Below the pieces are notes generated by a model that was given only the letters and a program-made list of their open reading frames with translations, was not told the DNA's origin and ran no database searches. Made by a program: the position numbers and the translations under genes. Shown piece by piece: positions 1 through 64,000 of a stretch of 64,000 nt of DNA. The DNA comes from Symbiobacteriaceae bacterium (GTDB taxonomy: Bacteria; Bacillota; Sulfobacillia; Symbiobacteriales; Symbiobacteriaceae). The stretch is from the NCBI GenBank assembly GCA_035628915.1, contig DASPIW010000057.1:252262-316261 (forward strand), written 5' to 3'. Each line of letters starts with the position of its first letter. Positions within the stretch are counted from its first letter, which is position 1.

Positions 1-768
1 CTTGTAATGCATGCAGTCGTCAAACCGGCATTCACGCCCGAAGCGTTCAAACTCCGGAAAGCACGCCGGGACGTCCCGCTTCTCAATGTCGGCAAACTCC
101 AGATAGGTGAAGCCAGGGGCGTCAGCCACCAGGCCGCCCTCGGGCAGATGGATCAGCTCCACGTGCCGGGTCGTGTGTTTGCCCCGGCCCATTTTGGCCG
201 ACAGGTCGCCGACTTTGATATCTTCCCGTCCGGGCAGCAGCGCCCGCACCAGCCGGGACTTGCCCACGCCCGAATGGCCGGCCAGCACGGAGACCTTGCC
301 CTCAAGGTAGGGCTTCAGTTCCGCCACCCCAGTGCCGTGCTTGGCAGCCATGGTGACGACCGGATAGCCGACCTGTTCGCCGTAAAGCCGGCAAAACGCC
401 GCTACCTCGTCCGCCGAGAGCAGGTCCACTTTGTTCAGGATCAGCACGACGCCAACACCCACCCGGGCCACGTTCACCAGCACCCGGTCCAGGAATAGGT
501 AGTCGGCCTCCGGCTCCCTGATGGTGAACATGACAAGCGCCTGATCGACATTGGCGATCGCCGGGCGCTGAAGCTCCGACTTGCGCGGGAGAATCTTGTC
601 GATGCGGCCTTCGCCGTCCTGCTCCAAATGGAGCTCCACAAGGTCGCCGGCCAGCACCCCCGTCTTGTCCAGGCGGAACCGGCCCCGCGGCCGGCATTCC
701 ACCTCCTGCCCGTTGCAAAGGACGTAAAAGATGTTGCTGTGTGCCCGAATCACCTGTCCTACCGCCAC
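1..768 (-). CDS. rsgA: Ribosome small-subunit biogenesis GTPase RsgA/CpgA (C-terminus runs off the window edge)
   Basis: Absent from the ORF track because it has no in-window stop. The reverse frame reads VAVGQVIRAHSNIFYVLCNGQEVECRPRGRFRLDK from GTG 766-768 (GGAGGA upstream). It contains LAGHSGVGKSRLV (Walker A), GRGKHTTRHVEL and DAPGF, and ends at the edge in GRECRFDDCMHYK (RsgA zinc finger). It lies directly downstream of prkC, as in Bacillus. The + ORF 7..498 is its antisense shadow. Confidence 0.85.
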   Translation of the reverse strand, partial: MAVGQVIRAHSNIFYVLCNGQEVECRPRGRFRLDKTGVLAGDLVELHLEQDGEGRIDKILPRKSELQRPAIANVDQALVMFTIREPEADYLFLDRVLVNVARVGVGVVLILNKVDLLSADEVAAFCRLYGEQVGYPVVTMAAKHGTGVAELKPYLEGKVSVLAGHSGVGKSRLVRALLPGREDIKVGDLSAKMGRGKHTTRHVELIHLPEGGLVADAPGFTYLEFADIEKRDVPACFPEFERFGRECRFDDCMHYK

Positions 769-786
769 ACGCCTGGATCCTCCTCT

Positions 787-2673
787 TCAGGGCAGCGCCG
801 GCCGCGCCTTTTCGACGTTATCGACATAGACGATCAGGTTGGCCTGTCCGAAGAAACGGCCGGAGACCTTCACTTTGGAACCACCCTGCCGCTTTTCGTT
901 GATCAGAACCGTTGTGCTGGGCACACCGCCGACCACATCAACCAGTTCGACACGGAAGTCGTAGTAACGGGTGGCATCACCCAACACGGTCAGTTCGCGT
1001 TCAAAGGCCGTACCGGTGGTGGGCGGCCCCGCGGCCAGCGTCAGGTTGACCACGGTGCTGGGCGCCACGGTGGTGCCCGGCGCCGGGGTGCTCGACAGCA
1101 CGGTGTCGCGCGGCTTGGTGGGGTCGGGCGCGTACTCCTGATTTCCCAGCACAAGGCCAGCCTTGGCAAGCGCTTTCGTGGCGTCCGCCAGGGTCAGGTT
1201 GATAATGGACGGCACTTTCAAAGGCCCGGAACTGACCGTGAGATGGACCACCGTCCCCACCCTGGCCGTAGTCAGGGCGGGCGGCGCTAAATCGATGACG
1301 GTGCCTGCGGCGGTGGGATCGGTCCGGCTGGTCACTTCCGCGGCGACCTTGAAACCGCTGTCTTCCAGCATCAGCCGCGCTTCGTCCACGGGGCGCTGCC
1401 TCACGTCCGGGATCGTCTCTGATTTCGGCCCCAGGGAAGGGATCAGGGTGATCTCCCGGTTCTGCTTGACCCGCTCATTGGGCCCCGGACTGGTATCCAC
1501 CACCGTATTGATCGGCTGGTCGTCGTATCTGCCGCTCCCCACATTCACGGAGAGCTTGGCCTTCTTCAGCTCCTCGACCGCCTGAGTCATCGGCAGGCCC
1601 ACCACGTTGGGCACGTCGACTTCGGGTGTGCTCAGGAGGCTCACCATCGCCCAGATGCCCCCGCCGATTAGCGCCATCACCAGCGCTGCCACCACGGCGA
1701 CCCAAATCCAGGTGCGCCGGGTGCTGCGGGGATCCGGTTCGTAATCGTCGTCCTCCTCGTCTTCGTCGGCCAGGCGCCGGCCCCGGCGCCCGCGCATGCC
1801 CCGCAGATCCATGGTCGGAAAGTCGCCGGAGGCCATGTGCGTCCGCCCCGCCGCATGGTCGACGGCAAACTGCTCCAGCGCCTCCCGCATTTCGTCGGCC
1901 GACGGATACCGATCCTCGGGGTCCTTTTCCAGCGCGCGCAGCACGATCGCATCCAGTTCGGCAGGCACTTCGCTGTTCAGCTGCGAAGGCGGCACCACCC
2001 TGTCCCGAATGTGCTTGAGCGCCACGGTGATCGGGCTCTCCCCCTGAAAGGGGACGCCGCCGGTCACCATCTCATACAGTACGATGCCGGTCGAGTAAAT
2101 GTCGGACTTCTCCCCCGTGGGCTGGCCGTTGGCCTGCTCCGGCGAGAAATAGTGGGCTGAGCCCATGATCGAGCCCGTATGGGTCACCGTGTCCGTGGTG
2201 GTCGCACGGGCGATGCCGAAATCGGTCACCTTGACGCGCCCGTCCCGGGCGATCAGGATATTGTGCGGCTTGATATCGCGGTGGACGATCCGGTTCGTGT
2301 GGGCGTGGCTGAGGGCGGCCAGGATTTCCACCGCAATACGAGTCGCCTCTGCGATGGGAAGGGGCCCCTGCGACTGGATCATCGCCTTCAGGGTCTGGCC
2401 CTCCACGAGCTCCATGACAATGAAGTACTGCTCGTCGTCCCGCCCGACGTCGAAGATCTGCACCACGTTGGGGTGTGACAGGCTGGCCGCGTTTTGGGCC
2501 TCCCGGCGGAAGCGCCGCACAAAGTCCTCGTCGGTGCCGAACTGGCCCCGCAGCACCTTGACTGCCACGGAGCGGTCGAGCTGCAGGTCGTGCGCCTTGT
2601 AGACCAGCGACATGCCGCCGCCGCCGATCCGTTCATCGATCCGATACCGCCTGGCGAGTATTTTTCCGATCAT
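787..2673 (-). CDS. prkC: Hanks-type Ser/Thr protein kinase with extracellular PASTA repeats
   Basis: 628 aa. Kinase motifs: GGGGMSLVYKA..VAVK, HRDIKPHNIL, DFGIA, SPEQ. One TM segment (WIWVAVVAALVMALIGGGIWAMV), then three PASTA-like repeats. Follows the PP2C gene after a 6-nt gap. Confidence 0.95.
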   Translation of the reverse strand: MIGKILARRYRIDERIGGGGMSLVYKAHDLQLDRSVAVKVLRGQFGTDEDFVRRFRREAQNAASLSHPNVVQIFDVGRDDEQYFIVMELVEGQTLKAMIQSQGPLPIAEATRIAVEILAALSHAHTNRIVHRDIKPHNILIARDGRVKVTDFGIARATTTDTVTHTGSIMGSAHYFSPEQANGQPTGEKSDIYSTGIVLYEMVTGGVPFQGESPITVALKHIRDRVVPPSQLNSEVPAELDAIVLRALEKDPEDRYPSADEMREALEQFAVDHAAGRTHMASGDFPTMDLRGMRGRRGRRLADEDEEDDDYEPDPRSTRRTWIWVAVVAALVMALIGGGIWAMVSLLSTPEVDVPNVVGLPMTQAVEELKKAKLSVNVGSGRYDDQPINTVVDTSPGPNERVKQNREITLIPSLGPKSETIPDVRQRPVDEARLMLEDSGFKVAAEVTSRTDPTAAGTVIDLAPPALTTARVGTVVHLTVSSGPLKVPSIINLTLADATKALAKAGLVLGNQEYAPDPTKPRDTVLSSTPAPGTTVAPSTVVNLTLAAGPPTTGTAFERELTVLGDATRYYDFRVELVDVVGGVPSTTVLINEKRQGGSKVKVSGRFFGQANLIVYVDNVEKARPALP

Positions 2674-2679
2674 TTGCTG

Positions 2680-3423
2680 CTAACCCTCCCACCGGGCGGC
2701 CAGCACCGTGATGTTGTCGTGGCCGCCGCGCTCGTTGGCCAGATCCACCAGCCGGTCACTCAGGTCGGAGAAACCGGCTGCAAGCAGGCCCGGAATCTCT
2801 TCGACGGGCACGAGGTTGGAGAGGCCGTCGGTGAGCAGCAGCAGCGTGTCGCCGGGCTGCCAGACAAGATCGCGCCGCTCCACGACGATCGACTCGCCGA
2901 TGCCCAGGGCCCGGGTCAGCACATGCCGCTGGGGATGAACCGCCGCCTGCTGGGCCGTCAAATGCCCGCTCTGCATCAGTTCACCCGCGACATTATGGTC
3001 GGAGGTGATCAAGGTTGCCGCATCCCCGTGCACCAGGCACGCCTTGCTGTCGCCCATGTGCGCGACGATGATCCGGTCCGCCCAGATCAGCGTGGCCGTC
3101 AAGGTGGTGCCCATGCTGTTCAGCTCGCGTTTTTCGCTCTGCGCCTGTAATATGGCCCGGTTGGCCGCGTCAAAGGCCTGGACGAGGCCGTCGCCCAGGG
3201 TCCCGCGCTCGGCCCAGTCGGAAATGGCCGTCAACACGCGGGAGCGCACCGTTTCCACGGCAAGGCGGGAGGCGATTTCGCCCCCCTCATAGCCGCCCAT
3301 GCCGTCTGCCACCAGCAGCAGGGCCGCGATTCCACGCGGGTCCAGCAGATCCACGGAATAGGAATCCTGATTATTAGGCCGGACCTGACCGGGATCGGAG
3401 CGATGCGAAAAGTTCAGGCGCAC
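2680..3423 (-). CDS. prpC: PP2C-family Ser/Thr phosphatase (PrpC/Stp)
   Basis: 247 aa. PPM motifs: NQDSY, VADGMGGYEGGEIAS, LLLLTDGL, GGHDNITVL. Classic prpC-prkC pair. Confidence 0.93.
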   Translation of the reverse strand: MRLNFSHRSDPGQVRPNNQDSYSVDLLDPRGIAALLLVADGMGGYEGGEIASRLAVETVRSRVLTAISDWAERGTLGDGLVQAFDAANRAILQAQSEKRELNSMGTTLTATLIWADRIIVAHMGDSKACLVHGDAATLITSDHNVAGELMQSGHLTAQQAAVHPQRHVLTRALGIGESIVVERRDLVWQPGDTLLLLTDGLSNLVPVEEIPGLLAAGFSDLSDRLVDLANERGGHDNITVLAARWEG

Positions 3424-3505
3424 AATCTTTCAACTCCTAGAAGCCCTTCTCGGCGCTGACGCGCCATTTACGGGTGCCGTGCGGCCTCGCCGCTTCACGG
3501 CGCCG

Positions 3506-4558
3506 CTACTTTACCCCTCGCTGGCGGGCTACACGGTTGCGAAGCTGTCCGCAGGCGGCGTCAATATCGCCGCCCATCTCTCGTCTTATCGTCGCGGTGA
3601 CCCCGTTCGCCTCAAGCAGGTCGCGAAATTGCACGACCCGGCCCCGGGACGGGCGCTGGTATTGCGGGCGCTCGGCCACAGGGTTCATGGGAATCAAATT
3701 GACGTGGGCAAGGGAGCCTTTGAGCAGCCCGGCCAACTCGAGCGCGTGCTCCCGTTTGTCGTTGACTTCTTCGATGAGGAGGTATTCGTAGGTGACCCGG
3801 CGCCCGGTCTTCTCGCCGTAGTCGATGGCCGCCGCCAGCACCTCCCGGAGCGGGTGGAGTTTGTTTACGGGCATCAGCCGGGAGCGGAGCTCATCGTTGG
3901 GTGCGTGCAGCGATACGGCCAGGGTAATCGGCAGCCCTTCATCGGCCAGCCGGCGCATGCCCGGCACGAGGCCTGATGTCGAAATGGTGATGTGCCGGTA
4001 GCCGATGTTCAGCCCGTCCGGTTCGTGCATGAGGCGAATGGCCTTCAGGCACTCGTCGTAATTCTCCATGGGCTCGCCGGAGCCCATCAGCACCACGCTG
4101 CCCACCCGCTCGCCGGCGGGCAGGTCCCGCTGCATCATGATAATTTGATCGACGATTTCCCCCGCCGAAAGGTTCCGAACAAGCCCGCCGAACGTCGAGG
4201 CGCAGAACGTACACCCCATGCGGCACCCGACCTGCGTGGTGACGCAGACGGCGTTGCCGTAGTCGTGCTGCATCAAGACTGATTCAACCTTTTGACCGTC
4301 CTGAAGCCGAAAGAGGTACTTCGCCGTCTCCGTCGGCGCGGCCTCCTGCCGGGTCTCCTCTTCCAGCAATTGCAGGAGGGCGGCCCCTTCGAGCTTCGCC
4401 CGGAACGCGGCGGGCAGATTGGTCATTTCCGAGAAGGTCTTGACGCATTTTTCGTAGACCCAGCCAAAGAGCTGTTTGGCCCGGAATTTCGGCTCGCCCA
4501 GTTCCTGGACGAACGCCTCCATCTCCGCCAGCGTCATGCCGACCAGGGGGCGGTTCAT
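3506..4558 (-). CDS. rlmN: 23S rRNA/tRNA m2A methyltransferase RlmN (radical SAM)
   Basis: 350 aa. Radical-SAM cluster CRMGCTFCAS; GSGEPMENY; typical N-terminus FRAKQLFGWVY. Confidence 0.95.
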   Translation of the reverse strand: MNRPLVGMTLAEMEAFVQELGEPKFRAKQLFGWVYEKCVKTFSEMTNLPAAFRAKLEGAALLQLLEEETRQEAAPTETAKYLFRLQDGQKVESVLMQHDYGNAVCVTTQVGCRMGCTFCASTFGGLVRNLSAGEIVDQIIMMQRDLPAGERVGSVVLMGSGEPMENYDECLKAIRLMHEPDGLNIGYRHITISTSGLVPGMRRLADEGLPITLAVSLHAPNDELRSRLMPVNKLHPLREVLAAAIDYGEKTGRRVTYEYLLIEEVNDKREHALELAGLLKGSLAHVNLIPMNPVAERPQYQRPSRGRVVQFRDLLEANGVTATIRREMGGDIDAACGQLRNRVARQRGVK

Positions 4559-4580
4559 GCAATCCCTCGCTTTGAATCTT

Positions 4581-5957
4581 CTATGACGTACGCTTCATGC
4601 GGGCGATGAAGAAGCCGTCCGTCCCGTGAATGTGGGGCAGCAGTTGAATCCAGCCGCCCCGGGCATCGCCCGCCAGCGACAGGGGCAGGTAGGGCCGGAT
4701 GTCATCGAACGCAAAGTCGGGGTGCTCCCGGACAAAGGCTTCCACCAACTCCTGGTTCTCCCTCGGCTCGATGGTGCAGGTCGAGTAAACCAGCGTGCCG
4801 CCGGGCTTGACGGCCACGGCCGCGCTTTCGAGCATCGCCTGCTGGATGGGGACGAGTTGGGTCACGTCCTCCGGCGTTTTGCGCCAGCGGGCATCGGGCC
4901 GCCGTGCCAGGGTGCCCAGCCCGGAGCAGGGGGCGTCGCACAGCACTGCATCGGCCCGGCCGGGCATTTTTTGCCCAATCTCCCGGGCGTCGGCGCAGAG
5001 CCCTTCGATGATGGTGGCGCCCAGCCGGCGGGCGTTCTGTTCGACGAGCTCAACCTTATGCGGGTGTACGTCGACGGCGATGACCCGGCCCTGGTTCTCC
5101 ATCAGCTCAGCCATGTGGGTCGTCTTGCCGCCCGGCGCCGCCGCTGCGTCGATGACGGTCTGCCCGGGCTGGGGGGCGACGACGGGCGCCACCAGCATGG
5201 AGGACTCGTCCTGAACGGTGAAGTGGCCGGCTTTCATGGGCTTGAGCTTGTCCAGGTACGAGGCCGAAGTCAGTTCGTGAATGATGAGGCCGAAGGGCGA
5301 ATGAGGCGTCGGCTCCGTCTTAATGCCTTCCGCGGCCAGCGCCTCGGCCACCTGCTCCCGGGTCGCCTTGAGCATGTTGACCCGGACGGTCAGGGGCGGC
5401 ACCCGGTTGGAAGCTTCCATCAGCCTGACGGCGTCTTCCTGACCGAAGCGGTCGGACCACTGGCGGACGAGCCATTCGGGGTGCGAGTGCTGGACGGCCA
5501 GGGCGCCCACCGGGTCGGCGGCGGGGTCGGGCCAGGGCAGGGTGGGGAGCCGGCGCAGGAAGTTCCGCAGCACGCCGTTGACGAACTTGGCCACGCCTTC
5601 ATGGCCGTACTGCCTGGCCAGGTTGACGGCCTCGTCGACGGCGGCGGAGTGGGGAATCCGCTCCATGTAGAGGACCTGGTAGACGGCGGAGCGGAGGATA
5701 TTGCGTATGTACGGGTCGATCTGGTCGATAGGCCGGGTGGCGACCTGGCCAATGGCCCAGTCGACGGTGCCGCGCCGGCGGGTCACGCCGTACACAATCT
5801 CCGTGGCGAGGGCACGGTCACGCCCTTCCAGCTTGGAACGCGTCAGGTGGGCGTCCAGCGCGAGATTGGCGTAAGCTTCTTTGACATCGACGTCCCGCAG
5901 GGCACGCAGGGCGGCTTCCCGTGCGGAGCGCGGGGGTTGAGAGTCAGGACGGGGCAC
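4581..5957 (-). CDS. rsmB: 16S rRNA m5C967 methyltransferase RsmB
   Basis: NusB-like N-domain plus SAM-MTase motifs DAAAAPGGKT, DAPCSGLGT, YSTCT. The track ORF reaches 6143, but the extra 62 aa are Arg/Pro-rich. I place the start at in-frame GTG 5955-5957, preceded by GGAGG (8-nt spacer). Confidence 0.88.
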   Translation of the reverse strand: MPRPDSQPPRSAREAALRALRDVDVKEAYANLALDAHLTRSKLEGRDRALATEIVYGVTRRRGTVDWAIGQVATRPIDQIDPYIRNILRSAVYQVLYMERIPHSAAVDEAVNLARQYGHEGVAKFVNGVLRNFLRRLPTLPWPDPAADPVGALAVQHSHPEWLVRQWSDRFGQEDAVRLMEASNRVPPLTVRVNMLKATREQVAEALAAEGIKTEPTPHSPFGLIIHELTSASYLDKLKPMKAGHFTVQDESSMLVAPVVAPQPGQTVIDAAAAPGGKTTHMAELMENQGRVIAVDVHPHKVELVEQNARRLGATIIEGLCADAREIGQKMPGRADAVLCDAPCSGLGTLARRPDARWRKTPEDVTQLVPIQQAMLESAAVAVKPGGTLVYSTCTIEPRENQELVEAFVREHPDFAFDDIRPYLPLSLAGDARGGWIQLLPHIHGTDGFFIARMKRTS

Positions 5958-6057
5958 TTGGCTCGCCTCCGATAAAAGTCTACCTTTCAGTTTACCCTGA
6001 ACCTCGCTTCTGGGCAAATGTAAGCTTGCAGGCGTCGAGGGTCCAAGAAGAGTGAAG

Positions 6058-6089
6058 GCTAAAACAAGGGCGCCCCGGGGGCGCCCTTG
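6058..6089 (-). terminator. Rho-independent terminator closing the partner-switching operon
   Basis: Minus strand reads CAAGGGCGCCCCCGGGGCGCCCTTG followed by TTTTAGCC. It lies about 120 nt after the STAS stop at 6212 and upstream of the rsmB start. Confidence 0.7.
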
Positions 6090-6211
6090 CCATGTTCCCA
6101 CATGAGGAGCACGATGAGAAAGCTTGCGCAGCCGAAAGGCCAACCTTGGGGCGATGCTAGGCTAACCTTAGGGCCACAAAAGGGAAGCTCGCAGCGAGCA
6201 CCATCTGACCG

Positions 6212-6487
6212 CTACGCATCGATGACCACTTCGCGGATCCCCAATATGTCAAGAATGTCAATAATGTGTGAGCCAAACCCCTCAAAGACCAGCTGCTTTC
6301 CCATGCTGGCCATCTGCTGCTTCAACACGACCAGTCCACGGACGCCCGTGGAATCCAGGAATTCCATCTCCGTGCAGTCCACGACGATCCGGTCGCTCCC
6401 CTGGGCGGCAGCCTGAACCTGCTCCGTGAAACTGGTCACGGTGCTAATGTCCAGGCTACCAACAAATGTGATGCGCGCCTCGGCCAC
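6212..6487 (-). CDS. STAS-domain anti-sigma-factor antagonist-like protein (SpoIIAA/RsbV family)
   Basis: 91 aa. The motif EFLDSTGVRGLV retains the phosphorylatable Ser of the DS(S/T)G motif. The GTG start abuts the FapA stop (TGAGTG). Confidence 0.85.
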   Translation of the reverse strand: MAEARITFVGSLDISTVTSFTEQVQAAAQGSDRIVVDCTEMEFLDSTGVRGLVVLKQQMASMGKQLVFEGFGSHIIDILDILGIREVVIDA

Positions 6488-7633
6488 TCAGTTCACCTCC
6501 CCGGCTGGGCAGACCTCAAGTGCGTTGCCTTTCTGCCTTATTATCGTAGCCTGTGCCCCGGCACGCAGTCGCTCCGTCAGGTGCCCTACCTGCGCGACCA
6601 CCTCACTCGTGGCGCCGTCGACCCGAATGACCCCGCCTCCGCTCACACTCAGCACCGCCGACTCGGTCACCCGGGAAGCGGCAATGCTCAAACCTGCCCG
6701 CACTGTCCCGCCCTGCACATCGCCTTCGACCCTGACGGACTTGTCCGCCTCGACCCGGCAGCGCTTGAGATTGGCACCTGCCAACACAACGGAGCCCAGC
6801 GCCTTGACTACGGAGTCCTCAGCCGGTCCGCCGACAATGAACACATCCCGGTCCGCACTGCCGGCCGACTCCAGCTCCTGAATCGCTGCACCACAGAGAT
6901 TCAGGGCCGTTTCCACCTCGTCACGGGTCACGGTGAGAAAGGCGAACCCCGTGAACCGGTTGCGGAGGAGCCCGGTCAATTCGGTCAAGTTCCCCGCCAG
7001 GTACTCGTGGATCTGGCACCGCTTCACGGCTTCCGCCACGTGAACGGTGAAATCGGCAAAGCTGCGTACCGCCAGCACTTCCAGCAAGGGCTGCAAGTTC
7101 TTCGTCAAATCCAGCGTCCGGAACGACGGATGCCCTTTCAGCTCCTCCACGATCGATATGAGCCGCTGCAAGGAGGCCTGTACGATCTGGAGCTGTTCAA
7201 GGCTCAGGCGATACCGGTGGTGGTTGACGCCGGCGGTAACCGAAGCACCCATGCAGCCCTTGCGCAGCACAACGGAGCCCATGGCCTCCACCTGGGCCAT
7301 GATCACCTCCCCAAGGATTACCAGAGACCCATTGGCCTTCACCTTGGCGCCGCGCATAATGCTGCCGGTCACCACGACGTTGCCCGTCCCGGTTAGCGTC
7401 TGGCTCATTCCGATGTCGCCGTAATGGATCTCGGCGGATGTCACAGAAGCTTTGCCGTCGGAAACGACGGCCAGCCCCTCAAGCGTGGCGATCAAGCCAT
7501 GCTTGTTTGCAGCCTCTGCGGTTCCGGCGCCGGCGCGCGGCAAGGGATCGCCGGGACCGGCCTGAAAGACCATCGCCCCCCTTCGCACGGGAACGCCCGT
7601 CAGGAGTGCGACGCTGTCATCTGCCAAATTCAC
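6488..7633 (-). CDS. FapA/DUF342-family protein
   Basis: 381 aa. Beta-helix-like G-x-V/I repeats (GTGNVVVTGSIMRGAKVKANGSLVILGEVI, and again at the C-terminus) flank a coiled coil (LSLEQLQIVQASLQRLISIVEELKG). This is the typical DUF342 layout. Confidence 0.65.
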   Translation of the reverse strand: MNLADDSVALLTGVPVRRGAMVFQAGPGDPLPRAGAGTAEAANKHGLIATLEGLAVVSDGKASVTSAEIHYGDIGMSQTLTGTGNVVVTGSIMRGAKVKANGSLVILGEVIMAQVEAMGSVVLRKGCMGASVTAGVNHHRYRLSLEQLQIVQASLQRLISIVEELKGHPSFRTLDLTKNLQPLLEVLAVRSFADFTVHVAEAVKRCQIHEYLAGNLTELTGLLRNRFTGFAFLTVTRDEVETALNLCGAAIQELESAGSADRDVFIVGGPAEDSVVKALGSVVLAGANLKRCRVEADKSVRVEGDVQGGTVRAGLSIAASRVTESAVLSVSGGGVIRVDGATSEVVAQVGHLTERLRAGAQATIIRQKGNALEVCPAGEVN

Positions 7634-7640
7634 ACCTCCT

Positions 7641-8441
7641 TCATGCTGACGGCGGCGGACAGATCAGCTTTACGAGGAGGATCGTCACGCCTTTCGGTGA
7701 ACTGGCCAGCACCACCCGGTCCATGCACTTGAGCATTGCCGTGAATCCAAGGCCAAGGGACGGCTTGGTGCTGAAACCCGGCAACAGGGTTGCCAGGGGC
7801 AGGAGCGAGCGATCAAGGCCGGAGCCGTAGTCACGCACTTTGGCAACCCAGCTGTCTGTCGTCTTGATGAGCTCGAAATCGCCGCCGCCGGCGTGTTTGA
7901 GCGCATTTGTGACGGCTTCCGAGACACAGAGGGCCATTTCGGCCGTCTGCCTGCGATCGCCTCCCGCTGCGTTCATCTGTTCCGTCACCAGCCGGCGACA
8001 TAGCGGCACGTCGCCCGGTTCGCGCACCGGGTGAACCCATCGCTGCTCCGGCTGCCCCACCCATTCGGGGATTTCGCAATCCGGGACCAGGATCATGCGC
8101 CCGCCGGTCGCCGAGTAAACGACGTCACGATAAATGTGGGTAATGCTCATTTGGCATTGCTGAAGGAACCCGTCGAATCGGGAAAGGTCCCAGACCAGCA
8201 TCACGCCATGGCCGTCGGAAATAGGAAGGGCGTAAATCTGCAGTCGTCCGTCGGCCGTCACGACCATGCGCTTCTGCAGCCGACCCTCGGCAAACATGGC
8301 GTCCGCAGCGGACTGCATCGTCTGCACATGCCCTGACATGAGCGGATGGCGCGTCGATAATGGGGCGCCACGCCGGAGTGGAAAGTATGCGATCAGGTTC
8401 AGTAGATTAGCGAAAACATCCGGGGGGAGATCACCCCACAT
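7641..8441 (-). CDS. RsbW/SpoIIAB-like serine-protein kinase (HATPase_c_2) with an N-terminal domain of unknown function
   Basis: C-terminal half carries the N-box SEAVTNALKHAGGG, G1 VRDYGSGL and G2 SLGLGF. The N-terminal ~130 aa are unassigned. Start taken at the second ATG after GGGGGA. The 5' end overlaps the upstream ORF by ~40 nt. Confidence 0.75.
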   Translation of the reverse strand: MWGDLPPDVFANLLNLIAYFPLRRGAPLSTRHPLMSGHVQTMQSAADAMFAEGRLQKRMVVTADGRLQIYALPISDGHGVMLVWDLSRFDGFLQQCQMSITHIYRDVVYSATGGRMILVPDCEIPEWVGQPEQRWVHPVREPGDVPLCRRLVTEQMNAAGGDRRQTAEMALCVSEAVTNALKHAGGGDFELIKTTDSWVAKVRDYGSGLDRSLLPLATLLPGFSTKPSLGLGFTAMLKCMDRVVLASSPKGVTILLVKLICPPPSA

Positions 8442-9097
8442 TGACATTCCCCCTCTTCCGCCAGGCGATTGGGCAGCAAGGGCCTGCCCAGGGCGCTGGC
8501 CACAGCATGTTCTGTCTGAAAGGAGCAGGCAACCGGCAGTACGTCAATCATCGTCCCCAGGCTGGTGGGAACTGACCTGAGGACGCGGCCGATGGCATGC
8601 ATCGGAAGGGGTTGCAGGGAGACACGGATGAGCAGATCGACGCGAGTCCCTTCCGCCAGTTGGTCCTCACCCAGAAAGCTGACAGCCTGGTCCGCAATCT
8701 CCACCGAACGGCCGGAGTGCCACCGGGCCGTGCCGCTCTCCGCGTATCGGAGGTGCAGATCCACCTTGGCAACCTTTCCGCAGCACTCCCGGGGACCCAC
8801 CAGCCACAGCGGATAGCTGAGCCTGATCTCAGACTCCCCCACCACGGGCTGCACTGTCGCCTCAAAGGTGAGCTGTCTTTCGGGCACTTCGACCAGCACC
8901 TGTGCGGGGACCACCGGGAGGGGCGCACCGAAACGGAGCACCAGCCCGAATCCCCGATTTGTCCCAAATCTCGCCCTGACCGACTGCCGCCCTTGCGGCC
9001 GGTCAAAGGAGACAGTACAGGGACAGCCAGCTACCTGTGAAACAAGCCGTTGGAACGAGTCGCTTCCCAGGTCCAGTAGGACGGGAGAACTCCTCAT
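8399..9097 (-). CDS. PilZ-like two-domain protein (YcgR-like layout, non-canonical c-di-GMP motifs)
   Basis: ~232 aa. The second half, GRSVEIADQAVSFLGEDQLAEGTRVDLLIRV...AIGRVLRSV, follows the PilZ beta-barrel pattern. However, RxxxR is replaced by PRECCGK and D/NxSxxG by EIADQA. Start set at the ATG after GGTGGAG. Confidence 0.4.
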   Translation of the reverse strand: MRSSPVLLDLGSDSFQRLVSQVAGCPCTVSFDRPQGRQSVRARFGTNRGFGLVLRFGAPLPVVPAQVLVEVPERQLTFEATVQPVVGESEIRLSYPLWLVGPRECCGKVAKVDLHLRYAESGTARWHSGRSVEIADQAVSFLGEDQLAEGTRVDLLIRVSLQPLPMHAIGRVLRSVPTSLGTMIDVLPVACSFQTEHAVASALGRPLLPNRLAEEGECQCGVISPRMFSLIY

Positions 9098-9121
9098 CAG
9101 TATCACTCCACCCACACGGGC

Positions 9122-9910
9122 TCATTTTTTGTTATCACCAAATTCAACAACGGCGAGTGTCACGTCATCGCGGACCTCTCGGGCACGGGCTGCAACAGCG
9201 AAGAGGACGGCCTTGAGCCATTCCCGGCCACGTTGGCCGGTAACTGCCCGGACCAGCGACTCCAGGCCGGGGATTCCGAGTTCCCGTCCGTCGGACTCCC
9301 TCGCCTCCACGATCCCGTCGGAATAGACGACCAAACGGTCCCCGGGCTCCACAGCCACCACCTGTTCCTGGTATCGCCGGTTGGGGAGCATCCCGACTGA
9401 CACGCCGCGGGCCTCGATCCGAACGGTCGGATTCTCCCCACGCATCAGCCAGGGGTAAGGGTGCCCCGCACCCGCAACGGTAACCGTGCGGCTGGCCGGC
9501 TGATAGTCGGTACAGGAGAGGGTGACGAAGGCGCCCACCTGCTGCAGGTCCTCATACAGCATGTCGTTGGTGTGCTTGAGCAAGGCTCCGGGTGCAAGTC
9601 CGGCGTGCGTCGCGGATCGGACTGCCGATCGGACCATGGTCATGATCATTGCGGCGCCGAAGCCCTTCCCCATCACATCGGCCACAATCACTCTCAGACC
9701 GCCGTCCGAGAGCGGGAGAATGTCGAAGTAGTCGCCCCCGACGGCATAGTGAGGAATGCTGCAGCCGGCGGCTTCGGCCCCGGCCCCCGCAACACTCTTC
9801 ATGCCAGACATTAAGGCCTGCACCCGCTCAGCAAAACGCAGTTCCCGCTGCCATTGCACCTCGTCGGGTTCCTTGCGGGGCCAATAGGGGACCTCAGGAT
9901 GGCAGCTCAC
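9122..9910 (-). CDS. SpoIIE/RsbU-type PP2C phosphatase
   Basis: 262 aa. Motifs: GGDYFDILPL, VIVADVMGKGFGAAMIM, VVYSDGIVEA, DDVTLAVVEF. Confidence 0.88.
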   Translation of the reverse strand: MSCHPEVPYWPRKEPDEVQWQRELRFAERVQALMSGMKSVAGAGAEAAGCSIPHYAVGGDYFDILPLSDGGLRVIVADVMGKGFGAAMIMTMVRSAVRSATHAGLAPGALLKHTNDMLYEDLQQVGAFVTLSCTDYQPASRTVTVAGAGHPYPWLMRGENPTVRIEARGVSVGMLPNRRYQEQVVAVEPGDRLVVYSDGIVEARESDGRELGIPGLESLVRAVTGQRGREWLKAVLFAVAARAREVRDDVTLAVVEFGDNKK

Positions 9911-9934
9911 CTTGTATCCCCCCTGCTCGCTTGC

Positions 9935-10240
9935 TTACCCCTGGTCGCTGATCGCCTCATAGAACCCGAGGATGCCCAGCATCTCTTTGAGATCATCACT
10001 CAGATTGTTGACCGCCACCTGCGCCCCTGATGCCTGCCAGCGCACCACGGCCTTGATCAGGCCGCTGACGCCGGTCGAATCGATAAAAGCAAGACACCGG
10101 CAGTCCAGTTCGATCTGCTTGCCGGAGCCGGTCCAGCGGGCGGTGGCAGCCTCGAACTCCTCCACGGTTTCGATCGCCAGTTCGCCGTCGACCTTGATGG
10201 TCACTTGTTCGTCGGTTTCCATGCAGGATAGAGCTAACAC
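9935..10240 (-). CDS. STAS-domain anti-sigma-factor antagonist-like protein
   Basis: 101 aa. Motif AFIDSTGVSGLI (DSTG phospho-site). GTG start 7 nt after GGGGGG, overlapping the upstream stop by 7 nt. Confidence 0.85.
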   Translation of the reverse strand: MLALSCMETDEQVTIKVDGELAIETVEEFEAATARWTGSGKQIELDCRCLAFIDSTGVSGLIKAVVRWQASGAQVAVNNLSDDLKEMLGILGFYEAISDQG

Positions 10241-12324
10241 ACCAATTCCCCCCTTTGCGTGTACGGTGGGCCATCGCTCCCCCGGGAAGCCGCCTGGCCC
10301 GGCCGACGCTCAAGAACGATCACCGTTCCATCGCCAGCCGTGTGCACATACAGCCGGTCCACGAACCGGAGCATCACGGAGAAGCCTCTGCCCAGAGACT
10401 TCTGGGTCGAGTATCCCTCCAGGAGAATCGCCCGCGGGAGGATGTTGTAAGGAATCCCCTGTCCCCGGTCGCTGATGACTGCCCGGAGGGCCCCATCGTG
10501 GAGCCGGAGGGAAAAATGTCCGGAGCCGGCGTGCTTGAAGACATTGGTCACCGCTTCGGAGACGCATACCTTCAGCTTGAAAGCTTCGGCTTGCGAAAAA
10601 CCCATGGCGGGCGCCTGCTCTTCGATAAGCGCTCTGGCCAGAGCGGCGTCGTTGGGTGTCGCCAAGACGGCTTCACCGAGCACAGCCCCCTCGGCCAGCA
10701 GTGCCCCGCTCTCCTCTTCATCGATCAGGGTCAGCCGTCCACCGGTGACCACGGACATCACATCACGGTAAGCCCGAAAGATCGTCCTGGTCTGTTCACG
10801 CTCCACTGCCAGCGCCTCAGTCACATCGAACAGCAGTACGCTGGCGGCATCCACGCCTGCAGGAATCACGTAAACGTCATAGGCGACACCGCCGTCGACC
10901 ACATGCTGACGTCCCGGCAGTTGCCGCTGCACGGCCTCCCGTGCCAGGCGGAGGACTTCCGCACCGGCCGGTGGTTCGACCCGGTCACCAAGAAAGTTGG
11001 TAAACCCGGTACTGCTGTCGTAGGAGAGGACATGCCCGACACCCATTGTCTTGAGCAATTGCGAGCTGCGCACGGTCTGCAGGAGCTTGTTTTGCAGCAT
11101 GGCCACGCCGGCATCTTCGATCATTGCGGCGGCCCGGGCGGCGGGGAGCTCGGTCTTCTGCAGCGCAGCACTCACCACGTCTCCCAGTCCCGGGTCAATG
11201 GCCGTCCCGACCAATCTGGGCAGTAGGGTCATCTTGGCATCGCGATCGCCTTCCAGATCCTCAAGCACTTCCGCCGCCGCCAGAATCCGGGCGCCGAGGG
11301 GGATCGCATCCCCGCTCAGTCCGTCCGGATAGCCGGAGCCATCCCAGGCCTCATGATGGCTGCGGATGAGCCGGGCAACGGGGCCCATCCCCTCCATGCG
11401 CAGGACGAGCGCTTCCCCCAGCTCCGGATGGGCCTTGTAGGCCTCCCGGTCGGCCAGGGTCGGAATCACTTTCCTGGCCATGACGGCCACGACCCGCGGG
11501 TCGATTTCCGCCTCACCGACGTCGTGCAGCAGGCCCGCCGTGAAGATCGTGTCGACCTCCTCGGCCGGGAGCTTCAGCGCCTCGGCCATGGTGCGGGCCA
11601 AGAAAGCCACGCGTCCGGCATGGCTTTCGGCGGCTCCCGTCTTCTTTTCCAGAATCTCGCAGAGGCGGCCCACAACGTTGAGGTGGACCCGTTTTTGCTC
11701 CAGGTACAGATTGGTGGCATACCGGAACGCCAGAAGCCCTGCGCACTGCAGCAGCAGCGCCAGCCAGCCTCCGCTTCGGAACATATATAGCATGGGCAGG
11801 AGCAAAATCGTCGAACCGATGACACCTACATATGACTGCTGAATAATGTCAAGAATGAGATCGCGGAACGGACGCCGTGTGGCAAGACGGAAGACGAGGG
11901 CCAGCAAGAACGTATTGACCACGAAGAACCCAAGGCTGGCTGCGAGCAGTGTTAGCGGTCCCCCACCGAGCGCAGCGCTGACCAGGTGAAACCCGCCGGC
12001 GGACACCAGGAACTGACCGAAATTGAAAACTTTCTGGACCGGCTTCTTGACTTTGAGGACGATCACCATGGCCGCAGCCGCTTCGGCGAGATAGGCTGCG
12101 CCGGGCCCGTGCACGCCATACGCCAAAAAGACGATGGTCGACCCCAGCGAGAAGTTGACCCGGTTCGGCAGGGTCATGGCCAGCCGCTCGAACAGCACGG
12201 CCAGCGCTGCCATACCCAGGGCAGACAAAAGGTCAGCCGCCGGAATCGTCGGAACAAAGGCCGCCAGAAGCAGGGTTCCCGCCAACGCCAGACTCCATGC
12301 CAACAGGTGGACTGAGCGAGGCAT
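10234..12324 (-). CDS. Polytopic membrane protein fusing an HD-GYP c-di-GMP phosphodiesterase domain to a C-terminal RsbW-like serine kinase module
   Basis: 696 aa. About 6-7 hydrophobic segments in aa 1-205. HD-GYP signature: LLHDVGE ... HHEAWDGSGYPDGL. C-terminal kinase motifs: SEAVTNVFKHAGSG, ISDRGQGI, SLGRGF. Confidence 0.85.
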   Translation of the reverse strand: MPRSVHLLAWSLALAGTLLLAAFVPTIPAADLLSALGMAALAVLFERLAMTLPNRVNFSLGSTIVFLAYGVHGPGAAYLAEAAAAMVIVLKVKKPVQKVFNFGQFLVSAGGFHLVSAALGGGPLTLLAASLGFFVVNTFLLALVFRLATRRPFRDLILDIIQQSYVGVIGSTILLLPMLYMFRSGGWLALLLQCAGLLAFRYATNLYLEQKRVHLNVVGRLCEILEKKTGAAESHAGRVAFLARTMAEALKLPAEEVDTIFTAGLLHDVGEAEIDPRVVAVMARKVIPTLADREAYKAHPELGEALVLRMEGMGPVARLIRSHHEAWDGSGYPDGLSGDAIPLGARILAAAEVLEDLEGDRDAKMTLLPRLVGTAIDPGLGDVVSAALQKTELPAARAAAMIEDAGVAMLQNKLLQTVRSSQLLKTMGVGHVLSYDSSTGFTNFLGDRVEPPAGAEVLRLAREAVQRQLPGRQHVVDGGVAYDVYVIPAGVDAASVLLFDVTEALAVEREQTRTIFRAYRDVMSVVTGGRLTLIDEEESGALLAEGAVLGEAVLATPNDAALARALIEEQAPAMGFSQAEAFKLKVCVSEAVTNVFKHAGSGHFSLRLHDGALRAVISDRGQGIPYNILPRAILLEGYSTQKSLGRGFSVMLRFVDRLYVHTAGDGTVIVLERRPGQAASRGSDGPPYTQRGELVC

Positions 12325-12355
12325 GGCACACCCTCCTTCCGGCGGCCTCGACCTG

Positions 12356-13657
12356 CTACTTTTGACCCGGAGCAGGAACGTGGACGAAGCCGTAACCGTA
12401 CCGCGGGTCGGGCAAGTCGGTTACCAGCGGAACAGCCCGGGCCTTCAGCAACGCCTCAACACGGGCCGGGCCGGCGCCGGGATGCTCGGCGATGATCAAT
12501 GCAGCAACACCGGTGGCAAAGGCGGCAGCCTGGGAAGTTCCGGTGCCGACGGCATAGCCGCCCTTGTAGGTACTGATGATCCCGACGCCCGGCGCCACCA
12601 CGTCAAGCTCCTTGCCCGTGGCTGAGAAGGTAGCCCGCTGCAGATTGGGGCCGACCGCTCCCACTACCAGGGAGTCGCCCAGCCGGGCCGGGGAATCCAG
12701 CGTGTTGCCTCGGCCGTGGGCCTTTCCGTTATTACCGGCGGCAGTCACCACGGTAATGCCTGCGGCGGCGGCCCGGTCCAGGGCCTGGTCCAGGGCCTGG
12801 CTCTTGCCCCGGGCGCCGACGCTCAGGTTGATCAGGTCCATCCCGTTTTCGATCGCCCAGTCGATCCCACGGACCAAGTCGCTGACGTCGCCTTCGCCGT
12901 TGGCGCCCAGCACCTTCACAGCGTACAGCGAGGCAGCGGGAGCGACACCGTACAGCCCGTGTTCTCCGTTTGCGGCCAGAATGCCGGCCATGGCGGTGCC
13001 GTGGCCGTTGTCGTCGGTGTACTCGCCGTCACTGATCAGGTTGACGCCGCCGGCGACATTCAGGTCAGGATGGGTCACATCAATGCCCGTATCAAGGATC
13101 GCCACCTTGACGCCCTGGCCGCGGTCGCCCGGATCCCCCCCGTTCGCGGCGCCAACTGCACGCACTCCCCAGTCGACGGCAATCTGGTGACCGTCCGTCC
13201 AGGAAAGCTGGTCGACCCACGAGAGCTGGTCGGTCCATGAGAGCTGGTCCGTCCACGAGAGCTGGTCCGTCCACGAGAGCTGATCCGTCCACGAGAGCTG
13301 ATCCGACCACGAGAGCTGATCCGACCATGAGAGCTGGTCCGACCACGAGAGTTGGCTAGACCAGGTCGTCGGCGCCAGCGAGACCCGCTGATCTTTCTCC
13401 ATGAACGCAATCCGGTCGTCCTTCGCCAGGGCGGCTGCCTGCTCCGGCGTAAGCTGGGCCACAGCCAGGTTGAGCCGCTCCAGCTTCTTCTCCAGAGCCC
13501 CGCCCCGGCCGGCGATGGCCGATTCACCATTCGGGCCTGTTACCCCAACCAGGTACCGATCCGTGGAGACTCCTTTGGCTCCGGCACTCCCGGCCATCGA
13601 CCCGAAGAGCAGGGACAGAACCAGCGTGATTCCGAGACATTGCCGCAAACCATGCAT
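12356..13657 (-). CDS. Secreted subtilisin-like serine protease (S8) with I9-like propeptide and a hexapeptide repeat linker
   Basis: Catalytic triad contexts: AILDTGID, DDNGHGTAMAG, GTGTSQAAAF. Signal peptide MHGLRQCLGITLVLSLLFGSMAGSAGA, from the ATG at 13657 (GGGGGGA upstream). The track ORF extends to 13723. Confidence 0.9.
   Translation of the reverse strand: MHGLRQCLGITLVLSLLFGSMAGSAGAKGVSTDRYLVGVTGPNGESAIAGRGGALEKKLERLNLAVAQLTPEQAAALAKDDRIAFMEKDQRVSLAPTTWSSQLSWSDQLSWSDQLSWSDQLSWTDQLSWTDQLSWTDQLSWTDQLSWVDQLSWTDGHQIAVDWGVRAVGAANGGDPGDRGQGVKVAILDTGIDVTHPDLNVAGGVNLISDGEYTDDNGHGTAMAGILAANGEHGLYGVAPAASLYAVKVLGANGEGDVSDLVRGIDWAIENGMDLINLSVGARGKSQALDQALDRAAAAGITVVTAAGNNGKAHGRGNTLDSPARLGDSLVVGAVGPNLQRATFSATGKELDVVAPGVGIISTYKGGYAVGTGTSQAAAFATGVAALIIAEHPGAGPARVEALLKARAVPLVTDLPDPRYGYGFVHVPAPGQK
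13199..13363 (-). repeat. In-frame tandem array of nine 18-bp units plus a partial unit, encoding (D/S)QLSW(S/T/V)
   Basis: Plus-strand units read ccacgagagctggtccgt with single-base variants. Translated: WSSQLSWSDQLSWSDQLSWSDQLSWTDQLSWTDQLSWTDQLSWTDQLSWVDQLSWT. Confidence 0.95.
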
Positions 13658-13885
13658 CAGGATCCCCCCTTCCAAATGACGAAGCCCATTCCCCCACGTG
13701 GGGGAATGGGCAAGCCATTGCACTCACGTGGTAACCCGGCTGCCATACCCCTGCGGCTTAGGCCCGTGGCTTTGCGTCCCTGTCTTTCGGCAGGTTTGCC
13801 TTTTTCACTTGCGGAAGGTCTTCTTACTCTAATCATACTCAAAGGGATTACATTTTCAAGTAGTATCAAACAGTAACGTTAATGG

Positions 13886-13915
13886 TTGGAATTTATGTGG
13901 TTTATGGTGTATCCT
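13886..13915 (+). promoter_or_regulatory. Candidate sigma-A-type promoter for the pseudo-receiver-PP2C gene
   Basis: TTGGAA (13886-13891), 18-nt spacer, TATCCT (13910-13915), in an AT-rich divergent intergenic region about 35 nt upstream of the ATG at 13951. Confidence 0.35.
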
Positions 13916-13950
13916 TGTAGTTGCCAGTTGTCACGGAAGGAGGGGCCGCC

Positions 13951-15090
13951 ATGCCAATCCTGGTGGCCGGCCCGCCGGAGGAACAGGCGGAGCTGCGCCA
14001 GTGCTTGGGCCGGGCAGGGTTTCCCATGGTGTGCCTGGCTTCATCGATCGAGGACGTCGAGGAAGCGTTGGGGCTTTGGAACCCCCTTGCCCCTGCTACG
14101 AGCATGGACCTGGTTATCCTGGGCTGCGGCCTGCCGCAGGCCGGCGTGCTTACTTTGTGCCGGGAAATCCGGCGTTGGGATCGCTGGAGCGGCCTGAGCG
14201 TGGTGGTAATGGCGGACGAGCAAGGTCGGCCCGAGCCGGACGCCAGCTTCGATGCCGGGGCCACCGAGTGGATCAGCGGCAGCCTGGACCGGCCGGAGAA
14301 CCTGGCCCGGATCAGACGGGCGGTCAAGGTGAACGAGACTGCCTCCCACAGTCAGAAGGTGGAGCGCCAGCGTGAGGAGGAACTGAGCCTCGCCCGCCTG
14401 GTTCAGCGAAGGGTTCTCAGTAAGCCAATCTATACGGATTCCATTGAGATTGAGGCAGAGTATATCCCCCACGGTGCGCTCTCCGGCGATATGTACTTCT
14501 GGTGCGAGATCAGTCCCGGCCGCTACGGCATTCTGCTGACCGATGTGATGGGTCACGGCCCTTCCGCTTCCTTGGCGTGCATGGCGCTTCGGACCATCAT
14601 GCATGCGCTGGTGACCCGGGTGGTTGACCCCGTGGTCGTCCTCGAGGAGATGGAAAAGCACATTCACCTGGTCCACCCCCACTCCGCAACGGCCCTCTAT
14701 GTCGTCATCGACACCGTGAACCACACGGTCGAATATGCGAACGCCGGGCACCCGCCCGGTCTGCTGCTGCAGGCTTCCGGACGGATCGATGTCATGGAAC
14801 GTACGGCGCTGCCACTAGGCTTTGACCTGCCGGGGCGCCCGCAGAAGCGCATCCTGCCGTTGGAAGTGCCGGCCCGATTGGTGCTCTATACCGACGGTCT
14901 GGTCGAACAAAAGGGCTGCTCCATCCGCAGCGGCATTACACAATTGCAGGAGCGGCTCGGAGCCCTTCGTAGGCTGGGCACCAGCCAGTTCATCGCCGCG
15001 ACGGTGATGGCATTCAACAAGCACCTGGCCGTCGACGATGATCTGACCCTGATTACCGTCACGGTGCGCGAGTCGTCGCCGCAGCAATGA
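13951..15090 (+). CDS. Receiver-like domain fused to a SpoIIE/RsbU-type PP2C phosphatase
   Basis: N-terminal CheY-like fold whose acidic pocket is replaced (ILVAGPPEE; DLVILGCGLP). C-terminal PP2C motifs: LSGDMYFW, ILLTDVMGHGPSASL, LVLYTDGLVE, DDDLTLITV. Start at the ATG after GGAAGGAGG. Confidence 0.85.
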   Translation: MPILVAGPPEEQAELRQCLGRAGFPMVCLASSIEDVEEALGLWNPLAPATSMDLVILGCGLPQAGVLTLCREIRRWDRWSGLSVVVMADEQGRPEPDASFDAGATEWISGSLDRPENLARIRRAVKVNETASHSQKVERQREEELSLARLVQRRVLSKPIYTDSIEIEAEYIPHGALSGDMYFWCEISPGRYGILLTDVMGHGPSASLACMALRTIMHALVTRVVDPVVVLEEMEKHIHLVHPHSATALYVVIDTVNHTVEYANAGHPPGLLLQASGRIDVMERTALPLGFDLPGRPQKRILPLEVPARLVLYTDGLVEQKGCSIRSGITQLQERLGALRRLGTSQFIAATVMAFNKHLAVDDDLTLITVTVRESSPQQ

Positions 15091-15126
15091 GACCCGTGGG
15101 AGGGAGATCCCACGGGTCTCTTTTTG
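15089..15126 (+). terminator. Rho-independent terminator (bidirectional position between convergent genes)
   Basis: GAGACCCGTGGGA-gggaga-TCCCACGGGTCTC followed by TTTTT. The stem starts inside the TGA stop codon. Confidence 0.85.
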
Positions 15127-15128
15127 CG

Positions 15129-17492
15129 CTATGCTCCCTGACGCGCATCTTCCTGCTGCCACCTCCACTGCAGCAGCGCCTCAACGCTTAGCGGCTTGGG
15201 GAGTGAAGGCGGCGGTCCGCCCACTGTCAGGAGCGTGAACCCTCTGGCCTGAGCTTCAGCCATCAGGGTCGGGGCATCACAGTCGGTACCCTCCGGCAGA
15301 TCTGCGTCCAGCACCAGCAACTGCCCCGACTGCCCGGCCGCCGTGTCGCGGAGCCACGCTGTGGCGCTGCGGCAATCCCGGAAGTTGGCAACTGAATGAC
15401 CCCGGGTGACAAGCGCTTCCCCAATCTGCCCGCCCAGGACGTCATCTGCCAGGACCAACAGCACATCGGCGCCGGCGGTGCGGTACTCGATTCCGGCTGG
15501 CAGCACGCGGCCCCGGCCGCGGGACTTAGCCTCATAGAGCGCCCGGTCTGCAGCCCGTGTCAGGGTCAGCAGGTCCGTACCGTCGCGCGGGAACTGAGCG
15601 ATTCCGCCGCTGAACGATACCCGGAACGACTGCCCTTCCGGTGTGAGGAACTCTTCGCGGCGCAGTTCCTCGAGCACCTCGGCCAGACGGTGTACCCCGT
15701 GGTGGCGTGCCATCCCGTACATACCCAGCGCAAACTCTTCTCCGCCCCAGCGCGCGACGACATCCTCGCCGCGAAACTTTCGCAGCAACAGCTCGCCCAA
15801 CCGTCGTAACACCGCATCGCCCACGGTGTGGCCAAACGCATCGTTGACCCGCTTGAAATGATCAAGGTCGAGGATGCCCAGGCTGACGGGTTGCTTGTGC
15901 CGTTCGGCCAGTTTCAGGAAGTGTTGGAGGCTCCGGTTGAACTGGCGGCGATTGCCAACGCCTGTCAACGGGTCGGTATCCGCCAGCCTCTGAAGCAGTT
16001 TCGTGCGTTCCAGCCGATTCTGGATGCGCGTCACCAATTCCGGGCCCACGATGGGCTTGCCGACAAAATCATCCGCGCCGGCAGCAAAAACGCGGTGGAT
16101 CATGGATTGCCCCGCGGACGCCGTCAGAAACAGGACAGGGATCGTGCACCAGCGCGGATCGTTACGGATCACCCGGCAGAGCTCCAGCCCGCTGATGTGC
16201 GGCATATCCACATCCAGCACCAGCATATCCGGAGCGACGTTCTCGATCGTCTCCCAAAAACGCAGCGGATCGGATAGGGTCACGAGTTCCAATCCTTCCG
16301 GAGCCAGCAGCGAACGCAGGACTGCCAGTTGCTCCGGGTCGTCATCCACTGCGAGTACCTTGGCCCGCTTGGCCCGCTGCTGCCCGCTGAGCACGGACAT
16401 GACCGCCTCCATCACCTGAGAGGGCGGAACGGGCTTCTCGAGGAAGCAGCGCCCGCCAAGCCGGGCCACTTCCACCCGGTCGATGAGCCCGCCTCTGGCC
16501 GTCAGGACGACGGTGGGAATCGGGGGGGTCGCCTCGCAGAGCTCCCCGAGCAACGAAAGCCCGGTGTCTTCACGATCGGCAAATGACAGATCCAGCACCA
16601 CGGCAGATGGGCGGCATCGTGCGATGGCCGCCCGCGCCTCAGCCACGCTGTATTCCGTTGCGGCCTTAGCATTCCAATGGCCGGCTTCTGCCGCCAGCCG
16701 GTCGCACAGCTCCCGATCGTCATCCACAATCAAGATCTGAAGCGCGTCCTGCCCCGGCTCAAAGGACTCCTCAGCCGACTCAGGCAGGTACCGATTCAGC
16801 TCCTTCGCCAGCGCGTCGGCCAACTCGGCTAGGCGCCGGCCCCTTGCCGCATCCACAGGCAGCCCGGCCTGCAGAAGGTGCTCGATCCGGCGGGCCAGGT
16901 CTGAGCCGACCCCGAAGCCGAACGTCCCCAGCGAGCCGGCCAACTTATGCGCCTCCCGCTCCGCCTGGATGCGCAGTTGCTCATCCAGGGCGCCGGTCCC
17001 CAACACCCGGCAAGCGTTCTGCAACCGGGTCACCCGCTCGATGACACGGCCTTTGGTGCGGGCCCAGACGTCCATCACCGGTGCGGGCAGAGGTTGCCGC
17101 TGCGGCGAAACGGCCGCTGGTTCGGGCAGACCCAACTCATGTGCGATGTGCTCGCCCAGTTCCCGGATCTCCAGAGGATGCAGCATGAGCCTGCTGACGC
17201 CGAACTGACTGACGAGGCGCCTGGGAAGCCCTCCGCCCGGCCCTTCGGCCAGGCAGTATATCAGGGAGACTCGCTGGCCCGAGGGACTGCTCCGAAGGTG
17301 GCCGAGGAGTTGCTCGCCGCTCATGTCGCTGAGTTGGTGGTTGACCACGGCCAGGGAAATCGGTTCGGCTTCCAACTGCAGCAGCGCCTCCTGCCCGCTC
17401 AGCACATGGGCAACCCGCGCCTGTGGTGCCACATGGCCGACGAGGTCTTGGGCGACCTCTTCCGGCAGCCCGATCAGCAGAATCTTACACAC
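15129..17492 (-). CDS. Multi-receiver diguanylate cyclase: pseudo-REC - HPt - REC - REC - GGDEF - REC-like
   Basis: 787 aa. HPt motif: AHKLAGSLGTFG. Two canonical receivers: ILIVDDDRE..VVLDLSF and VLAVDDDPE..LVLDVDMPHISG. GGDEF domain with an intact GGEEF (15732-15746) and an RGED I-site five residues upstream (15762-15773). Confidence 0.9.
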   Translation of the reverse strand: MCKILLIGLPEEVAQDLVGHVAPQARVAHVLSGQEALLQLEAEPISLAVVNHQLSDMSGEQLLGHLRSSPSGQRVSLIYCLAEGPGGGLPRRLVSQFGVSRLMLHPLEIRELGEHIAHELGLPEPAAVSPQRQPLPAPVMDVWARTKGRVIERVTRLQNACRVLGTGALDEQLRIQAEREAHKLAGSLGTFGFGVGSDLARRIEHLLQAGLPVDAARGRRLAELADALAKELNRYLPESAEESFEPGQDALQILIVDDDRELCDRLAAEAGHWNAKAATEYSVAEARAAIARCRPSAVVLDLSFADREDTGLSLLGELCEATPPIPTVVLTARGGLIDRVEVARLGGRCFLEKPVPPSQVMEAVMSVLSGQQRAKRAKVLAVDDDPEQLAVLRSLLAPEGLELVTLSDPLRFWETIENVAPDMLVLDVDMPHISGLELCRVIRNDPRWCTIPVLFLTASAGQSMIHRVFAAGADDFVGKPIVGPELVTRIQNRLERTKLLQRLADTDPLTGVGNRRQFNRSLQHFLKLAERHKQPVSLGILDLDHFKRVNDAFGHTVGDAVLRRLGELLLRKFRGEDVVARWGGEEFALGMYGMARHHGVHRLAEVLEELRREEFLTPEGQSFRVSFSGGIAQFPRDGTDLLTLTRAADRALYEAKSRGRGRVLPAGIEYRTAGADVLLVLADDVLGGQIGEALVTRGHSVANFRDCRSATAWLRDTAAGQSGQLLVLDADLPEGTDCDAPTLMAEAQARGFTLLTVGGPPPSLPKPLSVEALLQWRWQQEDARQGA

Positions 17493-17889
17493 GGCTGCCC
17501 CCTTCTGCCCGGTCCCAGCCCAAAATGGCTGCGATCTCGCCGGCCAGCGTCATGGGATCGAACGGCTTGGCGATCACGCCGGAGATCGGGAGACCTTCGA
17601 GGCGCTTGCGGTCGGTCGCCTGCACCTTGGCTGTCAGGAAAATGACCGGAACACCGGCCGTCTCATGGTGGCTCCGCAAATGCCGAAGCGTGCTCGGGCC
17701 GTCCAGATCGGGCATCATCACATCCAACAGAATCGCATCCGGCGGCGTGGCAACAGCCGTTCGAATGCCTCCCTCGCCCGATGCGGCAGTAACGATCTCC
17801 CAGCAAGTGGAGACTTCCAGAGTCACCTGCGCAACCTCGCGAATATCTTCGTCATCATCAACAATCAATAGCCGGCGATTTCCCGTCAC
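17485..17889 (-). CDS. Single-domain CheY-like response regulator
   Basis: 134 aa. Motifs: LLIVDDDEDI, ILLDVMMPDLDG, VIFLTAK, AKPF. Overlaps the downstream gene by 8 nt. Confidence 0.92.
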   Translation of the reverse strand: MTGNRRLLIVDDDEDIREVAQVTLEVSTCWEIVTAASGEGGIRTAVATPPDAILLDVMMPDLDGPSTLRHLRSHHETAGVPVIFLTAKVQATDRKRLEGLPISGVIAKPFDPMTLAGEIAAILGWDRAEGGSRV

Positions 17890-20800
17890 CTGTGGTCCCT
17901 CCTGGCTGCGATGAAAATGGGGTGAGGAGCGACGCGATGCGCTTCTCGAACTCGGCGGGGGATATGCGGCCCTTTGTCAGAAACACGGTATTGCCCGTCT
18001 GCAGGGATTGACGGTCTGTCTCACTCAGATCCCTGGCCGTGTACACGACCACGGGCACCCTGCTCAGACACCCATGCCGGCGGAGCCAATCGACGACGGC
18101 AAAACCGTCGACTTCCGGCAGGTACAGGTCAAGCACCAGCAGGTCGGGCGCCGCCTGCTGCGTCATGGCAATGGCCTCGCTACCGGTGCGTGCGTGGGAT
18201 GTCCTGGCCCCATGGCGTTGAAACATGGTCAGCAAGACACTTGCCAGATCCGGGTCATCTTCTACGATCAGGACCTTCGCACCGAGGCTCTGGCGAACCA
18301 TGGCCCGCTCCAGGGCGTGCACCAGGGCCGTCTCATTATGCGGGTCGGCAACCCAATCCACGCCGCTGCCAGCCTCCGTGACGCCCGCCTCTGCCGACCA
18401 GCTGCTGCAGATGATGACCGGCAGATCGCCGGCGCCCGGGGCGGCCTTGATCGCGGCGATGGTCTCCACCCCCGCCTTGTGCGGGCCGTCCAGATTGACC
18501 AGCACGGCGTCAGGCCGCCGCAGACGCAACTCCGCCAGAGCCTCCTGACTGGATCCGGCGGTCGCCACCTGGTATCCCCGGGTTAGCAGGGTCGGTCGGA
18601 GCGTCTCCACTCTGTCAGGGGCGAAGAGGCACGCCAGAACATGAGGCCGGGCCGGTTGAGCGGGTTGCGCCGGGTGAGCCGCCTCGATTCGGGCCCTCGG
18701 GTGTGGCGCGCCAGACGCAGGCAGGGTGAAGAAGAACCGGCTCCCCTTACCCGGTTCCGACTCCGCCCAGATTCGCCCGCCGTGCTGCTGGATAATCGAC
18801 CGGCAGATGGCCAGTCCGAGTCCAGTACCGCCCTTCTGACGTGAATCAGACGCATCGACCTGCCGGAACCGCTCGAAGATGGACTCCAGTTGGTCCGACG
18901 GAATGCCCCGCCCCTGGTCAGCCACTTCAAAAAGATAGTGGTCATCTTGCCGGCGGGCGGTCAGCGAGACGGTACTGCCGGCCGGAGAGAATTTGATGGC
19001 GTTGGAGAGCAGATTGGTCAGCGTCTGCGAGATTCGGTCCGGGTCTGCCTGAATTCTTGCCCGGAGCGGCTCGACCTCTAGGCTCACGGCGGCTTTTGCC
19101 GCGATCGCCTGCAGGAATTCGACCGCCTGGGTCATGATGGCCGCAGCGTCGCATTCCTGAATCTCCATCTGCACGGTGCCGGATTCCATCCGCTCAATGT
19201 CAAGGATGTCGTTGATCAGTCGCACCAGTCGATCCGAGTTTGTGGCAGCGATCTCCACCATGCGCCGCGCTTTCGGGCCTAGTTCACCGAGCGCTCCGCT
19301 GGCCAGCAGGCCCAGCGAGCCACGAATCGAGGTCAGGGGCGTCCGGAGCTCATGGCTGACGACCGAAACAAACTCACGCTTCATCTGGTCGACTGCCCGC
19401 CGCTCCGTGATATCCCTGAACGTGATCACTGCCCCGACGACGTTGCCGGACTCCTCAACGGGCGTGGCAGTGTATTCCACCGGTACCGCACTGCCGTCGC
19501 GGCGCCAAAACAGGGACTCCCGGGCGCCCAGGGCGACGCCGTCCAGGGCGACAACGCAGACCGGACACTGCCCGCAGACGAATTCGGCACGGTCGCCGAA
19601 GATCGTATGGACGGATTGGCCGGTCAGTTCAGGGATCTCATAGCCCAGAATGTGGGCGGCGGCGGGATTGACAAACGTCGTACGCCCGTTCAGATCCACC
19701 CCGCAGATGCCGTCTCCCGCCGCGTTCAAAATCAGTTCCAGCCGCTGGCTGAGCCGTTCCAACTCTGCTTGCTGCCGCTGCAGCGCCTCACGCTGTTCCA
19801 TGAGCTGAACGTTCTGTGCGGCCAACGTTTCCTGCTGTGCAGACAAGGCCTCGTTAGTCGCCAGAAGCTCCTCATGCTGTGCTGTCAGTTCTTCCTGCTG
19901 CGCCTGCAACTCCATATGGGCTTCTGCCAATTCGGCGTGGCCGTCCGAGAGTTTCCCATTGGCCTCCTCCAGCTTCCGTACCAGGCCCCACTGCTCGCGT
20001 GCCGAAGCCAGGGCAATGCCGCTGGCGACGACGACGGCCACCAGTTCCAGAAGCGCCTGGTTCAACGATACCTCCCAGGTCTCCGTACCCTGCATGAAGT
20101 GCGATGTCTCTCCAAAGACCACCACGGCGAGAAGCAGGTACAGGAGGCGACGAGACGCAAGCGGACCGAGAGCACGCGCGGAAAGGGCGGGCACGACCAC
20201 CAGCAGTGCGGCAATGCTCTGGCCGACAGCGCTGCGGCTGGCAAAGAGCACACCGCCGATTACCGTCAAAATGGCGACATGCCAGAATGCTCGCTGAAGG
20301 GGTGTGCCGGCCTCGGGTGCGATCCAACGGACGAGAAACGTGTAGCCGATAATCGCGGCAATGCCCAGATTTGCGACGGGCGATGCGGTTTCGGCGTGTA
20401 CGGCGGTTGCGGAAACAGCGGAGATGCAGAGCGCCATGGCCGGCGCCCACGCCTCCAACCGGTGAATCACCCCTGGCAATATCTCACCCGCCAGTTCGAC
20501 CGGTTCGGTGCGGTGTCCGCCCGGTGCCGGGTGTCGGTGGGAGGCCCCTTGGGGCCTCCAGCCACTAAGGGTGGTCAGGCACCAGATACTGAACGATACG
20601 GCGGTAGTCCAGTAGCCGGCTACGGAATGGACGGCGACTAACGTCAGCGGAAATACCAGCGCCAACGGCCGGAGGAGCCAACGATAACGCTCGGCCCAGA
20701 CAATGCCAAGGGCGAACGGCACCTGGCAAATCGCCCCGAGAAACCCAAACGCAATATGGATGGGGAACACCGGACTGAGAACACCCAATACGGGGTGGTC

Positions 20801-21280
20801 TGGCCCAGCCGGACGCAGGACAAATCCGACGGCGCTGAGAAGCATGACCGCCGCAAGAATCAACGCGGCCGGGTCCGGTTGGGGACCGCTAACACGGGGC
20901 CATGCCAGCCTGTGCACCCAGGGCTCGCACATGACGGCGAGCGCCATGAGACCGTACAAGAACATCCCGACCCAGAGTCCTTCACGCCCGGACACCACGG
21001 CAGGGACTACCAGCGGTGCGGCAGGTACCAGGGCCAGAACCGCTTGCAGCCAAAATGGCAGTCGGTACCGGCCCCGTTCGAGGAGAACGCCGCCGCCGGC
21101 CAACAGGCCAACTGATAATATGGCCTGGTACGACCAACCGGGTCCGGACGCCAGCGGCTGAAACTCCTGGGGCCAGATGCTGAGGCCAAGGCCGAGTCCC
21201 AGTTCAATAAACGCGACGAGGAGGACCAGTCGGGAAGTTCGTTCGTAGCGGCTATCCATGCAGTTTCCTTGCTCCTTCAT
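17858..21280 (-). CDS. Hybrid sensor histidine kinase: large polytopic membrane domain - coiled coil - PAS - HisKA - HATPase - two receiver-like domains
   Basis: H-box SHELRTPLTSI; N/G boxes NLLSNAIKFS, DQGRGI, GTGLGLAI; C-terminal receiver VLIVEDDPD..LVLDLYLPEVDG. Start set at ATG 21278-21280, which forms an ATGA overlap with the upstream stop. ATG 21257-21259 is an alternative; the track start at 21400 would overlap the upstream gene by 124 nt. Confidence 0.88.
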   Translation of the reverse strand: MKEQGNCMDSRYERTSRLVLLVAFIELGLGLGLSIWPQEFQPLASGPGWSYQAILSVGLLAGGGVLLERGRYRLPFWLQAVLALVPAAPLVVPAVVSGREGLWVGMFLYGLMALAVMCEPWVHRLAWPRVSGPQPDPAALILAAVMLLSAVGFVLRPAGPDHPVLGVLSPVFPIHIAFGFLGAICQVPFALGIVWAERYRWLLRPLALVFPLTLVAVHSVAGYWTTAVSFSIWCLTTLSGWRPQGASHRHPAPGGHRTEPVELAGEILPGVIHRLEAWAPAMALCISAVSATAVHAETASPVANLGIAAIIGYTFLVRWIAPEAGTPLQRAFWHVAILTVIGGVLFASRSAVGQSIAALLVVVPALSARALGPLASRRLLYLLLAVVVFGETSHFMQGTETWEVSLNQALLELVAVVVASGIALASAREQWGLVRKLEEANGKLSDGHAELAEAHMELQAQQEELTAQHEELLATNEALSAQQETLAAQNVQLMEQREALQRQQAELERLSQRLELILNAAGDGICGVDLNGRTTFVNPAAAHILGYEIPELTGQSVHTIFGDRAEFVCGQCPVCVVALDGVALGARESLFWRRDGSAVPVEYTATPVEESGNVVGAVITFRDITERRAVDQMKREFVSVVSHELRTPLTSIRGSLGLLASGALGELGPKARRMVEIAATNSDRLVRLINDILDIERMESGTVQMEIQECDAAAIMTQAVEFLQAIAAKAAVSLEVEPLRARIQADPDRISQTLTNLLSNAIKFSPAGSTVSLTARRQDDHYLFEVADQGRGIPSDQLESIFERFRQVDASDSRQKGGTGLGLAICRSIIQQHGGRIWAESEPGKGSRFFFTLPASGAPHPRARIEAAHPAQPAQPARPHVLACLFAPDRVETLRPTLLTRGYQVATAGSSQEALAELRLRRPDAVLVNLDGPHKAGVETIAAIKAAPGAGDLPVIICSSWSAEAGVTEAGSGVDWVADPHNETALVHALERAMVRQSLGAKVLIVEDDPDLASVLLTMFQRHGARTSHARTGSEAIAMTQQAAPDLLVLDLYLPEVDGFAVVDWLRRHGCLSRVPVVVYTARDLSETDRQSLQTGNTVFLTKGRISPAEFEKRIASLLTPFSSQPGGTTGDGKSPAIDC

Positions 21281-24200
21281 TGACTGAGGCGTCCGGACGG
21301 GCTCTGATGAGTCGGCGCTGGCCGCCCCAGACCATAGCCCTGCCCATGCGTAACGCCGAACCCGCGCAGAATCCTGGAAATGGAGGGGCTTTCCACCCAT
21401 TCGGCGATGACGCCCTTTCCAAGGGTGTGCGCCACAGACGCGATCGCCTGAACCAGGGCGCGGTTGGTCGCACTTGTGTCAATGTTGCGGACAAAAGAAC
21501 CGTCAATCTTAATGAAGTGCACTGGCAACGCCTGTAAATAGCTAAATGAGGAAAAGCCCATCCCGAAATCATCTAGGGCAAACCGACAGCCGAGTTTGTC
21601 GAGCTGACTCATCCACTGCTGTGCCCGGGTGAGGTGCCGTACAGCCACGGTCTCCGTGATTTCAAAGGTGAGACGGGACGCCACTTCCGGACCGCATTCA
21701 CGAATCTTCGCGACGATGCTCTCCAGGAAGGAACTGCCATTCATGCTCTGCCCGGAAAGATTGACGAAGAGCCTGAGGGTGTCATGGTTTCTTAGCTCGG
21801 ACAGAGCAGCGTCAACCACCCACCGATCGAGCAGTGGCATGAGGTTGAGTTGCTCGGCCACCTCCAGGAACTCACCGGGTAGAACCACGGACCCGTCCGG
21901 TGCGATCATTCGGATCAAGGCTTCGTAATGGTCAATTTCGCCAGTCTCCAGCCTGACCACGGGCTGATAATAGAGCACGAAGTGGCCCAACTTCAGTGCT
22001 TCCTTGATGCGGTTGGCCCAAAGCGTAGGGGCAGTGGCCGGATCGATACCGCCAGTCTCCTCCGCATAGACCGCCACCTGGTTCCGACCGCTTTCCTTTG
22101 CCCGGTACAGAGCCGCATCAGCACAGATCATCAGCGCTGCAACGTCGTGTTTGCCGTCGATAGTGACCAGCCCGATACTGACGGTTGGCTGAATCAGGAG
22201 GCCCTCGATCGGCAAGTTGGCGGACTCAACGTGGTGCCTGATTCGCTCAACAAGTTTCCGTCCATCCTCAAGGGAGATCCGGTCTGCCACGATGGCGAAC
22301 TCGTCGTCGCCATAGCGGGCGACCAGATCGCCAGGGCGCACAGCGGTCTGCAGCAACTGAGCCAACTGGATCAAGACCTGATCGCCCGTTGGATGGCCCA
22401 TGGAGTCGTTGACAGAGTTGAACCTGTCCACGTCGAGCAGCGCAAACACACCAGGATGCTCAGCATCTGAGGTAGCGATCACTTTCTCCAGCCGTTCTTC
22501 CAGCGCTGTCCGGTTCAAGAGGCCAGTCAGGGGGTCGTGGCGCAGAAGGAACTGGAGTTCAGACTCTCTGCGCTTGCGCTCAGAGACGTCCTGTTTAATG
22601 GCGATGAAATGGGAAACAGTCCCATGGGCGTCCATTACCGGTGTGATGGTCTGTTCCTCAAGGTATATCGAACCGTCCTTGCGCCGGTTCTCCATTTCAC
22701 CCTGCCAGATCATTCCGGAACGGACCGTCTCCCAGAGCAGCTTGTAAAAGGCAGTTGAATGCACTCCCGACTTGAGCACGCGGGGCGTCCTTCCGAGCAC
22801 CTCTCCCGGCTCATAGCCGGTCAGCCGGGTAAACGCCGGGTTTACCCACACGATCTTTCCATCGGGCTCGGCGATGACAACGGCATTTGCGGTTGCTTCC
22901 AGGGCGGCTTTCTGGAGTTGAATCTGATGCTGCGCCCGGGAACTCATCACGGCGGAAGCAATCTGTCCTGCGAACCACTGCAAATCACTGCTTACGCCCT
23001 GTTCAAAGACCTTTTCCCGGCTTGCGAAAAATGCCATGGCCCCGACAGTGTCGCCCCGGGCAATCAGTGGGCATGCCGCGTAGGAAACGAACCCGGCAGC
23101 AAGCAGGCGAGGTCGCCATTCGCCCACCACCGGCTCCCCGCGCAGGTCTCCAGCCAGGAAATCCCCCGACATGATCGCCTGTGCAGCAGGGCTCATCTCG
23201 GCCTTCGGAACGTCCCGGAGCGCCGCGATCTCACCCACGGCCGGGCTCTCCTTGCCGCAGGAGATTTCGTTTAGAACCTGCCCATCCTCGTTCAAGATGG
23301 TGATTGTGACCAGGTTGGTCTCGTACAGGTCTGCAAGGCCGCTTCCGACGGCACTGAGCACGCGGTCGAGGCGGTCCTGAACCATAATGCCGTGATCCAT
23401 CTCGTGAGCCAGACTGCGAATCTGTTCACGCCGGTGGCGCTCGGTAATGTCCCGTACGATGTTCACCAGTGCCGGTTCGCCGTCGACAAACGCACCGGCG
23501 GAGGAGATTTCCGCCGGAAACGACCTACCGTCGCGGCGTGTGTGACGGGTCTCAAAAGTTGCCCCGCACTCAAAGGCCAATTGCAATTGCTGCGCAACAA
23601 ACTCTGGCTCGTCCGCCTTACGCAAGTCGCAAATGGTCATCCTGCATAACTGCTCAAGGCTGTACCCGTAGGCGTGGATAGCCGCTTTGTTCGCATCCAG
23701 GATGCGCAGGTCAGTCGGATGGACAAACAGCACGATCTCTTTCGTGTTTTCTGCCACCAACCGATACCGGTTCAGCGCCCGCTCCGCCAGCCGCTGGTGG
23801 GAGATATCTGCTACGACCGAAACGGTGCCAACGATCTCGCCGGCCTGGTCACGAAATGGAGCCGTAGAGATTCTGACCTCAACTGGTGTTCCATCGCGCC
23901 GTTGCCGGCGGGTAATCCGCCCCCGGCTCACCTCGCCGCGAAGACAACGCGCTAGTTTTTCGGTGAACTCATCCGTTTTGTCCAAGGGGACTGTTGGCAG
24001 GGGACGATCCAGCACCTCTGACTGCTGCCAACCGTAAATGCGTTCGGCGCCAGCGTTCCAGAGCTTGACCCGTCCTCTCAGGTCGAGAACGGTGATCCCT
24101 TCCGGAGACGCCTCAATCACCGCCTCAAACAGGTTCGAGATTCGCTGCCGTTCCGACTGTTCCAGTCGCAGGCGCGTTACGTCACGCCCAACCAGAAGGA

Positions 24201-24780
24201 AGCGCGGATCCGCCACAGCACTCGCTTCCGCGGCCTTTGGGTAGAGAACCTTCATCGTTACTTCCAGAACCCTGTCCCCTTCAGGCGTTGGAACGACTAG
24301 CTCTTCATTGACCGGCTCGCCGGCCATGAGTCGGGGTTTGGCATGCTCAAACATCGTCTGATACGGCCCGACTTCTGATAGAAGCTTTCCAGTCACGCTG
24401 GCCGCAAGCTGAGCATGTGGGTTGTTTTGCGATCCGTGAGCCGCGATAATCCGCCCGTCGGTATCGACGACACTGACAATTGCTTCCATAGAGTCGACAA
24501 TGAGCCTGAGGCGCTCTTCGCTTTCCGCCAGAGCTGCCTCAGACTCCGCAGCGCGGATCACCAACTTCCGCAGGATCGCATAGAGCAACACTGCTTCCAC
24601 CAGAATACCAGCCACGTCCTGGATTGCCTCAATCCTGTCACTTGACTCATGGAGCGGATATTGAAGCACGACAAGGGCTTCCGAACCTAATGTCCAGAAC
24701 AGCGCAATCGATACAAATGCAGCGACGGACAGGGCGGGAATCATCCGGATTGAGCGTACTGGTCGGTTCAGCCACTTCAT
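21277..24780 (-). CDS. Membrane-anchored multi-PAS/GAF protein with a degenerate GGDEF domain and an EAL domain
   Basis: ~1167 aa. One N-terminal TM segment, several PAS repeats and a GAF-like segment. GGDEF domain reads RYGDDEF (22297-22311). EAL domain reads HYEALIRM (EAL at 21916-21924), with later DDFGMGFS and KIDGSF motifs. Start set at the ATG after AGGGGGA (MKWLNRP). Confidence 0.9.
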   Translation of the reverse strand: MKWLNRPVRSIRMIPALSVAAFVSIALFWTLGSEALVVLQYPLHESSDRIEAIQDVAGILVEAVLLYAILRKLVIRAAESEAALAESEERLRLIVDSMEAIVSVVDTDGRIIAAHGSQNNPHAQLAASVTGKLLSEVGPYQTMFEHAKPRLMAGEPVNEELVVPTPEGDRVLEVTMKVLYPKAAEASAVADPRFLLVGRDVTRLRLEQSERQRISNLFEAVIEASPEGITVLDLRGRVKLWNAGAERIYGWQQSEVLDRPLPTVPLDKTDEFTEKLARCLRGEVSRGRITRRQRRDGTPVEVRISTAPFRDQAGEIVGTVSVVADISHQRLAERALNRYRLVAENTKEIVLFVHPTDLRILDANKAAIHAYGYSLEQLCRMTICDLRKADEPEFVAQQLQLAFECGATFETRHTRRDGRSFPAEISSAGAFVDGEPALVNIVRDITERHRREQIRSLAHEMDHGIMVQDRLDRVLSAVGSGLADLYETNLVTITILNEDGQVLNEISCGKESPAVGEIAALRDVPKAEMSPAAQAIMSGDFLAGDLRGEPVVGEWRPRLLAAGFVSYAACPLIARGDTVGAMAFFASREKVFEQGVSSDLQWFAGQIASAVMSSRAQHQIQLQKAALEATANAVVIAEPDGKIVWVNPAFTRLTGYEPGEVLGRTPRVLKSGVHSTAFYKLLWETVRSGMIWQGEMENRRKDGSIYLEEQTITPVMDAHGTVSHFIAIKQDVSERKRRESELQFLLRHDPLTGLLNRTALEERLEKVIATSDAEHPGVFALLDVDRFNSVNDSMGHPTGDQVLIQLAQLLQTAVRPGDLVARYGDDEFAIVADRISLEDGRKLVERIRHHVESANLPIEGLLIQPTVSIGLVTIDGKHDVAALMICADAALYRAKESGRNQVAVYAEETGGIDPATAPTLWANRIKEALKLGHFVLYYQPVVRLETGEIDHYEALIRMIAPDGSVVLPGEFLEVAEQLNLMPLLDRWVVDAALSELRNHDTLRLFVNLSGQSMNGSSFLESIVAKIRECGPEVASRLTFEITETVAVRHLTRAQQWMSQLDKLGCRFALDDFGMGFSSFSYLQALPVHFIKIDGSFVRNIDTSATNRALVQAIASVAHTLGKGVIAEWVESPSISRILRGFGVTHGQGYGLGRPAPTHQSPSGRLSQ

Positions 24781-24970
24781 GCTGTAGTCCCCCTGGTGCA
24801 ACATGGGTTGTGCTGAATTTTACGGGTAGGTTGGTATTGGATTCTAAAATAGCATATCTAAAGGTAGTGCGCTACCGTTACCCGCGTATCCGCAAAGCTT
24901 GCTTTTCCAGGGGGTCAAGGTTCTTGGTGCGTTTCTGCAAACTGCTACATCCGCTGTGTGCTGACATAAC

Positions 24971-24999
24971 GAAAGGCGGTGCATATGGTATGCACCGCC
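24971..24999 (-). terminator. Rho-independent terminator after the SUI1-like gene
   Basis: Minus strand: GGCGGTGCATA-cca-TATGCACCGCC followed by TTTCGTTATG, 16 nt after the stop at 25015. Confidence 0.7.
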
Positions 25000-25014
25000 G
25001 TGTCGCTTGGTCCC

Positions 25015-25365
25015 TTACCCTTTCACCCTATAGCCCATCGTGGGAAGGAGCTGGCGCAGTCGCTCCCGGAAATCGCCCTGCAGTTCGATCGCCACTTCCT
25101 TGGCCGTGCCCCCGGTGCCGCACGCTTTTTTCAGCTTGGCCGCCAGATCCTTCAGGAAGGCCTGATTGCGAGGCAGGTCATAGAGGACTGTGACTTCCTT
25201 GCCCCCGCGGCCGCCCTTCTCGATGCGCAGCTTGACCGTCAATGCGGCAGGAACGGCCTCCTCAGGCCGGCAGGTGCAGGCGCTCAGCAGTTCGCGACAC
25301 TTCGGGCAGCGCTGGTTCAGCGCCGCTTCGGTGCTGTACACGAGCCGGCGGTTAGCGTCCACCAT
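25015..25365 (-). CDS. yciH: SUI1/YciH-family translation initiation factor-like protein
   Basis: 116 aa. Motifs: RIEKGGRGGKEVTVL, LKKACGTGGT, IELQGD. Confidence 0.8.
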   Translation of the reverse strand: MVDANRRLVYSTEAALNQRCPKCRELLSACTCRPEEAVPAALTVKLRIEKGGRGGKEVTVLYDLPRNQAFLKDLAAKLKKACGTGGTAKEVAIELQGDFRERLRQLLPTMGYRVKG

Positions 25366-26081
25366 CAGTCACGGCGGGCCCGGTCCCGCAGAATCAGGAG
25401 GCGGATCAGCATCATCAGGGCGCCGGCCGCGGCGGCCACGTAGGTCAGGGCAGCGGCATTGAGAACTTTCTTGGCGCCGGCGACTTCGTCGCGGGTCATA
25501 TAGCCGCCGGTCTCCAAAATGGCAACAGCCCGGCTGGAGGCGTTGAACTCCACCGGCAGGGTGATCACGTAGAAGCCTACGGCCACGGCGAACAGCAGAA
25601 TGCCGACGTCGATCATCACCAGGGCGATGCCCCCGCCCCCCCGGGTGGCATATGCGAACATGAGGCCCAGCATGACGATCCAGGGGCCCAGCATATCGCC
25701 CAGGCGGGCGACAGGGAAGATCATGTTGCGCATGAACAGCGGCACATAGGCCTGGTCATGCTGAATGGCGTGCCCCACTTCGTGGGCCGCAACGCCGATG
25801 GCTGCCACGGAAGAGCTGCTGTATGTGGAGGCCGACAGCTTGACAACCCGGGTCTTCGGGTCGTAATGGTCGGTCAGTTCGCCCTCCACATATTCGACCG
25901 GCACATCGCTCAGGCCGTTCCGGTCCAGGATGTCCCGGGCGACATGGGCAGCCGTGACGCCGGAAGAGGTGCCGACATTGGACCATTCCCGGAACGCACT
26001 CTTGACGCGCGCCTGGGCCCAGAAGACCAGAATCATGATCGGGATGGCCAAAAACCAGGTGGGGTCTCCCCAGAACAGCAT
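25365..26081 (-). CDS. YugP-like membrane zinc metallopeptidase
   Basis: HEVGHAIQH zinc motif; hydrophobic N- and C-terminal segments; N-terminus MLFWGDPTWFLAIP. Start set at the ATG after GGAGGGA. The stop overlaps the SUI1 start (TGATG). Confidence 0.75.
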   Translation of the reverse strand: MLFWGDPTWFLAIPIMILVFWAQARVKSAFREWSNVGTSSGVTAAHVARDILDRNGLSDVPVEYVEGELTDHYDPKTRVVKLSASTYSSSSVAAIGVAAHEVGHAIQHDQAYVPLFMRNMIFPVARLGDMLGPWIVMLGLMFAYATRGGGGIALVMIDVGILLFAVAVGFYVITLPVEFNASSRAVAILETGGYMTRDEVAGAKKVLNAAALTYVAAAAGALMMLIRLLILRDRARRD

Positions 26082-26168
26082 TGCGGTCCCTCCCTGTCCA
26101 TCTTTCCTTAGGAATTGGCTGTACACATGATTCTATACATAAGAGACTCACCGAAACACCCGAAAGGT

Positions 26169-27116
26169 TCAGGCCGTGGGAGCGGAAAAGCGCGTGCCGA
26201 CCTGCACGCCGCCGCCGTTAACGAACGCGTGGGCCTCCATGCGGCTCTTGCCCGGCGGCTGCACTTCTTCAACCAGCAGAAAGCCTTCACCGGTGGCGAC
26301 CACGAAGCCCTGCTTCTTGATGATCTCCAACACCTGGCCGGGCGTGCCCCTGCCGCGCCGGTCATGGTAGAGCGATGCCCGCCAGATTTTCACGGTGCCC
26401 TTCGGCCCTGCGGTATATGCTCCCGGCCATGGATTGAGCCCCCGAATCTGGTTGACCAGGTCTTCGGCCGGCCGATCCCAGTTGATGATTTCGTCCTGCC
26501 GTTCGAGCTTGGCGGCGTAGGTGACGCCTTCTTCCGGCTGCCTGATGCGCGGCGCCGTTCCCGCCTCCACCTGCCGGAGCGTCTCGACCAGCAGCTTGGC
26601 GCCCATGACGGCAAGGCGGTCGTGCAGCGTGCCGACGGTGTCTTCCGGGAGGATGGGTGTTCTGGCCATCAGGCACATATCGCCGGTGTCCATACCCTCG
26701 TCCATCCACATGGTGGTAACGCCCGTCTCTTCATCGCCCGCCATGATCGCCCGGTGGATGGGCGCCGCCCCCCGCCAGCGCGGCAGCAGCGACCCATGCA
26801 CGTTCATGGAGCCCAGCGGACTGATCTCCAGCGCCTCCTTGGAGAGAATCTGGCCGAAGGCGACCACGACCGTAACGTCTGAGCCAAGCTCCCGCAGGCG
26901 CTCGATCACTTCGGGCCGCCGGACCCGCTTGGGCTGAAAGACCGGCAGGCCATTTGCCAGCGCCACGTCCTTGACCGGCGGAAACCTGACCTTCCCGCCC
27001 CGCCCCACCGGCTTGTCCGGCTGGGTGACGACCCCGACTACCGAGTGCCCGGCGGCCAGCAAGGCCCTGAGGCTGTCCGCGGCAAAGTCCGGGGTGCCCA
27101 TAAACAATACTTTCAT
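26169..27116 (-). CDS. fmt: Methionyl-tRNA formyltransferase
   Basis: 315 aa. Motifs: MKVLFMGTPDFA, HGSLLPRWRGAAPI. Confidence 0.95.
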   Translation of the reverse strand: MKVLFMGTPDFAADSLRALLAAGHSVVGVVTQPDKPVGRGGKVRFPPVKDVALANGLPVFQPKRVRRPEVIERLRELGSDVTVVVAFGQILSKEALEISPLGSMNVHGSLLPRWRGAAPIHRAIMAGDEETGVTTMWMDEGMDTGDMCLMARTPILPEDTVGTLHDRLAVMGAKLLVETLRQVEAGTAPRIRQPEEGVTYAAKLERQDEIINWDRPAEDLVNQIRGLNPWPGAYTAGPKGTVKIWRASLYHDRRGRGTPGQVLEIIKKQGFVVATGEGFLLVEEVQPPGKSRMEAHAFVNGGGVQVGTRFSAPTA

Positions 27117-27122
27117 GGAGGG

Positions 27123-27689
27123 TTACTCCCCTTTATTCCCTTCGCTGACCGCCACGGCCTCCTTGGCGGGGAGTTCGACCGCCGCCCCGTTCGCGGCGGC
27201 CTCTTCCGCCTCTTCCGTGCCGGGTTTCACTTCCCGGAGATTCGCACACTTGTCGGTGTACAGGATGCCATCCAGATGGTCAATTTCGTGCTGGAAGATG
27301 CGGGCCAGCCACCCCTCGGCGTCAATATATACCTTTCGGCCGTTGCGGTCGAGCGCCACGACCTGGATTTTCTCATACCGGTACACGTCGCCCAGGTAGC
27401 CGGGGATCGACAGACAGCCTTCGCTGCCCAGCACCCAGCCCTCCTTCGCGACGATTTCCGGGTTGACCAGCTGGAACAGTCCGGTCTCTTCATCGTGCGG
27501 ATCGATGACGATGATCCGTTTGGAGACGCCGACTTGCGGCGCCGCCAGCCCCACGCCCGGCGCCTCGTACATTGTCTCGGCCATGTCGTCCAGGAGCTGC
27601 CGGATGGACGCGTTGACTTTGGTGACCGGCTTGGCCTTCTTGCGCAAAACCTCGGCGTTCGTGTCGGTGATGATGTTCAGGATCGCCAT
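27123..27689 (-). CDS. def: Peptide deformylase
   Basis: 188 aa. Motifs: GVGLAAPQVG, EGCLSIPG, QHEIDHLDG. Confidence 0.95.
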   Translation of the reverse strand: MAILNIITDTNAEVLRKKAKPVTKVNASIRQLLDDMAETMYEAPGVGLAAPQVGVSKRIIVIDPHDEETGLFQLVNPEIVAKEGWVLGSEGCLSIPGYLGDVYRYEKIQVVALDRNGRKVYIDAEGWLARIFQHEIDHLDGILYTDKCANLREVKPGTEEAEEAAANGAAVELPAKEAVAVSEGNKGE

Positions 27690-27731
27690 ATCTCAGATAG
27701 CCCTCCACTTCGCAATCGCACCGCAAATTCC

Positions 27732-29993
27732 TTATAAAATGCTCACAGGCCCCACGTCGACGCTGAGCCTGATCTCCTTCCCCTTGCGCCACTTGCCGCC
27801 CGCTGCGGCGAAGGCGGCCCGGATCTCCCGGGTCATACGGGTCGGGTCGGGACCTTTCAGCACGAGATGGTGGCGGAACTGGCCCCGGAGCCGGGAGAGC
27901 GGTGCCGGCGCCGGACCCAGTACCTGTCCGTGGAAATGGCACTGCTGGAGCAGGTCGGCTATGCTTGCCGTCGTCTGCATCACCGCTGCTTCGTCTTCGC
28001 CGGTCACCAGGATGCGGATCAGATGGGAGAACGGCGGGTAATCCTGTTCGCGGCGGAAGATCATCTCCCGGTCGTGGAAGGTCTGGAAATCATGATGCTG
28101 TGCGGCCTGCAGGCTGTAGTGGTCGGGCTGGTAGCTCTGGACGAGCACCCGCCCGGGCTTCAGCCCCCGCCCGGCCCGGCCCGCGACCTGGGTGACCAGT
28201 TGAAAAGTCCGCTCTGCCGCCCGGAAGTCCGGCAGGTTCAGCGACGTATCCGCCAGCACGACGCCCACCAGGGTCACTTCCGGGAAATCGAGCCCCTTGG
28301 CGATCATTTGCGTGCCGACCAGCACGTCGACTTTCCGCTCGCCAAAAAGCTTGAGGATGGCGGCATGCGAACCTTTCCGTCTCGTCGTATCGACGTCCAT
28401 GCGGGCGACGCGGATACGGGGATAGAGCCGGTTCAGCTCCTCCTCCACCCGCTCAGTGCCGGCGCCCATGTGACGTATCTGCTTGGATTTGCAGTTCGGG
28501 CAGATGACCGGCACGCGGGCCTGGTGGTCGCAGTAGTGGCAGTTCAAGTGGTTGTCGCCCAGGTGGTAGGTCATGGCGACGGCGCAGTTGGGACAGGTAA
28601 TGGCTTCGCCGCAACTACGGCACATGATGAACGTGTTGTATCCGCGGCGGTTGAGGAAGAGAATCGCCTGCTCGCCAGCCGCCAGCGTCTGGTCGAGAGC
28701 TTCCTGCAGGGCCCGGCTGAAAATCGACCGGTTGCCTGCCTGCAGTTCTTCCCGCATGTCGACCAGGGTGACCGCCGGCATGGGGCGCACATCGACCCGG
28801 TGGAGCATGGCGACGAGCCGGTATTGCCCCGTCTGCGCCTTATGGAAGGATTCGAGCGCCGGGGTGGCGCTGCCGAGGACCAGCAGCGCGCCTGCCAGGC
28901 GCGCCCGCTCTTCGGCGACGTCGCGGGCATGATAGCACGGGGCCGGACTCTCCTGTTTGTAGCTATGCTCATGTTCCTCGTCAATGATGATAAGGCCCAC
29001 GTTTTCAAACGGGGCAAAAATCGCACTGCGGGCGCCGACGACGATGGAGACATCGCCCCGGCGAATCCGCTGCCATTCGTCGAACTTCTCGCCGGCGGAC
29101 AGGGCGCTGTGCAGCACCGCAACGGCGGCCCCGAACCGGGCGCGGAACCGGCCGATCATCTGCGGCGTCAGGGCGATTTCCGGGACGAGACAGATGGCCT
29201 GCTTCCCCTGCTCGCGCACCGCGGCGATGGCCCGCAGGTAAAGCTCCGTCTTGCCGGAGCCGGTGACGCCGTGGATCAGCACCGGCTGTCGAAAACCAGG
29301 CGGGGCCATGAGCTCCTGCCCAATCGAACGGAGCGCATCAGCCTGCTCGGGCGTCAGGGTAGGCGGCAGTTGGGCGGCCACTTTCTCGCCGCCGAAGGGG
29401 TCTCGCCGCTTCAGCGACTCGCCCGCTTCGATCCACCCTTTCTCCAGGCCGACCTTGATCGCCCCGCGCACCGTGTCGCCCAGGTGCTCCACCAGTGCGG
29501 GCAGAGCGGCGTCGCCGCCATTGCCCACCAGGTACTCCAGCAGCGCTGCCTGTTTGGGCGCCCGCTTGCGAATGCCGGCGGCAATTTCGTGGGCGACTTC
29601 ATCTTCAAGCAGCAGCCGGTAGTGGGTGATTTTCAGGGTCTTCACTTCCTGCCGCCGGGCTTCAGCGGGCAGGAGGAGCCGCAGGGCGGCGGCAAAGGTG
29701 GAAAGGTAGCGATCGGCCGTCCAGCGGGCCAGGTCGATCAGGTGGCGGGGAATGGGCGGAATGTCGGCCAGCAGCCCCTCCACCGGCTTGATCGCGACGC
29801 CTTCCGGGGCCGTGTCGGCCGGCCCGACGTAGAGGCCCACCATCGCCCGGGGGCCGAACCGGACCCTGACCCACTGTCCCGGCACCAGCCTGCCGGTGAG
29901 CGACGGCGGCACCGCATAGGTGTAGAGCCGGTCGGTCCCCTCGGCGGTCACATCAACGGCAACCTGCGCCAGCTGCACAGACTCAACGCCCAA
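27732..29993 (-). CDS. priA: Primosomal replication-restart helicase PriA
   Basis: 753 aa. Walker A GVTGSGKTE; IIIDEEHE; Cys-rich zinc region CRSCGEAITCPNC..CHYCDH..CPNC. Confidence 0.95.
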   Translation of the reverse strand: MGVESVQLAQVAVDVTAEGTDRLYTYAVPPSLTGRLVPGQWVRVRFGPRAMVGLYVGPADTAPEGVAIKPVEGLLADIPPIPRHLIDLARWTADRYLSTFAAALRLLLPAEARRQEVKTLKITHYRLLLEDEVAHEIAAGIRKRAPKQAALLEYLVGNGGDAALPALVEHLGDTVRGAIKVGLEKGWIEAGESLKRRDPFGGEKVAAQLPPTLTPEQADALRSIGQELMAPPGFRQPVLIHGVTGSGKTELYLRAIAAVREQGKQAICLVPEIALTPQMIGRFRARFGAAVAVLHSALSAGEKFDEWQRIRRGDVSIVVGARSAIFAPFENVGLIIIDEEHEHSYKQESPAPCYHARDVAEERARLAGALLVLGSATPALESFHKAQTGQYRLVAMLHRVDVRPMPAVTLVDMREELQAGNRSIFSRALQEALDQTLAAGEQAILFLNRRGYNTFIMCRSCGEAITCPNCAVAMTYHLGDNHLNCHYCDHQARVPVICPNCKSKQIRHMGAGTERVEEELNRLYPRIRVARMDVDTTRRKGSHAAILKLFGERKVDVLVGTQMIAKGLDFPEVTLVGVVLADTSLNLPDFRAAERTFQLVTQVAGRAGRGLKPGRVLVQSYQPDHYSLQAAQHHDFQTFHDREMIFRREQDYPPFSHLIRILVTGEDEAAVMQTTASIADLLQQCHFHGQVLGPAPAPLSRLRGQFRHHLVLKGPDPTRMTREIRAAFAAAGGKWRKGKEIRLSVDVGPVSIL

Positions 29994-31185
29994 GGAGCAG
30001 CACCGCCTTGTCCAGGATCCGGTCGGCGACTTCCCGCTTGCTCATGAGGGGCAGCTCTTCTACGGCACTGCCCGTGACGAAGCTGACCTTGTTCGTCTCG
30101 GTGCCGAAGCCGGCGCCCGCCGCCGTCACATCGTTGGCGACGACGAAATCGGCGTTCTTCTTGACGAGCTTTTCCCGCGCATGGTCGATCAGATGCTCGG
30201 TTTCCGCGGCAAACGCCACGGTCACCTGTCCGGGCGCCTTCCGGCGCCCCAGCTCGGCAATGATATCCGGGTTCTTGACCAGCCTGATCGCCATTTCGTC
30301 GCCGGCCTTCTTGATCTTCTGATCGTGGTAATCGGCGGGACGGTAATCTGCGGGCGCCGCGGCGGCAATGGTGATGTCCGCGCCGGCGAAGGCTGCGCCG
30401 CAGGCCTCCAGCATCTGCACGGCGGATTCGATCCGTACGGTGTAAACCCCGGCGGGCGGGTTCAGGGTCGAGGGGCCGGTCACCAGCGTGACCGCGGCGC
30501 CCCGGGCTGCGGCGGCCTCGGCGATGGCGTAGCCCATCTTGCCCGTGGAGCGGTTGCCGATGTAGCGGACGGGGTCCAGCGCTTCCCTGGTAGTGCCTGC
30601 CGTGACGAGGACCTTCCGGCCCGCCAGGTCACGCCGGGGCATCAGCAGCCGCAGCGCTTCTTCCACGATTTCGGCGGGCTCAGGCAGCCGGCCCTTGCCT
30701 GTCAGACCCGAAGCAAACCGGCCTTCGCAGGGCTCCATCAGGCGCCAGCCCTGGTTGGCAAGTGTCGCCAGGTTTCGCTGGGTAATCGGCGCGGCATACA
30801 TGTTGGCTTCCATGGCGGGACAGATCAGTACCGGACAGCGCGCCGCCAGCCCGCACACGCCGATCCAATCCGCCGCATGGCCGCCGGCCAGGTTGGCGAT
30901 GGTGTTGGCGGTGGCGGGCGCGACGATGATGAGGTCGGCCTGATGGGCCAGGCTGACGTGATCTACCCCGCTCGTCTGTTCCCGCATGATCTCCACCATG
31001 ACGGGGTTGTGGCAAATCGCCTGGAACGTCAACGGGGCAACCAGCTTCGTGGCCGCAGGGGTCATCAGCACGTGGACTGCGGCGCCCAGCTTGACCAGCC
31101 GGGAAGTGATCTCTACCGCCTTGTACGCCGCGATGCCACCGCTGACGCCCAGCAGAACGGTCTTTCCCTGCAGCGGCAGTTCCAT
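29983..31185 (-). CDS. coaBC: Bifunctional phosphopantothenoylcysteine decarboxylase / synthetase
   Basis: 400 aa. Flavoprotein N-domain (GVSGGIAAYK) plus CoaB C-domain. Overlaps the priA start by 11 nt. Confidence 0.93.
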   Translation of the reverse strand: MELPLQGKTVLLGVSGGIAAYKAVEITSRLVKLGAAVHVLMTPAATKLVAPLTFQAICHNPVMVEIMREQTSGVDHVSLAHQADLIIVAPATANTIANLAGGHAADWIGVCGLAARCPVLICPAMEANMYAAPITQRNLATLANQGWRLMEPCEGRFASGLTGKGRLPEPAEIVEEALRLLMPRRDLAGRKVLVTAGTTREALDPVRYIGNRSTGKMGYAIAEAAAARGAAVTLVTGPSTLNPPAGVYTVRIESAVQMLEACGAAFAGADITIAAAAPADYRPADYHDQKIKKAGDEMAIRLVKNPDIIAELGRRKAPGQVTVAFAAETEHLIDHAREKLVKKNADFVVANDVTAAGAGFGTETNKVSFVTGSAVEELPLMSKREVADRILDKAVLLLGR

Positions 31186-31204
31186 GACTTGGCGTGACCT
31201 CCTG

Positions 31205-31240
31205 AAAAGTATAAAGGGCGCCCGGGCTCCGGGCGCCCAA
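31205..31240 (-). terminator. Hairpin terminator between rpoZ and coaBC
   Basis: Minus strand: GGGCGCCCGG-agc-CCGGGCGCCC followed by TTTATACTTTT. Confidence 0.6.
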
Positions 31241-31263
31241 CTTAGGGCTGCATAGCGGGTGTA

Positions 31264-31482
31264 TCAGTCGTGGGTCCCACGCACCTGGGTCTTCGTCCGC
31301 TCGAAGAACAGCTTGCCGGCCACCAGTTCCTCAAGGGCGATGGTGACGGGCTTGTTTGAGCGGGAATCGACCTGCTTGGACTTGCCGGACTGGATGTCAC
31401 GGCCGCGCCGGGCCGACAGAATGACCAGCGTGTACTTGGAGTCCACCTTATCGATGAGCTGGTCCAGAGACGGTTTGATCAT
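31264..31482 (-). CDS. rpoZ: DNA-directed RNA polymerase subunit omega
   Basis: 72 aa. MIKPSLDQLIDKVDSKYTLVILSARRGRDI. Lies between gmk and coaBC as in Bacillus. Confidence 0.9.
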   Translation of the reverse strand: MIKPSLDQLIDKVDSKYTLVILSARRGRDIQSGKSKQVDSRSNKPVTIALEELVAGKLFFERTKTQVRGTHD

Positions 31483-31483
31483 C

Positions 31484-32113
31484 TCACTCCAACTCTCCTT
31501 TCTCTAGCAGTTGGCGGATTAGGGCCCCGCCATGCCTGGTGGTGCGGCTCTTTTCCGCCACGATGATCGAATGCAGGTGCCGGACTGCTGTCTGCAGTTC
31601 ATCGTTGACTATGACGTAGTCGTACTGGAGTCCTTCTTCAATCCATTTCGGAGCCTGCTGCAGGCGAAGCTGCACCGACTCGTCCGATTCGGTCCCCCTG
31701 CCCATGATACGCCGGCGAAGGGCTTCCATGGACGGCGGAATTACAAAAACAAAGACCGACCCCGGGTACATCTCCCGCACGCGGCGGGCGCCCTGCATAT
31801 CGATATCCAGGATCATGTCGTACCCGTTGTCGATCATTTCATCGACATACTGCCGGGGCGTACCGTACCAGTTCTGATAAACCTGAGCCCATTCCAGCAG
31901 TTCGCCCGCTTGAATGCGGCGCTGGAACTCTTCGTGGGAAAGGAAGAAGTACTCCCTGCCGTCGACTTCGCCGGGGCGCGCCGGGCGGGTGGTACAGGAG
32001 ACGGACCACCTGACGTCCGGCGCCTCCTGCCTCAGGGCATCACAAATGGTGCCCTTCCCGACGGCGGAGGGCCCGGTCACGACAATCAAGAGGCCTTTGA
32101 CTTTGAGCGGCAT
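31484..32113 (-). CDS. gmk: Guanylate kinase
   Basis: 209 aa. P-loop GPSAVGKGT; typical REYFFLSHEEF. Confidence 0.95.
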   Translation of the reverse strand: MPLKVKGLLIVVTGPSAVGKGTICDALRQEAPDVRWSVSCTTRPARPGEVDGREYFFLSHEEFQRRIQAGELLEWAQVYQNWYGTPRQYVDEMIDNGYDMILDIDMQGARRVREMYPGSVFVFVIPPSMEALRRRIMGRGTESDESVQLRLQQAPKWIEEGLQYDYVIVNDELQTAVRHLHSIIVAEKSRTTRHGGALIRQLLEKGELE

Positions 32114-32118
32114 GACTG

Positions 32119-32394
32119 CTATTCGTCCTCTTCTTCGTTGGTGACGGCGACCTCCTTGGAGGTCAGCCGGTGGGCCACCGTTTCAGGCTGGACGGCAGAG
32201 AGAATCACGTGATCGGAATCGGTGATCACGACAGCCCGGGTCCGGCGGCCATACGTAGCGTCAATCAGGACTCCCTTGTCTCTCGCTTCGGTGATGATTC
32301 GCTTGATCGGCGCCGACTCGGGGCTGACGATGGCGACGATCCGGTTGGCCGAGACGATGTTGCCGAAGCCGATGTTCACCAGTTTAATGTCCAC
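32119..32394 (-). CDS. remA: RemA/YlzA (DUF370) regulatory protein
   Basis: 91 aa. Motifs: [58 protein letters not shown] start after GGGAGG. Confidence 0.9.
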
Positions 32395-32432
32395 AGCGGG
32401 AGGCCTCCCTACTCAGGCTCAGCCAGATATGC

Positions 32433-33314
32433 TTATTCGATGTTCTGGACCTGCTCACGGATCTTCTCCAGCTCGCTCTTGCATGCAACCACATGGTTGG
32501 TAATGGTGGCGTCGTTGGCCTTGGAGCCGATGGTGTTGATTTCGCGGCCGATCTCCTGCACCAGGAAGTCCAGCTTGCGGCCTACCGCGTCACCGCCACC
32601 CAGGGCGGAGCGGAACTGCGAGAGGTGGCTGGAGAGTCGCTGAATCTCTTCGGTGATGTCGGACCGGTCGGCGAAAATGGCGACTTCCTGAGCCAGACGC
32701 TGGGGGTCGATCACGCCCGACTGGCCGAGCAGGTCCTCGAGCCGTTTGGCGAGGCGGCCACGATACTCGTCGACCACCTGCGGGGCGCGCTGTGCGACGG
32801 CACGGCCTAGTTCTTCAATATGGTCGGCCCGGACCAGCAGGTCCTGCTTCAGGTTGGCCCCTTCCCGCTCGCGCATGGCGATGAGGCTGTCCACCGCTGC
32901 GGCTACGGCAGCCTCAAACGAGGGCCAAAGATCTTCAGCGGTGACTTCGCCTTCCTCCACCTTCAGCACGTCGGGCAATCTCGCCAGAGTATCGAGCGAA
33001 AGCTCCGATTTGCTCCCGATCTCTCCTCCTAGCTCCATCAGGGCATTATAATACGCTATTGCCAGTTCCTTGTCAACCTTGACGCCCCGGGCCTTGGCCG
33101 CTGCCTCCCAGGAGACGAAGACGTCGACTCGACCGCGGCTGACGCGCCCTTGGACGAGTTTGCGGGCCGGCTCTTCCAGGGCGGCGAACTGCCGGGGCAT
33201 CCGGAAGACCACTTCGGAGAAGCGATGGTTGACGGCCTTCATTTCGACGATAATCCGGCCCAGGTCGCCCCCGGCCTCGCCCCGGCCGAAGCCGGTCATG
33301 CTGCGGACAAGCAC
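32433..33314 (-). CDS. yicC: YicC/YloC-family protein
   Basis: 293 aa. N-terminus SMTGFGRGE; C-terminus LVQEIGREINTIGSKAND ... ELEKIREQVQNIE. Confidence 0.9.
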   Translation of the reverse strand: MLVRSMTGFGRGEAGGDLGRIIVEMKAVNHRFSEVVFRMPRQFAALEEPARKLVQGRVSRGRVDVFVSWEAAAKARGVKVDKELAIAYYNALMELGGEIGSKSELSLDTLARLPDVLKVEEGEVTAEDLWPSFEAAVAAAVDSLIAMREREGANLKQDLLVRADHIEELGRAVAQRAPQVVDEYRGRLAKRLEDLLGQSGVIDPQRLAQEVAIFADRSDITEEIQRLSSHLSQFRSALGGGDAVGRKLDFLVQEIGREINTIGSKANDATITNHVVACKSELEKIREQVQNIE

Positions 33315-33420
33315 GTGCGTGAACCCCCTCTATGTAAACCCCGGGCGGGGCGCCCGGGGTTATCCTTTGGCTTTCTTCTGTTCGTGATGCTCTTGGGAAA
33401 CACCTTCCGCTTTTTGTGGG

Positions 33421-33570
33421 ACAGGGAATTAGCCACGGAGAACACGGAAGCCACGGAATGAGAAACACGGAAAATAAATATTAATAATAATTTCATTTTC
33501 CGTGCTGTTCCCGTTCCGTGTTCTCCGTGTTCTCCGTGTCCTCCGTGTCCTCCGTGGCAAAATCCCTGCC
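33421..33570. repeat. Imperfect 150-bp palindrome built from CACGGA(R) units around a pure A/T core
   Basis: Left arm has 4 CACGGA units (33434-33470). A/T core aaaataaatattaataataatttcatttt spans 33470-33500. Right arm has about 6-7 TCCGTG units, including tandem 9-mers TTCTCCGTG x2 and TCCTCCGTG x2 (33501-33557). Inner stem is CACGGAAAAT/ATTTTCCGTG; outer stem is CAGGGAAT/AATCCCTG. Confidence 0.9.
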
Positions 33571-34743
33571 CTATACCTTCACGTGCTTCTGAATTCGCTC
33601 AATCGCCTGCTGGAGCCGCTCCTCCTTCAGGCATAGGGAGAGCCGGACGTAGCCCTCGCCATGGGCGCCGTAGGCGCTGCCGGGGGTGACAATGACGCCC
33701 GCCTCTTCGAGCAGTAAGCCCGCGAAGCTGGTGCTGGTGTGGCCGGCGGGGACCTGCAACCAGAGGTAGAACGAACCCTTCATGGGCTGCGCATCGAGGC
33801 CAATCGCCCGCAGGCCGGCAACGGCCATGTCGCGGCGCCTGGTGTAAATGGCGTTCATTTCGGCGATGAAGCCGTCGGCTTCCGGGCTGGTCAGAGCCTC
33901 GATCGCGGCCTCCTGAATGGCAGTAAACTGGCCGGAGTCCGTGTTCGTCTTGATGATGCCCAGTGCCGCCACGGCCTCGGCGTTGCCGACCAGGGCCGCA
34001 ATACGCCAGCCCGTCATGTTGAACGGCTTGGAGAGCGACCAGAACTCGACGGCGGTCTCCATGGCGCCCTCGACTTCAAAGACGGACGGCGCCTTGAAGC
34101 CGTCGTAGGTCATTTCGGAGTAGGCGTTATCGGAGACGAGCAGGATGTCGTACTTCTTGCAGAAGGCGACCGCTTCCCGGTAGAACTCGATATCGGCGAC
34201 GCCGCCGGTCGGGTTGTTGGGGTAGTTGACGAACAGCAGCTTGGCCTTGCGGGCCACATCTTCCGGAATCGCCTTCAGGTCTGGCAGGAAGTTGTTCTCC
34301 CGGGTGAGGGGCATGAGATACGGCGTGCCCCCGGCCAGCAGCGTGTGGGTCTTGTAAACGGGATAGGCGGGATCGGGCACCAGAGCGATGTCGCCCGGAT
34401 CGATGTACGCCCAGATGATGTGCGCGATGCCTTCCTTGGAGCCGATCAGCGCCAGAGCCTCGGTCTTCGGGTTGAGATCCACGCCAAAGCGCCGCTTATA
34501 GAACTGGGTGACCGCCGTCCGGTACGCCAGAGAACCGTCATAGTCGGGATACTGATGCCACTTGGGGTTTTCCACCGCTTCTTTCATTTTATCGACGACA
34601 AACTTTGGGGTGGGCAGATCGGGGTCGCCGATGCCCAGGGAGATCACGTCAACGCCGCGGGCGATGGCAGCAGCCTTTTTCTTGTCGATCTCGGCAAAAA
34701 GATAGGGTGGGACGGTGGCGATCCGTTCAGCGCGCTTTGGCAT
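33571..34743 (-). CDS. dapL: LL-diaminopimelate aminotransferase (PLP-dependent)
   Basis: 390 aa. Motifs: RIATVPPYLFAEIDKKK, NYPNNPTG, PLP-lysine context SLSKPFNMTGWR. Adjacent to dapF. Confidence 0.85.
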   Translation of the reverse strand: MPKRAERIATVPPYLFAEIDKKKAAAIARGVDVISLGIGDPDLPTPKFVVDKMKEAVENPKWHQYPDYDGSLAYRTAVTQFYKRRFGVDLNPKTEALALIGSKEGIAHIIWAYIDPGDIALVPDPAYPVYKTHTLLAGGTPYLMPLTRENNFLPDLKAIPEDVARKAKLLFVNYPNNPTGGVADIEFYREAVAFCKKYDILLVSDNAYSEMTYDGFKAPSVFEVEGAMETAVEFWSLSKPFNMTGWRIAALVGNAEAVAALGIIKTNTDSGQFTAIQEAAIEALTSPEADGFIAEMNAIYTRRRDMAVAGLRAIGLDAQPMKGSFYLWLQVPAGHTSTSFAGLLLEEAGVIVTPGSAYGAHGEGYVRLSLCLKEERLQQAIERIQKHVKV

Positions 34744-34771
34744 GAATCCGTCAGCCTCCTACTGTGGTTGC

Positions 34772-35656
34772 TTAATACCCCTTCAAAAACTCCCCGTCAC
34801 AGACGTAGGTCGCCGGGCCGGTCTTGAAGACGTGCCCAGTCGCCTCGTCCCAATCGATCTGCAGGTCGCCGCCGGGCAGGTGGACGAGTGTCGAACGGCC
34901 GGTGCGACCCAGCAGGTGTGCGGCCACCGCTACTGCGCTGGCGCCCGTCCCGCAGGCCAGGGTGATGCCCGAGCCGCGTTCCCAGGTGCGCATCTTCAGT
35001 TCGGACGCGCTGATGACCTGGACGAAGTGGACGTTGATGCGCTTGGGGAACAGGGCGTGTCGCTCGATCTTCGGCCCGATATACGCAAGGTCGACACCGT
35101 CGACGTCATCCACGAAAATCATCACATGCGGGTTGCCCATGGAGACGGTGGTGATGCAGTAGGTCCGACCATCCACTTCGAAGGGTTCGTCGACGACGCG
35201 TTCGGCGTCGGCACCGGCCATGGGAATCAGCGATCGCTGAAGGCGGGGCTTGCCCATGTCGACCCGGACGCCGCTGACCTGGCCCTTTTCATCCAGGATA
35301 ATCTCGGGGATGATGGTGCCGGCCAGGGTCTCCACCTTGAAGCGGGTTTTGGTGGTCAGGCCCCGGTCATAGCAGTATCGGGCGAAACAGCGGATGCCGT
35401 TGCCGCACATCTCCCCTTCCGAACCGTCGGCGTTGAACATCCGGAAGCGGAAATCGTGCTCGGCGGACGTCGGGGGCAAAATGACAATCAGGCCGTCGGA
35501 GCCGACACCAAAATGGCGTTCGGCGACGGCGACCGACAGCCCCGGTAGTTTTTCTTCCGGTACCTGCTCCGCGTAATTGTTCACATAGACGTAGTCGTTG
35601 CCGAGGCCTTCCATTTTGGTAAAACGTACCACGGTGTTCGTCGCCCCCGTTACCAT
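34772..35656 (-). CDS. dapF: Diaminopimelate epimerase
   Basis: FTKMEGLGNDYVYV; both catalytic Cys contexts present (MCGNGIRCFA and ACGTGASA). The track ORF (to 35767) has a non-homologous leader, so the start is set at in-frame ATG 35656. Confidence 0.9.
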   Translation of the reverse strand: MVTGATNTVVRFTKMEGLGNDYVYVNNYAEQVPEEKLPGLSVAVAERHFGVGSDGLIVILPPTSAEHDFRFRMFNADGSEGEMCGNGIRCFARYCYDRGLTTKTRFKVETLAGTIIPEIILDEKGQVSGVRVDMGKPRLQRSLIPMAGADAERVVDEPFEVDGRTYCITTVSMGNPHVMIFVDDVDGVDLAYIGPKIERHALFPKRINVHFVQVISASELKMRTWERGSGITLACGTGASAVAVAAHLLGRTGRSTLVHLPGGDLQIDWDEATGHVFKTGPATYVCDGEFLKGY

Positions 35657-35829
35657 GACCAATAGTGGTAATTCATTGTATCTTCGATGGCGGAAGGTGT
35701 CAAATGGCCAATCGCTCCGGTCCAATGCTGGCATTATCCTTCCCTTTTCGCTGCCGGGCCACGCCACGCCTGCTGAAAGGAATTGTTAACCTTTCCACGG
35801 GATATATTCGGAACTGCGAACAATTTCGG

Positions 35830-35863
35830 AAGCCCCTGACCTCGTGTGTGAAGTCAGGGGCTT
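35830..35863 (-). terminator. Hairpin terminator after the lipoprotein gene
   Basis: AAGCCCCTGAC-12 nt-GTCAGGGGCTT, ending 11 nt after the stop at 35874. Confidence 0.6.
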
Positions 35864-35873
35864 GCATATAGGA

Positions 35874-36788
35874 TCAGCGGTTGGCGGGCGTGCCGGTGTG
35901 GCCGGGGCCCATCTGTCCGGGCGGCGTGCCGGTGGCGCCCGGAGCGGGGCTGGCGGCGCCGCCCCCGCCTGCACCGCTGGTGCCGGGGCCACTGGCGCCG
36001 CCGGCGATGGTGGCCTTCCGGCTGATCCGGGCGATGTCATCCATGTACTCGGTGACCGGGGTGCCTCTGCGCATCGCCATGGCCACCTGGGCGAGGCGGG
36101 TGCGGTCACCCGGGTCGGTGACGATGCGAATTTCGGTAAGGCCGCGGCAGGAAGTGCGGATGCGGTCCAGGGCCGTGGTGCCGGTGTCGCCGGCCGTTCC
36201 GGTCGTGCCGGCAGCGCCGCCCCCGCCTGCGGGCATGCCATTGGGGCCGCCGGTCGCGCCGACGGGGCTCCCGGCGGTGCCCGGGGCGGCGGTGGTGCCC
36301 GTTGTGGTGGTGCCCGTCGTGCCGGTGCTGCCGGTCCGCTCGGCGGCGGTGCCGGCGCCCGGGGGAGCCGCGGGCGTCGCCGTGGTACCGGTCGGGCCGC
36401 CGCCCGTGGAGGTCGTGGGCATGTTATCAAAGGTGGGGAGAGCAACCAGGGCGACATTTCCCACAAGGATACCATTAGCCGTGGCTTCGGCGGGGGCGCC
36501 GGCGTTATTCGCGGCTGTACCCGCTGCGCCGGTCGTGCCGCCGGCTGTGCCAGGGGCGCCGCCGGCCGCGCCCGTGGTGCCGCCGGCCGCGCCCGTGGTG
36601 CCGCCACCGCCGCCGGCGGTGCCGGTGGCGTTGCCCAGAGCTACGGCGCAGGCGTCAATATCGCCCGTGGTGGAGTTCTGGACAGTGTTCCCGCCCGGAC
36701 TCCTTTGCGGGGCGCCGGTCGCGCAGCCGACCGCAAGCATGGCTGCCATGGCGGTGAGACCGAGCTGCTGCCAGGTAGTGCGTCTCAT
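35874..36788 (-). CDS. Gly/Thr/Ala-rich lipoprotein, possibly YhcN/YlaJ-like
   Basis: Lipobox AMLAVGC. Two short ordered islands (ILVGNVALVALP; LTEIRIVTDPGDRTRLAQVAMAMRRGTPVTEYMDDIARISRKA) sit in long GGTTGAAG-type low-complexity sequence. The three other long ORFs over this region are shadows. Confidence 0.55.
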   Translation of the reverse strand: MRRTTWQQLGLTAMAAMLAVGCATGAPQRSPGGNTVQNSTTGDIDACAVALGNATGTAGGGGGTTGAAGGTTGAAGGAPGTAGGTTGAAGTAANNAGAPAEATANGILVGNVALVALPTFDNMPTTSTGGGPTGTTATPAAPPGAGTAAERTGSTGTTGTTTTGTTAAPGTAGSPVGATGGPNGMPAGGGGAAGTTGTAGDTGTTALDRIRTSCRGLTEIRIVTDPGDRTRLAQVAMAMRRGTPVTEYMDDIARISRKATIAGGASGPGTSGAGGGGAASPAPGATGTPPGQMGPGHTGTPANR

Positions 36789-36846
36789 GTCTGGTCTCCT
36801 TTCAGTTGGCTCCTGCTGAAATTAGCCTCACCACCGAGAGGCTCAG

Positions 36847-39690
<2,844 letters not shown>

Positions 39691-39803
39691 TGCGCACCCC
39701 ACCTCTGTGAAGGCCGGCCCGGCGAATCGTACACGAAGGCCCGGCGGACCGGTTGGACTTACATCCAACTGATACGCGCCGGGCCATGCCGATAGACTAG
39801 CTT

Positions 39804-40283
39804 CTACTGGACCAGCAGTACGGGGCAGTCCGCCAGGGCAAGCACCTTGTTGCACACTCCGCCCACGGTCGTTGGTCCGGTTCCCTTGAGCCCCATGACG
39901 ATCAGATCAACACCCTGGGAGCGGGCGTAGTCGACGATCTCCATCGCCGGCTCCCCGATCTGCACTTCGGTCTCGGCCCGGGTTGCCAGCGAACCCAGGG
40001 CGCCCATGGCAGCCTGGAGGGCCGGCGCCGCCGTTGCCCGGACCATGCTGCTCAGGGGAAACTCGACTATCACCTTCTCCCCGGTGCCGCTGACCTGGAG
40101 ATCACGTGGCAAATGCGCCACATAGATCACGGAGAGGCGTGCATCGGGGAACGCCGACAGGATCGAGCGCAGGCGCCCGGCGGCCCTGACCGATGCCGCA
40201 GAACCGTCGACGGCCAGCAGGGCGTGGGTAATTCCCTCACCGGCGCCTACCGAGCGAATCCGGGTGCTTGGGTTCGCCACCAT
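39804..40283 (-). CDS. Universal stress protein (UspA family)
   Basis: Motifs: ALLAVDGSAAS, VDLIVMGLKGTG, GGVCNKVLALADCPVLLV. Start at ATG 40283 after AGGAGGGG. Confidence 0.85.
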   Translation of the reverse strand: MVANPSTRIRSVGAGEGITHALLAVDGSAASVRAAGRLRSILSAFPDARLSVIYVAHLPRDLQVSGTGEKVIVEFPLSSMVRATAAPALQAAMGALGSLATRAETEVQIGEPAMEIVDYARSQGVDLIVMGLKGTGPTTVGGVCNKVLALADCPVLLVQ

Positions 40284-40509
40284 GTCAGAACCCCTCCTGG
40301 GAAAGTCTCGTTGCCCCCAGTGTAGGCACTGTTTGCGCCTTTCAGTGTGATGGAGATCACAACTCGTGAGAATGGTTCGCACGGAGTACAGCCACGCCTC
40401 GCGCCAGTAGAGAGAATCGCTACGAACATGAGCACACATAACTATACATGACGAGCACTTTTTCGCTCAAGGCGCTAGGGCCGACGAATGAATAAGCACA
40501 GGGAACATA

Positions 40510-40525
40510 GGTGATCAATATCACA
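40510..40525. promoter_or_regulatory. CRP/FNR-family-like palindromic operator candidate
   Basis: GGTGA-tcaata-TCACA (core GTGAT-N4-ATCAC is perfect). Centred about 78 nt upstream of the DUF2249 start, in the usp/DUF2249 divergent region. Confidence 0.35.
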
Positions 40526-40595
40526 GTCTGCCCTACACAATGGGCGTAGTCTGGAATCAGACGGATGAGACCGATTCTCAAAGGAGGGCGTTCCT

Positions 40596-40826
40596 ATGGC
40601 TGATAACGTGGTGCTCGATGTCCGACCCATTCCCCCCTATCAGAAGCATCCGACGATCTTTCAGACGTTCGGCAGCCTGGCTTCCGGCCAATCCATGATT
40701 CTCGTGAACGATCACGACCCCAAGCCGCTGTATTATCAGTTTGCTGCCGAAATGCCGGGCAAGTTTGAGTGGAACTACCTGGAGCAGGGACCTTCTGAGT
40801 GGAAAGTTGAGATCAAGAAGATTTAG
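40596..40826 (+). CDS. DUF2249-domain protein
   Basis: 76 aa. Hallmark motifs LVNDHDPKPLYYQF and FEWNYLEQGPSEWKVEI. RBS AAAGGAGGG. Confidence 0.8.
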   Translation: MADNVVLDVRPIPPYQKHPTIFQTFGSLASGQSMILVNDHDPKPLYYQFAAEMPGKFEWNYLEQGPSEWKVEIKKI

Positions 40827-40928
40827 GGCCAGCAGCCGCCGGGCCACCCTACTAGTTCTTGCACCACCGCTCCACAGGCCGGACAGAGGAGTTTCGCACA
40901 TTTGGTCGGCACCGATGCCGGGTGCACC

Positions 40929-40968
40929 GAAGAGGGAGCGGAGGCCTAATGCTCTCCGCTCCCTCTTC
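40929..40968. terminator. Perfect 15-bp hairpin between convergent genes
   Basis: GAAGAGGGAGCGGAG-10 nt-CTCCGCTCCCTCTTC, 12 nt after the minus-strand stop at 40980. No clear U-tract on either side. Confidence 0.55.
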
Positions 40969-40979
40969 CTTACCAACTG

Positions 40980-41900
40980 CTAGAACCCACGGAAGGTTCC
41001 GAGCGTGTTACCGTTGTTGTCATAGAACAGGATTGCGTTGTTGGTGTTGGGCGGGATTTTCGAGAATACCAGCACGCTGTAGCGGTCAGCACTGGGAGCA
41101 AGCTTGCTGTTAACCAGCCCGGAGCCGATATCGATGATCGACAGCACATCGTACTGGTTTCGGTGATCGTCAATCAGCCATGTTCCGGAAGTGACCATCG
41201 CTCCAGACTTGTTGGAGAGGTTGGACAGCTTAACCAACACCATTGTGTTGCTCTCAAGCATGCCCAGCAGCCGGGCCCTCATGCCGTACGTCATGTCCAG
41301 GTTACCGGCAGTAATCATCTCGGCGTTTAGCAGCCAGAACTCCCCATATAGGTTAACGCCGCTGTCTGCCTTTATCGAGGCCGAAAACTTCCGATACACC
41401 GTGGCTTCATGCCATTCGGAAGCAGAGAGCTCCTTCACGTCGAACACTCGGTCGGTATAGTTGCTCAGGGAGACGAAGTTGCCATCCTGGGAAAAATCAA
41501 CGCCAAACTCTTTCAGCAAATCGGACGGGATAAACACCCGGCCGTTGAGCCGCAAGGGAGCCGCAGATGCTACCTTGGTTTGGGCGCCCAGACTATATCT
41601 GGTCGATCCGATGGCAACTATGGCACTGACAGGGCCCCTTCTTAAGGTGATGTTCTTGCTTGTAGCGCCCTCAATGGAGATGTTGAACTTCTGGAAGACC
41701 TCAGTCGGCAGCAGCAGTCCATTCTGGCGGGCCACGGGGTCGAAGGTAAAGGTTACCTCTTCCCCGTCAATCAGGTACGTATACTGGCCTCCCGTCAGAT
41801 TTGCGGCTGCGGTGTCAGACGGGTTGACGACGACCAGAGCCAACATGAGAGCCATGATCCCCAGTGCGGCCACCACACCGCGCACAAGCTTGGACTTCAT
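40980..41900 (-). CDS. Secreted protein with a copper-amine-oxidase N-terminal-like (stalk) domain plus an unassigned C-terminal domain
   Basis: Signal/TM segment MKSKLVRGVVAALGIMALMLALVV. Stalk-domain pattern: LLLPTEVFQKF..., RLNGRVFIPSDLLKEFGVDF. Start at the ATG after GAGGAGG. Confidence 0.65.
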   Translation of the reverse strand: MKSKLVRGVVAALGIMALMLALVVVNPSDTAAANLTGGQYTYLIDGEEVTFTFDPVARQNGLLLPTEVFQKFNISIEGATSKNITLRRGPVSAIVAIGSTRYSLGAQTKVASAAPLRLNGRVFIPSDLLKEFGVDFSQDGNFVSLSNYTDRVFDVKELSASEWHEATVYRKFSASIKADSGVNLYGEFWLLNAEMITAGNLDMTYGMRARLLGMLESNTMVLVKLSNLSNKSGAMVTSGTWLIDDHRNQYDVLSIIDIGSGLVNSKLAPSADRYSVLVFSKIPPNTNNAILFYDNNGNTLGTFRGF

Positions 41901-41928
41901 TCGCAGATCCTCCTCAGTATTGAAGGAA

Positions 41929-43110
41929 TTACTCACGGCGAAGCGCTTCAATCGGGTCCAGATTGGATGCACGCAAGGCCGGATAGAAGCCGAAGACCAC
42001 ACCCACCGCCATCGAGAACGTAAAGGAGAGCAGGACGGCGGATGAGGTGACGACCGTCGGGAACTGCATCACCCTTGCGATTCCCCGGGCGCCGAGCGAA
42101 CCGAGCAGGATCCCGATGATGCCGCCGGTGACTGACAGAATCAGCGCCTCAATGAGGAACTGGAGCAGAATATCACGCTTCTTGGCGCCAATCGCCTTGC
42201 GGATCCCGATCTCACGGGTCCGCTCCGAGACCGACACCAGCATGATGTTCATAATGCCGATGCCCCCCACCGCCAGGGAGATCGACGCAATCGCACCGAG
42301 AAGCAGCGTAAAGATCCGGGTCATGCTGCTGACCGTCTCCAGGAGCTGATCCTGGCTTTGAACACGCACGGCTTCAGCATTACGGAACTTTGCTACATAA
42401 AAGTCGGTAACCTGCTGTGTGATGACCTTGGAGTCCGCCTCCGGGCTCGTCTTCAGAATCAGCGTCTGAATGCGGTTAAGGCCAAGCTGCCTGGCCAGAG
42501 CCGTGTACGGTACGAAAATCCGGTCATCCTGATCCTGACCGCCGAAACCGGTGCCCATCGTCTCGGCGACGCCGATCACGGTGAAGCTCTGACTCATGAC
42601 CCGGATCACCCGGCCGATGGGTTCGACCCCTTCACCGAAGATCTTGGTGACCGTGGTGGAGCCGATGACGGCCACCCGCCGCCGGGTCGTCACATCTCCT
42701 TCGGAAAACCAAACCCCGCGGCTGACACCCCGTTCGCGTACCGCCGGATAGTCAGCATTGCTTCCTTCAATGTCGACCTGATAGGAAGCGCCTTCGGCCT
42801 TCACGGTCTGCTGGCTGGCCGATACAGTGGGCATCGCATACAGGATGCCGGGAACGGTGGCCATCAGTTCGGGAATATCCGACGCCTCTATCCGGTAGCC
42901 GCCGCCGCGGGCCATTACCGTAATCAGGTTGGAACCCAGCGCCTGGATCTGGCTGGTAGCCTGCACCTGGGCGCCCTGCCCAACCGAGACAAGGGAGATC
43001 ACGGCGGCCACGCCGATAATCACGCCCAGCATGGTCAGCGCGGTGCGCAGCTTGTTCCCGGCGATGCCGAGCCAGGCCACCCGCATCGATTCAATGACGG
43101 AGAAGATCAT
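41929..43110 (-). CDS. MacB/FtsX-type ABC transporter permease
   Basis: 393 aa. N-terminal TM, extracytoplasmic domain, then three C-terminal TM segments with REIGIRKAIGAKKRDIL. Confidence 0.9.
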   Translation of the reverse strand: MIFSVIESMRVAWLGIAGNKLRTALTMLGVIIGVAAVISLVSVGQGAQVQATSQIQALGSNLITVMARGGGYRIEASDIPELMATVPGILYAMPTVSASQQTVKAEGASYQVDIEGSNADYPAVRERGVSRGVWFSEGDVTTRRRVAVIGSTTVTKIFGEGVEPIGRVIRVMSQSFTVIGVAETMGTGFGGQDQDDRIFVPYTALARQLGLNRIQTLILKTSPEADSKVITQQVTDFYVAKFRNAEAVRVQSQDQLLETVSSMTRIFTLLLGAIASISLAVGGIGIMNIMLVSVSERTREIGIRKAIGAKKRDILLQFLIEALILSVTGGIIGILLGSLGARGIARVMQFPTVVTSSAVLLSFTFSMAVGVVFGFYPALRASNLDPIEALRRE

Positions 43111-43856
43111 GCCGGATGTGCCACCTCCCCTGAGGCGGCACCGATCATCCGGGCAAGCTCCGCCCGGGCGTCCAGCCGCTCCCGGTTCGGTTCGTCGGTG
43201 ACGATCAGCCCGTCGCTGAGCCGGACCACCCGCTTGCAGTGGGCCGCAACGCGCTCGTCGTGGGTGACGATCACCACGGTCCGCCCTTCTTCATTCAGCT
43301 CCTGAAAGAGGGCGAGCACTTCCTGACCGGTGCGGGAATCCAGGGCGCCGGTGGGCTCATCCGCCAGCAGGATCGACGGGTGTGAAGCAATGGCCCTTGC
43401 GATGGCGACCCGCTGCTGCTGGCCGCCGGAGAGCTGGTTGGGCCGGTGGTGACCCCGGGCGCCGAGTCCGACCCGCTCCAGGGCTTCGCCGGCCAGCGTG
43501 CGGCGCTTGCCCACGCCGTACCCCCGGTAGACCAGGGGCGTCTCCACGTTCTGCACAGCCGTCAGTTTCGGGAGCAGGTTAAAGGTCTGGAAGATGAAGC
43601 CGATATGCTGGTTGCGCACGTCGGCCCGCCGGTTGTCGTCAATGGAGCCGACCTCCTGGCCGGCCAGGAAATACTGGCCCGTGGTCGGCCGGTCCAGGCA
43701 TCCGATCATGTTCATCAGGGTCGATTTGCCCGATCCGGACGGTCCCATCACGGCCACCATTTCACTTGCAGCCACTTCGAGGTCGATGCCGGCGAGGGCG
43801 ACCACCTTGGCCTCCCCGACGCCGTACACCTTGGTCATGCCACGAATGCTAATCAT
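43107..43856 (-). CDS. ABC transporter ATP-binding protein (MacB-type partner)
   Basis: Motifs: [34 protein letters not shown]. The homologous part begins at [12 protein letters not shown]. The 122-aa Arg/Pro-rich extension in the track is rejected. Confidence 0.92.
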
Positions 43857-43885
43857 GGCGCTACCCCCTGCCTGAACGGCTCTCC

Positions 43886-45697
43886 CTACTGCCCCGGGGC
43901 TCGCTGCTGCCCCTGCCCGGGGGACTGTCCCTGCTGGAACTGGCGCACCTGCGGCTGCTGCTGGCCTTGCTGCTGGGGAACGGTGGTCTGAACCGGCTGG
44001 CGGTTTCCGCCGCCGAAGATGCCGCCCATGCCGCCCGTCGTCGTCTGCGGCCGGATGATGGTCAGAATCACCTGCTCGTTCTCCTTCAGGCCGGACTTGA
44101 TCTCGACCTGCTGGCTGGTGCGGGTGCCGACTTCCACGTCCTTCTGCTTGACTTCCGTCCCCTCCAGGACCTGGACGAACGCCCGCCCCTGGCGGACCGT
44201 GACAGCCTGAGCCGGCAGCCAAAGCACGCCCGCCTTCTCTTCGGTGATGATGTTGACGGTGGAGTTCATGCCGGCCATGAGCCCTTGCGGATGATCGACC
44301 TGAACCGTCACCTCAAACGTGGCGATGTCGTTGCGGAAGACGCCTTCCGGGTTGATTTTGTAGACCGCGCCGGTGTAGTTCCGGCCCGGGAGCGCATCCA
44401 GGGTGATCTGCGCCTTCTGGCCCACTTTGGTCTTGGCCACGTCCAGCTCGTCCACCGAGATGGCGATCTGCATCTTGCCGTAATCGGCCACCCGGAACAG
44501 GTTTGCGCCCGTCGTCACCCGGTCGCCGACTTTCAGGAGCAGCGAGGAGATCTGGCCGTCAACCGGGGCCTTCACTTGCAGATCGTCCACATCGGCCTGG
44601 CGGGTCGCCAGAGTGATCTGGGCCTGATCAAGCTTGGCCTTCAACTGGCGCAGCTGACCGCTGGGGTCATTGGCGGGGTCGAGCAGGTTGCTGAGCTCCT
44701 GCTCCTGCGTCTTGACGTCGTTTTCGGCCTGCGCCAACTGTACTTCCAGGCTTTCGCTGATCAGCTGCAGCAGGACGTCGTTGGCGGCAACCCGATCACC
44801 TTCGGCCACCGCGAGTTCTGAGATCGTCCCGGCCACCTGCGAGCGCACCTCAACCAGCGTGCTGTCGACCGTGCCGTTGCTCTGAATGATGTAGTCTAGG
44901 CCACTGTTTTCGATCACTGCCTGCCCGACCATCCCCGGGCGCAGACCCGGCATCGGGGGCAGTGCCACCGACAGCGGCACGTTGGCATCGCGGTTGCCCG
45001 ACCCAGGGGTGGCAGCACCGGCGCTGGGCCGCACCTCGCCGGTCACGGTCCCGAAGCCCGGCAGCGTCACCTTTACGGGGTATCCAGGGGTCAGTAGTCC
45101 GGCCGCGGACTGAGGAACGGAGACGGTGAACGTGGCCTTGGTGTCGTCAAAGATCGTGAAGAGCAACACGTTGCTGGCAATATCGGATCCCGCCGTCACC
45201 TTGACGGCGTTTATGACGCCGCTTTGTGGCGCCTTCACGGTCAGATTGCGGACATCCTGCTGGCGCTGTTTCAGCGTCAACCTGGCATTCTCGACCTTGA
45301 GCATTTGGGCCCGTACGGCCGTCGCCTGTGGGTTCAGTAGGTTTTCCAAGTTGGCCTGGCTGCTCTGCAGATCGACTTGCGCCTGCTTGAGCTGCGCCTC
45401 CAGGTTTTCGTTCTTGAGGATCACCACGGACTGTCCGGCCTTGACCTTATCGCCGTCCTGGGCCAGTAGTTGGGTCACCGTACCGGTCTGGTTCGACTTC
45501 ACGAGCACGCCGTTAATCGAAGCGACCGGACCGGTGCCGGAGATTGTCGAGCGGATATCCCCCTTCCTGACGGTGGCGAAAATGTACTGTGTCCCTTTCT
45601 GGGCTGCAGCCTTATTCGCCCGGACTCTGGTCCAGTACCAGCCACCCCCCGCCAGCAAGGCGACAATCACTACCGACGCGATCACCTTGTTGCGCAC
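43886..45697 (-). CDS. HlyD-family membrane-fusion / periplasmic adaptor protein with a Gln/Gly-rich tail
   Basis: N-terminal anchor VIASVVIVALLAGGGWYW, lipoyl-like hairpins, long coiled coils, and tail PQQQGQQQPQVRQFQQGQSPGQGQQ. Start set at the GTG after GGAGGG (45697). Confidence 0.85.
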   Translation of the reverse strand: MRNKVIASVVIVALLAGGGWYWTRVRANKAAAQKGTQYIFATVRKGDIRSTISGTGPVASINGVLVKSNQTGTVTQLLAQDGDKVKAGQSVVILKNENLEAQLKQAQVDLQSSQANLENLLNPQATAVRAQMLKVENARLTLKQRQQDVRNLTVKAPQSGVINAVKVTAGSDIASNVLLFTIFDDTKATFTVSVPQSAAGLLTPGYPVKVTLPGFGTVTGEVRPSAGAATPGSGNRDANVPLSVALPPMPGLRPGMVGQAVIENSGLDYIIQSNGTVDSTLVEVRSQVAGTISELAVAEGDRVAANDVLLQLISESLEVQLAQAENDVKTQEQELSNLLDPANDPSGQLRQLKAKLDQAQITLATRQADVDDLQVKAPVDGQISSLLLKVGDRVTTGANLFRVADYGKMQIAISVDELDVAKTKVGQKAQITLDALPGRNYTGAVYKINPEGVFRNDIATFEVTVQVDHPQGLMAGMNSTVNIITEEKAGVLWLPAQAVTVRQGRAFVQVLEGTEVKQKDVEVGTRTSQQVEIKSGLKENEQVILTIIRPQTTTGGMGGIFGGGNRQPVQTTVPQQQGQQQPQVRQFQQGQSPGQGQQRAPGQ

Positions 45698-45951
45698 GAC
45701 CTGTTCCCTCCAACGTTCAACGCCCCGGACGCCAGGGAGCGGTCCAGGGCGCTGCAATTCGGTTCGCTCACGGTTCGAAGTATAGCATGTTAACCGGAAA
45801 AAGGGCTCAAGATTTCCTCAAGGTTTCTTGATGCGCCAAGGGCTGGTGAGTCGGGAGACTTTCTGCTTCCTCACTGGTGCGGCAGAGGCAGTTGCACTGG
45901 GGCGGCCATGCGTGCGGTAGGAGCACGCCGCGCGGCCCTTGGTAATCGATG

Positions 45952-46273
45952 CTCACAAACGACAAAGGGGGCCGTCTGCACGCTTAGCGCGGCAGACGGC
46001 CCTCGTGGCCATGGGTGCAACAGCCTCTGCCCCTAGCAGCGGTCTCCCGATTGGGGGCCACCTGGGACACATGTCGGGCGCGGTCTGGGCGGGAGACGTA
46101 GAAGGCGGGGCAGCGCAAGCAGGGCGGCCCAAAAGTCCAGTGCCCACAATGGAGCTACGGCCGGAGAATGCCCGTAGCCTCTGGCAAATGCACGCCCCGT
46201 TGTGACCCGCATGGTCATCTCCCCTTCCCCGACTCTTCCCTCTTATCGTAGCGTCGACGAGAACGATTCTCAA
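45952..46273 (-). other. Self-contained minus-strand unit: promoter-like hexamers, short ORF or RNA, hairpin terminator (function unknown)
   Basis: TTGAGA (46268-46273), 17-nt spacer, TACGAT (46245-46250). GGGGAAGGGGAG precedes ATG 46218/46212, opening a 59-61 codon ORF that stops at 46033. GGCCGTCTGC-11 nt-GCAGACGGCC (45970-46000) is followed by CCCCTTTGTCGTTTGTG. Confidence 0.35.
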
Positions 46274-46334
46274 TAGTTATTAGGAGCTATCCGCGTATCG
46301 GACTTTCCCTTCCAGATGATACCATGACGCCGCG

Positions 46335-46364
46335 TTGACCTGGCTGCCGCCCACTTGGTAGGAT
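46335..46364 (+). promoter_or_regulatory. Candidate sigma-A-type promoter of the Tad operon
   Basis: TTGACC (46335-46340), 18-nt spacer, TAGGAT (46359-46364), about 100 nt upstream of the cpaB GTG. Confidence 0.4.
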
Positions 46365-46471
46365 CTGCCTAAGGTACGTTCGTCGGAAAACTCTGCATGC
46401 GTCCGTCTGACGATTCGTGCCCGGACTCCGGCCCCGTCCACGAATCTGTCGAAAAAAGGGAGAGATGACCT

Positions 46472-47182
46472 GTGAGACAGCGCTCCGGCGGCATGGTGAT
46501 CCTGGTTATCAGCATCGCCCTGGGCCTCATCGCGGCGTTGCTGTCCGTTACCTTCCTCAAGGGCGTGGCCAGGTCCACCACGGTGCTGGTGGCCACGCAG
46601 GAGATTCCCGCCTTTACCCCGCTCACGGCCGGCATGTTTACGGTCCAGCAGATGCCCAGCGGCGCCGTTCCCGCCGATGCCGTCAAGGAGGTCTCCGCCC
46701 TGAACGGCCGGTATGCCCGGACGATCATCCTCAAGGGCGATGTGGTCAGGCAGGGTCACCTGGCAACTGCCAGCGGCTCTTCCGGCTCCCTGGCGGCCAA
46801 GCTGACCGAGACCGGTCAGGCCGGCATGCGGGCCCTGGCGATCCCGGTCGACAACGCGACGGGCGTCGGCGGCACCATTCAATCCGGCGACAAGGTAGAT
46901 ATCATCGCAGCGGTCCGGGTCGAACGGCAGAACGGCCCCGCCACCACCTTCTCCAAGGTGATCGGCAAGGCGATTCCGGTGCTGCACCGCACGGAAGCGG
47001 AAGGCACCGCCAAGGCCACGGTGGTCGTCATGGTCACCCCGGCACAGGCGGAAGAGATCGCTTATGCGCAGCTCGCCGGCACTATCTATCTCGCGACCAA
47101 CCCGTATCGGGTGGATACCGAGGAGGAAAAGGCGACTACGGGCGTGACGCCCGATTCATTCATGCAGCGCTACGGGAGGTGA
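46472..47182 (+). CDS. cpaB: Flp pilus assembly protein CpaB/RcpC (SAF domain)
   Basis: 236 aa. N-terminal TM segment VILVISIALGLIAALLSV followed by a SAF-like VLVATQEIPAFTPLTAGM. Confidence 0.85.
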   Translation: MRQRSGGMVILVISIALGLIAALLSVTFLKGVARSTTVLVATQEIPAFTPLTAGMFTVQQMPSGAVPADAVKEVSALNGRYARTIILKGDVVRQGHLATASGSSGSLAAKLTETGQAGMRALAIPVDNATGVGGTIQSGDKVDIIAAVRVERQNGPATTFSKVIGKAIPVLHRTEAEGTAKATVVVMVTPAQAEEIAYAQLAGTIYLATNPYRVDTEEEKATTGVTPDSFMQRYGR

Positions 47183-47188
47183 TGGCGG

Positions 47189-47989
47189 GTGGCCGGTCCT
47201 CTGATCGCCGTGTGGAGCCCCAAGGGCGGAACGGGTAAGACGCTGATCGCCGCCGGGCTGGCCATGCATCTGGTCAGGCGGTCCGGCGCCCCGACCCTCC
47301 TGATCGACCTGGATGCCGGGGGCGCCGACGCCGCTCCCCTCCTTCAGGCTTCGCTGCGGCCCTCCGTCCTCGACTATCCGGTCGGGAGCGGCCGCACGAC
47401 GCTTCACCCCAGCGGACTCCACCTGCTGGCCGGCCCGGCCCGCCTGGTCGATGCCCCTCTGCTGACAGCAGAAGTAACGGAGGCAGTGTTGCGCCGTGCC
47501 CGGACGGAAGGGTACACCGCCGTCGCCGATCTCGACACCGACCTGCGAGATTCGACGGTGATCGCCCTCGAAAAGGCGGATGCCGTCGTGCTTGTCACAA
47601 CACCAGATCTCCTATCGCTCTATGCCTGCCGCCGCTTCACCCAGGAGTCCGCCCTGATTGGCCTGAACCTGAACAAATTCCGGCTGGTCATCAACCGGGC
47701 GTCGCCCCGGCAGGAGATTCCCGAAGCGGAGATCATCGATCTGGCCGGCGTGCCTCTGGCGGGCCGGATTCCCAGTCTGCCGGGCCTGGCAGCCGCCGTC
47801 AACCGCGGCATGCTGACGCCGACCTTCCGGTCGAATACTGACTTCGCCACCGCTGTGCACCGGGTGGCAGATGCACTCCGCTTCGCCGGCGTGCCGGACT
47901 CGCCCCTGGCCCGGGTAACCAGTCCCGTGGAGACAGACCGGCCCGTCGGACTGATTCAGTCCGTCCGGCGCTGGTGGCAGAGCCTGTAG
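47189..47989 (+). CDS. TadZ/CpaE-like ParA/MinD-family ATPase (no receiver-like N-domain)
   Basis: 266 aa. Deviant Walker A SPKGGTGKT at the extreme N-terminus. Confidence 0.8.
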   Translation: MAGPLIAVWSPKGGTGKTLIAAGLAMHLVRRSGAPTLLIDLDAGGADAAPLLQASLRPSVLDYPVGSGRTTLHPSGLHLLAGPARLVDAPLLTAEVTEAVLRRARTEGYTAVADLDTDLRDSTVIALEKADAVVLVTTPDLLSLYACRRFTQESALIGLNLNKFRLVINRASPRQEIPEAEIIDLAGVPLAGRIPSLPGLAAAVNRGMLTPTFRSNTDFATAVHRVADALRFAGVPDSPLARVTSPVETDRPVGLIQSVRRWWQSL

Positions 47990-47998
47990 AGGAGGTGA

Positions 47999-49279
47999 TT
48001 GCGGGTGAGTCTCTTGCGCGATCGCTTGGGAAAGGGCCCGGAGCCGGGCGAGGACGCCGCTTATCTGGCCCTCAAGACCCGGGTGCGGGAGCGGCTGCTC
48101 AGCCGCATCGATCCGAACATCCTCTTCAGCCCGCACGATCCGGGCGTCATGACGCTGATGCGCCGGGAGATCGCCTACCTGGTCGAATCCGACCCACTGG
48201 TGGCCGCCGGCGCCCGGCAGTCGTTTATCACCCGACTCTGCCACGACATCGCCGGTTTCGGGGCCATTCAGCCGCTGATCGACGATTCCGGCGTCACGGA
48301 GATCATGGTGAACCGCTATGACGATATCTGGACGGAGCGCTCCGGGCGGCTGAAGCCCGAGCCGTCCATCAAGTTTGTGGGTGAGCAGCAGGTGCGGGAG
48401 CTGTGCGAACGGATTGCCCTCCCCCTCCGCCGCCGTATCGATGAGTCCAACCCGATTCTGGACGGGCGCCTGCCCGACGGAAGCCGGGTCAACGCCGTTC
48501 TGGCGCCGGTCGCCCTGAACGGCACCTGCCTGACCATCCGGAAGTTCATGCGGGCCCTGACGGTCGAGAAGCTGCAGGAAGTCGGGACGCTAACCCCTGC
48601 TGTGACCGATTTTCTCCGCTCGGTGGTCGTCTCCCGCTGCAACGCTCTGGTAGTCGGGGGTACCTCCAGCGGCAAGACCGCCCTGCTGAACGCCCTTTCC
48701 TCCTTTATCCCCGCCGATGAGCGCATCGTCACCATCGAAGATGCCGCCGAGCTGATGCTCCAGCAGCCCCATGTCGTGCGCATGGAAACACGCCCTCCGA
48801 ACGTAGAGGGGCGCGGCGAGATCACCATCCGGGAACTGGTGCGCAACGCCCTGCGGATGCGGCCCGACCGCATCGTCGTCGGCGAGTGCCGCGGTCCCGA
48901 GGCGCTGGACATGATGCAGGCGGCCAACACCGGCCACGACGGCACATTCTCCACGCTGCACGCCAACAGCCCCTCCGACGCCCTCGCCCGGCTCGAAACG
49001 ATGGTGCTGATGGCCGACAGCGGGCTGCCGGCCCGGGCGATCCGCCAGCAAATCTGCTCCGCCTTCGACCTGATCATCGAAGTGGCGCGGCTGAAGACCG
49101 GCGCCCGCCGGATCCTGACCATCGCCGAAGTGACGAGGACTTCCGATGGTGACATCGACACCTATGAACTGGTGCGGTACGACCCGAAAACCGACCGGCT
49201 GACGCCCACGGGCAGGCCCTCCGTACGGGTGGCCGAGCGCTGCCTCTGGGCCGGAGTGAAGCTCCAGGGGGTGACCTGA
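47999..49279 (+). CDS. cpaF: Tad secretion ATPase CpaF/TadA
   Basis: 426 aa. Motifs: GGTSSGKTALLNAL, TIEDAAEL, VGECRGPEALDMMQAANTGHDG. Confidence 0.93.
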   Translation: MRVSLLRDRLGKGPEPGEDAAYLALKTRVRERLLSRIDPNILFSPHDPGVMTLMRREIAYLVESDPLVAAGARQSFITRLCHDIAGFGAIQPLIDDSGVTEIMVNRYDDIWTERSGRLKPEPSIKFVGEQQVRELCERIALPLRRRIDESNPILDGRLPDGSRVNAVLAPVALNGTCLTIRKFMRALTVEKLQEVGTLTPAVTDFLRSVVVSRCNALVVGGTSSGKTALLNALSSFIPADERIVTIEDAAELMLQQPHVVRMETRPPNVEGRGEITIRELVRNALRMRPDRIVVGECRGPEALDMMQAANTGHDGTFSTLHANSPSDALARLETMVLMADSGLPARAIRQQICSAFDLIIEVARLKTGARRILTIAEVTRTSDGDIDTYELVRYDPKTDRLTPTGRPSVRVAERCLWAGVKLQGVT

Positions 49280-50158
49280 TTGCTTAACCTGATTGCGTTG
49301 CTGATGTTCGCCTGCATCTCCCTCGGCCTGCTGGCCTATTACCAGCTCAGGCGGCGAGGGAACCGGCAGGACGGCGGCGGACCCGATGAGCCGACCGGCG
49401 AACCCGAACGGGAGACCTTTATGGACCGCTGGGAAAAGGCTGCCCTGCAGGCTGGCCTCGGCTGGAAGCGCAGCGTCTACTACTTCATCGCCGGCGCCGG
49501 CCTCCTGGTGGGCGCGGCGCTGGCCCTGACCCATCACACAAACGGCGCCATGCTCGTCACAGCTGCGGCGCTGATCGGGCCGCACGTGTACGTAAAGCGG
49601 CTGCAGGCCCGCAGAGCAGCCCAGTTCGCGGCCCAGCTGCCGCAGGCGCTCTTCCTGGCAGCCAGCGTGCTGCGGGCAGGAGGAACGCTGCTGCAGGCGG
49701 TGGACTCCATCGCGGCCGAGATGCCCAATCCCATGGGCGAAGAGTTCCGCCGCATCCAGCAGCAAATGCGCCTGCAGGTCCCGGCGCATGAAGCCATGGC
49801 GCAGACCCAGGCCCGCATTAACGTGCGGGAGTTCGCCGCAGTGATTGTGGCGGCCCGCATTACGGCTGAGGTGGGCGGCAACCTGGCCCATATCTACGAT
49901 CAGGTGGCCCGCTCCATCGTGGAGGCGCAGAACGCCCGACGGACGGTGCAGTCGTTTACGACCGAAGGCCGCATGTCGGCCAACATGATCGCCGCCCTGC
50001 CCTTCGTCGTGCTGACGGTCCTCCACTTCCTGAGCCCCGGATACTATGATCCGCTCTTCGGCAGCTGGCCCGGCCGGTTTGTCCTGGGCGGCTGCTTCGG
50101 CACCATCGCCTTTGGGTGGTATACCATCCGGCGCATGGTCGACATTCGGATTTATTAG
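49280..50158 (+). CDS. tadB: Tad platform protein TadB (T2SS-F family)
   Basis: 292 aa polytopic protein. TTG start abuts the cpaF stop. Confidence 0.85.
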   Translation: MLNLIALLMFACISLGLLAYYQLRRRGNRQDGGGPDEPTGEPERETFMDRWEKAALQAGLGWKRSVYYFIAGAGLLVGAALALTHHTNGAMLVTAAALIGPHVYVKRLQARRAAQFAAQLPQALFLAASVLRAGGTLLQAVDSIAAEMPNPMGEEFRRIQQQMRLQVPAHEAMAQTQARINVREFAAVIVAARITAEVGGNLAHIYDQVARSIVEAQNARRTVQSFTTEGRMSANMIAALPFVVLTVLHFLSPGYYDPLFGSWPGRFVLGGCFGTIAFGWYTIRRMVDIRIY

Positions 50159-50170
50159 GAGGTGCACGTC

Positions 50171-51040
50171 ATGGCCTTGATCTTTGTCCTGATGCTGGTG
50201 GCGTGCACCGGCGCCGTGTACGGCGCCTATCTGATGAAGAAGGAGAAGGAACGGCGGGTCGCGGACCTGATTTACGCCCTGGAGGCGGACGGCCCGGGTG
50301 GGGAGACCGATTCCCGGGACGCCGGGCTCATCGGGAAGCTCCGGCAGCTGATGCCGGCCGCCGTGATGGAGGCCTACGAGCAGAAGCTGATCTGGGCGGG
50401 GCGCCCGTTCGGGCTCGACGCCGCCCAGTTTGTCGGCGCCAAGGCGGTGCTGGCGGTGACGCTGCCGCTGCTGCTTTCGCTGATGACCCTGTTCCAGCCG
50501 GGTGCCGTGGCAGCGCTGTTGATGGTGATCGCCGGCCTTTCCGGCTTCATCGCCCCGGATGTGTGGCTGAACGGCCGGGTGGGCGCCCGGCGCCAGGTGG
50601 TGGCCGAGGAGCTGCCGCTCTTCGCCGATCTGATTGCCACGGCCATCAGCGCCGGTCTGCCCCTGACCGAAGCCGTGCGGCGGGTCTCAGCGGATGCCCC
50701 CGGACTGGTCGCCCGAGAGTTCCTGAGGGCCGTCCAGGAGATGGCCGCCGGCAAGCCCCGGGCGGAGGCATGGCGGGACCTCGTCACCCGGGTGCCCGGC
50801 GAAGATCTCCGGGTGATCGTCAACGCCATCATGCAGGCCGAGCAGTACGGCACCTCGGTGGCCGAGATCATCCGCTATCAGATCCAGCAGATCAGGCTCT
50901 TCAAGCAGCAGGAAGCGCAGCGGATCGCGCAGGTCACAACCGTAAGAATGCGCATCCCCATGCTCTTGATGATCCTCCTGCCCTTCATGGTCCTGCTGCT
51001 GGGCCCCGCCCTGCTGCAGATTGCGAAGCTCCTCTTATAG
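50171..51040 (+). CDS. tadC: Tad platform protein TadC (T2SS-F family)
   Basis: ~289 aa polytopic paralogue of tadB. ATG 8 nt after GGAGG. Confidence 0.85.
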   Translation: MALIFVLMLVACTGAVYGAYLMKKEKERRVADLIYALEADGPGGETDSRDAGLIGKLRQLMPAAVMEAYEQKLIWAGRPFGLDAAQFVGAKAVLAVTLPLLLSLMTLFQPGAVAALLMVIAGLSGFIAPDVWLNGRVGARRQVVAEELPLFADLIATAISAGLPLTEAVRRVSADAPGLVAREFLRAVQEMAAGKPRAEAWRDLVTRVPGEDLRVIVNAIMQAEQYGTSVAEIIRYQIQQIRLFKQQEAQRIAQVTTVRMRIPMLLMILLPFMVLLLGPALLQIAKLLL

Positions 51041-51053
51041 GGGGTGACCGGCT

Positions 51054-51485
51054 ATGCTGCTTCGGCTGAAAGAGAAGCGCCGGGGATCTGCCATGGTCGA
51101 GTTCGCCCTGGTAGCTCCCCTGCTGATTCTGATCCTGGTCGGGATCATGGTCATGGGCGTCGTCATTAACTCGAAAATCGTGGTCTCCGGCGCCGCCCGG
51201 GAAGCGGGCCGCACCTGGGCCATCGCCAAGGAAGACGGCATCGCCCGGGCCAAGGCGGTCGACGCCATCAACGGCGGCGGGCTGAAGATCTCGGCCGACG
51301 GCAAGGTCCTTTTCAACCCCGCCCACGACGTCCAGTTTCAACGCATGGGCGATTATATCCAGGTGACGGTCCATTACCGGCAGCCGCTGTTCGTACCGTT
51401 GCTGGCCAGGCTGATCGATCCTTCCAGCCCCGGCGACGGCACGATTGCGCTGCGGAGCCAGGCGGTCTTCCGGGTAGAGAGGTAG
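51054..51485 (+). CDS. tadE: TadE-like pseudopilin
   Basis: 143 aa. RGSAMVEFALVAPLLILILVGI matches the TadE N-terminal motif. Confidence 0.85.
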   Translation: MLLRLKEKRRGSAMVEFALVAPLLILILVGIMVMGVVINSKIVVSGAAREAGRTWAIAKEDGIARAKAVDAINGGGLKISADGKVLFNPAHDVQFQRMGDYIQVTVHYRQPLFVPLLARLIDPSSPGDGTIALRSQAVFRVER

Positions 51486-52139
51486 GTGAGGGCACCCATG
51501 CTCAGCCGGCTGCGCCGTGAGACCCGGGGCGCCGTCATGGTGATGGCGGCGGCATCTTTCACCATCCTGCTGCTCTTCGCCGGGCTCGCGCTTGACTTCG
51601 GCCGGGCGCACCTGCTGCGGGCCCAGCTCCAGACCGCCGTCGATGCGGCGTCGCTGGCCGGCGCCCTGCAGGTGATCCCCATGGCCGAACTGCGAATCAC
51701 CCGGTGGGAAGCCGCCCAGAACACCTGCTACGACCCGATCACTGGACTGCCCTACGACTGCATGGAGTGGGACTCCGCCTCTCCCGCCGTCATTTCGGGT
51801 CCGCAGTGGGATTTGATCATCCAGGGCAAATGGAAGACGAGGGCCGGCGCTCAGTGTACCTGGCCGTTCCGCTGCGGCAGCTATCGCATTACCCGTGAGT
51901 GGCTGGTGCTGCCCGAATCGACGGTGCCGGTGGCGCGGAACACCTTTGCCCAGAACGCTCGCTGGCCCGACGGCAGCCTCGGGCCGCAGGTGGAGGATCT
52001 CACCGTGACGGTAAACCAGGCCAAGGCCGAAGTGACGGCCAGAGCGACCATGTCGATGCCGACTTCGTTCCTCAAGCTGGTACGCATCCGCGAGCTCCGG
52101 TTCACCCGGACGGGTACGGCCGTGCCGGTCAAGCGCTAA
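51486..52139 (+). CDS. TadG-like (Tad N-terminal motif) pilus assembly protein
   Basis: 217 aa. RGAVMVMAAASFTILLLFAGLALDFGRA ... AVDAASLAGA. ATG 51498 is an alternative start. Confidence 0.75.
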   Translation: MRAPMLSRLRRETRGAVMVMAAASFTILLLFAGLALDFGRAHLLRAQLQTAVDAASLAGALQVIPMAELRITRWEAAQNTCYDPITGLPYDCMEWDSASPAVISGPQWDLIIQGKWKTRAGAQCTWPFRCGSYRITREWLVLPESTVPVARNTFAQNARWPDGSLGPQVEDLTVTVNQAKAEVTARATMSMPTSFLKLVRIRELRFTRTGTAVPVKR

Positions 52140-52160
52140 GCGAAGGGAGCGGACACGTCA

Positions 52161-52865
52161 ATGGCTACTGGTCGGCTCAACGTGCCGCGGCTGCTGGCAA
52201 CCGCCGGCGCCATGGCCCTGGCTGTCGCTTTCCTGCCCATGGCGTCGGCCGGTCACGGCGACCTTCATGCCCGCTGCAACGGCAACACGCCGGTCATCAC
52301 GGTCCGACCGCCGGGCACCGAGCACATCCAGGTCGTCTGCGTGGACGGGATCCCGGAGTTCGTCGTTACCCCTGAACCGGTCTTCGCCTATGATCCCGTC
52401 AAGCAGGCGCTCCCCCGGGCCACGCCCCCCGATTTCGGCGGCTGGGTGACGGTCTGGCTGAACGGGCGCCTGCTGCGGACACCCTACGATCCCATCCGCG
52501 GCGTCCAGGAACCCGGCCCCTGGCTGGCCGCTTCCACGGGGCGCGTCATGATGCCTGTCCGCTTCTTCACCGAGGCCTTCGGCGGTCAGGTGGACTGGAA
52601 CCAGCAGGAAAGGCGGGCTCAGCTGAAAATGCCGGGCCGTGCTCAGGCCATTACCCTCTGGCTAAGCCAGGACCAGGGGATGGTTGGCTTCATGGGCGTC
52701 CAGCTGGATCAAAAGCCGGTCCTCTTCCTCGACCGGATGTTCGTCCCCGTCCGCTTCCTGACGGAGGGGTTCGGCGGCGAGGTGACCTGGGATCACGGCA
52801 ACCGCAGCGCCCGGGTGCAGATGAGCAACGTCTCCTGCGTCAGCGCAGTCTACTGCGGGAAGTGA
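52161..52865 (+). CDS. Secreted protein with two copper-amine-oxidase N-terminal-like (stalk) half-repeats
   Basis: Signal peptide ...MALAVAFLPMASA. Repeats: VMMPVRFFTEAFGGQVDWNQQERRAQL and MFVPVRFLTEGFGGEVTWDHGNRSARV. Confidence 0.7.
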   Translation: MATGRLNVPRLLATAGAMALAVAFLPMASAGHGDLHARCNGNTPVITVRPPGTEHIQVVCVDGIPEFVVTPEPVFAYDPVKQALPRATPPDFGGWVTVWLNGRLLRTPYDPIRGVQEPGPWLAASTGRVMMPVRFFTEAFGGQVDWNQQERRAQLKMPGRAQAITLWLSQDQGMVGFMGVQLDQKPVLFLDRMFVPVRFLTEGFGGEVTWDHGNRSARVQMSNVSCVSAVYCGK

Positions 52866-52873
52866 GGAAAGCC

Positions 52874-54793
52874 ATGAAAAGGAAGACACGCTGGGCCACA
52901 GGCATCGCCATCGGGCTGCTGGCCACAGCGGCCCTGGCGGCGGCAGCCGCACCTCCGCTCTTCAGCGAGGAGGTGACAGACTACGGCCGGAGCCGGTGGC
53001 GGACCCACTACACGCCTTCCGAGCCGGAGTATCCGCTCGACAGAAACGCCAGGCCTGTCTGGGAAGTCCCCCTGGGTCTCTCCCGGAGTCAGCCCCTGGT
53101 CATTCAGCGGGACTTTGACGGCAACGGCGCAGCCGAGACCCGTGTTTACCATGTCGCCGGGGACAGGCTCTGGGCCCTGAACGCTGACATGACGCCGGCT
53201 GCCCGCGGCCCCAACCAGAGTGTGGAGAGCTACCGGCAGCAGTTAGCCGGTGACGGGTTCATTCTCTGGTCGACGCCGGCGGACGCCCTCTGCTCGTCAC
53301 CCGATCTCCTCGCCAAGGACGAGCTCCTGGCCCTCAAGTGCCTGAAGCTCGGGTCCCGCAAGGAGGTCCGGCCCTTCGCCTCCTCCCAGGCCGCCTACTG
53401 GAAGGGCGTCCGCCCGACCGACGACGTGATCTACGTCGGCTTTGGCCATCCGGCGTCGCTGGTGGCAATCCGGGCCTACGACGGCAAGATCCTCGGGGGC
53501 TATATCATCGATGCCCGGGGCGACCGGGGCATCGTCGGCGCACCCCTTGTCTTCGGCGGTGATATCGTCGTGATCGGTACGACCAACGGCGAGGCGATCA
53601 TCGTCCGGGGCATCGCATCAGGCGTGGCCACGCAGCGCACGCTGCCGGTCGGCGGGCGCATCTCCTTCTCGCCCGTCCCGTTGGGCGAATCGAGCTTCAT
53701 CATCGCCTCGGATGCCCGTACGGCGCCCGGCCTGGGCACCCATGGCTATATGATGTCCTACGGCCTGGGCACCGACGGGCGGCGCGAGTTCGCCCCGTCC
53801 TGGCCGGCAGCGGTGGTGACGGCCGCCGGCATTCCCGGCGAAGCTGCGGTCGATGCCGAGACGGTCTTCATGGCCGACAAGTTCGGCAGGTTATACGCCC
53901 TGCGCCATGACAGTGGCGAACTGCTCTGGTGCCGCCAGTACCCGGGCATGCAGGCCTGTACCGACGACGGCGGCGCCCAGCCTTCCTTCATTAACAACGG
54001 ACCCGGCGTTGATGAGGACAAGGTCTACTTCGTCTATCGCAACGACCGGGGGCCCAATCAGGGCGGCGGTTACCTCGTGGCGATGGGCAAGGCGACCGGC
54101 CAGGTGGCCTGGCAGCATGACATGGGCGACTTCAAGGGTAACACGGCGCCCGTGCCCATGGGGCACGTAATATTGGTCGGTGACACCGGCGGCTACGTGC
54201 GGGCCTACGACAAATGGACCGGCGAGGAAGTCACCTACGGCGGCTACCCGCTCAAGCTCTCCGACGAACCCTACCGGGAAGGCGACCAGGGCGAGCAATG
54301 GTGGGAGCCCATCGGAGGCACCGCTACCCAGATGACCGTCGCCTCCGGCCTGATGCTCGTCGGCGTCAACAGCAACTCTGAAGAGCGGACCGTCCTCAAG
54401 GCATACAGGCTCTACCGCCTGCCCGACCTGACGCTGCGGAACCTGGCGGTGCCTGAATCCGCCAGCGCAACGGGCTTCACCGCCCAGGTCCGGGCGGTCT
54501 GCACCGGCTGCCCCGAAACCCTCACCACCAGCGTCAGCCTGAGGGTGAACGGCATCGAGCGGCCCAGGCAGCCCGTCACCTTCCGGTCCGACAACGGCTG
54601 GACGGCCACGCTGAGCTGGCCCTCCGGGCCCCTGCCCGAGGGTGCAGATATTGAAGTCATCGCCACCATCGACCCGGACAACGCGATCACCGAATCCGAC
54701 GAAACTAACAACTCGCTCCGGGCGACGGTCTTTATTCCCGTCGACCTGGATGGTCAGAACGGCGACCGTTGGGGGAGCAAGCTGACAGATTGA
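52874..54793 (+). CDS. Secreted PQQ-like/BamB-like beta-propeller protein with a C-terminal CARDB-like domain
   Basis: Signal peptide MKRKTRWATGIAIGLLATAALAAAAA. Propeller blades: GRLYALRHDSGELLW, GGYLVAMGKATGQVAW, GGYVRAYDKWTGEE. C-terminus: IDPDNAITESDETNNS. Confidence 0.7.
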   Translation: MKRKTRWATGIAIGLLATAALAAAAAPPLFSEEVTDYGRSRWRTHYTPSEPEYPLDRNARPVWEVPLGLSRSQPLVIQRDFDGNGAAETRVYHVAGDRLWALNADMTPAARGPNQSVESYRQQLAGDGFILWSTPADALCSSPDLLAKDELLALKCLKLGSRKEVRPFASSQAAYWKGVRPTDDVIYVGFGHPASLVAIRAYDGKILGGYIIDARGDRGIVGAPLVFGGDIVVIGTTNGEAIIVRGIASGVATQRTLPVGGRISFSPVPLGESSFIIASDARTAPGLGTHGYMMSYGLGTDGRREFAPSWPAAVVTAAGIPGEAAVDAETVFMADKFGRLYALRHDSGELLWCRQYPGMQACTDDGGAQPSFINNGPGVDEDKVYFVYRNDRGPNQGGGYLVAMGKATGQVAWQHDMGDFKGNTAPVPMGHVILVGDTGGYVRAYDKWTGEEVTYGGYPLKLSDEPYREGDQGEQWWEPIGGTATQMTVASGLMLVGVNSNSEERTVLKAYRLYRLPDLTLRNLAVPESASATGFTAQVRAVCTGCPETLTTSVSLRVNGIERPRQPVTFRSDNGWTATLSWPSGPLPEGADIEVIATIDPDNAITESDETNNSLRATVFIPVDLDGQNGDRWGSKLTD

Positions 54794-54811
54794 CAGGGGA
54801 GGGCGATTTTC

Positions 54812-54964
54812 GTGATCCGTAATCTGCTGAAGCGCCGTGAGGGACAGGGGATGGCCGAGTATGGGTTGATCCTGGCGCTGGTCGCCGTCGTGGCCATCGC
54901 AGCAGTCATGCTGCTCGGGCCGAGGCTCAAGGACGTGTTCGAGGACATCGTCAACGCCCTGTAG
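54812..54964 (+). CDS. flp: Flp-family type IVb prepilin (50 codons, not in the ORF track)
   Basis: GTG 54812 follows AGGGGAGGG. Translation: VIRNLLKRREGQGMAEYGLILALVAVVAIAAVMLLGPRLKDVFEDIVNAL. It has the Flp processing motif G-xxxx-EY followed by a hydrophobic helix. A terminator follows immediately. Confidence 0.85.
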   Translation: MIRNLLKRREGQGMAEYGLILALVAVVAIAAVMLLGPRLKDVFEDIVNAL

Positions 54965-54977
54965 TATGAATGTGCAC

Positions 54978-55010
54978 GGAGCAGGGGTGGCCGGCGGCCG
55001 CCCCTGCTCC
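54978..55010. terminator. Bidirectional hairpin terminator between flp and the M6 protease gene
   Basis: GGAGCAGGGG-13 nt-CCCCTGCTCC, lying between convergent stops at 54964 and 55024. Confidence 0.7.
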
Positions 55011-55023
55011 TGCGTGAAATCGC

Positions 55024-56808
55024 CTACGGTTCGTAAGTGATGGTGACGGTTACGCTCCCGTCATCGTTCTCCGTGATGTCCGAGAGCTTGATGCCGGTCG
55101 TAGACCGGCCCGGTGCCAGCTGATACCACGAAGCCGTATTGGCAAGCCCGTTAACGGGCGCCGGCAGCAGTGAAGTCACGCCCAGGGAACCCGGGAAGAA
55201 GTCGGCTGCGTCCGTGTAGCCGCCCACCTCAAGCTGGTATTGGCCGTCCGCCTGCAGTACGGCCATCGCGTAGTGGGTCTCCCCCCCGGTCTTGGCCGAA
55301 CTGCTCCGCTTGGTCCAGTGGGGGTTGTTCGCTTCGTTGGCCCGCCAGAAAGTCCGGGCAAACACGCTCTCGTCAACCTGATAGACCACCAGCCCGTGCA
55401 GGGCCGGGTCGCCAAAGTACGACAGTCCCCGGTCAAAGCCCTGCTGCTGTCGGTTCTCCATGACGAAGTACTCGTAGCTCAGTCCGTTCGGAACTTTGAT
55501 CCGGTACACATCCTTCGACTCGTTGGCCGGTCTCAGCGTCTTTGTCACGGGAGTCGCCGTCGGCATGATGTCCTTGAAGTTCAGGAAGCTGAGGTATTGC
55601 TTGCCCCAGCCTTCTACATGGCTCGGCGAGTTGCCCGAGTAGTACCGGTCGGGATACTCACGGCCGTAGGAGCCACCGGCCATCAGGCTGACGTCGCCGA
55701 CGCCTTCGGAGTCGTAGCCGTAGTCATAGAGGTCGGGCAGCCCCAGCACGTGGCCGAACTCATGCGCGTAAACACCCACATAGGCCGGCGAGGGCGCCCG
55801 CGGCGCATCGATACCAAAGCCGGTGATATTCTGGCCGACTTCCGGGCAAGTGTTGTACTGGTTGACAACGACGCCGTCAACCACCGTCCACCGGAGGGCA
55901 GATTCGTCAGGGGGCACATTGGTCCGGTAGTACTCACCCCAGTACCTCGCGCTTACAATGCTCCAGGCGTGCGACCAGATGATGCTCGGGTCGCGGCTGT
56001 ACTCGGCGCCGGTCCCGCGATGGATGATGAACAGGTTCGGCACGACCTTGTCGATCGTCTGACCGTCCTGCACGATCGAAGTCGCATTCCCCGCCAGATC
56101 TGCGAAATCGCCGGGCCGAGCCGGAATCGCCCAATCAGCCAGGTTGATGTCGAACTGCTCCTTGGCCGCGAGGACCGCGTCCTCCACAAGTTCGCCGATA
56201 TATGCGTCGCCGTTGTCGTTATAGTGGCCCTTGTTCTGACCCATGTAGTAGTCATAGCCATGCGGCAGGGTGACCCAGCCCACCACATCGACGTCGATGC
56301 TGAACTGGCCGTAGCTGATCTCATCGTAGTAGTTCCTGAGCGTGCCCCGGGTGGAAGCCGGCTGGCCGTCCGGATACGTCGCCAGATGGCTCCACATGGG
56401 CCGGGCATAGGGATCGTACTCAGTGCCGTTAAACAGATCGTCGAACAGGTCCGCCGGAACCTGCTCGTAATCCACACCGGGCACATCGCTCATTTCGGCG
56501 GACGACACAGGCCAGTCCACCAGGATGGCCAGGCCCTTCACGCTGCCCCTGGCGTCAATCCTGCCTACGGAAGTACCGTTGCCGGGGCTCAGATAGCTCT
56601 GACCGGGGTTGTATCCCCGCAGTTCCTTGCCCGTCACCTTTATGCCGGCAGCAGCGGAATCCATGGCAAAGTCCCGGTCAACTTTAGCGAAGCTGGGAAG
56701 CCGCATCTTAAACTGATTCCTGGTCGTTCCGGCGGCACCGGGAGCAGCGGCGCCCAGAACCATGATTGCGATCACGGCGAGAATCAGGAGCAGCTTTGAC
56801 CGTTTCAT
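55024..56808 (-). CDS. Secreted M6-family (immune inhibitor A-like) zinc metalloprotease
   Basis: HEFGHVLGLPDLYD zinc motif. Signal peptide MKRSKLLLILAVIAIMVLGAAAPGAAG, from the ATG after GGAGGG. Confidence 0.88.
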   Translation of the reverse strand: MKRSKLLLILAVIAIMVLGAAAPGAAGTTRNQFKMRLPSFAKVDRDFAMDSAAAGIKVTGKELRGYNPGQSYLSPGNGTSVGRIDARGSVKGLAILVDWPVSSAEMSDVPGVDYEQVPADLFDDLFNGTEYDPYARPMWSHLATYPDGQPASTRGTLRNYYDEISYGQFSIDVDVVGWVTLPHGYDYYMGQNKGHYNDNGDAYIGELVEDAVLAAKEQFDINLADWAIPARPGDFADLAGNATSIVQDGQTIDKVVPNLFIIHRGTGAEYSRDPSIIWSHAWSIVSARYWGEYYRTNVPPDESALRWTVVDGVVVNQYNTCPEVGQNITGFGIDAPRAPSPAYVGVYAHEFGHVLGLPDLYDYGYDSEGVGDVSLMAGGSYGREYPDRYYSGNSPSHVEGWGKQYLSFLNFKDIMPTATPVTKTLRPANESKDVYRIKVPNGLSYEYFVMENRQQQGFDRGLSYFGDPALHGLVVYQVDESVFARTFWRANEANNPHWTKRSSSAKTGGETHYAMAVLQADGQYQLEVGGYTDAADFFPGSLGVTSLLPAPVNGLANTASWYQLAPGRSTTGIKLSDITENDDGSVTVTITYEP

Positions 56809-57073
56809 CAGGCAGATCCCTCCTGCTTGCGTAATTGGACGCATTGCTCATTGTACAGGAGGCATACTATTCTGTGAACGTTTGTAACAGAAATAATACG
56901 CGCAAGATAAAGTCTTCTGATCTATTATCGGATAACTTCATGCTTTCACCATATTTGTTGCACGTCCCGTTCACGCGCCTCCGCTACGCTTGGAGTAACT
57001 GTAGCCTGGCGCCGCGGCGCCATGATATCCTGATAGTGACTGTATCCCGTTCGAAAAGGAGCCCGTCACGTCC

Positions 57074-58897
57074 ATGGCCTTTGACAGTACCGTCATGGCG
57101 GCAGTGGTCGCCGAACTGAGCGACCGCCTGACCGCCGGGCGCATCAGCAAGATCTATCAGCCGCAACCCGATGAAATCGCCCTGCTCATCTATGCCGGTG
57201 GCGCCAATCACCGGCTTCTGGTCTCTGCCAACGCCCGCTTCGCCCGGCTGCATCTGAGCCGCATCGAAAAGAAGAACCCGCCCCATCCCCCCACCTTCTG
57301 CATGCTGCTGCGCAAGTATGTGGAAGGGGGGCGGATTCTGGCCATCCGGCAGGTGGGGCGTGAGCGCATCTGCCGCATCCATATCGGCGTGACGGATGAA
57401 CTGGGCAACCCCGCCGAGTTCGTTTTGGTGGCCGAAATGATGGGCAAACACTCCAACATCGTCCTCCTGAACCCCCAGGGGCGAATTGTGGATGCGATCC
57501 GCCGTGTGACCGAAGAAGTCAACCGCTACCGGGAGCTGCTCCCGGGTCTTGCCTACGTACCGCCGCCCCCGGTGGGCAAGCTGGACCCTGCGGCCATTGC
57601 CCCGGCCGACCTGTCGCCCGGCGACGATCCGGCCAAACCCGTCTGGCAGATGCTCCTCGACCGGGTAGACGGTCTGGGCCCCCTGCTGGCGAAGGAGGCC
57701 GCTGTCCGGGCCGGCTATGCCCCCGAAACGCCTGCCAGCCGCACCGCCCCCGAAGCCCTGACGGCCGTTGTTCGCGAACTGGCCAGCCCTCAGGAATACC
57801 AGCCCTGCCTCCTCCTGGACCCGGAGGGCCGGCTCAAGGACTACCACGTCCTGCCCCTCCAGTCGTGGCCCGGTCCCGTGCAGACGGGCTTCACGTCAAT
57901 CTGCGCCGGGTTGGAAGCGTTCTACGGGCGCAAGGAAGAGTCCGACCGGCTGGCCGCGCTGCGAGGCAGCCTGAGCAAACTCGTTCGTGATGAAGCCGCA
58001 CGCGTCCGGCGCAAACTCCATCTGCAAACCGAGTCGCAAAAAACGGCGGAGAACGCCGAGGAGTTCCGCATCAAAGGCGAGTTGATCACGGCCAATCTGT
58101 GGCAGATCAAAAAAGGCGACGAAGCCGCCGCCGTGGTCAATTACTACGATCCGGAAGGCAGCATGGTCAACATCGCGCTGGACCCGGCCCTGAGCCCCGC
58201 CGAAAACGCCCAGGCGTACTACCGCCGGTATCAGAAGGCACGCAGCGGCAAGCAGGTCATCACCCAACAGGTGGAAAAGTCGGCCCAGGAGTTGGCCTAC
58301 CTAGAGCAGGTGGAAGCCACGCTGCTGGCTGCCGCGTCCTTGCCCGAGCTTGAGGAGATCCGGCGGGAACTGCAGGCCGAAGGCTATCTGGGGGAGAAAA
58401 AGGAACGCAAGGGCTCGTCCGGGAAAACCGCCGAAGAGAAGCCGGTCCCACCGCTCGCCGTGCATTCCACGGACGGGCTGGAAATCTGGATCGGTCGCAA
58501 TAATAAACAGAACGACTATTTAACGCTAAAGCTTGCGGCGCCCCACGACATCTGGCTCCATACCAAAGAGATTCCCGGCTCGCACGTGATCCTGCGGGTC
58601 CCGCCGGGACAGCCCGTACCCGACCGGGCCATCCATGAGGCCGCGGCACTGGCCGCCTGGTACTCCCGTGGGCGCGAATCGGCCGCGGTGCCCGTGGACT
58701 ACGCCCTGCGCAAGCACGTGCGCAAGCCGGCGGGCGCCCGCCCCGGCATGGTCATCTACGAACAGCAGAAGACGCTGTGGGTGACCCCGGACCCGGAACT
58801 GAACCCGATTCTCAAACGGCACTTGGGGGGACAGGCGAATGGGGGAACTGGAGAGACTGGTCGCGACGGTGGAAGCAGCGATCCGATCGCACGTTGA
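57074..58897 (+). CDS. rqcH: NFACT-family ribosome quality-control protein RqcH (FbpA/YloA-like)
   Basis: 607 aa. NFACT-N: MAFDSTVMAAVVAELS..ISKIYQPQPDEI. Central coiled coil. NFACT-R: IWLHTKEIPGSHVIL. Confidence 0.9.
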   Translation: MAFDSTVMAAVVAELSDRLTAGRISKIYQPQPDEIALLIYAGGANHRLLVSANARFARLHLSRIEKKNPPHPPTFCMLLRKYVEGGRILAIRQVGRERICRIHIGVTDELGNPAEFVLVAEMMGKHSNIVLLNPQGRIVDAIRRVTEEVNRYRELLPGLAYVPPPPVGKLDPAAIAPADLSPGDDPAKPVWQMLLDRVDGLGPLLAKEAAVRAGYAPETPASRTAPEALTAVVRELASPQEYQPCLLLDPEGRLKDYHVLPLQSWPGPVQTGFTSICAGLEAFYGRKEESDRLAALRGSLSKLVRDEAARVRRKLHLQTESQKTAENAEEFRIKGELITANLWQIKKGDEAAAVVNYYDPEGSMVNIALDPALSPAENAQAYYRRYQKARSGKQVITQQVEKSAQELAYLEQVEATLLAAASLPELEEIRRELQAEGYLGEKKERKGSSGKTAEEKPVPPLAVHSTDGLEIWIGRNNKQNDYLTLKLAAPHDIWLHTKEIPGSHVILRVPPGQPVPDRAIHEAAALAAWYSRGRESAAVPVDYALRKHVRKPAGARPGMVIYEQQKTLWVTPDPELNPILKRHLGGQANGGTGETGRDGGSSDPIAR

Positions 58898-59264
58898 GCC
58901 GCCCGATTTCGGCCACGGGAAAGTCAGCGTCTGGATCAAGCTGGTCAGGCCGGCAAAGGCGCCCGACCCGGAAGAGACCGTCGGACAGGTCCACAAAGTG
59001 CTGCTGACCGTCTCCAGCTTCGACGACCTGGTTGAGCAGGTGGCGGAGAACCTGGTGGTGGCCATCTTCGGCGGCGATGTGCAGGTGGTTTCGAGCATGC
59101 CCAACCTGATCGTCAAACTGATGGAGAAGAAGGCATACGTCCCCCTGCCGGGCGCCCCGCCCATCGATCAGAGCGGGCAAGTCTTTTTGAAGGCGACGGT
59201 CTATCGGTGGGAGCCCAGCCTTTGGGACCAGATTTTCGGCAAGAAAGACGAGCGGACGGATTAA
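58839..59264 (+). CDS. Hypothetical 141-aa protein
   Basis: High-GC3 coding-like frame, GGGGGG upstream of the ATG, followed by a hairpin. I recognise no family. Overlaps the rqcH 3' end by 59 nt. Confidence 0.5.
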   Translation: MGELERLVATVEAAIRSHVEPPDFGHGKVSVWIKLVRPAKAPDPEETVGQVHKVLLTVSSFDDLVEQVAENLVVAIFGGDVQVVSSMPNLIVKLMEKKAYVPLPGAPPIDQSGQVFLKATVYRWEPSLWDQIFGKKDERTD

Positions 59265-59282
59265 CCCCGTCCGCTTTCCGCT
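59251..59282 (+). terminator. Hairpin terminator after the 141-aa ORF
   Basis: AGCGGACGG-7 nt-CCGTCCGCT followed by TTCCGCTT. The stem includes the stop codon. Confidence 0.5.
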
Positions 59283-60565
59283 TATAGTTGTACGGGTACC
59301 GGTGAGCCGGTGCGCCTGACCCGCGCCCCGAGTCCCGCCAGCTTCGTCTCCAGCCCCTCGTAGCCCCGGTCGAGGAAGTGCAGCCCTTCCACGGTCGATT
59401 CGCCTTCCGCCGCCAGCGCCCCGACAATCAGGGCCGCGGTCGCCCGCAAGTCGGTCCCTGCCATCGGCGCCCCGCTCAGGGCGGGCACGCCCGAAATCAA
59501 GGCCGTCGTCCCGCCGGCGACCCGAATCTGGGCGCCCAGCCGCTCCAGTTCCCGCGTGTAGCCAAAGCGCCCGTCGAAGACCCGCTCCTCGACCAGCGAA
59601 TCGCCCGCGGCCCGGCAGAGCGCCGCCACCAGCACGGGCTGTATGTCCGTCGCCAGCGCCGGAAACGGCCCCGTCACGGCCTCCACTGCCCGCAAGCGGT
59701 CCGGCGCCATCACCCGCACGGCACCGGACTCGACTGCGCAGGCGCAGCCCATCTTCGTCAGCAGGCGGGGCAGTCCGTCCAGCGTCCAGGGGGCAATCCC
59801 CTCCACCCGGACATCGCCGCCGGTGGCGGCCCCGGCCAGCAGGCAGGTCCCGGCTTCAATTCGGTCGCCGGGCACATCATAGGTGACGGGATGCAGCCGG
59901 CTGACCCCCTCTACTTCCACCGTAGCCGTACCGGCACCAGCGATGCGGGCACCGGCCCGGTTGAGGAACGCCGCAACCGCCCATACTTCCGGCTCCTGCG
60001 CCGCCCCGAAAATGCGGCTGACGCCGGGCGTAACGCAGGCCGCCAACAAGGCGTTTATCGTCGCTCCAACAGAACTGCCGAAGGGGCCCACCAGCGTCAT
60101 GTCGGCCCCACGGAGCCGCACCGCCTCCGCCCAGGCTTCGCCTGCTTCAATGCCCGTGCGGGCGCCCAGCGCCTCGAACGCCCGAAAATGCAGATCGATG
60201 GGCCGGGCGCCGATGCTGCAGCCCCCGGGCAGACCGACCCGGGCCCGTCCCAACCGCCCCAGCAACGGGCCCATCAAATAGTAGGAAGCCCGCATCTTCC
60301 GTGCCAGTTCCGTCGGCGGCGGGCCTTCCTCCAAGCGCCCGCCGGCAATCACCAGCGTATGCCGGTCCGTCCACTCCGAGGCAACGCCCACCGCCGCCAT
60401 CAGCGAGCGGAGAATTTCAATATCTGCGATGCGGGGGACGCCCCTCAGCACCGACTCGCCCGCGGGCAACATGGCTGCCGCCATCAAGGCAAGGGCGCCG
60501 TTCTTTGATCCCGAAACCGGCACGGTACCGACCAGCCGGGTGCCGCCGGTGATCTGCAGACACAT
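59282..60565 (-). CDS. murA: UDP-N-acetylglucosamine 1-carboxyvinyltransferase
   Basis: 427 aa. Motifs: GSKNGALALMAAAML; active-site Cys context LPGGCSIGARPIDLH. Confidence 0.95.
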   Translation of the reverse strand: MCLQITGGTRLVGTVPVSGSKNGALALMAAAMLPAGESVLRGVPRIADIEILRSLMAAVGVASEWTDRHTLVIAGGRLEEGPPPTELARKMRASYYLMGPLLGRLGRARVGLPGGCSIGARPIDLHFRAFEALGARTGIEAGEAWAEAVRLRGADMTLVGPFGSSVGATINALLAACVTPGVSRIFGAAQEPEVWAVAAFLNRAGARIAGAGTATVEVEGVSRLHPVTYDVPGDRIEAGTCLLAGAATGGDVRVEGIAPWTLDGLPRLLTKMGCACAVESGAVRVMAPDRLRAVEAVTGPFPALATDIQPVLVAALCRAAGDSLVEERVFDGRFGYTRELERLGAQIRVAGGTTALISGVPALSGAPMAGTDLRATAALIVGALAAEGESTVEGLHFLDRGYEGLETKLAGLGARVRRTGSPVPVQL

Positions 60566-60628
60566 GCAGAACCCCCCGTTATCAGAGCTTTCAAGCTCTA
60601 TAACGAGGGGGTGCTTCTATTGGTTACG

Positions 60629-63067
60629 CTATTTTCCCAAAGTCCGTACGGTCATCACAACCGCCTCAGCCCGGGTTGCCTGGCGGAACGGCCCGAAGGT
60701 ATACGCGCCCCCTGCCTCCTGATACCCGCTGATGATGCCCTGCTCCACCGCAACAGCGATGTAGCCCGGCTTCGCCCAGGTGCCGGCATCGGTGAACGTG
60801 CGCCCGGCTACAGTGGCAGCACCGCCCGTCACCGTTAGCTTGCGGGCCCGCGCCTCGCTGTCGCGCCCCAGCGCCCGCGTGATCATGACTGCCATCTCTT
60901 CCCGCGAGATCGCCTGGTCCGGCAGGAACCTGCCGCCCGGATACTCCGCCGGCACCACGATGCCGGCCTGCACGGCGGCCCCGATGTAGCCCTGCGCTGC
61001 GACCCAGTGCTGAGCCGTATCGGACAGCCTGCCGGCATCGCCGGGCCGGAGGGCCAGGCGGCGAACGCCGGCCAGCATCTTGACGAAGGCTGCCCGGGTC
61101 AGGGGGTCGTCCGGCCGGAACTGTCCCGCGCCGACGCCGCTCACGACGCCATCCCGCAGCAGCTGGATAATCTGCGGCCGCGCCCAATGGCTGCCGATGT
61201 CGCTCATGCCCACCCGAATGCGCCCATCCACCACCGGCACGTGTTCGAGGGTCAGGCGGCTCAGGAACTCCCGCTCAATGTACGTCTCGCCGCCCACCCG
61301 CTGCACGGGCAGCGTCAGCGTGTACGTGACATCCGACACCGTCGAACCTACGCGGCCCAGCGTGAAGTCCCCGAGCCGCCCGGCCCATGTCCAATAGCTC
61401 CGGTCGATTTCATCGATGCTCACCCGGGTCGCGCCAAGCTCCGCCAGCGCCCGCTCGGGCAAGAGCACCTGGCCGCCGGTGTGGGCCAGCGCAGGCTGGT
61501 CCAGCCTGACGCCGTGCACCAACACCGGAATTTCCGAAAAGGCGGGGCCGCCGGCCGCGAACTCCACGCTGCCGGCCTCCAGGAAGGAGTCCCACCGGAC
61601 CTCTCGCCCAGCGGGTGTCACCACCAGCAAATCCTTGGCTCCGTAGGTCAGCCCCGGCGGGGGTTCAAAAGTGAAGCGCGCACCGGACTGGATTGCCACG
61701 TTCCGCACGGGCAGGCCGCCCAGGAAGACCTGCATCCCCTGGCCGAAACCCGTGCCATCCACGGCGACCCGGGTCAGCACCCCGCCGACCGTGGTGGTCG
61801 TCATGCGGCGCGGACTCGGGGCATGTTCGGGAGCCGTTGTAAAGGACCAGGTATGGTTATATGGCTGAGGTCCCGTGCCCGTATCAACCGTACCCGCCAT
61901 CGTCACGGTGTATTCGGCGCCGGGCACCAGCGGTGCGTATGGAATCAGGGCGACCGTGTCACGCAGGTGACTGTCCTTGCCGGGGGTAAAGGACATGGCT
62001 TCCACGCCGCCGGCGGGACCCCTGAGCGACCAGGGTCCGAGCGTCAGGCTCGCTACCCTGCCGCCGAACGTCAGCGTAATCGTGTAGCCCACGGGCCGCC
62101 CCACCCCGGGATAGAGCCGGAACGGGTCGGGCGACTCCAAGCCATCCCACCCGGTGGGCACATTGGTCTGCCCGGGGTAAGGCCAGGCCACAGCGCCAGG
62201 CGCATCGTCGGACGGCCCGGCATTCACCACATTGACCAGCCCGCCGCCGCTGCCCGCCAGGCCGTACCCCATCGCCTGATTGCCCGGATGCAGCAATGGG
62301 ATGCGGTGATAGATCGTCTCCATCCAGCCGTCAACGGCCTCTTCGGCCCGGTCGGTGAAGTTGATCACCTCGCCGGTGCCGCCGCCGTAGCCGTAGAACA
62401 CCGCCCGGTCCAGGGTGGTGGCGCCGAAAAACAGCTGCCGCCCCGGCGTTTCGCCGTGGGCATCGTCCTCACGCTGCTGGGGGTTGGCCGCCAGATACCG
62501 GGCATGGCCTTCCGCCGCGGCCCCGAGGGCCGCGTCGTACGCCATGGGCGCCACCCCGGCAGCCTTGCGGTACCAGTTGACCCGCTGCAAAGCCCGCAGC
62601 TCCTCCGGCCCCGGGGGCGGGAGGAGCTCGACGGCGCCGCCCGCCACCGTGAAGCTGAACTCGCTAACGAGGGGATCGTAGACGAACAGATCCGACGCCG
62701 GGTTGATCTCGACAATCAGACGGGCCGTATGTGTGCCCGGCGCCAGGGGGACCGCGGGCACGTACTTGACCAGCCCGGTCTCATCCCAGGTGGGCTCAAC
62801 CCGGTTTCCGTCCAGGTATAGCCGGGCGGATTTAATCGATTCCCCCGCACCCAGGCTGAACTGCTGCTGAATAGGCGGCCGGCTGGTGCCGACGGTGCCC
62901 CGGGGCGTTGCTTCACGGTAGTAGACCGCTCGGGCCGGTTGCGTGGCCAGGAGCATCAAGGCAAGTACCAGCCAGCCAACCGCCCTGCGGACGACGTGGG
63001 CAGCCCTCACTTCATTCACCCCAGTAGGATAGTCGTAATTCCTGTATTTTCGTTGTAGGCCCCGCAT
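60629..63067 (-). CDS. Cell-wall-anchored secreted protein: CAP/SCP (YkwD-like) domain, Ig-like segments, three C-terminal SLH domains
   Basis: CAP motif: ALQRVNWYRKAAGVAPMAYDAALGAAAEGHARYL. SLH repeats: HWARPQIIQLLRDGVVSG, HWVAAQGYIGAAVQAGIV, WAKPGYIAVAVEQGIISG. The start is uncertain among 63112, 63067 and GTG 63010, the last preceding the signal peptide RRAVGWLVLALMLLATQPARA. Confidence 0.8.
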   Translation of the reverse strand: MRGLQRKYRNYDYPTGVNEVRAAHVVRRAVGWLVLALMLLATQPARAVYYREATPRGTVGTSRPPIQQQFSLGAGESIKSARLYLDGNRVEPTWDETGLVKYVPAVPLAPGTHTARLIVEINPASDLFVYDPLVSEFSFTVAGGAVELLPPPGPEELRALQRVNWYRKAAGVAPMAYDAALGAAAEGHARYLAANPQQREDDAHGETPGRQLFFGATTLDRAVFYGYGGGTGEVINFTDRAEEAVDGWMETIYHRIPLLHPGNQAMGYGLAGSGGGLVNVVNAGPSDDAPGAVAWPYPGQTNVPTGWDGLESPDPFRLYPGVGRPVGYTITLTFGGRVASLTLGPWSLRGPAGGVEAMSFTPGKDSHLRDTVALIPYAPLVPGAEYTVTMAGTVDTGTGPQPYNHTWSFTTAPEHAPSPRRMTTTTVGGVLTRVAVDGTGFGQGMQVFLGGLPVRNVAIQSGARFTFEPPPGLTYGAKDLLVVTPAGREVRWDSFLEAGSVEFAAGGPAFSEIPVLVHGVRLDQPALAHTGGQVLLPERALAELGATRVSIDEIDRSYWTWAGRLGDFTLGRVGSTVSDVTYTLTLPVQRVGGETYIEREFLSRLTLEHVPVVDGRIRVGMSDIGSHWARPQIIQLLRDGVVSGVGAGQFRPDDPLTRAAFVKMLAGVRRLALRPGDAGRLSDTAQHWVAAQGYIGAAVQAGIVVPAEYPGGRFLPDQAISREEMAVMITRALGRDSEARARKLTVTGGAATVAGRTFTDAGTWAKPGYIAVAVEQGIISGYQEAGGAYTFGPFRQATRAEAVVMTVRTLGK

Positions 63068-63136
63068 TTCCCTCCGCCCCAGGTGGGCGAGAGAGGCAAG
63101 GGCGCCTGCCAACCGCCCGGCAGGCGCCCCCGTTCA

Positions 63137-64000
63137 TCACTCCGCTCCGAATGCCCCGGCGGTGCTCAGCGCCCCTTCCGGCGCTGGCCGGGTTTCACGG
63201 CGCTCGCGGCGGGCGACCCCGGATTCGTATGCCGCCGCCTCCACCGCCTGGCCCACCGCCTCCACGACCTTCTTGTTGAAGACGGACGGAATGATATACT
63301 CGGCATGCAGTTCATCGCTCTTCACGACCGAAGCGATGGCCCGGGCCGCGGCCAGCTTCATGGCATCGTTAACCTGCCGGGCACGGCAGTCGAGTGCGCC
63401 CCGGAAGATGCCCGGGAAGCACAGCAGGTTGTTGACCTGATTGGGGTAGTCGGACCGGCCCGTCGCCAGGACGGCGACATGCGGAGCGGCCTCTTCCGGA
63501 TCGATCTCCGGCGTCGGGTTCGCCATCGCAAAGACGATCGGATCCCTGGCCATCTTCTTGATGTGCGATACGGTCAGCACGCCGGGGCCCGAGACGCCGA
63601 TAAAGACATCCGCCCCCTCAATCGCCTCGTTCAACGTGCCGTGAATGTTGCGTGGGTTAGTGTTCTCCGCATACCACTGCCACATCTGATTGGTCGGGTA
63701 CTCCCTTCCCCGCTCGATAATCCCCTGCCGGTCAACGCCGACGATATCCGTAATGCCAGCCAACTGCAGCATCTTCGAGATGGCGACGCCCGCGGCGCCG
63801 ATACCGACGATGACGACTTTGAGGGCCGCCAGTTCCTTCTTAACGACCTTTGCGGCGTTCATCAAGCCTGACAGCACCACCACGGCGGTGCCGTGCTGGT
63901 CGTCATGGAAGACGGGGATGTCCAGCTCCTGCTTGAGGCGCTCTTCTATGTAGAAGCAGCGGGGCGAGGCAATGTCTTCCAGGTTGATGCCGCCAAAGGT
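63137..64000 (-). CDS. NAD(P)-dependent malic enzyme (N-terminus beyond the window edge)
   Basis: The frame continues upstream of the track start: TFGGINLEDIASPRCFYIEERLKQELDIPVFHDDQHGTAVVVL, then the Rossmann motif VIVGIGAAGVA. Confidence 0.88.
   Translation of the reverse strand, partial: TFGGINLEDIASPRCFYIEERLKQELDIPVFHDDQHGTAVVVLSGLMNAAKVVKKELAALKVVIVGIGAAGVAISKMLQLAGITDIVGVDRQGIIERGREYPTNQMWQWYAENTNPRNIHGTLNEAIEGADVFIGVSGPGVLTVSHIKKMARDPIVFAMANPTPEIDPEEAAPHVAVLATGRSDYPNQVNNLLCFPGIFRGALDCRARQVNDAMKLAAARAIASVVKSDELHAEYIIPSVFNKKVVEAVGQAVEAAAYESGVARRERRETRPAPEGALSTAGAFGAE

Follow-up and report, generated by a model that had tools for sequence, protein, structure and literature searches.

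The kinases SpoIIAB and RsbW phosphorylate the serine of the DSxG motif of SpoIIAA and RsbV, and FapA is needed for assembly of the polar flagellum in Vibrio. Partner switching that does without a sigma factor is already recognised in SypE/SypA, HsbR/HsbA and BtrW/BtrV (review PMC8256260), and FapA genes and sigma-28 commonly share a flagellar sub-module (PMC11607428). Our literature search found no paper pairing FapA with partner switching and none on a fusion of HD-GYP to an RsbW-like kinase, in agreement with a sequence-only reading of the present locus, which knew of no characterised example of this architecture; the census of HD-GYP architectures by Galperin and Chou nowhere mentions HATPase, anti-sigma or STAS. 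We propose, at a probability of roughly 0.55, that the locus is a conserved Bacillota partner-switching cassette whose output is a FapA-dependent process rather than a sigma factor.

Layout of the locus

We analysed 64,000 nt of a Symbiobacteriaceae bacterium (GCA_035628915.1, contig DASPIW010000057.1, positions 252,262-316,261 of the forward strand), here called the window; all coordinates are window positions, position 1 being its first letter. Seven packed minus-strand genes run from 12324 to 6212 in the order fusion, STAS1, SpoIIE-type PP2C, PilZ homologue, kinase 2, FapA/MinC-like protein and STAS2.

6061..6091, minus: intrinsic terminator, 13-bp G+C stem then UUUU (dG -28.2 kcal/mol, z -3.5)
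6212..6487, minus: STAS2, 91 aa, phospho-site FLDSTG (Pfam STAS, 4.8e-14)
6488..7633, minus: FapA/DUF342-type beta-solenoid protein, 379-381 aa, with MinC_C-like segment (Pfam FapA, 1.3e-13)
7641..8447, minus: kinase 2, 266-268 aa (Pfam HATPase_c_2, 1.6e-11)
8399..9115, minus: divergent PilZ homologue, 232-238 aa (BLASTP homology to the L001 PilZ protein)
9122..9910, minus: SpoIIE-type PP2C, 262 aa, without sensor domain (Pfam SpoIIE, 9.5e-49)
9935..10240, minus: STAS1, 101 aa, phospho-site FIDSTG (Pfam STAS, 2.4e-13)
10234..12324, minus: fusion, 696 aa (Pfam, alignment, AF2, Foldseek, family-wide motif table)
10312..10662, minus: HATPase_c_2 kinase domain of the fusion, aa 555-671 (Pfam, 5.9e-14)
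11242..11658, minus: HD-GYP core of the fusion, HD_5 match, aa 223-361 (Pfam, 2.4e-28)
12356..13723, minus: secreted S8 subtilase (Pfam Peptidase_S8, 4.3e-55)
13193..13355, minus: 18-nt tandem repeat, 9.1 copies, encoding the S8 hexapeptide array (TRF)
13832..13859, minus: sigma-70-like promoter candidate, TTGAAA-16-TATGAT (10/12 matches; consensus match only)
13921..15090, plus: pseudo-receiver::PP2C, 389 aa, divergent from the S8 gene (Pfam SpoIIE, 3.2e-38; weak REC match)

The sequence-only reading had described seven tightly packed or overlapping genes ending in a clean terminator at 6058-6089, and the ORF calls, the junction spacings and a strong hairpin at 6091-6061 agree with it. STAS1 starts before the stop codon of the fusion gene ends (7-nt overlap); gaps of 24 nt and 6 nt precede the PP2C and PilZ homologue genes, the latter overlaps kinase 2 by 49 nt, FapA follows after 7 nt, and the start codon of STAS2 abuts the FapA stop codon (0-nt gap). 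The seven genes thus stand as described, but the unit is probably larger, with the S8 gene on the same strand 31 nt upstream of the fusion gene, whose ribosome-binding site is GGAGG. The promoter candidate lies upstream of the S8 gene, in the 197-nt intergenic region that separates it from the divergent REC-PP2C gene, and is the probable start of an eight-gene unit comprising S8 and the seven operon genes.

All the expected Pfam domains were matched except PilZ, for which the window ORF gave no Pfam match of its own. F[IL]DSTG is present in each STAS protein, where DSTG had been read, and the PP2C sequence contains GDYFD, DVMGKG, SDG and DDVT. Every component that a working phospho-switch needs is present, in line with the earlier suggestion that it looks functional.

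Two neighbours had been missed: the conserved S8 protease directly upstream and the divergent REC-PP2C gene. In the protease, a signal peptide and an I9-like propeptide are followed by a run of about nine tandem hexapeptides, placed where the pro and mature parts meet, and then by the catalytic domain. Its hexapeptide unit, (S/T)DQLSW in the window and xDQ(L/F)(S/T)W in general form, also occurs in S8 orthologues, and differences between repeat units at codons 2-6 are almost all synonymous. An S8 orthologue occupies the same position in contigs L001, L002, L004 and L088. The pseudo-receiver lacks the phospho-acceptor Asp (ILGCGLP, read from the sequence); its divergent arrangement with S8 recurs in L089 and L091, and Paenibacillaceae cassettes are flanked by REC-PP2C genes. 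Many c-di-GMP and phosphorelay genes surround the locus in the window (REC-Hpt-REC-GGDEF, REC, hybrid histidine kinase, PAS-GAF-GGDEF-EAL), and GGDEF-EAL or EAL genes also lie near L001, L004 and L006.

The fusion protein and the c-di-GMP motifs

The HD-GYP::RsbW-like kinase fusion is real. The earlier call was borne out by the Pfam matches to HD_5 and HATPase_c_2 and by the AF2 model (mean pLDDT 80.7), in which Foldseek matched the HD-GYP structures 4mcw and 9rbz and the SpoIIAB/RsbW structures 1til and 6m36. The protein comprises a MASE9-like seven-helix membrane domain (aa 1-~229), the HD-GYP domain (aa ~223-404), a PAS-like domain with a long helix (aa 430-526) and an RsbW/SpoIIAB-type Ser kinase (aa ~547-673). 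The N, G1 and G2 boxes had been read as kept in both kinases; in the fusion kinase the N box (E590, N594), G1 (D619xG621xG623) and G2 (G645xG647) show little or no variation among 42 family members.

The alignment of the family likewise showed that H235, H267-D268, H299, H323-H324-E325, G331 and P333 of the HD-GYP domain are invariant or nearly so, with Y or F at position Y332; the metal ligands and the GYP motif are kept. The KPG motif is not present in the HD-GYP domain of the window protein or of its clade, and the Lys of HDxGK is replaced by Glu in the window and in 18/42 members. The equivalent of PmGH D305 is E352 in the window protein and varies among E, N, D and S in the family. RxY[K/R], to which c-di-GMP specificity has largely been ascribed (10.1101/2021.11.05.467447), is not conserved across the fusion family. 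Because KPG is absent and RxY[K/R] is unconserved, the substrate may be other than c-di-GMP.

The window PilZ-like ORF matched the syntenic L001 protein (BLASTP 4e-17), which itself matched PilZ at 2.4e-12, so the earlier PilZ-like call holds as homology; motif comparison showed that the c-di-GMP-binding motifs RxxxR and DxSxxG are both missing from it. Kinase 2 is paralogous to the C-terminal half of the fusion, which holds the PAS-like and kinase domains (200 aa aligned at 33% identity, E 2e-32). PilZ and kinase 2 are missing from several orthologous cassettes and are an accessory insert rather than core. The c-di-GMP wiring had been overstated, this insert being one reason: the metal centre and GYP motif of HD-GYP stand, but KPG, the HDxGK Lys, a family-wide RxY[K/R] and the PilZ motifs do not.

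Recurrence of the cassette and the FapA-STAS pair

Full-length relatives of the fusion form ~40 clusters at 50% identity, each annotated merely as "HD domain phosphohydrolase", and their cultured hosts include Caldinitratiruptor, Paenibacillus dauci, Saccharibacillus, Aquibacillus and Halalkalibacter; the architecture is thus not singular to one genome. The neighbourhood is conserved as well, the gene set recurring on 10 or more independent contigs whose flanks differ. L001 has all seven genes as in the window, L002 has fusion-STAS-PP2C-FapA-STAS, L004/L005 have fusion-STAS-[PP2C::FapA]-STAS, and L008, without STAS1, has fusion-PP2C-FapA-STAS; STAS2 is found in every complete cassette, L008 included. 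Paenibacillus and Saccharibacillus carry REC-PP2C, FapA, STAS and fusion genes, with a second REC-PP2C in Paenibacillus, and the Thermincola cluster reads FapA-STAS-kinase-STAS-HD protein-PP2C-PP2C. From these gene orders, the conserved core is FapA, STAS, the fusion-family kinase and PP2C. Because FapA, STAS and kinase stay together in Thermincola and Clostridiales relatives that have no fused HD-GYP, the FapA-STAS-kinase link is more basic than the link to HD-GYP.

The FapA-like protein scored 51.7 bits against a Pfam cut-off of 31, also matched MinC_C, and gave a profile match of 1.6e-7 to MinC 1hf2; it has neither the FapA_N nor the Jag_N domain known from canonical FapA. In every lineage examined, the FapA gene is directly followed by a STAS gene, the two overlapping by 8-14 nt in L001, L002, L004, L008 and L010, abutting in the window, and lying 8-97 nt apart in L009 and Paenibacillaceae. 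Within 6 kb, 12/29 family-type kinases have a FapA gene versus 0/51 generic RsbW-like kinases, and since 9 of the 12 genomes are closely related Paenibacillaceae, only about four independent lineages support the kinase-FapA link. A STAS neighbour is present for 47 of the 51 generic kinases. By this count, FapA linkage is specific to the kinase family of the fusion. The PP2C::FapA gene fusion argues that phosphatase and FapA would act in one complex.

Proposed mechanism and alternatives

In the mechanism that we favour, the kinase module of the fusion, whose MASE9-like domain is an intramembrane sensor, would phosphorylate the STAS proteins at the DSTG serine. PP2C would reset them, perhaps together with the nearby (pseudo)REC-PP2C, which would receive its input from the adjacent phosphorelay. 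Depending on its phosphorylation state, STAS would be bound to the kinase or free for another partner. The co-encoded FapA-like protein is the likeliest such partner, so that the switch would act post-translationally on a process that depends on FapA. This would be the assembly or placement of flagella or, given the MinC_C-like fold, another function at the pole or division site, and it would be coordinated with nucleotide second-messenger hydrolysis by HD-GYP on the same polypeptide. The PilZ homologue and kinase 2 would add a second kinase input in the window lineage, probably c-di-GMP-responsive in relatives with intact PilZ motifs, unlike the degenerate ones here, and an extracellular or membrane signal may come from the S8 protease and its hexapeptide array. 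Counting against this mechanism, the window FapA-like protein lacks FapA_N and Jag_N and its gene sits outside any flagellar operon, which makes its cellular role tentative.

It is unlikely that the locus is a classical switch whose sigma factor is encoded elsewhere, with the kinases as anti-sigma factors (e.g. of sigma-28, sigma-F or sigma-B) and FapA as a bystander or sigma-28 co-regulator. Among named proteins, both kinase domains do match the anti-sigma factors SpoIIAB, RsbW and RsbA best, and the STAS proteins match anti-sigma antagonists best; the fusion kinase fold matches SpoIIAB as in its sigma-F and SpoIIAA complexes, and in flagellar operons FapA genes are commonly next to the gene for sigma-28 (PMC11607428). 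However, as had been noted for operon and window, there is no sigma or anti-sigma target in the operon, the window or any orthologous cassette: among the called window ORFs of 80 aa or more, none matched the Sigma70 family in Pfam, and the annotated flanks of L001, L002 and L004 contain no sigma gene. This absence is not in itself surprising, since sigma-less partner switching is a known category. The cassette also occurs in unrelated genomic contexts with no sigma gene travelling along, one kinase is membrane-tethered, both have an extra PAS-like domain, and the FapA linkage is restricted to the fusion's kinase family.

Rather improbable, too, is that HD-GYP itself is the output, with STAS or STAS-P on the kinase module switching the phosphodiesterase, and FapA, with the PP2C fused to it in one lineage, only a localisation scaffold resembling SpoIIE at the polar septum. 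The joining of HD-GYP and kinase in ~40 clusters, the conserved metal ligands and GYP motif, the targeting suggested by PP2C::FapA and the MinC_C-like fold, and the Thermincola HD protein, a separate gene in the same cluster, fit this; the relatives without a fused HD-GYP and the eroded substrate-binding motifs do not. We hold it possible, though doubtful, that HD-GYP is not a c-di-GMP hydrolase but a metal/redox or nucleotide sensor for the kinase, or a hydrolase of e.g. cGAMP or pGpG. The motif losses described above and the best PDB sequence match, the cGAMP-specific V-cGAP3, point this way, whereas the RxxK position of the window protein still reads R-D-A-K, c-di-GMP hydrolysis is reported for HdgA despite its lack of the Lys, and GGDEF/EAL genes crowd the neighbourhood. 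Bacillota have many STAS, RsbW-like and PP2C genes, but their chance juxtaposition here is effectively refuted by the recurrence of set and order among different flanks, the overlapping or abutting genes, the PP2C::FapA fusion and the family-specific FapA enrichment.

In this cassette a nucleotide-messenger hydrolase and a protein kinase are joined in one membrane enzyme, which appears to switch small adaptor proteins, and the control target is probably a flagellum or cell-pole protein rather than a sigma factor.

Operon layout, phospho-switch parts and the fusion protein

The operon consists of seven tightly packed genes on the minus strand of the window, followed by a terminator.

Genes of the operon and its terminator
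12324-10234, minus strand: fusion protein, 696 aa; Pfam HD_5 (2.4e-28) and HATPase_c_2 (5.9e-14)
10240-9935, minus strand: STAS1; Pfam STAS (2.4e-13)
9910-9122, minus strand: PP2C; Pfam SpoIIE (9.5e-49)
9115-8399, minus strand: PilZ-like protein; no Pfam match (E up to 0.1)
8447-7641, minus strand: kinase 2; Pfam HATPase_c_2 (1.6e-11)
7633-6488, minus strand: FapA; Pfam FapA (1.3e-13) and MinC_C
6487-6212, minus strand: STAS2; Pfam STAS_2 (4.8e-14)
6091-6061: terminator hairpin, 13-bp G+C, then UUUU; dG -28.2 kcal/mol

The fusion and STAS1 genes overlap by 7 nt, and those of the PilZ-like protein and kinase 2 by 49 nt; the remaining neighbours are 24 nt (STAS1 and PP2C), 6 nt (PP2C and PilZ-like), 7 nt (kinase 2 and FapA) and 0 nt (FapA and STAS2) apart. 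A sequence-only reading of this DNA had proposed seven packed ORFs with a terminator downstream, and HD-GYP and RsbW-like kinase domains on one 696-aa protein; all seven ORFs and the hairpin were found, and the profile search supports both domains.

The best NCBIfam names were SpoIIAB, RsbW and RsbA for both kinases and anti-sigma antagonist for the STAS proteins, with scores far under the equivalog cut-offs (SpoIIAB, 39.6 vs 135; SpoIIE, 31.5 vs 491). Among 42 aligned members of the fusion family, E590, N594, D619, G621 and G647 of the kinase N, G1 and G2 boxes were invariant, and G623 and G645 nearly so. The phospho-site D-S-[ST]-G (F[ILVA]DS[ST]G) was kept in 19 of 19 STAS proteins from 13 cassettes, and the translated PP2C carries the metal-binding Asp motifs GDYFD, DVMGKG, SDG and DDVT. 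Judged by these motifs, the parts of the phospho-switch appear intact, as had been claimed. The C-terminal half of the fusion, with its PAS-like and kinase units, has kinase 2 as a paralogue (33% identity, E 2e-32).

Modelled with AF2 from an alignment of 12 sequences (mean pLDDT 80.7), the fusion is predicted to begin with about seven membrane helices (aa 3-229). Behind them come the helical HD-GYP domain, a disordered linker, an alpha/beta unit of PAS-like type (aa 430-500) and then, after a long helix, the kinase domain. Foldseek matched the model to HD-GYP structures (4mcw, 9rbz) and to SpoIIAB/RsbW structures (1til, 1th8, 6m36). The fusion's own match to MASE9 was under threshold (E 0.088, 13.1 bits vs a cut-off of 24.3); relatives of its N-terminal half at 27-32% identity carry Pfam MASE9 and HD_5. 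The membrane domain (aa 1-229) has invariant polar residues (Q97, N101, Q104 and N137) that lie inside predicted helices and a conserved LPN...FSLGS hairpin, and it weakly resembles the ECF-transporter S component RibU (Foldseek, 5kbw, TM-score 0.66 on target). The model hints that this domain may hold an intramembrane small-ligand site.

A word-indexed search returned 14 clusters combining HD_5 and HATPase_c_2, and an exhaustive HMMER search of 1.84 billion representatives returned about 40 clusters of 640-724 aa that align with the fusion from end to end. Database members include Caldinitratiruptor microaerophilus, Aquibacillus albus and Halalkalibacter nanhaiisediminis, and a genome scan added Paenibacillus dauci, P. 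wulumuqiensis and eight Saccharibacillus species. These clusters and cultured genera refute the view of the fusion as a unique one-off. All relatives are annotated as 'HD domain-containing phosphohydrolase' and nothing further, and the words HATPase, anti-sigma, RsbW and STAS are absent from the Galperin and Chou census of HD-GYP architectures.

The catalytic motifs were compared with the PmGH reference ligands (H189, H221, D222, H250, H276, H277 and D305). Across the 42 members, the metal centre (H235, H267-D268, H299, H323-H324-E325, G329, G331, P333) is invariant or nearly so, and the window protein has the HD, the GYP (G331-Y332-P333) and the His/Asp metal ligands of PmGH. The equivalent of D305 is E352, a conservative change at a position that holds E, N, D or S across the family. 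The Lys of HDxGK is Glu in the window (HDVGE) and in 18 of the 42 members; KPG is missing in the window clade, where the window reads ARKVIP, and RxY[K/R] is not conserved across the 42 members, the window having RDAK there. Because the metal ligands are kept and the substrate contacts eroded, the fused HD-GYP is likely to be a metal-dependent phosphodiesterase, and its specificity for c-di-GMP is not assured.

The window PilZ-like protein is homologous (4e-17) to a syntenic protein in L001, a locus with the same seven genes, which itself matches PilZ at 2.4e-12; modelled by AF2 from its sequence alone, the window protein reached a pLDDT of 34, too low for use. Both c-di-GMP-binding motifs are intact in the L001 orthologue (RLSPR, DLSLTG) and partly so in that of locus L089 (RKVPR, FISRAG). 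The window protein is without RxxxR and (D/N)xSxxG and has RECCG and EIADQA at those positions. Of the proposed wiring to c-di-GMP, the HD-GYP domain fused to a kinase stands, whereas the PilZ motifs are lost and the HD-GYP substrate motifs eroded. PilZ is paired with kinase 2 as an accessory unit, which occurs in the window, L001 and L089. PilZ as the core output was rejected, because loci L002, L004 and L008 are without it, as is every cassette from outside the Symbiobacteriaceae-like group.

Conservation of the cassette and its genomic setting

Gene neighbourhoods were compared, and profiles made from the proteins of the cassette were run against 80 genome loci.

Gene order of the cassette at other loci
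L001 (fusion 52% identical): same seven genes as the window
L002 (fusion 55% identical): fusion-STAS-PP2C-FapA-STAS
L004/L005 (fusion 46% identical): fusion-STAS-[PP2C::FapA, one 674-aa protein]-STAS
L008 (Symbiobacteriaceae): fusion-PP2C-FapA-STAS; STAS1 absent
L011 and others (Paenibacillaceae): REC-PP2C / FapA (Jag_N + FapA_N + FapA) / STAS / fusion
L010 (Thermincola): FapA-STAS-kinase-STAS-HD protein-PP2C-PP2C
L009 (Clostridiales MAG): FapA-STAS-(membrane)kinase-PP2C

From these gene orders it follows that the invariant core is FapA, STAS, a PAS-like kinase and PP2C, a core that recurs across the compared loci; the HD-GYP domain is usually, not always, fused to the kinase. Cassettes of Paenibacillus carry a second REC-PP2C.

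In all lineages compared, the genes for FapA and STAS are immediate neighbours. They overlap by 8-14 nt in L001, L002, L004, L008 and L010, abut in the window, and are separated by 8-97 nt in L009 and the Paenibacillaceae. Among 29 family-type kinases (at least 95 bits to the family profile), 12, from only about four independent lineages, have a FapA gene within 6 kb, vs none of 51 generic RsbW-like kinases, 47 of which have a STAS neighbour. The window FapA scored 51.7 bits against a Pfam gathering cut-off of 31 and is related to the MinC C-terminal domain. Pfam found neither FapA_N nor Jag_N in it; the cassette FapA proteins of Paenibacillus dauci and Thermincola do have the FapA_N/Jag_N region. 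Flagellar genes were absent from the called ORFs of the window in the Pfam scan, and a DUF342 literature search yielded nothing relevant. Word-indexed homologue searches were too insensitive for such fast-evolving proteins: the FapA profile retrieved four proteins and the PilZ-like query only the window's own.

The 674-aa PP2C::FapA/MinC_C-like protein (L004/L005, 8432-10456) is a Rosetta-stone fusion; in the word-indexed database, its length and domain set were found in one 90%-identity cluster (P0275, four member sequences).

Whole-window annotation applied Pfam to called ORFs and to concatenated pseudo-proteins. As had been proposed, no sigma factor was found in the operon or the window: no Sigma70-family protein was present among the ORFs called across the whole 64 kb, and the annotated flanks of L001, L002 and L004 likewise gave no Sigma70 match. 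The operon sits inside an insertion of about 19 kb, with rsmB on one side and SUI1, a Zn-peptidase, fmt, def and priA on the other. The insertion also holds the S8 protease, REC-PP2C, REC-Hpt-REC-GGDEF, a single REC, a hybrid histidine kinase and PAS-GAF-GGDEF-EAL.

This signalling island (6200-25000) interrupts the conserved string rsgA-prkC-stp-rlmN-rsmB // fmt-def-priA, and its genes have a GC3 of 0.69-0.78 vs 0.81-0.84 for the flanking housekeeping genes. An anti-phage defence system was rejected, PADLOC giving generic subtilase and HD matches only. Elsewhere in the window we observed two further features.

Other features of the window
46472-52865, plus strand: complete Tad/Flp pilus cluster (CpaB/RcpC, TadZ-like ParA ATPase, CpaF, TadB, TadC, TadE, TadG-like), with a protein carrying copper-amine-oxidase N-terminal-like domains 3' of it
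35874-36788, minus strand: 304-aa ORF without a Pfam match, extremely Gly/Thr/Ala-rich, with low-complexity GTTG and AGG runs and a lipoprotein-like N-terminus

The upstream S8 protease and its hexapeptide array

The seven genes of the sequence-only reading stood; that reading had missed an S8 protease gene upstream and a divergent REC-PP2C gene.

S8 genes with the hexapeptide array
13723-12356, minus strand: secreted S8 subtilase of the window (Pfam), directly upstream of the fusion gene (31-nt gap), with a GGAGG ribosome-binding site
13193-13355, minus strand: its repeat DNA
Further S8 genes: L001 8652-9920; L004 4656-5966; L002 1-867; L088 1531-2874; L089 3-428; L090 1353-2003; L091 5879-6304

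S8 orthologues occupy the same position in L001, L002, L004 and L088. All S8 orthologues carry 8-11 tandem copies of the hexapeptide xDQ(L/F)(S/T)W, placed between an I9-like propeptide and the DWG start of the catalytic domain; we take this propeptide/catalytic boundary with its array to be the autoprocessing junction, by analogy with subtilisin BPN'. Within the arrays, codon differences at positions 2-6 are almost all synonymous, and the hexapeptide core persists across lineages whose fusion proteins are only 46-55% identical. For these reasons, recent slippage without selection was rejected as the origin of the repeat. Two consecutive hexapeptide units occurred on four of 241 million metagenome contigs, and all four have the S8 gene adjoining the fusion, an HD-GYP gene, REC-PP2C, or PilZ-kinase 2. 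The array may serve as a peptide signal that the protease processes itself; alternatively, the repeat may bind the wall or act as a linker.

Locus L035, from a Thermoleophilia MAG, encodes at 6516-10900 an S8 protease with C-terminal KFKWT repeats, then a MASE9-PP2C protein, a PAS-like RsbW-type kinase and a STAS protein; its MASE9 match (25.5 bits) is above the Pfam cut-off of 24.3. In this actinobacterial locus, an S8 protease with Trp repeats is for a second time, and independently, found together with a partner-switching module of the MASE9 type.

In the window, L089 and L091, REC-PP2C and the S8 gene point away from each other; REC-PP2C genes also flank the Paenibacillaceae cassettes. The window copy (13921-15090, plus strand) has a degenerate receiver that lacks the acidic pair and the phospho-acceptor Asp (VAGPPEE, ILGCGLP); its Paenibacillus counterparts have canonical receivers.

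Relation to known systems and proposed function

Partner switching that ends on something other than a sigma factor is already established, in SypE/SypA, in HsbR/HsbA with FlgM and HsbD, in BtrW/BtrV and in the functionally similar SiaABCD. The cassette works like these systems and is a member of none. It differs from them in three respects: the membrane MASE9-like::HD-GYP::PAS-like::kinase protein, the FapA/MinC-like partner, and the S8 protease with its peptide array, the last linked to the cassette in the Symbiobacteriaceae-like lineages. Our literature search found no paper describing the cassette, in keeping with the view that it is not an already named system.

In the HptB-HsbR-HsbA-(FlgM/HsbD) pathway of Pseudomonas aeruginosa (PMC5085249), a PP2C and an RsbW-type kinase switch the STAS protein HsbA back and forth, a hybrid histidine kinase/Hpt phosphorelay supplies the input, and the output joins flagellar control to c-di-GMP metabolism; likewise, a hybrid histidine kinase, an Hpt-containing protein and REC-PP2C adjoin the window operon. 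However, HsbR is a single REC-PP2C-kinase protein, and the c-di-GMP enzyme, rather than being a kinase-fused phosphodiesterase, is a cyclase (HsbD) that acts as a separate STAS partner. On the flagellar side the partner is FlgM, an anti-sigma factor, and not FapA, and the system is proteobacterial. Vibrio fischeri SypE/SypA is also sigma-less, with an RsbW-like kinase and a PP2C acting on a single-domain STAS protein and a non-transcriptional output (reviewed in PMC8256260). Unlike the window proteins, SypE is a cytoplasmic kinase-REC-PP2C protein whose output is Syp polysaccharide, and the system is without HD-GYP, FapA or a membrane sensor. In Pseudomonas SiaABCD, the PP2C SiaA and the kinase SiaB control a c-di-GMP enzyme via a small adaptor (PMC8457831). 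Its output is a cyclase and all four proteins are separate, unlike in the window. SiaC is not known to be a Pfam STAS protein, nor SiaB an RsbW-type GHKL kinase.

The Bacillus SpoIIE-SpoIIAA-SpoIIAB-sigma F system shares with the cassette a SpoIIE-family PP2C, a SpoIIAA-like STAS protein with the DSxG serine and a SpoIIAB-like kinase fold, and the PP2C::FapA(MinC_C-like) fusion recalls how SpoIIE couples a phosphatase to a division-site targeting module; the cassette, in contrast, has no sigma factor, and its kinase is membrane-anchored and fused to HD-GYP. MASE9-HD-GYP proteins (for example TM1467 and Streptomyces HdgA) resemble the N-terminal half of the fusion in having a multi-helix membrane domain and HD-GYP, but end after HD-GYP or run into GAF-GGDEF, and a PAS-like and RsbW-type kinase C-terminus is described for none of them. 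FapA of Vibrio vulnificus (flagellar assembly protein A, DUF342) has the Pfam FapA beta-solenoid domain in common with the window protein and is regulated through sequestration by a phospho-dependent partner, dephospho-EIIAGlc (cited in PMC6877527). The window protein differs in being without FapA_N, in lying outside a flagellar operon, and in having a STAS protein rather than a PTS component as its presumed regulator.

The analysis establishes the parts list, the integrity of the parts and the conserved linkage of the cassette. We propose that the kinase(s) and PP2C(s) would set the phosphorylation of STAS, which would have the kinase and the FapA-like protein as alternating partners. What is controlled would be a process that depends on FapA: the assembly or placement of flagella, or else a different role at the pole or division site. 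The HD-GYP domain of the fusion would tie this output to nucleotide hydrolysis. A SpoIIE-like reading, with FapA localising the phosphatase, is allowed because of the PP2C::FapA fusion and the MinC_C-like fold. A rival explanation, less likely, is that the kinases, whose best family names are SpoIIAB, RsbW and RsbA, are anti-sigma factors for a sigma factor encoded elsewhere in the genome, in keeping with the anti-sigma antagonist name of the STAS proteins; against it stand the FapA linkage specific to this kinase family and the lack of Sigma70 matches in the window and the flanks. Other rivals concern the HD-GYP domain, which may itself be the regulated output, as its place on the kinase polypeptide would permit, or may be a sensor or a hydrolase of something other than c-di-GMP. 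The kept metal centre is consistent with catalysis and the eroded substrate contacts with another substrate, and the kinase at some loci is not fused to HD-GYP at all.

The cassette might also be the receiver of a self-contained peptide-signalling circuit, a reading we consider unlikely. Every hexapeptide copy ends in an aromatic residue that would suit the subtilisin P1 position, and autoprocessing of the S8 protease would cut the array into hexapeptides. The MASE9-like domain would sense these peptides, or the protease's activity on the envelope, and the fusion would hydrolyse a cyclic dinucleotide and reset STAS phosphorylation, leading to FapA-dependent flagellation or cell-pole behaviour. 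If true, this would be a new quorum- or density-sensing input: a single gene would encode both the protease and the precursor of the pheromone, and it would be coupled to partner switching without a sigma factor. The conserved array is in any case an unexplained feature that could reveal a new source of peptide signals.

Partner switching is textbook sigma control with few non-sigma versions, to which the cassette would add one with a FapA/MinC-like structural regulator as the likely output. The missing sigma factor will not surprise a specialist; unexpected are the kinase-hydrolase fusion, the FapA link and the protease-borne array, all testable in cultured hosts. Members of the fusion family in Paenibacillus dauci, Saccharibacillus, Caldinitratiruptor, Aquibacillus and Halalkalibacter make experiments possible. 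A kinase fused to a second-messenger hydrolase offers a direct and testable way to connect nucleotide turnover with protein phosphorylation and with the motility or cell-pole biology of Gram-positive bacteria, and the cassette provides a regulatory handle on the poorly understood FapA/DUF342 family.
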